Shown one piece after another: positions 1 to 33,301 of a stretch of 33,301 bases of DNA; positions within the stretch are counted from its first letter, which is position 1; each line of letters begins with the position of its first letter. This DNA is from Kipferlia bialata. Lineage: Eukaryota. The DNA lies in assembly GCA_003568945.1 (NCBI GenBank), contig BDIP01000076.1:1-33301 (forward strand), written 5' to 3'. The notes beneath the pieces were generated by a model. The model had not been told where the DNA came from and ran no database searches. It saw only the letters and a program-made list of their open reading frames with translations. Both the position numbers and the translations under genes were made by a program.

Positions 1-65
1 CATTGTCTTATGTCTGTTCTCTCTCTCTCCCCTATACTCCCCCCCCCCCTCTCTCTTACACCTAG

Positions 66-1094
66 GACCATAGTCGGATTCAACAAGTGTGAGACAGTGA
101 AGGGCAAGCTGGAGGTCACGGAGAGGGTGTTCGACGTGCAAGGTGGCTGGTTATTCCCTATAGTATATGGTGTATTATGTATGGTGTATTATGTATGGTG
201 TATTATTATGTATTATAGATCTCTCACTGACACTGACCCCTAGAGCACAAGTCGTTTGATGCCCATACTACAGTATATATGGTGTAGTTACATACCATTG
301 TTTACTCTCAGTACTTTTGAAGACCCTTACCCCTCAGAGTTCAAGTCCTTTGATGTGCTGACTGCCACCAGTATAGAGTGTTATACAATATACTTCTCCA
401 TATAATATAGTCACCGTCTCCATATAATATAGTCACAGTCTCTACTATCATATGCCATTAAGGTACTGATCTCAGAGTTCAAGTCCTTCGATGTCCTCAC
501 TGCCACCAGTATACAGTGTTATACTATTCTATATTGTGACAGTATATATCCCCGGTTCCTATACATGTATATGGAAATATGCTGACCCTCAGAGTTCAAG
601 TCCTTCGATGTGCTGACTGCCACCAGTCAGGACTACCCATTCCCACTGGACGATAGAGTGCACTTTGTGCTAAACATCGTGAAGGTATTAATATGTATAT
701 GTATATATATATATATGCATGTATAGTCAGGACTACCCCTTTCCACTGGATGACAGAGTGCACTTTGTACTCAACATTGTGAAGGTATTAATATACATAC
801 ATGATTCTGTATACATCAATATCTACTACTATATCCCTCTCACCCCCAGCACCAGAAGGATGGCCTTGGCGTTTGTATATACATATTCATAAATATGTAT
901 ATATATATATATATCCCTCTATACATATACCCTAAGCCCAGCACCAGAAGGATGGCCTTGGTGCCAGACAGTCCAGACCCATATATATATACATATGTAT
1001 ATATAGAAATATCTCTATACCAAACTAATATCTCTATACATATATATCTAACCCCAGCACCAGAAGGATGGCCTTGGTGCCAGACAGTCCAGAT

Positions 1095-1136
<42 letters not shown>

Positions 1137-3171
1137 CTATACATATACCTAACCATAGCACCAGAAGGATGGCCTTGGTGCCAGACAGTCCAGACCCCTG
1201 GCCATAGGGTGTCCAGCTAGGGCAGACCACGTACGTATATAAGTATATATATGTAAGTATCTGTCTGTCGATATATATATACTCCTACTCGTGGTATTCA
1301 GTGTCTTTGGTATGTCGGCTAGGGCAGACCACGTACGTGTACATCTCTCTCTCTCTCAGTCTTTCTCTATATCTCTCTTTCAATATATATATATATATAT
1401 ATATATATTTATGTATATAACCATACTGACCTTAGGTTGGTGCTCTTGTCCTGTTCTACCAGTATGTGCTCAGCGCGTCTGCACTTGGTGAGTATACTTA
1501 TCCCCTTATCCCCATAGGCTAATACCTCTCCCTCTCTCTGTCTCTCTCACTCCTCTCCTATCCTGTGCCTGGGAGTGCATATGTATTCTACATCTGTATG
1601 CTATGTAATCAGTATATACATTGTGCATTCTCTCTTATATCAGGATCTATCAACCACCTGCACACTGTGCCAGAGAGTGCATATGCAGTATACATTTGGA
1701 GTTGTATATATATATTTATATAGCATTACCATTTACTGACCCCTTAGGATCTATCAACCACCTGCACACTGTGCTAGGCAGTGCCAGACAGTGCATAGGG
1801 GCACCGGTCTATGAGACATCCCACGAGGAGGAGATACAGAGCAGGGGTACGTTGGATATACCCTATATATACACATCTACAGCTAGTATATGTGCCCCCT
1901 CATTCATATATATACGTATGTGTGTATTATTCATATATATACGTATGTGTGTATTATTGTTAAGTGTTTGATATCGCACGAGTGGGAGATACATAGCAGG
2001 GGTACAGTGCTTGCATATATATCACCATGGTTCATTACATACATGATGTGGGCCCTCTCTATATGGGTATCAGTGTTGTGTATGTCCCCCCACCCCAGAC
2101 CTGACTCTTCTGTGGGCCCCTTATTAGTGTATATATGACACACACAAGTATATATACATATATATATCCTCTATATACAAATATATCCTTCCCCCCACCC
2201 CAGACCTGACTCTGCTGTGGGCCCAGCACCCTAGGTCCTACATCGGAGTCATCCAGCCCATCATCATGTCACTCATCAGGGAGAAGTGGCCTGACAAGAT
2301 CGGTATGTTGTATATATATTGTTTGTGTGAATACAATTGTCTCTATATCTCATAATGGTGGTGTTGATCAGGGGGAATTGGCAGACACAGGAAATGCGTC
2401 AATGAGTATGTACTTTCACGATGTTTAGTACACACCTCTAACCACCAGGCACTGTAACCCCCCTTGAAATAGTCATATATACATATATCGGTGTATCCTC
2501 TCAAGTGATTATCCTCCATTGAACCCATATTCATTTCCCCTCACCCCCAGACACTGTGACCCCCCTTGAGATTGCCACGCTTCATATATATATTTGAATA
2601 TGCGTATACATAACCATAAATATATGAATATCACTTATGCTTCTTGTCTACCCATTGGTATGCCGTCTAGTTTCTCACCCCCAGGCACTGTGACCCCCCT
2701 AGAGATTGCCACCCTCCTCTGTGTGCCCCACTACATACTGCATGTGGCTGCCCTACTGATTGTGGCATGTCTGGGGCCATACCCACCAGAAGTGCTCAGT
2801 GACAGGTATGTATATATATGCGAGTATATGTGTTAAACATAGAATCGTTCATATATATATGTAGGATATATATGTAGGATATATGAAGCGTCCGTGTCTG
2901 GGGGCATGCCCACTCGACAGAAGTACTCAGTGATAGGTATATATTCAATTGCATGCATGGTCAAATTGATACATAACATAGTCACTCACGTTAGGTTCAC
3001 CAGAGCCAACCAGAGCCCAACTGCATCACCAGTGGCAGGGAGTGGATCCCCAGGTATGTAGTCGTTGACTCATATATGTATATATACTTATACACACACT
3101 CTCTCTGTCTGTCTTTGGTTATGACTCTATATACTGAGACCCTTTTCCTCTAACCCACAAGGCCTCCCCCA

Positions 3172-3211
<40 letters not shown>

Positions 3212-3774
3212 CATATATATATATAATTATACACTTACCCTCAGGCCGATCCTCTGTGTCCCACAAGGCCTCCCCCTGGAAGCTCAGGAGGAGGGACAGT
3301 GATGAGCTGGGGGACTCACTCCACATCAGCAAGGTAATTACATACTACGTGTGTTATAACACACACACACACACACAAACACATACGTGTGAGTGTGTGT
3401 ACTCGTACTCACCCCAGGCCCTATACCACATCTGTCGGTGCCTCAGACCCCAGCCCATATTCTCAGCCCCTGCCAACTGGACTAGCAGTGACCCAGTGCT
3501 GGAGGTATAGAGTGTATTATACTTGTAGTATTTTATATATAGTGTATACTGACCCCCAGGTTGTGAGTGCCAGGTCCCACACAGCCAATGCCCTCATGGC
3601 ATTCACAGAGAGGCATAACAGGTACAAAGAATAGAAAACATACAGTATGGAGGCGTCGTCTGTACTTTCACCAGCACTGATGCCCAGACGGCAACATCTC
3701 TCTCTATGTATGTTTCTCTCCCTATATATATATTCTGATACCCCAGGTCCCAGTCTGACAACCCCTAACCCACA

Positions 3775-3813
<39 letters not shown>

Positions 3814-5696
3814 ATATGCTTTTGTGCATACTAAAATCCAGGTCCCAGTCTGACAACCCCTACCCCACCTCTGGCCACTCCCACCTGTTGATTGTCAACC
3901 TCACAGCCATCGCCAACATCCACCTGCCACACATGGACGGGGGGGCGGTGCTGGCACCATCCAAGGTACACACACATATATATAGTGTATATGTTTGTAT
4001 ATGGTATGTGATCAGCTGCCACACATGGACGGGGGGGCAGTGCTGGCACCATCTAAGGTATATATACTAAGGATACGCCTCAGTATCAAGTATATTGTTT
4101 TAGGTATCAGTCTCTGACCCCAGGGCGTGTCCCGGATGCCCACCCTCTGGCCCCCCATGGTGTGTGCCAGTGCATACTCCTCAATCAGCCCAAGGTACTA
4201 ATTGGTATATATATTGTGTGTATATATATATATATAGACAGATAAGTATATAGTGAATATATATTTGACATGTCAGTGCATACTCCTCAATCAGCCCAAG
4301 GTACTCATATACTCATAGTACTATATATATAGCATGTGTATGACCTACCTCACCCCCAGGGTAGCCCTCACCCACATCCCATCCCTCCATGCTGTCCGTG
4401 CCCAGCTTCCCTCTCTCCTGGCATCATTCCCTCTCAAGCTGCCGGAGCTGCTACAGACTGCCAGGGAGTCTCTCTGCTCACTCTTCTCAGGTATTGAGTG
4501 TGTCACATACGATTTTACCCTGTCCTTGAAGCACATCTCCCTATGTTCCTACTGACCCCAGCCCTCCTAGCCCGTGCCACTGTGTCCACTGCTGTTGCCA
4601 AGGCATACGAGAGAGAGGGGGCGGCGCAGGTATATAATAATAGACATATGTATACATATATATAATCACTCTTGTGTTTAGATACTGCTGTTGCCAAGGC
4701 ATACGAGAGAGAGGGGGCCGCACAGGTATAGATACGTATATCATAGAGAAGTGTCGTTCATGCATACCCATATATACTCACTTTGTACACTGATCTCCAG
4801 ACCCCTGTGAAGCTGAATGTGACGCCTGCCTCCATCCACGGCAGGGTGAGGCTGATAGTCAAGGACTTAGGGGCTGAGGTATGGTCATGTGTGTATATAT
4901 ACTAGTACTACATATATGGGAGGGTGAGGCTGATAGTCAAGGACCTAGGGGCTGAGGTATGGTCATGTGTGTATATATACTAATACTACATATATGGGAG
5001 GGTGAGGCTGATAGTCAAGGACCTGGGGGCTGAGGTACATACAGTGGTATACTGATACAATATATGTAGTTGTAAGGATATATATAGCTATCACCTGATA
5101 GTCTTCTAACACTCTCAGGACGGCACAGAGATTGACATTCTCACATCCGAGATCATCAAGATTGCAATGTGCCCACCAAGAACAGGTATGTTGGTATATA
5201 TATATATACGTATATATGTGTGTGTGTGTATATATACCATTCTACTCTTCAATACTTCATACACTGTCCCACCCCAGCCAACATGCACTCCCCCTGCATG
5301 GAGACATACACATACAGCCCAGAGGACACACTGGTCAGATTCATCAGGTACAGAATATATATGTTTATATCTAATTGTACATAATAGTAATATCTACGAT
5401 CACTACGCTTCCCCTCACCCCCAGACCCAACGGCACCTACAGCAGTGTCACCCCTGCCTCGTTCAGACTCAGCCCGGTGTTCCAGGTATATAGTATACAG
5501 TCATGCGTACTCTACTGATGTATGCTCTATATATGGTTGTAAGTAACTCTCCTTATAGAGTGAATATATATAGACTCATTCTGACCTAAGGGCCTTGACA
5601 CCCCTGCTGCGCTGTGGGGCAGTGCCGGTCTGGCCGAGGCCTTTGACTGTTCCATACTGGGACACGTCATAGCAGCCATATACGGTATAGATAATC

Positions 5697-5730
<34 letters not shown>

Positions 5731-8700
5731 GATATTGATATGTGTTGAGAATATGGAATGGATAGCTAAACAGCATGGATATGTTTATCCTATAATGTAG
5801 TGTACAGCCTATTTACTGTGTATTTGCCATTTACCCCAGGCATCCGCCAGGCCCCCCCTACTGTCGTACCCCCTGTCCTGCAGGACATGCTCAAGGGCAT
5901 ACAGGTACATTTGTGAATGTAATATTTCATGGTCACTATATTATGTCTGTAATACAACCCACACCCCCCTCACCCCCAGATGTCGCTTGTTACCATCCCC
6001 TCTGCCCCTATAGTGTATATAGTGTCATTCATATAGTACTCTATTTACACCTGTAAGTGTGTGTATGTACCCACCCCCCTTACCACCCCCAGATGTCCCT
6101 TGTTGTCATTATCTCTGCCCCCGTATAGTGTATTCATATATATACCTACATACATATTCTGATATATACCTAATCTCCAGATGTCCCTTGTTGTCATCCC
6201 GTCTGCCCCCACTGAGCAGGAGGTCTATGCCTCGGACTCACCCCTGTGCCCTGTGGTCCACTTCCTGTCTAGGGGGAAGGTACGTATGTACATATACACG
6301 CATTAATATATATAGTTCCCTCTATATGTCTCACCCCCAGGGCCCCTCCGGCCTTGTGCGTGTGACTGAGGTCTGGGTCAGACTGTCCCTGTCCACAACG
6401 GTGAGTCAGGGGTATATATATATATATGTATATATATATGTATGATGTCATCCTATATATTCTATGTATCATCTCACCCACAGGACTCCATGCTGCTTGT
6501 CGAGGTGTTGTCTGCCTCTACATGTAATATATACTCTTTGTATCTATATCTTGTATATATGAAAGATGTATAGTGATCTCACTCCCCAGGACTCCATGCT
6601 GCTAGTGGAGGTGTGCGGTGTGGATGTCCCCACCAGGTCCATATTGAAGGACTCCTTCTGGCATGTGGACACATCCAACACATCATCTTTAGACCTGGCA
6701 CATAGGACACTGACACAGCTCTTTACAGGTTAGTGTATAGCCTAACAACATAGTATGTATATGGTATATAGAGTTATACATCCAACACATCGTCACTCGA
6801 CCTGGCACACAGGACACTGACACAGTTGTTCACAGGTACTGTTGTATACATTTGGATAGTGTATATACACAATTTGATTAACTAAATGTATATATATACA
6901 TCAAACACATCATCCCTGGACCTGGCACACAGGACACTCACGCAGCTCTTTACAGGTTTGTATGTATTCTATGTATATCTGATATTTGTGTTCAGTTCTG
7001 GACTTGCTATTAGCCTTATTGTTCCCATCCCAGGCGCTGTGCTGCGTGTGCTCCTGGACGCCAAGGCCCTGACCCACAGACAGTCGGTGGCACTCAAGCT
7101 GGTGGCATTCAGGTACAGCAATACTGATATGTATATATAGTATATATGTCTGTATTTGTATTTGTTTTAATACTATAGTTATCGGCGGCACTCAAGCTGG
7201 TGGCATTGTAGTAATCAGGTATATCTAATAGATACTGATACTGATACTGAATTTTATTGTGGGGTATGTAGTATAGTTTTTATAAACATTCCAGTGTATT
7301 ATGTTACTGTGGCACTCAAGCTAGTGGCATTCAGGTACCATAATATTATTGCATATTGAATGTTTTCGGGGTATATATATGACAGAGCTCATATCAGGAT
7401 GCGCCTGACCAGTTATGGCACCTATATATGTATATATCTTCATATATATATATATATGGATATATATATATATACTCATGGATATGTAGCCTAATCCTCA
7501 GAATGCGCATGACCAGTTCATGACCAGTTGATACACCTGTCTATCTATATCCATATATAGTGGATATATATATATTCATGTATATGTGTATATATACAGA
7601 ACTCATCCTCAGGATGCGCATGACCAGTTCCGGCACCTACCAGGGCAACCCTCGGTATGTGGAGGAGAGAGAGAGAGAGAGGGCTAAGGAGAGACACCTG
7701 GCAAGGGAGGGTGGAGGCGATATGGGTGCAGGAGTACCACAGTCTACAGTGTCACCCCGTACGGCGTACGGCAAGAGCAGCATGACGTACAGAGAGAGAG
7801 AGAGGAGGGAGAGAAAGGAGAGAGAGGAGAATGAGGATGACCACATGTTCCCCTTGGAGCTGCTAGATGAGCACAATGTGTTCATATCGCCCACCAGCAT
7901 AGAGCACGTGTCCAGTGTCAGGTGTGGTGACTATATATACAATGTGTGTATTATTCTCTATATATATCGGGCCTATTCTCACCCCCTAGGCACACTGGGC
8001 AGTGCCTCCCCCCCAGGTGTTACACCTCGTCCCTCCCACCCCTCAGTGGTCAGTACTTCTCAGTGCTGCCATCCCTATTCCCAGAGGTATAGAATACTAT
8101 AGCGACTGATGTCTATACAATATATACAACATATGTAAATACGTATGTATCTCTCAGCCTCTTGGCCGTTGTCATCCCCCATTTGTCCTTCCAGCCAGTC
8201 ATACCATATATACAGATATATGTATATATGTATACGTGTGTGATAAATATATATACACTGTGAGTCTCACCCCCAGGCCGTTGTGATCCCCCACGTATCC
8301 TTCCAGCCAGTCATACCCCCATGCAGGGCTAGAGGGAGAGAGAGCAGCCTGCCCAGTCTCGAGGGAGCATACAACGGAGAGACACAGTCGGAGCTGGTGC
8401 TAGACCTGGGTACGTATCTACGTACACACTCACTCTCTCTCTTGAAAGTGATGGTGAGTATTTTGGTCTCTTGCTTCCCCTTTCTCACCCTCCCAGCCTA
8501 TGTCCCCCCTCTGTTCCGCGAGACCCTGCTCTCCTTCCTACTGACATACCTCCCCCCCTGGGTCTCTGCATTCAAGAGGGGCATGTTGGCCCAGATAGAG
8601 AGACTGGCACCAGCTATAGAGCACGGGTCACCGGCAGGTTTGAGAATATGTTATATATACATTTACTTATTCTACTCTAACCCCCAACCATGGCCCTGTA

Positions 8701-9308
8701 TGTCAGACTGCTGCGTGTGACCTTATATATCTCTATATATATATATCTATACCTATATGAATACTCGTATGCTATACATACCACCGTACTAACACCCAGC
8801 CATGGCCCTGTATGCCAGACTGCTGCGTGTGACCATATATATATATTGATATGTACAGATATAGAAATATACGTGCAATTATTTACACACACACCACTAG
8901 TCTAACTCAGCCATGGCCCTGTATGCCCGACTGCTGCGTGTCACCTTCAACCAGATCCACAGGGTCATCATCAGTGGCAGAGAGGCAGAGAGAGACGGGA
9001 AGAGGGGTATGTCTAACTCACAAGAATGACCCGTCTACTCTACTGCTATATATTCTGTGTACATATATCTCACCCCAGAGTCCAAGGACCGTGACCCCAT
9101 CTGCGTGGCACCTGATGACAGTACCCTGGTGCTATGCATCATCAACGTGTCAGCAGCAGGTATACTTACGTGTGTAATACAGATATGTCAGAGAACACGA
9201 TATTACATTGGATATTTAGTATCGTTCACGTGTCAGCAGCAGGGTGGTGAGCAGTTGGAGGGTATATGTAGGGTACATACACTTCAAACACCTCTTTCAC
9301 CCACATAT

Positions 9309-9341
<33 letters not shown>

Positions 9342-12300
9342 GTGTGTGCGTTGCTCTCCCGTACCCCCAGGCACCATCTCCCTCCGGACCCCCACCCCCC
9401 TTGTTGGGGCATCCACCTTCCAGGAGTGTGCGAGGTATACAAACACTATATATTGTTTATACTCTACTGTGATTTCAGGAGTGTGCTAGGTATATGCAAT
9501 CGCCATTAGTATATACTCTAGTACATAGAGAGTATCATTCACTGGTGTCACCTATATATATACTATTGACCCCCAGGGCCGTGCTGTCCTATTGTCTGAC
9601 TTGACATATAGTATAGTATAGTATATCTACACACAATAGTATTCACTAAATATTAGTTTGCATTGCATTGACCCCCAGGGCCGTGCTGTCCTCTGCCCTT
9701 GTGTCTGAGCTGGCAGGGTCACACCAGATGGACGCATTCTGCCGGTATGAGTTATGTATCATAATGTATCGTCCCTATATAATTATATGCACTTCTCTCC
9801 AACTTCAGTCTCTCCATGTACCCTGTGCGAGATGCCATCCTGGCCACGTGCCATGCTCTGAGGTATCGATATGTGTATGTACTACGCTATTATATATGTA
9901 TTCTACATATTTTCACTATGTATGTATCAATACAATGTGTATGCCATCCTGGCCACATGCCATGCGCTGAGGTTCATATAGAAGAATATTTAGATATACT
10001 TATGTATATTTACTTCCGATAATTGAATGTAACCCCAGGCTGTCTGAGAAGATCAGACTGGCAGCATTGGCCAATGTGGCAGCAGCCATGCACACAGTCA
10101 GTGCCCTAGGTTAGTATAGTGCATATGAATGTGTATGCTAACCCAATTATGTACTGTATGCTATGTACTATATGTATGTATATATATCAATGTGGCAGCT
10201 GCCATGCACACCGTCAGTGCACCTGGTGAGTGTAGTGTATATGTACATATATTAGTTCTCTCTCTCTGTCTCTCTATATATATCACCCCAGGCTCCATCA
10301 ACCTGTCTGTCTCTCCCTCTGTCCTCAAGGACAGACTGGCCATCAAGAGACTCATAGAGTGTGCAAACGGACTCATTGGAACACCAGGTATGTCTATACT
10401 TTATCCTTCTTCTTGTCCTAAACTGACTATGTGATATATATGTATGAGACTGATTGAGTGTGCAAATGGGCTGATTGGGACACCAGGTAGAGATTTCAAT
10501 AATTAACAGCAAAATAGGTCAAATGATGATTATGGTCAGTGATCCCTTCTAACCCTTCTAGGCACTCTCAGGCGCTCCAGGGAGAGAGAGAACGCCAGCA
10601 GCAAGGGCAGCCACGAGTATGATACGCTCTACCCACTGCTCCTAGCCAGGTACACGCATACACAATTGTGTATATACATCAATTGCGTTACATATGTCAT
10701 TGTATATCACCCCAGGAGTGTCTCCATCCCGTTATGATACATAGTGCGTGTATATGCGTCATTCTCTAATTTCCCAGGAGTGTGACCCTTCTGTTCTCCA
10801 CCATGGCAGGGGCCGTGCTCAGAGACTGGGACCAAGTCGGTACGGAAGAGTACATATATACACACTGATGGTTATATTCCCATAGGTACGCATCAATTCA
10901 GTATCCAAAGTTTGTGAGTGAATATATGTTGGGTCCCGGAGAGTGTATCTCCCTCACCCCAGACCCCCGTGAGGACATGGACATGCTCAGTGACAGTGAG
11001 AGTGACCCAGAGCCAACCCCAAGACAGGTACACACATAGTGGATATTATTTGTATTCATATGGTCTTCTCTTGTGGTGTGTATTACTCTTTCTCACCCCA
11101 GGCCCGTCTGCTTGGCCGCATACCCTCTGGGGCATCACCATCCTCAGGTACTGTAGTATATATACATGTGTGTGTGTATGTGTCTCATATCATATATATA
11201 CATCCACATCCTCGTAGTTTCTGGTTATTGTGCGAACATACACATTCCTTCCTTCCTACATATTCCTTCATACTGTCTATGTGAGTATACTAGTGTATCC
11301 CCTCACCCCCCAGGTGCGGCTGAGGGAGATGACTCCCAGAGCGGGTCCTCTAGAAGCCGGAGCTCGTCAGACGATAGGGAGTTTGGCTGGGAGACTGGTG
11401 GAGAGGCCGAGAGTGAGACGGAGACTGACACTGACAGTGAGAGCAGTGGGGAGATGGCCGCCAGGCAGAGACAGCACGATAAGGAGATGCACAGAGGGGT
11501 GTTTGTGATATTCGAGGACCAGGCTGCGCTACAGAGCAGGGTACCACCCACTCTCTCACTTGATATAGAGAGGTCCGTGGTGCTCCCTGCATTCACACTG
11601 AACGGCACACCGACTGTGCCTGCCGTGCACCTGCACATGTCATACACCAACAGGAGGTATGGAAGATATGTATTTACAGGGATATATATAGAGAGAGAGA
11701 GAGTCAGAGATATGTATTTATAGGGATATATATATAGAGAGATAGAGTCAGTACACCTGCACATGTCATACACCAACAGGAGGTATGGGGTTGTATGCAC
11801 ACGTACATTTTTACATATATCCTATTCTATTCCACACACCCACTGCAATCCTATAACCCCCAGACTGCTGTGTCCCCGGCCTGGTGCATCTGTTGGCACA
11901 GGGGTGGCATCACCCAGACGCAGAAACAGGTACATACGTAATGTCTACTCTCAATTAGTCCTTATACATACAATGTATTCTCCTCTCACCCCTTAGGCTT
12001 GGCAACATGTCTGGGTCTGATGAGTCATTCTCTTCCTCTTAGTCATACATTGTGTATATACACATGAATCCCCCTTTCTTAACCATAGGCTTGGCAACAT
12101 GTCAGGTTCCGATGATGACAGGCCTGCCAGGGGCACTCTCAGCAGATCCAACTCTCTCCTGATGGCAGCCGAGAAGACCAATATGCCGGCACAGAAGTAT
12201 AAGGTATATATGTATAGATATGGACAGATTATACATATATATATATATATATATATGGAGGCGAAACATGCCGGCACAGAAGTATAAGGTAAATAGAAAC

Positions 12301-14698
12301 ACATCGATATACTTGTGTATACAATGTTGCCAGTATTGTGTTAGGTGTCATTGTGTACTGCGTATTCCTCACCCCAGTGCATGATTGTCAAGGGAGACAG
12401 CGGAGACGTGCCAGCATCCCTGGTGATACAGGGTATGTGGCATATTATGAGTGTATATGCACTGCATTTCATGATGTGATTGTACATATGTATGAATATA
12501 GCTAGTGGTTGCTCACCACCAGTGCCCGATGTTGGCACCCTAGAGCACCTTGTGACGCAGAGCCCCATCCTGCTGCCACTCAGACTGCAGCTGCTGAGGT
12601 ATATACACTAATATATATAGTCTATTATATATACCTACACTTGTATTTACGACTGTCGCTGAGACTCCACTCTCATCCCTAGGCAGTGGCTGTACCAGTG
12701 CCAGTCCGGCCTGTCCAACATGTGCTCAAGGTGAGGTCTCTATCTCTCTCTCTCTCTCAATATATTGATTTGGGTATAGGATCCTATTCTCACTCTCAGG
12801 CGTGTGTGTTGCTACACCATCCCAGGCACCCTCTGCTGCACTGTAGACACTGTACCTCAATACCTGCTGCAGTGCATGTCCCTGGGGAGGGAGGCATCGG
12901 CAGTCATAGGTACACACTCAATGTACTAATTAGTATATATGTGTATATATATAGTAAGTATACTATACAGTACCTGCTGCAGTGCATGTCCCTGGGCAGA
13001 GAGGCATCAGCAGTGATAGGTACACACTCAATGTACTTATTAGTATATGTATATATATATATATTTACTAACTCAATGTACTGATTAGTATATTTATATA
13101 TATATACAGTACCTGCTGCAGTGCATGTCCCTGGGCAGAGAGGCATCCGCTGTGATAGGTGGGGAATATTCATTCACAATTTCAGTTTCTTTGTATATTC
13201 TACGTTATACTAATGGTCACCATAGGCGGTGGATGTGAATTAGACTACTATGAGTCTCTGAGTGTACATAATATTCCCTAGTGCTATCTTACCCCCAGAC
13301 AAGCTCTTTGACCGGTCCACCTCCCTGGCCAGACAGGTGGGTGTCTAGTGCTCTCGCTTCATATCTCTAAACTATTTCTCTATACTATTAATTATTATAC
13401 TACTCTATTACCATCCCTGTCAACACAGTGTATTCTCATGTATATAGGCATCCCCCCTGGCTATTAGGATTATGGAACTGTCTTCGATGTTGTTTTCGTG
13501 TAATCTCTTGCTCTCTGTGTATAATATACATGTCGTATACTAACCCTAGGTCTGCGTCTTTGACTCTGTTCTGTTTGTGGGCGGTGCCACACACAGAGAG
13601 CTCCCGGAGTTTGTGAGGTACATTCATCGACACATGTATTCATACGCCTGTGTGTTCATATTGATCCATACTGATACTCATATTGATGCGCTGCAGTACC
13701 ATATCCATCTCTTCTCCTTTCTGATAGTGACACTATTCTTTTCTTTACTGGCATACTATGGCACCATGACTGACACTGACCCCAGACATGTGCAGGGAGT
13801 GCCTGTGATAGAGGTGCCCACCCCAAGTGAGGATCAGAGTGAGGAAGAGAGGGACAGGCAGCGTGAGGCCCTAGACGAGGCTGCCCTCTCCAGTCACATT
13901 CCCATGTCCATCATACCTGCCCCAAGGACAGAGGATAACCTGCTATTCGACGGCAGTCCCCCTGTCGACAAGAGGGAGATGGAGAGGGAGAGAGAGAGGG
14001 AGATGCAGGCGCAGCTGAGTGAGGCCTTGAAGGAGCCCCGGATCTCTAGATCTAATACAGAGAGTGGGGAGAGTGGGGAGACTGACGAGGGAGAGAGTGA
14101 GGGGGAGAGTGACAGTGACCTGCTGCCAGCTGGTGAGTCCACTCTGCTATCAGGAGTACAGGGCATGTCAGGTATAGCCGGTGCCATACCGTCCTTCTCA
14201 ACCCCCGGTACACACCTGACAGGGGGTAGTGGGGACTCGGTATCCTCCTCTGCACCTGGGGACAGGCCCTCTCTCTCCCTATCTCGCGGTACAGCCAAGA
14301 CACCGTGGAGAGGGACAATGGCTGTGATATCACTGGACCCACCAGTGTGGGAGGTACGATGAATACACACATGTATATATCACTGTAGATAATACAGTTA
14401 AATAGTATCTACTCACCCCAGCATCTAATAGGTGTCTATAAGGACAGAGTTTTCGAGGCCCTTAACCGGTATGGAGAGGACGTGAGACCGGGGGAGAGGT
14501 CCATTGTAACTCCACTGCTGAGGCTGGTACCAGAGCTAGAGAAGGAGACAGGTGGGGACGTTCATATCATCATTGTCTTGTTAGTATATATTCTTACTCT
14601 CAGAGCGCGCTATCGTGATGGCCTGTCTGCTAGCCTGGAAGCTCATCTCCATAGCACATGGGCCCATGTCGCTTGAGGAGGCGTTAGCCATGGAGTAG
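66..14698 (+). CDS. Large multi-exon uncharacterised protein, 5' end outside the window (dozens of short exons)
   Basis: Hand splicing at GT-AG sites keeps an open frame. Examples: 66-142 TIVGFNKCETVKGKLEVTERVFDVQ, 593-684 EFKSFDVLTATSQDYPFPLDDRVHFVLNIVK, 1159-1230 HQKDGLGARQSRPLAIGCPARADH, then later DSMLLVEVCGVDVPTRSILKDSFWHVD and GSINLSVSPSVLKDRLAIKRLIECANGLIGTP, long exon 13786-14353, 14422-14551, and terminal 14604-14698 (ERAIVMACLLAWKLISIAHGPMSLEEALAME*, TAG). Exons are GC-rich against AT-rich introns. No family recognised. Not every internal junction was checked, so it could be more than one gene. Confidence 0.8.
244..13158 (+). repeat. Intronic partial duplicates ('echoes') of adjacent exon ends in the large + strand gene
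   Basis: 5'-end echoes include 244-263, 338-372, 476-510 (exon 593) and 850-870, 942-980, 1058-1097 (exon 1159). 3'-end echoes include 725-784, 4921-4956, 4999-5034, 6778-6835, 6898-6955, 10447-10486, 12968-13019 and 13107-13158. Confidence 0.95.
4843..5037 (+). repeat. 78-bp tandem repeat (about 2.5 copies) spanning an exon 3' end, the donor site and the intron head
   Basis: AGGGTGAGGCTGATAGTCAAGGAC occurs at 4843, 4921 and 4999. The intron part is almost identical between the first two units. Confidence 0.92.
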
Positions 14699-14911
14699 AG
14701 AGGCTGATGTACTTTGCTACAAGTAGTGTACCAGTAGTATATGTACTTCAAGTATGCTGATTGCTGTTGCCCCTTATCGTTGTTTGTGTCTATTGTCCAG
14801 TGATTCTGGACAGGTGTTCCAGCACCAATGTGGTGTGTTGTAGAGGGTAGAGAGTATGGAGAGAGTATATTGTGTTCGATTAATAGACGTGTGATGATTA
14901 CTCTATTGTCT

Positions 14912-17888
14912 TCAGATTGCCTTGTGTGTGACATGCTTAGACCCCGCCACTGGGCTGTTGAGAGGGCGGTAGGGGCTGACTGAGGCTCTCTCTCCCTCCA
15001 CCGCTCTACACAGTATGTCCAGAGCTGACACCTCTCTATCCTCCCCACTCTCATGCCCAAGGAGGGACGTATCAGTGTCCTTCTCCCCCTCGAATACCTC
15101 TCTCTCTGCACTTGGAGATGGCTGGAACCTAGACAGGAAGAGGCGCTCTCTCTCTCGCACGTCCTCCTGTGCTAGGGCCTGCCTCTCTCTCTCCCTCTCA
15201 AGCAGCCTTGCCTTCTCTGCCTCTCTCTCTCTAGCGAGCTCTGCCCGTCTCTCTCTCCTTGCCATCTTCTGTGCCTCTCTCTTAGACATTGGCTGCAGGG
15301 TGGACACGACATCTGGGGACACAGGCTGCGAGGGGGGTAGCCGCTGGTGCTCCCTGGCACTGGCCTTCATGGCAATTCTCTCTCTCTCTCTGTTAGTGAG
15401 CCTTGGTGTGGGTCTGTCCCTAGGGGGTGGGGGAGGGAGCCTGCCACCGACACTTCTGCTGCGGAGAGGCCTCTGGGACACCAGCATCTGTGGCTCATGC
15501 TTGACCCGATACTGAGGGGTGGAACCATCTCTATCTCTTGATGGTGCTCTTGATGATGCCCTTCTGGAGGTGCTTGATGTGACACTGGCGGATGATGCTC
15601 TGCTGTACAGTCTGGTAGGGTACTCTGTCTTTGTCTCGGGGGTCCACTCTTCTTCCTCCTCCTTGGCTCTGAAGCGAGGGGACCGCCGGGACTGGCGACG
15701 CTTGGTCACTCGCTTTGGGGCAGGCTTGCCATCTGGCAGTCAGACTGGAAGAGAGTGATACCCATCAATGCAACAAAGATGTTCCAAAACTTCACATGTG
15801 ACATAGTCTACCCGGCAAAGATTGTTGTAGGGTAGCAGAGAGAAGTCTGAGACTACTCAGGGACTATATAGTTGCTGTAGTTTGGTACATGTACCTGGAC
15901 TGGTGTGGACTGACAGAGAAGGAGTGGATCTGCGGGTAGAACTGGCTCTGGAGGATGGTCTGGAAGCTGCCTTTTCCTGGCATTGAGTAACAGCGCCCGT
16001 CGAGTAAACAGACATCGCAGAACGTAGCTGAGGTTCACAATAGATAATAGAGACACACAGACTTCCATTGACCATACATGATATATCATCTGTTATAAAA
16101 GAGTCCTGCGTAACTGATGATACCGGTAAGTTACTTACCTCTTCTGTCAAGGGAGGGATCCTGGTGGGGTTGTACTCCTGAGGGTGGGTTACATTGAAAT
16201 GGGAATGATTGTGAGTCTAAAGAATGAATAGTGACCTGCAGTTGCAAAGACTATGAGAGACACTCCTGCTCAATATCATTGATACATATATAGTACTGTA
16301 TTCTTCACCTCAAAACTCCCCCTGGGGTGCTGGTGCTTCATGTGCTGCACAGCGCCACTTCTTACAGAGAACACCCTGAGGTATGAGAGAGTATAGCAGA
16401 TATATACCCATACTTGGCAAGTATGATACTTGCAAGAAAGAATGCGTAGCACACAGGAGCTTGTTAGAGAGTAGAGTACCCGATGCGGTTTCTCAACGGT
16501 GAAATACTATAATGTGTACCTTCCACATCCTTCCATCAGACACTGCCACCTAATGCCCCTGTGCACACCTTGGATGTGGGTCTTGAGGGCACCTGGGGTG
16601 AGAAAAGTGTGGATGATATGTATCTGGTGACATCGATGGTCTCTCTGAATCTGCAATGTGTGACCCCCATCTTATAGTCTAGTTGCTAAACGTGTCGCCA
16701 ATCAGTTGAGTAAGAATACTACCATTGTATATAATTGAGTGCATAGGATATAGACAGTGGCAAGAGATACCTCTCTGTGTGAACCTCTTGTCACACTCTG
16801 GACAGGGATAGGGCCTCTCATTGGTGTGGGTGTGGATGTGGTCCTTGAGATTGGCTGGTGGTTAGGAATGTCCCGAGAAGGAGAGTGGTGACGTTCAAAT
16901 AGTGATACTATACAAGATTCGTACTTCGTCTCTTGAACCCCTTGCCGCAGTATGGGCATAGGTGATCCTTGCCCTTGTGGGTCTGGGACAGGTGGCGGTG
17001 CAGGGACACTGGGAGTAGGAATATCCAGACAGTAGCATTGCTGCATTGTTCAGCTGACCAAGAAGGCAATATCGATAGAGAACATGTGAAGTGACTGCAA
17101 TACTAGTACATCCAGTGTATAGTGGTCTCTCGATACCTTTGTTCCTGAAGGTCTTCCCACACTTTGAACATGCATTGGCATCTGGTTGTAAGTACTCTCG
17201 AGTATATGTGTATGCTCTGTCTTCTCGTATACTTGAATATAACTGTAACAATTGAGTCAAGGGCCGTATTCACACTATTTGGACTTCTGTAAATTTCACT
17301 ACCAATGGATAGAAGAAGTATCCCACCTTGAGGCTCTGAGTCCGAGTCAGGCTCTGAGGCGTAGACAATCTCTCCACGGGTGTCGATTTGAGTCGCCATC
17401 ACTGCTGTTATATCAGAAGTGCATTCATACATAGTCACTGAGGTGTTATAAGAATATCGTTACCTGGCTGTTCCTTGTCTGAGTGCTCTAGGTCAGACGA
17501 TGACTCAGAGGCTACCCCACTGCCAGATGGAGGGACTGTATCCTCTGATGTAAGATGGCATGCCCCTGAGCAGAGAAGTTACAACATGTAACATGTTCTC
17601 AACATGTATTATGTGTCGGTGCTTGGATGTAGCGAACTATATACATAACTCATACCCATTGTGTCGTGACAAGTGAGACTAGAAAAAGAAATTGATATAG
17701 AGAGAGAAACACTGTAACACACCCGATGGGGGCAGTGCAGCCACTCTTGAAGCTCTACCTGCCGGTACACCTGTCCCAGTGAGTGGTGCCTTCTCTGAGG
17801 ACATCTCTTGTTTTACAGCAGTCTCTTCTTTCACTTCCACATCCCCCTCCGTTCTGCCCCTACATCCCCTACGAGGCCTATTCTTCAT
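14912..17888 (-). CDS. C2H2 zinc-finger protein (4 fingers), paralog 1, probably with a long Arg/Glu/Ser-rich C-terminal exon
   Basis: Exons 17888-17723, 17565-17464, 17437-17327, 17181-17137, 17008-16925, 16854-16771, 16592-16520, 16375-16309 and 16177-16139 splice to [108 protein letters not shown]. Small exons 16027-16014, 15976-15895 and 15863-15812 can join in phase to 15732-14912 ([21 protein letters not shown]...). An alternative unspliced end stops at 15857, so the 3' structure is less certain. Confidence 0.85.
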
Positions 17889-18608
17889 AGTCCCCAGGCC
17901 ACCCGTTGACCCTGTCTCGCACTAGACAGGGCCTTTACAGCAGTGTGGTGTTTCGACTGAGTAGAACCCCAGTCTACAGTTACAACCCACTCTGTTTTGG
18001 TAGGGTATGGGACTCTACGTCGAGAGCCTGTAGTAGACTTAGTAGTCTGCTGTGAACACCAAGCCAGGGGCAGACGCTGGTACTGGGCGTATACCAGTAG
18101 TATTGGCCTTGGTCACTGTAGAAGGAGCCATGTGCCAACCCTGTCTGCTGTACATTGAGGGCATCTCAAACATTCATAGAGGCTTTCAAGAGGTGTCAGT
18201 GAGAGTGTCATTGATTTCATAGATTTACTGTTAATATCTTTACTACTATTTTCAGGGAGTAGCCAGTGGCTACTAGCCACTCCCATACACTTTGCAGAAG
18301 GCCACCCCAATGACCAATAATAACTCGATTAGTGGATTCTGATATTGGATTCTGATATTGGATTCAATTCCCCCTCGTTGAAGGGGGATTTGCTGCAAAC
18401 TGGCACCATATCTACACTGAGTTAATAATGAACTCAATTTTCATTAGATATAATGAACAGACACAGCTTTCTGTGTGATCCCAACACTCCGCTGAAGAGT
18501 GAAGTCTCTCGAACAATACTTGGAGAATATTGAGGAGTCAAGAGAATTCTATTACGTCATTCCAAGCACATTACGCTCCCTCCCTCAATCGTCCTCTCTA
18601 TTTCAATA

Positions 18609-19090
18609 CTATGAAGAAGACTCCTTCGAAGACTCCTCCTCACTGCTTGATATAAGATCATCCATCCAGCCCAGGTCAGGTAGCGGTTCTTCTCCCACAG
18701 TCGAAGACCCCTCATCACTGCTAGACATATCATCTTCCATCCAGCGTAGGTCAGGGAGAGAGTCATCTCTCACGGTCGAAGAGTCCTCATCACTGCTTGA
18801 CATATGATCCTCCATCCAGCCAAGGTCAGGTAGGTAGTCTTCTCCGGCAGGCTCAGTGGTCACACAACTACTGACCCTCTCCTGTCCCACTACGGTGTGT
18901 ACAGTATCACCTGTAGATATACTAAATGATACGTGTTTTCCCTCTGTCACAGGGGGCGCAGTGTTAGATGCAGTAGGCTGTCCGAAAGGCACTCTTTTGG
19001 CTGGAGGGGGTGGAACCGTCAAGGGAGTAGACATAAGGGATAGGTCAAAGGAGAAGTCGAGGGCAGAGGGCTTTACGGCGGAGCCATGAA
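18609..19090 (-). CDS. Probable terminal exon encoding a Pro-rich segment plus three acidic 25-aa repeats
   Basis: ORF 19034-18609 extends upstream in frame to an AG acceptor near 19091 (LHGSAVKPSALDFSFDLSLMSTPL...). Its connection to upstream exons is unresolved. Confidence 0.5.
18612..18833 (-). repeat. 75-bp coding tandem repeat x3
   Basis: TCCATCCAGC recurs at 18661, 18736 and 18811. Units are LPDLGWMEDHMSSSDEDSSTVRDDS / LPDLRWMEDDMSSSDEGSSTVGEEP / LPDLGWMDDLISSSEEESSKESSS. Confidence 0.9.
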
Positions 19091-20145
19091 GCTATCGTTA
19101 ATACACCCCATAATATTACAACAAGTTTGGACGTGTTACAACAAATACGCATTCGTCAGACGTGTGTATCATGTAGCATAGTACTTCGTAAACCCTTACC
19201 AGCAATTGGTCTTGCTCAGAGTATGTGGTGGGCGCCTGCCAGTCACTTTCTATGGCACTGGTGTGAGTATATATCCGAAACTGGACACTGATCATATGTT
19301 TGCTAATCACGAATCCAAGTTGTAGTGCCGGGAAAGCTTACCTCTTGCCCTGATCGTTACTGGACAGAACAGGGATCGAGACCACTTCCTTCATATGGAG
19401 CTTCCACTTGTCAGAACACATCTCCAGGTCTGTATTACTCGTAACAAAGTGGGAGACATCGGTAGGATGGGGTTGTTTTGGAGACTGTGGAACGGTTGTA
19501 ACGCTTTCACTAGAAGAAGAGGCCTGATTGTTACACTGGAAAGAGACACATGATGTATATTAGTGAAGCACACACACGTCGTAGAATTTTGTGCCAGATG
19601 ACATATATCTTGAACATGATCATTGTTTCAACTATTGTATGGTTCACGGCGTATGAATGTTTGGTTGTGTTGTATCCTGAAGGTCCAGAGCGCAAATTTA
19701 GGACATATTCAATATGTCACATATTGATACATCCTGTGAGGGTGGCGTCGTGTTTGAGGTACAGAGGATGAAATCACACCACTCTGCAAGAACTTCTTAC
19801 AGTGTAATAAGGCCATCCAGCTATACATATATCATAAAGTCATCATTCAGCACACTCTCATGATTGACCAACTAACCTCTCTTTCCGAATATTGGTCAGT
19901 CAACTCCAGCTCTCTCTCTTGCATTACCCCTTCAAGCCTGATTGGACAGTTGATCTGTGGTAACAGGTCTCACAGGCACTCTTTACACCACTTTAACCAT
20001 CACTCGACACAAAGAAGAGATTGTTGTAATGCACCCACTGAGGTCCATTCAGTGCAATAGACTACATACTGGAGTTGCAAAGGTCATCATCCCAACCAAC
20101 TCACCAAACAGGTGCTGAGATATAATGAAGGGCAAGAATACTGAC

Positions 20146-20564
20146 CTTGTGGTCAACATCAGAATGGTACTTCTTCATGTGCGTTACACAGTTTGACTTT
20201 TGTGTAGTCATTCTGATGTTAGCAAGGTAACAAGAGCATTCCATAGTGTACTTCCTTCCAACATATTTGTGCAAAGTCAGTATGCATCGGGTGTTTTGAG
20301 TGCACAAAGAAGAATATTACACATACTCCTACTGAGGTAGTATGTGCAGTAGCACCTTAGTGTATAGAACACCTCACTTGTAGGAACACATTTCTGAAAT
20401 GTAAGGCCCTCACCTGTCACAGCACGGGCACCCCCACATGATGCCGTAGTGGACGGAATCAATGTGCACCTTGAGGTATCTCTTGGTAGCGAACCTCTTC
20501 TCACACTGCGGACCTTGAAATGGCTTCTCACCTGTGTGAGAACGTATTTGGGTGTCCATATTTG
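20146..20564 (-). pseudogene. Third, degenerate C2H2 zinc-finger module
   Basis: Exon 20564-20414 reads (A)NMDTQIRSHTGEKPFQGPQCEKRFATKRYLKVHIDSVHYGIMWGCPCCDR. It has the canonical HTGEKPF linker, but H>Q and C>G at zinc ligands. Exon 20212-20146 reads MTTQKSNCVTHMKKYHSDVDHK. These align to fingers 2-4 of the paralogs. No N-terminal exons were found. Confidence 0.6.
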
Positions 20565-20670
20565 CTAGCATTAATCAATGAACCTGCTCTGTCTACCTTA
20601 ATAGGCATATAGATCTGAGTCTCACATGTTACACTGTATACTGGGCAAGAGTGAGTAGCTCTGAGAGAGT

Positions 20671-22639
20671 CTAAAGTGGAGACTGCAGAGTAATTGAGAG
20701 TTGCTGCAGGTACCTGGACGTTTGTGCACTGAATTCTCTGGGATGGACCCAGCTCTGGAGGATGGTATAGAAGCTGTATGTTCCTAGGAGTAAGACAGTA
20801 TCTTTGCATGTGATAACATACATCACAGAGCGACGCTGAGGTTCATCTAGGACACTACGAATAAGGCAAGCTTCCATATAGCATGTATGTAACGTGAATC
20901 ATATATAGGGTGTCACAGTTGTTAGTTACTTACCTGTTCTGTCAAGGGAGGGACTCTGATGGGGTTGTACTCCTGTGGGTGATTTGTATGTCAATGAGGG
21001 AAAGATATGTAATCAGAAGTCTGTTAGAACCCACTGTTGCCACTTGCAAGTACTATCAAGGTGATACTATCAAGTTGATAGTATCAACAACTATTCGATT
21101 GTACTTGGAACAAGTTACCTCAAAACTCCCCCTTGGGTGCTGGTGCTTCATGTGCTGTACAGCGCCACTTCTCACAGAGAACACCCTGGGAAATGAGAGA
21201 AAGTAGCACATACTTCTCTGTGCTTGCAAGATTACTGGGTAGCAGGGGGCACTAGATACAGAGTAGAGTACCCAACTATGTGTTTGAAGAGTGAAACATC
21301 TATGTGCACCTTCCGCACCCGTCCATCGGACACTGCCACCGGATGCCCCTATGGACCCCTTGGATGTGGGTCTTGAGGGCCCCTGGGGTAAGACAACTTG
21401 AAGTTCATATGATATATATAGAGTGGATGGTATATGTCATTACATTGTAGTGTAGATTCTGCGTAGGATACTACACGATTTACCTTTCTGTGCGAACCTC
21501 TTGTCACACTCTGGACAGGGATAGGGTCTCTCATTGGTGTGGGTGTGGATGTGGTCGTTGAGATTGGCTGCACGTTAGTAGCATATGATGCCCTATATAT
21601 ATAGTAAGAATCAATTAGTTACTGTATAGAACACGTACTGCGTCTCTTGAACCCCTTGCCGCAGTATGGGCATAGATGGTCCTTGCCCTTGTGGGTCTGG
21701 GACAGGTGGCGGTGCAGGGAGACTGGGAGTAAGTCACGTGAGAGTAAGAGGCACTGCTACTAACACAAACGGCTGCAGGTCAGAATGGAGATTCATATAC
21801 AGGTATCGGTGGAGGGAGACTGTGAGTATAACAGGATGTCAGGATACCGCTAAGAGTATACTGCGTTAAAGCGATAGTAGAAATTGTTGCGAGCAATATA
21901 TACATGTACTAGTACTGTTCTTCCGTACCTCTGTTATTGAAGGTCTTCCCACACTTTGGACAGGCATTGGCATCTGGTTGTGAGTATAAGACAGAAGGCG
22001 GAACATTCAGGTCTTCCCTTTCCGATGTTAACTCTCACTTTACTAACACCAGTATTCGTGTTACCAGTATAAGATTATACAGTGTGGCACCTTGTGGCTC
22101 TGAGTCTGAGTCAGGGTCTGAGAGATAGACACCCTCTTTAGGAGAGTCGACTTGAGTTGCCAACACTGATACATCAGAGGGATATTGACTGATAGTTACT
22201 GAGGTGTTTTGAGAGTATAGTTACCTGGCTGTTCCGTGTCTGAGTGCTCCAGGTCAGACGAGGACTCAGAGGCTACCCCACTGCCGGATGTATGGGCTGA
22301 AGCACCTGCTGTGAGATGGCATGCCCCTGAGCAGAGAAGTCACAACATGTAACATGTTCTAAACATGTATGATACGGCGGTGCATGGATATAGCGTACTA
22401 TACAGACTATGTATTACAGAGGAGTCATAACCATTATATCGTGACACTTGAAGTGAGCAACACTCTAACACACCCGATGGAGGCAGTGCAGTCACTCTAG
22501 CAGCTCTGCCAGCACGTTCACTTGTCACAGCGGGTGGGGCCTTGTTTGATGGCATCTCTTGCTTTACAGCAGTCTCTTCTTTCGCTTCCACATCCACCTC
22601 CGTTCTGCCCCTACATCCCCTACGAGGCCTATTCTTCAT
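20671..22639 (-). CDS. C2H2 zinc-finger protein (4 fingers), paralog 2
   Basis: Same start ([14 protein letters not shown]) and same exon/intron positions as paralog 1. Fingers [33 protein letters not shown] and CPMDGCGR are intact and introns have diverged. It appears to stop at TAG near 20671, without the long tail. Confidence 0.82.
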
Positions 22640-23483
22640 AAGATCCAGGCCTGCCCTTGACCCTGTCACACTCTAGACAGGGCCCCTGTTGCTATGTAGT
22701 GTTTTGACTGAGTAGAACCCCGGTCTACAGTTTCCGCCTACTCTCTTGTGGCCGTGGTGGGCACTCTGTTTTTCGAGAGTGTGGGTGGCCTTAGTTGTCT
22801 GCTAAGAACAACCAGACGGTGGCAGAGACGGTACTAGGCTAATACCTGTAGTATAGGCCTTCGTCACTGTAGAAGGGGCTATGTGCCAACCCACTCTGCT
22901 ATACATTGAGGGTATCTCAAACATTCATAGATGCTTTCACGCCATCTTAGTGATAGTGTCAGCACTGAATTCATGGCACTATGGTATTTCCAAGGAAATA
23001 GCCACATAACGGTAATTAGAAACATAACGGTAGTCACATATAATTAGAGTACTACGGTGTTGTCATGGAAACTACAACGGTGTTGATCAACAGTACTTTG
23101 TGTAGTCTATACAACTATATAGTCTATAGTCTATATACAAATTGTTTTGCAGCGGAAGGAGAGAGGAGGAGGGAACCTCCCGGAGGGCACACCAATATAG
23201 AAACTATCTAGAGTCAAATTCTGGCCAAGTAGACAACACTCATTCTTCGCATACATGCCCATATCTATAGAATAATGTATGTACATACTTAAAATAGTTA
23301 TTATAGGCTGTACTATAGACTTTAGGTCCTGTATATAGTATGAAGAGCAAATGCATGATAGATCCCCTTGGTTCAATTGATACTGACGGAATATTCATAA
23401 TGATTATGAGATAATTAATAATGACTATAGCAGACTCCTATTGAATAGTATGACACATACAGTGGGATGGGGGGGGGAATCAT

Positions 23484-24077
23484 TTACGATATATAGTTAT
23501 CGAGGTGTCCAGCACACCTCTCCCTGTACTGATCGAGTGAGTCCAGTGCCAATGCCACCTTCTCCGCCTCAGAGAGAGAGGGGTCTCGGAGGGCATCTGC
23601 GGCACTTAGCATCACGCGTCTCTCTTCTGAGGTACTCACACTCTCCGACCCGTCATACGTGGTGACCTCCACAGCCCAGGGGTCGCTGACTGCCACCCAC
23701 TGGACATCCAGGCGTTCGTGGTTACGGCCTCTATACATCTCCTTTACCTCCCCCTCCCCCTTTGGCAGATACACCTCTAGGAGCCAGGCCAGAAAAGGCT
23801 GGAATCTGTATGGCTCGTATTTGTCCCCGTACCTCTCCTCCTCCTCAATACCCCTTGCAGCGCAGAGCTCCCAGTGCTGCTCGAGCAGGGCCTTGGCCCT
23901 CTCTGAGATAGTGACCCCGCCTGAGCCATAGGGGGGACTGTATACACAGGCTGTCTCTCCCTTGTGCCTCAGAAGGTATGCATCGTACGTGTCATCACCC
24001 TGCACGTAGATATCTCCCACGTGCTGTGCCTGAGGCATAGCAGGTTCAGCGGATGCCTCATTAGCTGTCTGTGCCAT
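23484..24077 (-). CDS. Intronless 197-aa hypothetical protein, paralog A of the divergent pair
   Basis: Clean ATG-TAA ORF with GC-rich coding composition. Shares DTYDAYLLRHKG, RF.PFL.WL, W..V..PW.V and DPSL...... motifs with the + strand neighbour. Confidence 0.85.
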   Translation of the reverse strand: MAQTANEASAEPAMPQAQHVGDIYVQGDDTYDAYLLRHKGETACVYSPPYGSGGVTISERAKALLEQHWELCAARGIEEEERYGDKYEPYRFQPFLAWLLEVYLPKGEGEVKEMYRGRNHERLDVQWVAVSDPWAVEVTTYDGSESVSTSEERRVMLSAADALRDPSLSEAEKVALALDSLDQYRERCAGHLDNYIS

Positions 24078-24233
24078 CTGCAGCGAAGTGTGTGGAGAGA
24101 CATTCGGCCAAAGGCATCAGAATCGGATATTTTGAGACTTTCCGGTTTTTCATCCAGACCCCTTTTCGAAACTCTCCACACACATGCTCTGTGACGCTAC
24201 TGTCAAGCACTCTCTCTAACCTCATTCGTAGCC
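24078..24233. promoter_or_regulatory. Putative bidirectional promoter (156 bp between divergent ATGs)
   Basis: Inferred from position only; no specific motif recognised. Confidence 0.5.
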
Positions 24234-25200
24234 ATGCAATCAACTGAGCCCACAGTCCAGCACGAGGGAGCCATCTACACTCATCGGGGTGATACTTACG
24301 ATGCATACCTGTTGCGCCACAAGGGCAAGACGTGTGTAGCGTATGACACCTCCTATATTAACAGGGGTCTATATCTATCGCAGAGGGCTCTGGAGCTTCT
24401 GAGGGAGCACAATGCTAAGTACCCGGGTGAGAACCCAACTGAGCTGAACCAGAAGGAGGCAAAGGAGATGGAGGAGATGGAGAGAGATATGGGTGAGGTG
24501 TGGAGCTTGGAGACCAGCCAGGTATGGAGAGAGGAGCATGATGAATGGCAGGAGGAGTTAAGAGCCCAGGCCAAGATGGATGGGAGAAAGTACAGGTGAG
24601 CGCCGCATGCTGCATTACAATCTCCCCCTCTGTTTGCAACTCTACCTGTTACCCTACTAGTTCTTCACCCTTCCATAGTTGACACATTCTCTTTCTCTTT
24701 CTCTCATCCAGGTTCTACTCATTCAAACACTCTCTCAGACCTTCACCCATTCTCTTAGGCTCATTACTTAGGTTCCACTCTTCTTATCTCCCTGTCTCAC
24801 CTCCCAAGTCGGTCTCTTTTTCCCTCTCTCTCTCTCTCTCTCTCACATACTCTTACCCCATAGGTTTGACCCCTTTCTCGGGTGGCTGGTACGCACCCTC
24901 CCACGTGGTGCCTGCAACAGTGAGAGGGAGGCTATGATTCTCTTAAGTGATGCTCTCACTATGGGTCCCTCTGAGATTGAGATTGAGTGGCTAGACGTTC
25001 CCTCCCCATGGTGTGTCAACATACACTCCCATAGCGGCAGAGAGAGAGTGAGTGCAAACGAGTCCAGGCGGCTCCTGATGCAGATAGCGGGTCCTGTCAA
25101 CGACCCCTCCCTCACAGATGCACAGAGGGTGGAGGCGGTGAGGAGGGGACTCACTGAGTACAGAGAGGGCAACCCGGGGCACTGCGCCTCTGGGTACTGA
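24234..25200 (+). CDS. Two-exon hypothetical protein, paralog B of the divergent pair (exons 24234-24595 and 24864-25200)
   Basis: Intron GTGAG(24596)...CTTACCCCATAG(24863) in phase 2 joins KYR to FDPFLGWLVRTLPRG, matching YRFQPFLAWLLEVYLPKG of paralog A. This unites two ORFs from the track. Confidence 0.87.
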
Positions 25201-25435
25201 ATGCTTGGTACAGTATAGAGAACAATATTCATTCAGCTGGACTTGCAGCTCGCAGACCCATTGCAATATGTAGACGCTGACGTAGATCTCAATATATTTA
25301 CTAATTCAACCATTACACTCACTGGGACGTATATGTCCTAGTCTCTCAATCATCGGGTACGCTCTCAAACAAAACGAGCGCCTCTAAAACCCTCTCTCCC
25401 TCCTATCATTCACCGACCATCTGTCATGGTATTCC

Positions 25436-28041
25436 TTAGTCTCTTGTGGCAAGAGAGAAGTCCTCGTAGAGATCCATGCCGCTGGGGTGTAAGAGCAGCA
25501 GTATATATATAACCACAGAGATACGTATAGAATATATTATATAGAATGAATATTAATTAAGAGCATAATTAATTAAGAGCAGCAGAATGACCACAATACC
25601 AGTCATAATAATACATATATATGAATAATACAATATATGATATACATTCTATGATTGATACACTTATATGAATATTCAGAAGGGAGAAAGAGACTGAGCC
25701 AGTAGAAGGAAAGAGATGTCATACTTGGTGAGTGCCAGCAGGAGTGCGTCTCTGTCCTCCACTGCCAGCAGGATGTTCTTCCTGGGGGGTGAGGTATACA
25801 CTCGCTCCCACACAGACTTACTGCATATATATGTGTACATAGGATACACACGGGGGGGGTAAGGTGGGTATATATGTAAATATTAATATATACTAAAAGA
25901 TACTGAGAGAGAGGGAGAGACAACGGATGTTCTTCTTGGGGGGTAAGGCATAAATACTCTCTCTCACATACATACACATATATATGTATAGAAAAAGATG
26001 CATACCATATCCCCTCCTTTATCGTATTACACCGAGTATATATGTCAATTCATATACATAAACATATGTACACAAATTCACAATATACCTAGTCTCCTCC
26101 TCGTATATAAGACCCATACACGGTCTCCTATCTGTATATATATATCTGTATATATACATATATATATCCTATACCTAGTCTCCTCCTCGTCGTAAAACTT
26201 GATCCAGACCTCGAGGGGCATGTCGCCAGCCCTGGGGATGAGGGACCATCACTGATAACACTCCACAACTATATATCCACAACTCAAAGTGCATTCTCCC
26301 TTCCAAGAAATGAATACTATATAATACTGATAACATACATCTAACCTGACTGTGTCCAGCTCCGAGTAGTGCCTCTCTGTCTTGATCTTGGTCCCATCCA
26401 GGTTCATCAGGGAGTCCTAACAGATAAGAACAAGTATATATAACTGATACTAGTATATATAACTGATACTAGTATATATAACCATATATATATATATATA
26501 TATATTACCATCCAGGTCATCAGGGAGTCCTACAGAGTGAGTAACAACAAATGAAAACAATAGAATGAATAATGATGACAATATGGCCTGGATATCCCGG
26601 TATATACAAAAGAATAACCTTGTTGAGCTTGAAAACCCTGGACCAGGCTACGTATATGTCTATACATAGACTCTCTGAATACTTAACAAAATGTAGAATA
26701 TGTATGTATCTCTTACCTTGCTGAGCTTGAACACCCTGGACTGGGCCTTGCCCTTCCTGTTGATCTGGGGTGAGGGAGAGAGGGAGAGAGAGAGACCATA
26801 TAACAAACAATAAGAAAGACCAAGAGATATACTTGCATAGTATCCCATATATACTAATATATGCATCCCTCCCCATCTGGGTGACCCTCTGTCAATATCA
26901 TAGTATATCATAGTATATACAAGTATATTAGTATACAATATACCTTTGTGACCTCGTATGCAGAGGGGGCCTCAGTGTTCCACCAGCTGAAGCAGATCTC
27001 AAACAGCTCTCCTAGAAGGTTAGAAACATGGATAACTGTGTATCATATATATATGTATATATGTATATATTCAAGGTATGGCAGATCTCGGACAGCTCTC
27101 CTGGAGGGTGAGATGCATACTAAGTCGTGTATATCGAGAGTCTATGTCCCAATATTCAAAACGCACACATTATATATATACACATACGCCTACCTAGGAT
27201 CTCGTCCCTCTGTCTCACCGATGCACACTCGTAGATACGGGGAGCCCTAACATGAGTGAACATACAATGAGCGACATGGGATGGAAGATGTATAGGCCAC
27301 TATGTGGATTGTATACTGGTATTCACACCCTCACCTGTCGCCCTTGTCTGCTGGGAAGTATCCCACTTCCATATATGCCCATATATTATAGTTCATTAAC
27401 ATATATACATACATATATATATATATATGGAAAATATATATCTCACCTGTCGCCCTTGTCTGCTGGGAAGTATCCAACCCTGGTCTCGACCTGGGGGTGA
27501 GAAGGTGGGGTCTTAAACAGTGAATATTCCACTAATCCTATATCTACCTTAGCGTCATTGTCGATGGCAATGATGAGCACCGGCTGGTGGGTACCATACA
27601 TAATAATTCATGTATATATAGAATATATATATACACATTTATTCACTATACCTTAGCGTCATTGTCGAATGCAATGATGAGCACCGGCTGGTGTGGGGGG
27701 GCTGTGATCTCGGAGATCTCGGAGATCATCATCTCGTTCTGACGGTGAGGACAGAGGTGAAGTGTGCGTCCATATTGGTATACATACGCCCATGTATATA
27801 CGTGTATATATGTTACCCTGCACACACCTTGATGATGGCTGGGTAGTGTAATGACTGATCCCTCTACATGTACATACACACACATACAAATGATATGAAC
27901 CATGCCACTTGTACTAACCTTGATGATGGCTGGGTATGTAATGACTCATGGCTATATACATACGCACATAATAAATATATGTATACATGCTGCATTATAC
28001 CCACCTTGATGATTGCAGGGTATGCAATGACTGATGGGCAT

Positions 28042-28074
<33 letters not shown>

Positions 28075-29583
28075 CATATATATACATATATATATATATG
28101 CTAATGCACCCACCTTGATGATGGCTGGGTATGCAATGACTGATGGGCATATACATATACATATATATATATATACATACATATTAATATATATATATAT
28201 ATATATATACATGCTGCATTATACCCACCTTGATGATGGCTGGGTATGTGAGGGGCAGGGAGGCCACGGGGAGCTTGTCTGGAGGGTGAGGGGATGGCCC
28301 ATACTTATACATGTCAACGTCATATTGGATACTACTACGAACCTGGGTTGGGTGTGGGACCAACAGAGGGGTCTACTCCATAATACTAATACCATACAGT
28401 ACATATATGTATATATATACATATCTGTAAAGTACCTGGGTTGGGTGTGGGCTTCCTCTCGATGTTGAGAAGGGAGGAGGGGGTGAACTTGATCACTCTG
28501 GGGGTGAGAGGCGCACATGTAGAGTAAGGGAGAAATAGAGAAAGCGCTACCAATGTCTCTTGTATGCTACAGCACAAGCCGTACCTCTCCTGCCTCTTGT
28601 TCTTCCTGTTGACCTTGGTCACGGCATACTCCTTGGGCCTGGGGTCAGACACAGACATAATATTAGACTAAGGCTATATATATGTATAATATGTATATGT
28701 ATATGTGTGAATGTATATGGCTTGGTCACGGCATACTCCTTGGCATGGGGTGAGGCAGACACACAATAAGGCATATTCAAAGAACTCACATCAGTAACAC
28801 ATGTTCCGTTAATACTAATATCATTGCTGTAATATAGGCATGGATTCATGTGTAAATATACCTAGGGTTGACCCTGTCTGTGTATGGCTCGGGTCCAATG
28901 ACAGGGGTGGCACCCAGGGTGTACAGGAGCTCGTCGAAGGAGGTCCTGGGATCATAAGCATATGGTTACACTTACAAATACATACACATATATGAGGAGG
29001 AGAGAGGCCATGGTGTACAGGAGCTCATCGAAGGAGGTCCTGGGGTAAGTATAGTATAAATGTATACAGAAATGTAATAACATAAACACACAAGTGCCCA
29101 AAAATTACAGAGAGGTAAGGGTGTACAGGAGCTCGTCGAAGGAGGTCATGGGGTGAGAGGTATATACATAGAGTCACAGTCCCAAATACATGTATAAGTA
29201 CATAGTAACACATGGTGTACATTAACTTATCGAAGGAAGGTCCTGCGGTGAGGGGGATATATGTTAATATTCAGTAGCATATACACACATACCTGAATGC
29301 CACAAAGTCTGTGCAGATGCCCTGGCCAGAGTTGGACTCGATGTCCTGCATCACGCCTGGGGGTGGGGGTGAATATTAATACACATGCACACAAATATAC
29401 AATTAGAGGGGTAGGGAGGGAGTTCAGGTAATCTCATGTGCACACACATCGTATTGGTATATACATACCTGCCATGACGAAGTCCCTGTAGCTGCTGAGT
29501 GCCCTGTGTGCAATGGCCAGTTCACGCAGGGTGTACTCGGTCATCTGGATGGTGTCTGGGGGTCAGAGGTATGTATGGATATG

Positions 29584-29619
<36 letters not shown>

Positions 29620-32221
29620 AGGGTGTACTCGGTCATCTGGATGGTGTCTAGAGGTTAGATGCATATATGAACACTGGAACAGTGGATATATGATAGTTGT
29701 ATAGATGATATCGTACCCAGTGGGCAGAGTCCCTTGGACACCCCCTTCCATACCATCTCCATACCAATCATTGTATAGTGATACTGTATCAACACACCTA
29801 GTGGGCAGAGTCCCTTGGACACCCCCTTCCACAGCTTTTCAATACATACTATATACATATACTATATATTGTATCTCTATCGTACCGAGTGGGCAGAGTC
29901 CCTTGGACACCCCCTTCCAGTCCTGACCGGTGGGGTCAGTGATGACCTTGCGCAGGTAGGCCTCACACCTATATGTGAGTAAAACATATAGTAATATATA
30001 ATAATACAATATATAATGTAATATATACATATGCAAAGAGAGAGAGAGAGGAGATGACCTTGCGCAGGTAGGCCTCACACCTAGGGGTAAGACACAATGC
30101 AAGTACTATTGCCATTCAATATAATTATACAACTAAATCATTACCTAGGCATGTACTCATCCACCACTGTGTTCATGGGGATCATGAACTGCTCGGAGTC
30201 ACCAAACCGTACACCGTTGGAGATGGACTGGATATAAGAGGGAACAGAGAAAGAAGGATTCAAATAGCAAATCATTGGTTATAAAGGTAGTAGCGCATAG
30301 AATATACCTGAATGACTTTGGTGATGAGGATGAGGTTGCACATGAGATACAAACATACCCTTGTGTATAAATATGTTCATATGTGTATTATGTGCATATA
30401 TACGCATATGTATACTAGTATAGCATACCTGAATGACTTTGGTGATGAAAAAAAATGAAATACCAATATGTGTAAATGAATGTGTGTCCACTTGTATATA
30501 GTACATACCTGAATGACTTTGGTGATGAGGATGAGGTTGCGTCTGGCCCTCTGAGAAGGGGTCTTGCCGGCCTGGGGTGGGGTATATATAGGAGATGATA
30601 AGATGAGACGATACACTATATATATGTGTTTATCTGATATATGATATTGAAGACAATACAACACGCAGTATACGTACCACCGACACCCCGTAGAACTCGG
30701 GCACGGCAATGCCAGGGTTGAGGAACCTGATGGTGAGGAGACACACAAATGAATATACCCATATTTATACATATGAAAACTTATACATATACCGCTATGT
30801 ATTTATAGTAAAATGTACCTGAGGAAGATGAGGTTTCCGACCAGGGGCAGGATGTGGGCACCAAAGCCGTAGCGGGGGGCAAGCCTATGATAAGAGGTGT
30901 GTGTGTGAGAGAGAGACGAACATATGTGAACGGAATACCCGGGGTGAGAGAGCCCTATATTCTCTCTCATTATCCATACCGCTTCCCACCTACATATTGT
31001 ACACTAGTATATATCTAATACCTAGCCACTGTGGCGCAGAGTGCCCTGAGCTCGAGGGGCATGAGGTCGAGGGTCTGGGGTGAGGGTATGCAGATACATA
31101 CACACACACACACATATATATATATTAATATAAATATATCTATCTATCTATATATATATATACCCCTACCTCGTCAGACATGATGTGGTCCATGAAGAGA
31201 CACAGTACCGACAATGCATCAAACACACATACATCAATATATAACATCTATATATATCAATATACTCTCTCATATAACAACCTATATATACCCTTCTTCC
31301 CATACCTCGTCAGACATGATGTGGTCCATGAAGAGACGCACAAGGTCAGACAGCTTGGCAATGTTGGACTGGGGGTGAGTAATGGGATATATATACATAT
31401 GTATATACCTAAGATATCTATAAATAGACTCTTCTATAAATAGATTACCCACCTCGAGAGTCTTGGGCCTCTTCTCGGGGTCGATCTCGTACACCTGGGG
31501 GTCAGTATGCATGTAGCATATAAATTCAAGTGAATAAAGGAAAACAATTCAAATGTACACAGGGTTTTATGCAATCAGTGTTAACGAGGACAGTTACTCT
31601 CTAAACATGAGAAATAAACCCATCCCATACCTCCATCCTCTTAGCCATCACCCCCTCCACCAGCTGTGCCAGCGTGTTGTGCAGGTAGGTGCGGGAGGTG
31701 TTGAGCACAAAGTTACCAGTGGCCCTGGTGTTAGAAGGGTATCCCTACTATTCAATTATGCATTCTATGGGTGCGCCAATTTGACACCTGGAGATTGTAC
31801 GTGAATATATGTGGAAATATAGAAGGATGGGAGAGCTACCTGTTGGGTCAGTCTGCTCCTCTCACTCTCACGTCTATATACATACATACACAATTACACA
31901 TACATACATAGATATATATGAATATGTATGTCTATGTACCCGTTGGGCAGTCTGCCCCTCTCACACTATCATATACATATATACACTTATACACATTCAT
32001 ATATAAATATATCCACACCTGTTGGGCAGTCTGCTCCTCTCACGCATGAAGGTGGTCCAGTCGGCCTGGGGGGTGAGATATATTATATACATATATATAT
32101 ATATGTGCAACAGAGCATCCACTATACCTTTGCGAACTCGAACTCTGCCTCGATCAGCTTCTCCAGCACAAAACACCTGTAGAATACTTATATATATACA
32201 TCTATATATACTGTGTGTATA

Positions 32222-32258
<37 letters not shown>

Positions 32259-32759
32259 GTACCATAAACTTCAGTAAATGTTACCTTTGCAAACTCAGAC
32301 TCTGCCTCGATCAGCTTCTCCAGCACAAAGTACCTCTTTGATATCTCTTTTATATATACATCTATATATACTATGTGTATATGCATATGACATCATGAGT
32401 GTTTGTGTGTATCCTACCTTTGCGAACTCGAACTCTGCCTCGATCAGCTTCTCCAACACAAACAGCTGGGTGGATGTGTCATGGCAGGCCTTGAGGATGA
32501 ACTGGGCCATGCCACTGGGGGTAAGAATCAGACAAATATTAAGGTATGCCATAAATATTATGGGTATATATATATATGCCTTGAGGATGAACTGGGCCGT
32601 GCCGCTGGGGTTAGATAGGTATATATATGTATAGAGAGAGAGAGTGTGTGTGTGTGTGAGAGAGAGAGTGAGATAGAGAGAGTATCGGGGCAGGCCTTGA
32701 GGATGAACTGGGCCATGCCGCTGGGAGTCAGATATACACACATATATATAAATACTAAC

Positions 32760-32791
<32 letters not shown>

Positions 32792-33246
32792 GTAAATATG
32801 GCATGGTTTGCTATAAATAATACGGGTATATGCCTTGAGGATGAACTAGGTCATGCCACTCTGGGTTAGATACAAGGATCATAATGCTATACAGTAGTAT
32901 ATATATCCACTATACATATCAGAGGTTAGATAGTGACTGTATTCATAGTACCTGCACTGACTGGGCCTGACTGTGTTTGAGATGATCTTGAGCACTGGTA
33001 TATATGTATATATACCTATATGTATATATATACTTGTGAATATATATATACTAGTACCTGCACTGACTGGGCCTGACTGTGTTTGAGATGATACACATAT
33101 ATAAATTATATATAGTGCATATATGGTGAATATATAGTGAATACATAGTGAATATATACACACTAATACCTGCACTGACTGGGCCTGACTGTGTTTGAGA
33201 TGATCTTGAGCACAAAGGGGTTGGTGCGCACAAAGGCAATCAGAAG
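25436..33246 (-). CDS. RasGAP-domain protein with two C-terminal PH-like repeats; 5' end outside the window
   Basis: Exons 33246-33170, 32514-32418, 32065-32019, 31724-31631, 31494-31453, 31368-31306, 31074-31022, 30884-30819, 30726-30678, 30571-30509, 30227-30145, 29968-29886, 29555-29469, 29356-29293, 28945-28862, 28638-28585, 28497-28436, 28278-28229, 27738-27652, 27490-27447, 27246-27194, 27011-26944, 26764-26717, 26416-26346, 26231-26175, 25781-25725 and 25481-25436 splice in frame. RasGAP hallmarks: TTFMRE (arginine finger, FR-like), YEIDP, MPLELRALC, VGNLIFLRFLNPGIAVPEFYG (FLR motif), and RRNLILITKVIQSISNGVRFG..EQFMIPMN. Confidence 0.92.
25925..33092 (-). repeat. Intronic partial duplicates ('echoes') of adjacent exon ends in the RasGAP gene
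   Basis: Approximate spans: 33059-33092, 32952-32995, 32688-32720, 32285-32328, 32128-32173, 30429-30448, 30308-30339, 29798-29831, 29718-29750, 29011-29039, 29119-29147, four YPAIIK echoes at 27828-28133, 27548-27590 and 27335-27364. Confidence 0.95.
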
Positions 33247-33248
33247 CT

Positions 33249-33252
<4 letters not shown>

Positions 33253-33301
<49 letters not shown>
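33253..33301 (+). repeat. (GA)n microsatellite running off the window end; many other (TA)n/(GA)n/(CA)n tracts occur in introns (e.g. 1098-1132, 5698-5728, 32226-32255)
   Basis: Read directly from the sequence. Confidence 0.95.

Follow-up and report, generated by a model that had tools for sequence, protein, structure and literature searches.

Why should introns carry partial copies of the exons next to them, spelling the same peptide in different codons? The question is raised by a 33,301-nt stretch of Kipferlia bialata DNA (contig BDIP01000076.1; "the window"), in which exon fragments that we call echoes lie in the intron before (5' echoes) or after (3' echoes) the exon that they resemble. 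Kipferlia is a free-living protist, and Giardia is an intron-poor relative. All echo counts given here come from the two genes A and B of the window (Table 1), whose introns are of the GT-AG type with a branch-point motif adjoining the acceptor. The model of gene A was built by hand, stays open in frame up to one terminal stop, and yields a product identical at 1764/1764 residues to NCBI protein P0002 (Kipferlia bialata hypothetical protein); the upstream part of the gene extends beyond the window start. Gene A has no Pfam family, protein searches for a paralogue or relative returned P0002 itself or nothing, and none of 46 pattern matches to possible relatives in metagenome contigs was confirmed. 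The exons of gene B are predicted from open frame throughout, and a single weak RasGAP match (E 0.025) falls below the cut-off. Contig support covers bases 1-2840, and introns farther on rest on the gene models.

Table 1. Features of the window (positions are those of the window; a score is that of the splice site).
Feature	Position	Strand	Remarks
Gene A	66..14700	+	52 exons, 1764 aa; 42 echoes across 28/51 introns
Gene A exon 1 in window	66..142	+	spliced contig of run X2
Decayed outermost 5' echo of exon 593-684	244..261	+	own acceptor (score 12.1)
5' echo of exon 593-684	338..372	+	own acceptor; 1 silent change; in DNA contig 39-681
5' echo of exon 593-684	476..510	+	own acceptor; 2 silent changes
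Gene A exon 2, expressed	593..684	+	spliced contig, protein match
Real donor and TA-rich spacer	685..724	+	40 nt, shortest of 72 spacers
3' echo of exon 593-684	725..784	+	7 silent changes; spliced out
Unused donor copy	785..794	+	same as 685-694 over 10 nt
Outermost 5' echo of exon 1159-1230	850..869	+	
5' echo of exon 1159-1230	942..980	+	
5' echo of exon 1159-1230	1058..1096	+	
Gene A exon 3, expressed	1159..1230	+	spliced contig, protein match
3' echo of exon 6590-6728	6778..6835	+	6 silent codons, 0 changing
Second 3' echo of exon 6590-6728	6898..6955	+	6 silent codons
3' echo of exon 10292-10387	10446..10486	+	6 silent codons, 0 changing
Two stacked 3' echoes of exon 12800-12909	12968-13019, 13107-13158	+	4 and 5 silent codons
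C2H2 zinc-finger gene tandem pair	15900-18200, 20700-22980	-	Pfam zf-H2C2_2, E 1e-11
Gene B	25690..33246	-	26 exons by open frame; 31 echoes across 16/25 introns

The locus came to attention through the second exon of gene A in the window, whose last 60 nt (625-684) had been described in the first-pass annotation as returning downstream with silent differences only. This description is borne out: 7 of the 60 nt differ (at 639, 642, 651, 654, 669, 672 and 678), all at silent third positions, so that both copies encode the same peptide, and an identical 10-nt donor follows each. The two upstream echoes proposed for the same exon are also present with none but silent changes, and we find a third and more decayed one that had been overlooked, with 1 amino-acid change and 2 silent ones. 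The exon itself is real, as in a spliced contig from run X2 (a run classed as RNA by guess) position 142 is followed directly by 593 and 684 by 1159, so that the 3' echo is skipped; this contig covers gene A exons 1-7 with GT-AG joints and exon letters only. Seven silent differences out of seven would arise by chance with a probability of 2e-5 to 2e-4 in a neutral copy and of 6e-4 to 4e-3 in a dead copy beside a constrained exon. Since the case was chosen out of 73 echoes, the wider test described below weighs more than this probability.

A first possibility is that the assembly has set alternative haplotypes in tandem. The published genome is a short-read assembly (PMC5874029), and the DNA contigs of run X1, which may be the source of the window DNA, leave the TA-rich link 682-727 unbridged. 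One of these separately assembled contigs spans 39-681 without differences (depth 420) and contains exon 1, the three 5' echoes and exon 2 in a row, which directly supports the tandem layout of the 5' echoes. A second one spans 728-876, again without differences (depth 367), and carries the 3' echo together with the 5' echo of the next exon, supporting the placement of the former through this link. Moreover, stretches common to these copies are all shorter than 31 nt, and the spliced contig removes the echoes as parts of GT-AG introns, all of which makes an artefact extremely unlikely. A contig for a second haplotype was found neither on exon 2 nor in run X2, but contigs drop variants and the filter leaves holes, so this says nothing on ploidy. 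The main text of the genome paper (PMC5874029) mentions neither duplication, alleles, ploidy nor heterozygosity.

To see how common echoes are, every exon was aligned to both neighbouring introns with a cut-off score of at least 14. This screen recovers 73 echoes in 44/76 introns, compared to 9 of 5342 non-adjacent exon-intron pairs that reach score 14 in the control (three exons >150 nt excluded), and the case of exon 593-684 is nothing special as 1 of the 73 echoes in the window. Nearly all of them (72/73) start or end at the facing splice site. They are 14-60 nt long with an exon part of about 30 nt, the largest amounts to 0.66 of its exon, and whole-exon copies are absent (0/73); coding exons are intact in both genes. 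Mutually exclusive tandem exons are rejected as an explanation on the same grounds, given that the largest copy is 0.66 of an exon.

The echoes are arranged in units of 78-157 nt (median 105.5, n=72), each made up of half an exon and the greater part of an intron. An exon has 1-4 copies on a given echoed side, and the spacers measure at least 40 nt and 75 nt on average, close to the median of 88.5 nt for echo-free introns. Echoes set intron length in genes A and B, which follows about 102 nt plus 101 nt per echo (r=0.92, n=76). A tandem-repeat scan detects 5 arrays with a period of 78-116 nt at echo stacks. The flanks of echo units match over a median of 4 nt and over at least 20 nt in 5/72 units. 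Sibling echoes begin at the same exon position and thus share junctions, which are rich in TA, CT and GT; dinucleotide runs make up 18-19% of intron DNA. In 5' stacks the outer echoes are more damaged (8 versus 2 changes in 8 stacks), which is suggestive of a decay gradient, but such a gradient is absent from 3' stacks (0 versus 2 changes in 10 stacks), and changes show no gradient along the echo body.

For exon 593-684, it had further been proposed that 5' and 3' echoes meet at one AGT triplet and together tile the whole exon. The ends of the 5' echoes and the start of the 3' echo do coincide there, at exon positions 33-35, and both halves have diverged silently, as would be expected had a single event cut an older exon in two at AGT and placed a fresh whole copy in the gap. 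The significance of this meeting point did not hold up: of the 9 exons echoed on both sides only 1 tiles within 3 nt where 0.29 would be expected by chance (P=0.27), and the presence of echoes on one side of an exon is not significantly associated with their presence on the other (odds ratio 1.5, P=0.59). The overlap at AGT is therefore best read as chance, and a split exon is extremely unlikely to be the source of the echoes. Joining the 5' echo to the 3' echo at AGT by splicing would lose one base, and the A|GT after the 5' echo lacks the exonic G that precedes 75/76 modelled donors.

The appropriate null for the divergence of echoes is a dead copy beside a constrained exon, for which 40-46% of differing codons are expected to be silent. 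In gene A, 61 distinct codons differ silently versus 13 that change the amino acid (P<=1e-10), the result persists without exon 593-684 (51 versus 13, P=3e-8), and silent differences outnumber changing ones in 16/18 exons, so that the silent-only divergence first described for a single exon holds generally in this gene. Gene B is different, with 8 silent versus 10 changing distinct codons (8/18, P=0.3-0.56) and a silent excess in only 1/7 exons; the silent share differs between the genes (Fisher P=0.002). End-trimming affects such counts, with 105 silent and 48 changing untrimmed single-base differences compared to 76 and 23 trimmed codons, and two weaker echoes add 4 silent and 1 changing. 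Base-substitution bias was considered as a cause in gene A and is rejected by a spectrum-matched null that keeps the observed base changes (23/82 silent expected, 64 seen). Third-base changes run in both directions, with 22 from GC to AT and 17 from AT to GC. Codon bias is stronger in gene B (GC3 0.80, ENC 35.6) than in gene A (GC3 0.68, ENC 43.0). As a separate observation, 18/31 gene B echoes are identical to their exon and differ from it in their splice-site flanks.

Sibling echoes also differ from each other, with 23 silent and 4 changing private differences in gene A and 5 and 7 in gene B (three-way codons being counted twice). Four codon sites exist in three synonymous versions, and exon 6590-6728 and its echoes use three different codons at one Ser and at one Leu. 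At 0-fold sites, divergence amounts to 0.018 in either gene (15/848 in gene A, 10/558 in gene B), while at 4-fold sites it is 0.195 in gene A (49/251) and 0.043 in gene B (5/116); this combination is expected if decay time is shared and earlier divergence is gene-specific. The ratio of changing to silent divergence in gene A is 0.066. With 2 stops among 23 changing codons and 3 gaps in echoes, the amino-acid-changing differences look like decay. In addition, 8 of the 23 changing codons have two base changes compared to about 3 expected from independent hits, possibly due to error-prone synthesis.

One account of these data would be ordinary stuttering on the same chromosome followed by neutral decay of the echoes, with a silent excess that reflects exon constraint alone. 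This fits gene B as well as the 5/72 units with long matching flanks, but it is rejected in gene A at the P value given above and can explain neither why differences between sibling echoes are silent (23/27) nor how a 95% identical body comes to lie beside flanks of 45% identity. We therefore regard it as very improbable. Copying from the same chromosome and subsequent decay cannot yield the pattern of gene A, and copying from a diverged homologue can.

The splice sites of the echoes are informative in this respect. GT is retained in 40/41 3' echoes and AG in 26/31 5' echoes, and identity drops from 95% inside echoes to 0.42-0.47 in their flanks (background about 0.3). Echo acceptors differ from the real ones at 6.0/12 positions and yet score 9.5 versus 9.2 (0.8 if changes were random), and echo donors are slightly weaker than real ones at 5.1 versus 5.7 (3.1 if random), although this random-change control counts one-base register shifts as substitutions and hence understates the null. 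For comparison, a pair of zinc-finger paralogues in the window (Table 1) has a 4-fold divergence of 0.20 and flank identities of 0.47 at donors and 0.57 at acceptors across six exon pairs, with different but consensus-type splice sites. The echo profile matches that of these functional paralogues, so that an echo with its splice site resembles a piece of a working copy that evolved separately.

How the cell passes over these sites is suggested by the spliced contig. It bypasses ten echo acceptors in introns 1-6, several of which outscore the real site, and none of these introns yields a new spliced exon or intron from its echoes. Downstream of 5'-echo acceptors, strong donors are rarer than expected (2 against 8.4, P=0.01), and only 1/26 5' echoes that keep AG is followed by one. 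From the skipped strong acceptors and the depleted donors we infer that splicing proceeds by exon definition and ignores half-exons, which accordingly persist, with whole-exon copies being purged. In-frame mini-exons were considered and dropped: the first GT close to where a 5' echo ends is in frame in 9/12 cases, the effect is lost once donors are scored, and 1/26 is strong. Two further observations concern the splice sites themselves. In one pair (2085-2119 and 2190-2224), a skipped echo acceptor equals the real one over 14 nt and is followed by 21 nt of exon start. Modelled donors read G|GT in 75/76 introns and AG|GT in 63, an unusually strict requirement for an exonic G.

On balance we lean, if only just, towards the view that echoes are half-exon pieces of diverged working alleles that were stacked by out-of-register repair or recombination between homologues; these donor alleles we infer from the letters of the echoes themselves. 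A break within an exon would be extended on the homologue, past the exon end and into the different intron of the latter, and the extended end would be unable to re-anneal in the dissimilar intron and be end-joined instead. The product would be a full exon plus the half-exon and splice site of the other allele, and further copies that share one junction could arise later when echo and exon exchange unequally. On this view, the silent differences and the splice sites, unlike yet strong, would go back to a period in which both versions coded for protein, and the few amino-acid changes, stops and indels would have been acquired during a short time as echo. Under exon definition, splicing would pass over such half-exons and so let them stay, and copies of a whole exon would be weeded out. 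NHEJ is absent from metamonads and Rad51A from fornicates (PMC8516963), and K. bialata is listed in the supplement of that study with Pol theta, Spo11 and five Rad52 genes. In a fungus, silent diversity has been reported to reach 0.20 (PMC4576712).

Several results speak against the allele reading. Gene B fits plain neutral decay with flanks as diverged (0.46) as in gene A, and its few silent differences beside diverged flanks would need strong codon constraint or very fast rewriting of introns. Contrary to what the allele reading predicts, silent divergence does not follow the likeness of the flanks (rho -0.07, P=0.58), and the narrow unit size, including the lower limit of the spacer, is not accounted for. 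Finally, the spread of silent counts among echoes is fitted by a saturating coalescent (P=0.12-0.27), which counts in favour of the allele reading, but it rejects an unsaturated one (P=0.01).

The last point would suit donors that were not segregating alleles of one population and instead homeologues of a past hybrid or polyploid, or lost paralogues, as the spread of silent counts lies below what an unsaturated coalescent predicts. The same signature of two functional copies would be expected from such donors, and the echo profile is that of a real paralogue pair. However, three codon versions at single sites imply at least three sources, one fixed divergence is rejected (P=0.02), and protein searches show no gene A paralogue, so that we consider homeologues or paralogues improbable.

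As the main rival reading, echoes could be old and selected in place, being swapped into use by collapse of the DNA, gene conversion or a jump at the RNA level. The low ratio of changing to silent divergence in gene A, the strong splice motifs and the near-saturated flanks resemble long-lived functional duplicates, and the five Rad52 genes in the supplementary list count in favour of this idea. On the other hand, the lone spliced contig has exon letters only in introns 1-6 (though contigs drop minor forms), stops and gaps occur among the echoes, and equal 0-fold divergence in both genes is not predicted. It can also be reasoned that conversion frequent enough for selection to act would wipe out the silent differences as well. 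We thus judge selection in place to be unlikely, and decidedly unlikely in its fuller form, where half-exon echoes would be a maintained back-up layer under protein and splice-site selection, with seamless recombination of DNA or RNA routinely swapping them into the exon, in a lineage without NHEJ and Rad51A.

Among known phenomena, the nearest to these echoes is avian "exon stuttering" on dot chromosomes (bioRxiv 10.1101/2025.09.16.676548). According to the main text of that paper, introns there contain partial copies of the exon next to them, and coding exons stay intact. The window echoes likewise show adjacency above control, border anchoring and intact exons. Border anchoring exceeds 90% in birds, compared to the 72/73 of Kipferlia, and the median exon part there measures 36 bp, compared to about 30 in Kipferlia. 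The main text proposes repair or inaccurate meiotic strand invasion as the cause. Density is very different, with 190/5,572 dot-chromosome introns (3.4%) in birds versus 58% of introns in the two Kipferlia genes. The avian arrays lie in GC-rich vertebrate DNA, comprise 1-44 copies and reach up to 23 kb, whereas Kipferlia is a unicellular fornicate in which the units measure about 105 nt, occur in few copies per side, and show diverged unrepeated flanks and silent-biased divergence. The main text of the avian paper never uses the word "synonymous", and the supplements could bear on silent sites. What is new relative to the known is thus density, lineage and silent-biased divergence.

Other systems share some aspects only. 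Tandem duplications after the Rogers model of intron gain (potato RdRp, PMC4974935) are short, span exon-intron borders and carry splice signals. In contrast, echoes only lengthen introns by about 101 nt each and are spliced out, and intron gain is rejected for them because no new intron or exon arises and they are skipped in introns 1-6. Gao and Lynch (2009) reportedly dealt with internal gene duplication and with tandem duplication as a route to intron gain.

In worms, end-joining of failed strand-annealing repair leads to tandem duplications that involve Pol theta, an enzyme also listed for K. bialata, and that resemble echoes as direct repeats with filler at the junction (PMC8654963). These worm duplications come from mutants, span 100 bp to 10 kb (median 1 kb) and consist of identical copies, unlike the diverged copies of about 105 nt in wild-type Kipferlia. 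Duplicated exons on the Drosophila Y, for which microhomology repair has been invoked, are also extra and mostly unexpressed copies near a functional gene, but they are whole exons on a non-recombining chromosome (PMC8794474), and the echoes of the window are half-exons only. The literature searched contains no report of exon echoes in Kipferlia.

The echoes extend exon stuttering, so far known from birds, to a unicellular eukaryote at a density about 15-fold higher (in two genes), and the comparison of silent with changing differences adds a test of its mechanism. The skipping of strong acceptors points to exon-definition splicing in a relative of the intron-poor Giardia. The genome paper gives an intron total of 124,912 for K. 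bialata (PMC5874029, main text). If the allele reading is true, one genome would keep stacked former alleles at tens of thousands of introns, and allelic diversity, codon selection and cryptic sex or inter-homologue recombination would become measurable in a fornicate from a single assembly.

Elsewhere in the window, 18 silent and 11 changing codons separate the members of the six exon pairs of the zinc-finger genes. The introns of these genes have a dinucleotide repeat content of 0.09 compared to 0.18 in genes A and B, and a local-repeat scan lists only one weak candidate echo in them. Outside genes A and B, a 75-nt tandem repeat at 18626-18845 comprises 2.9 copies with 80% match.

Follow-up and report, generated by a model that had tools for sequence, protein, structure and literature searches.

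Partial and mostly silent copies of exon edges in more than half of the introns of two eukaryotic genes: a so far undescribed signature that may derive from recombination between diverged alleles

The nearest case described is a single tandem duplication across an intron-exon boundary in the potato RdRp gene, in which, according to the accessible part of that report, the two copies align over their full length, differing 10 times, and a new intron results from a cryptic donor (PMC4974935). Microhomology-dependent template switching (MMBIR/FoSTeS) is treated in the available part of a review (PMC4888836). Other systems, again as far as the accessible portions of the sources describe them, are duplicated and mutually exclusive exons of the SCN-alpha exon 5 type, that is, intronic coding copies that keep their amino acids (10.1101/2025.08.16.670673), partial gene duplicates that exchange sequence with the working gene by ectopic gene conversion (PMC3449122), and stwintrons, with splice sites nested within an intron (PMC8469720).

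The copies that we describe here, and that we call echoes, repeat the edge of an exon, usually with its splice site, inside the adjoining intron. As in the potato gene, the unit of an acceptor-side echo consists of an intron's 3′ side together with the next exon's 5′ side, with the parental splice signals inherited; unlike that single event, as it is presented in the accessible part of PMC4974935, echoes are present in 43 of the 77 introns, with intron parts that are unrelated and differences that are mostly silent, and no new intron was seen at their junctions. Exons of the SCN-alpha type, in the part of the source seen, are whole, have both splice sites and are used in mRNA, whereas echoes are partial, have one splice site and are skipped in the region (1-2820) covered by a spliced contig. 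Converted partial duplicates, within what the available part of PMC3449122 covers, differ in that conversion from a working to a dead copy should produce neither a ratio of non-synonymous to synonymous differences per site (pN/pS) far below 0.5 nor splice motifs that are diverged and intact. Stwintrons, in the part of PMC8469720 seen, need one splicing step after another, two in all, for their removal and contain nothing copied from the exon beside them; in the echo introns no sign of a required two-step route was found. There is also a likeness with one-sided invasion and MMBIR/FoSTeS, in which, as would be the case here, one end is homologous or templated, the other is joined by a few bases and a local duplication is left. 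To our knowledge, such events are known from engineered breaks and rare rearrangements, rather than as a permanent feature that accounts for half of the intron bases; moreover, the donor of an echo would be a diverged allele bounded by exons of 50-140 nt. Full-text literature searches, judged on titles and the starts of abstracts and with most subscription papers outside their coverage, returned no description of such echoes. In the main text of PMC5874029, the genome paper of an intron-rich free-living fornicate whose style the window may share, the strings 'duplicat', 'heterozyg' and 'ploid' are all absent, and PMC6679479, in its accessible part, concerns spliceosomal proteins.

The window (the whole stretch of DNA analysed, 33,301 nt) belongs to an intron-rich eukaryote and contains two genes for which we built the models by hand, starting from an automatic draft. 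Gene 1 (66..14698, forward strand, its 5′ part lying beyond the window) has 52 exons, 51 introns and 42 echoes, and its exons, all joined at GT-AG, form a single open frame of 1764 codons. Gene 2 (25436..33246, reverse strand, with the 5′ part again beyond the window) has 27 exons, 26 introns and 31 echoes, with a model of 582 codons that, by one motif, is putatively RasGAP/neurofibromin-like. For four gene 1 exons no Pfam family was assigned above the cut-off, and a homolog search with the ORF at 24234-24596 found nothing. The first seven gene 1 exons are found without a differing letter on a 6599-nt contig of run X2, for which five GT-AG joints are listed over gene 1 exons; the joint 684-1159 is absent from that list, though both exons are adjacent on the contig. 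None of the runs that contain the stretch is recorded as RNA; X2 may be RNA, and its contig shows GT-AG joints. Between 4000 and 12000, 25.8% of the 31-mers are wholly exonic by the gene 1 model and X2 contains 25% of the sampled words, an agreement which suggests that the exons near 6590-6728 are transcribed as modelled.

The case from which the analysis started is the intron behind exon 24 of gene 1 (6590..6728, forward strand, 139 nt, phase 0). The last 58 nt of this exon (6671-6728) recur, again with 58 nt each, at 6778-6835 (8 changes) and 6898-6955 (7 changes); the two copies differ from each other at 9 positions and start at the same exon breakpoint, and the three stretches are followed by gttagt, gtactg and gtttgt, respectively. 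All three translate to the same 19 residues, TSNTSSLDLAHRTLTQLFT, in spite of Leu codon swaps of two bases (TTA/CTC/CTG and CTC/TTG). With random substitutions the peptide was left unchanged in 3 of 200,000 trials (8 substitutions) and in 12 of 200,000 (7 substitutions). Path averaging by the Nei-Gojobori method counts 2 non-synonymous steps in the first echo, due to the two-base Leu swaps, despite the identical protein. Neither copy has the 5′ part of the exon or its acceptor, and each is preceded by intron-like sequence. The exon is followed by a donor GT and a 49-nt spacer (6729..6777), which is a 5′ intron part with no acceptor; the first echo is followed by its own GT and a 62-nt spacer (6836..6897) that is not alignable to the former; the second is followed by a complete core intron of 78 nt, from GT to AG (6956..7033). 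The intron flanks of the two echoes cannot be aligned to the flank of the exon (score 1.5 with p 0.59 and score -1.0 with p 0.77, relative to unrelated intron pairs). On coordinates, counts of changes, unchanged peptide, missing 5′ part and unalignable surroundings, what the initial annotation had reported for this intron was thus reproduced. The same exon has an acceptor-side echo of its start at 6484..6508 (AG plus 25 nt, 2 synonymous changes), and the next working exon (7034..7112) has its own end echoed at 7182-7210 and 7309-7334. The stop scored at 7182-7210 looks, by eye, like an insertion.

To count such copies we aligned exon edges, anchored at the splice site, to the adjoining intron and considered as echoes the copies with a score of at least 10, hence leaving out lower-scoring copies and those broken by indels (e.g., one near 244). 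This gave 73 echoes in 43 of the 77 introns of the two genes, so the phenomenon is not the oddity of one intron; when non-adjacent exons were scanned instead, as a control, 20 shifts yielded 0.05 copies on average and never more than 1. Precisely, 42 echoes are donor-side (exon end followed by GT) and 31 are acceptor-side (AG followed by exon start), and wherever the two types share an intron (8 cases) the donor-side copies precede the others. The initial annotation had covered the donor-side type only. The copied exon edge is 11-60 nt long and covers a median of 37% and at most 73% of its exon. Together with its spacer each echo forms a unit of 55-157 nt (median 106, CV 0.18), with an intron part of 38-143 nt that lacks the far splice site, and the 73 units amount to about half of the 15,399 intron bases of the two genes. 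Spacer medians (71.5 nt donor-side, 78 nt acceptor-side) are close to that of a core intron (83 nt) minus its far splice site, with lower limits of 38 and 58 nt. In gene 1 the median intron measures 84, 186 and 305 nt with 0, 1 and 2 echoes, respectively, that is, about 100 nt are added per unit. In the two genes no link was found between the presence of echoes and intron phase or exon length.

A signature of this kind could come from the assembly, if fragments of diverged haplotypes or strains had been joined at low-complexity sequence. The introns are indeed TA-rich, and X1, whose contigs (not single molecules) were compared over 1-2820, may be the source of the window itself. One X1 DNA contig equals 39-681 with no difference, at a depth of 420, and contains an exon, the two acceptor-side echoes of exon 593-684 (338-372 and 476-510, forward strand), which are skipped by the spliced contig, and the next exon. 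Other X1 contigs cross echoes at 728-876 (depth 367) and 1168-1331 (depth 289), the listed pieces having depths of 289-420. The former spans most of the donor-side echo of the same exon (725..784, 60 nt, 7 synonymous and 0 non-synonymous changes), which is absent from the spliced contig. No second allele, nor other letters at 80% likeness, was listed in X1 and X2 over 1-2820; in 8 of the 30 bins of this region X1 cover is absent, from which we draw no inference. X1 contains 98% of 824 sampled words of 4000-12000, and 6.8% of the words span a junction. Every 31-mer of 6560-7125 occurs once only in the window, and exact matches among the three exon 24 units extend to at most 20 bases, hence there is no repeat on which an assembler could slip. 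Moreover, a junction from intron to mid-exon is impossible in a normal haplotype, and 26 of the 73 echoes have non-synonymous changes, two of them with clear stops. Mis-assembly is therefore, in our judgement, very improbable.

Over the 73 echoes we counted 103.7 changes at 537 synonymous sites and 44.3 at 1708 non-synonymous sites. The pooled pN/pS is 0.134 (0.145 without the exon 24 echoes; 0.06-0.22 by bootstrap with one echo per group). A frozen exon with a neutral copy should give a ratio of 1, and an exon that changes only silently with a neutral copy should give 0.5; both values are rejected (P 1.5e-32 and P 6e-15, respectively). Decay of a dead copy, blind to codon position, should fall between these values, and neither the pooled ratio nor that of gene 1 (0.10) does so. 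The initial annotation had staked its proposal on an aggregated ratio much below 1, and in this window the expectation held. For gene 2 alone the ratio is 0.32 and 0.5 is not rejected (P 0.17). In all, 19 echoes are identical to their exon, 28 have only silent changes and 26 have a non-synonymous change. Since scoring was ungapped, with no rows dropped, non-synonymous changes are overcounted at a few echoes, a bias against an origin from diverged alleles.

The two genes have the same pN (0.026) and a different pS (0.253 in gene 1 and 0.082 in gene 2, P 1e-6), the lower pS being in the gene with the higher GC3 (0.80 vs 0.69). Equal pN with unequal pS points to a shared neutral age and to a distance between working copies that is specific to each gene. 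Non-synonymous changes go from GC to AT in 26 of 41 cases, the neutral expectation being 0.63, and look like recent neutral decay of 0.026 per site in both genes. Synonymous changes are symmetric (37 of 67 from GC to AT); an all-neutral origin (0.81) is rejected (P 2.5e-6), a half-neutral mix is not (P 0.09). We read the data as two layers of change, of which the older separates two working copies and the other, thin and recent, is decay. Third-position changes are even along the echoes (0.141, 0.136, 0.145), as expected if the whole tract came from another copy. A duplication followed by a crossover inside the echo was also considered; it predicts a gradient of silent changes, and no gradient was found.

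We then compared the 36 bases beyond the splice motif of each echo with the flank of its working exon. In layout all 73 units resemble a tandem duplicate: each holds an exon edge with the intron next to it, arranged head to tail, and lies at the adjacent splice site. A tandem duplicate should keep an alignable intron part while its exon part is near-identical, and in 63 of the 73 echoes, including those of exon 24, the flank is at background, even with 44 identical exon bases; flanks align in 10 (6 of them at p<0.01). One of the latter, at 12968-13019, has an alignable flank despite 5 silent changes, so that an origin from a diverged allele would need a second exchange there. In gene 1 the flank score does not track pS (rho -0.09).

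The splice motifs of the echoes are diverged and still of working type. Acceptor blocks differ from the echo's own working acceptor at 43% of sites, compared with 53% between unrelated acceptors, and the branch motif is kept by 28 of the 31 acceptor-side echoes (66 of 77 at real sites, 18% in intron interiors). On the donor side, positions +3 to +8 differ at 46%, and 40 of the 42 retain GT. Such divergence within the consensus is beyond the reach of a dead copy, hence the splice site of an echo most likely evolved while in use. AG is kept in 26 of the 31 acceptor-side echoes, and its loss in 5 exceeds what decay predicts (P 0.02), which suggests that echoes are mildly harmful. In composition, the 4-mers at the junctions are nearer to intron sequence than random 4-mers from exons (P 0.001), a difference that stems in part from the calling of echo ends itself.

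As a calibration we used two C2H2 zinc-finger paralogs in the window (16139..21973, reverse strand; open frames in exons 17181-16139 and 21973-20934). Over 130 codons they have pS 0.22 and pN 0.039, and 10 of 10 intron flanks are unalignable. The signature of gene 1 echoes against their exons looks the same as that of this intact pair.

These comparisons bear on a plain tandem origin, in which about 100 nt across a splice site were duplicated in tandem, after which the intron changed very fast and the working exon was converted, within exon limits only, from other alleles. Such an origin would suit the narrow range of unit lengths, the 6 to 10 alignable flanks, the ratio of gene 2, which is compatible with 0.5, and the paralogs, between which introns diverge far faster than silent sites; a single event of this kind is known in potato, in the accessible part of the report (PMC4974935). 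However, with an echo decay of 2.6% and 63 flanks at background, intron bases would have to change more than 10 times faster than the neighbouring echo bases, the splice blocks are 43-46% different and yet still of working type, and diverged alleles would still be needed for gene 1. We regard this origin as quite unlikely.

The explanation that we favour, and think more probable than not, is that an echo is the edge of a formerly working exon, from a strongly diverged allele (or homeologous copy), stranded by a recombination that relied on homology on the exon side and was illegitimate on the intron side, and then multiplied by unequal exchange. It accords with the pooled pN/pS, the unalignable flanks, the intact and diverged splice motifs, the symmetric silent changes and the paralog calibration. 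In such an event a break would occur inside an exon, and one broken end would invade the other allele within the short exon, copy from it the exon edge together with the splice site and the greater part of the foreign intron, and then lose homology; the extended end would rejoin the other broken end through a few matching bases. The copied edge would take over as the working edge, and the old edge with the old intron would remain as the echo unit. An illegitimate unequal crossover between homologs could yield the same product by another route. Units that include the far splice site would form a mini-exon and be purged, and echoes would afterwards decay neutrally. Repair of an exon break from a diverged allele would be the simplest event to yield both mirror types, and the anatomy of the echoes fits a scar of one-sided invasion or MMBIR, which would have one homologous end and one end joined by microhomology. 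Echoes, in short, work like one-sided repair scars and belong neither with plain tandem duplicates nor with alternative exons. Their signature is real, window-wide, strong and so far undescribed; the mechanism is what we infer from it.

Capture from diverged alleles had been the first of three options put forward by the initial annotation. It fits every test that we ran, and its donor has not turned up: neither X1 and X2 over 1-2820 nor two metagenome scans (by DNA pattern and by a gene 1 exon, which found no relative) contained a donor allele, and the capture hence stays at the level of inference. The donor allele may be absent from this strain. Silent-site distances of about 6-23% between the alleles, along with introns that do not align, would be required, and for a single species this is extreme. 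We also count against this explanation the lower limit of the spacers (38 and 58 nt), which has no explanation in the model, the 10 alignable flanks, the ratio of gene 2, the single clean chimera found among 7 echo pairs and the restriction of the data to two genes in one window.

That chimera comes from the introns with more than one copy of the same exon edge. In 13 of 18 such groups the copies have a common breakpoint (3.3 by chance), and in 7 of 17 pairs from the shared-breakpoint groups the junction flanks are similar. Among 7 echo pairs of equal length, only that at 4918-5034 (forward strand) is a clean chimera, in which the near copy resembles the far copy on its 5′ side and the exon on its 3′ side, with the exon's intron flank (pattern FFE); the other 6, the exon 24 pair included, are not clean. 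Shared breakpoints, similar junction flanks and the chimera make it likely that extra copies arise by unequal exchange once a junction exists. Behind exon 24, for example, exchange between the exon edge and an echo would have added a copy with the same breakpoint.

The same three observations could be taken as support for the second option of the initial annotation, in which copies take turns as the coding sequence: old tandem duplicates within one lineage would swap sequence with the working exon at such a rate that selection acts indirectly against non-synonymous echo changes, the intron parts meanwhile drifting apart. No second allele is required, in keeping with its absence over 1-2820. 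Without selection on the echo this predicts a pN/pS of about 0.5, rejected in the pooled data and not in gene 2 alone (P 0.17), and AT-biased silent changes, whereas symmetric ones are observed (with the half-neutral mix at P 0.09). An echo acceptor, lying outside the shared sequence, should decay, and yet, with 43% divergence, the branch motif survives in 28 of 31; indirect selection, in turn, would need a product of exchange rate and population size above 1 with copies 25% apart at silent sites. Turn-taking as the source of the signature is accordingly unlikely in our view, and unequal exchange appears as a secondary step.

The third option had been a use at the RNA level. It could take the form of alternative, recursive or two-step splicing, with echoes kept by selection on the protein. 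The splice sites of echoes score as high as working ones (medians 6.3 vs 6.4 for donors and 7.0 vs 6.6 for acceptors), 47 of the 73 echoes have no non-synonymous change, and AG is the ending of 27 of the 30 exons that have a donor-side echo. Against this, the single spliced X2 contig over 1-2820 skips the echoes and has no echo letters (contigs drop rare forms), pN is equal in the two genes, 5 of the 31 acceptor-side echoes have lost their AG, and two echoes have clear stops. A duplicated cassette exon would have an acceptor and a donor; none of the 42 donor-side echoes has an acceptor-like motif, and of the 26 acceptor-side echoes that have AG only 1 has a donor as strong as real ones. Such a use is hardly probable, and this option was not borne out. 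A loose pattern had given a donor-like site, at multiples of three, in 6 of 31 acceptor-side echoes as candidate cassette mini-exons, reduced to the 1 of 26 by the trained donor score. Two-step splicing through the final AG of an echo was likewise set aside, AG endings being not enriched relative to exons without a donor-side echo (36 of 47, P 0.23). Exons starting with GT showed no enrichment either (P 0.72), in a check for stwintrons and recursive splicing whose intermediates are invisible in contigs.

Since echo splice sites equal working ones in strength, context must decide that the outermost pair is chosen, and at the junctions seen the outermost donor and acceptor are likely selected by exon recognition. 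Introns with echoes thus pose a question for splicing, namely how short introns with several equally strong donors or acceptors are resolved to the outermost pair.

As for the repair background, metamonads are reported, in the accessible part of the source, to lack canonical end joining and to rely on homologous repair (PMC8516963). If the host is a metamonad, these traits would suit capture from diverged alleles. A broader possibility, which we advance tentatively, is that alleles in this organism are so diverged that only short exons pair, and that recombination routinely ends half-way, writing units of about 100 nt made of the partner's exon edge and intron. Such a process, rather than mobile elements or slippage, would build about half of the intron DNA, swap introns wholesale and leave a dated archive of other alleles. 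If true, this would be a new route of intron growth and turnover, introns would be a record of past outcrossing, and a single strain would give a direct readout of cryptic sex and past diversity. The outcrossing and allelic diversity of a microbial eukaryote could then be measured from one assembly, because silent differences would show how far apart the alleles were, and non-synonymous ones how long ago the event took place.

All counts given here refer to two genes in one window. One further echo was found in a zinc-finger gene, at 21819-21799 (1 in 10 introns scanned). Gene finders are misled by echoes, and the automatic draft from which our models started took many of them as mini-exons.

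In the two long genes of the window, at 66-14698 (plus strand) and 25436-33246 (minus strand), the acceptors follow the order YTNAY, C run and AG, with the branch motif about 12 nt or less from the AG, and 63 of the 77 exons that precede an intron end in AG.

We considered as echoes the short intronic copies of an adjacent exon edge, either an exon end followed by GT (donor-side) or an exon start preceded by AG (acceptor-side). On the minus strand, at 27828-28133, the end of one exon of the second gene is echoed four times within a single intron, each time as a donor-side copy. Three of the four have the same breakpoint to within 1 nt, and their flank types alternate along the array. Taken together, the common breakpoint and the alternating flanks suggest that repeated unequal exchange produced this array.

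Five of the 31 acceptor-side echoes have no AG, a loss exceeding neutral decay (P = 0.02). In the echoes at 8688, 25935, 28745 and 29147, AG is changed to AA or AT and the exon part is almost unchanged.

Between the two long genes (14700-25400), echoes were scarce: of the 10 introns that were scanned, one had an echo, against 43 of 77 in the flanking genes. TA-type repeats were also sparser than in the latter. This region includes a tandem pair of C2H2 zinc-finger genes on the minus strand (15830-18220 and 20640-22970), the exons of which are 86-96% identical (six exons compared). Upstream of the compared exons, identity is still 76% over the first 300 aligned columns; all five introns lying between these exons are unalignable and of unequal length. 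Turnover here is faster in intron interiors than in other sequence.

For two intronless ORFs in divergent orientation, 23484-24116 (minus strand) and 24195-24599 (plus strand), no Pfam family was assigned, and a homolog search with the plus-strand ORF found none; both contain a stretch resembling GDTYDAYLLRHKG.

A 75-nt unit in three copies with 80% match (18626-18845, plus strand) sits within an open frame rich in Ser, Glu and Asp and is no exon echo. Near-perfect short tandem repeats (14-44 nt) lie entirely within introns at 166-210, 395-442, 1902-1958, 11664-11751 and 26433-26482; they do not reach the length of the echo units, and we assign them to a slippage-type class distinct from the echoes.
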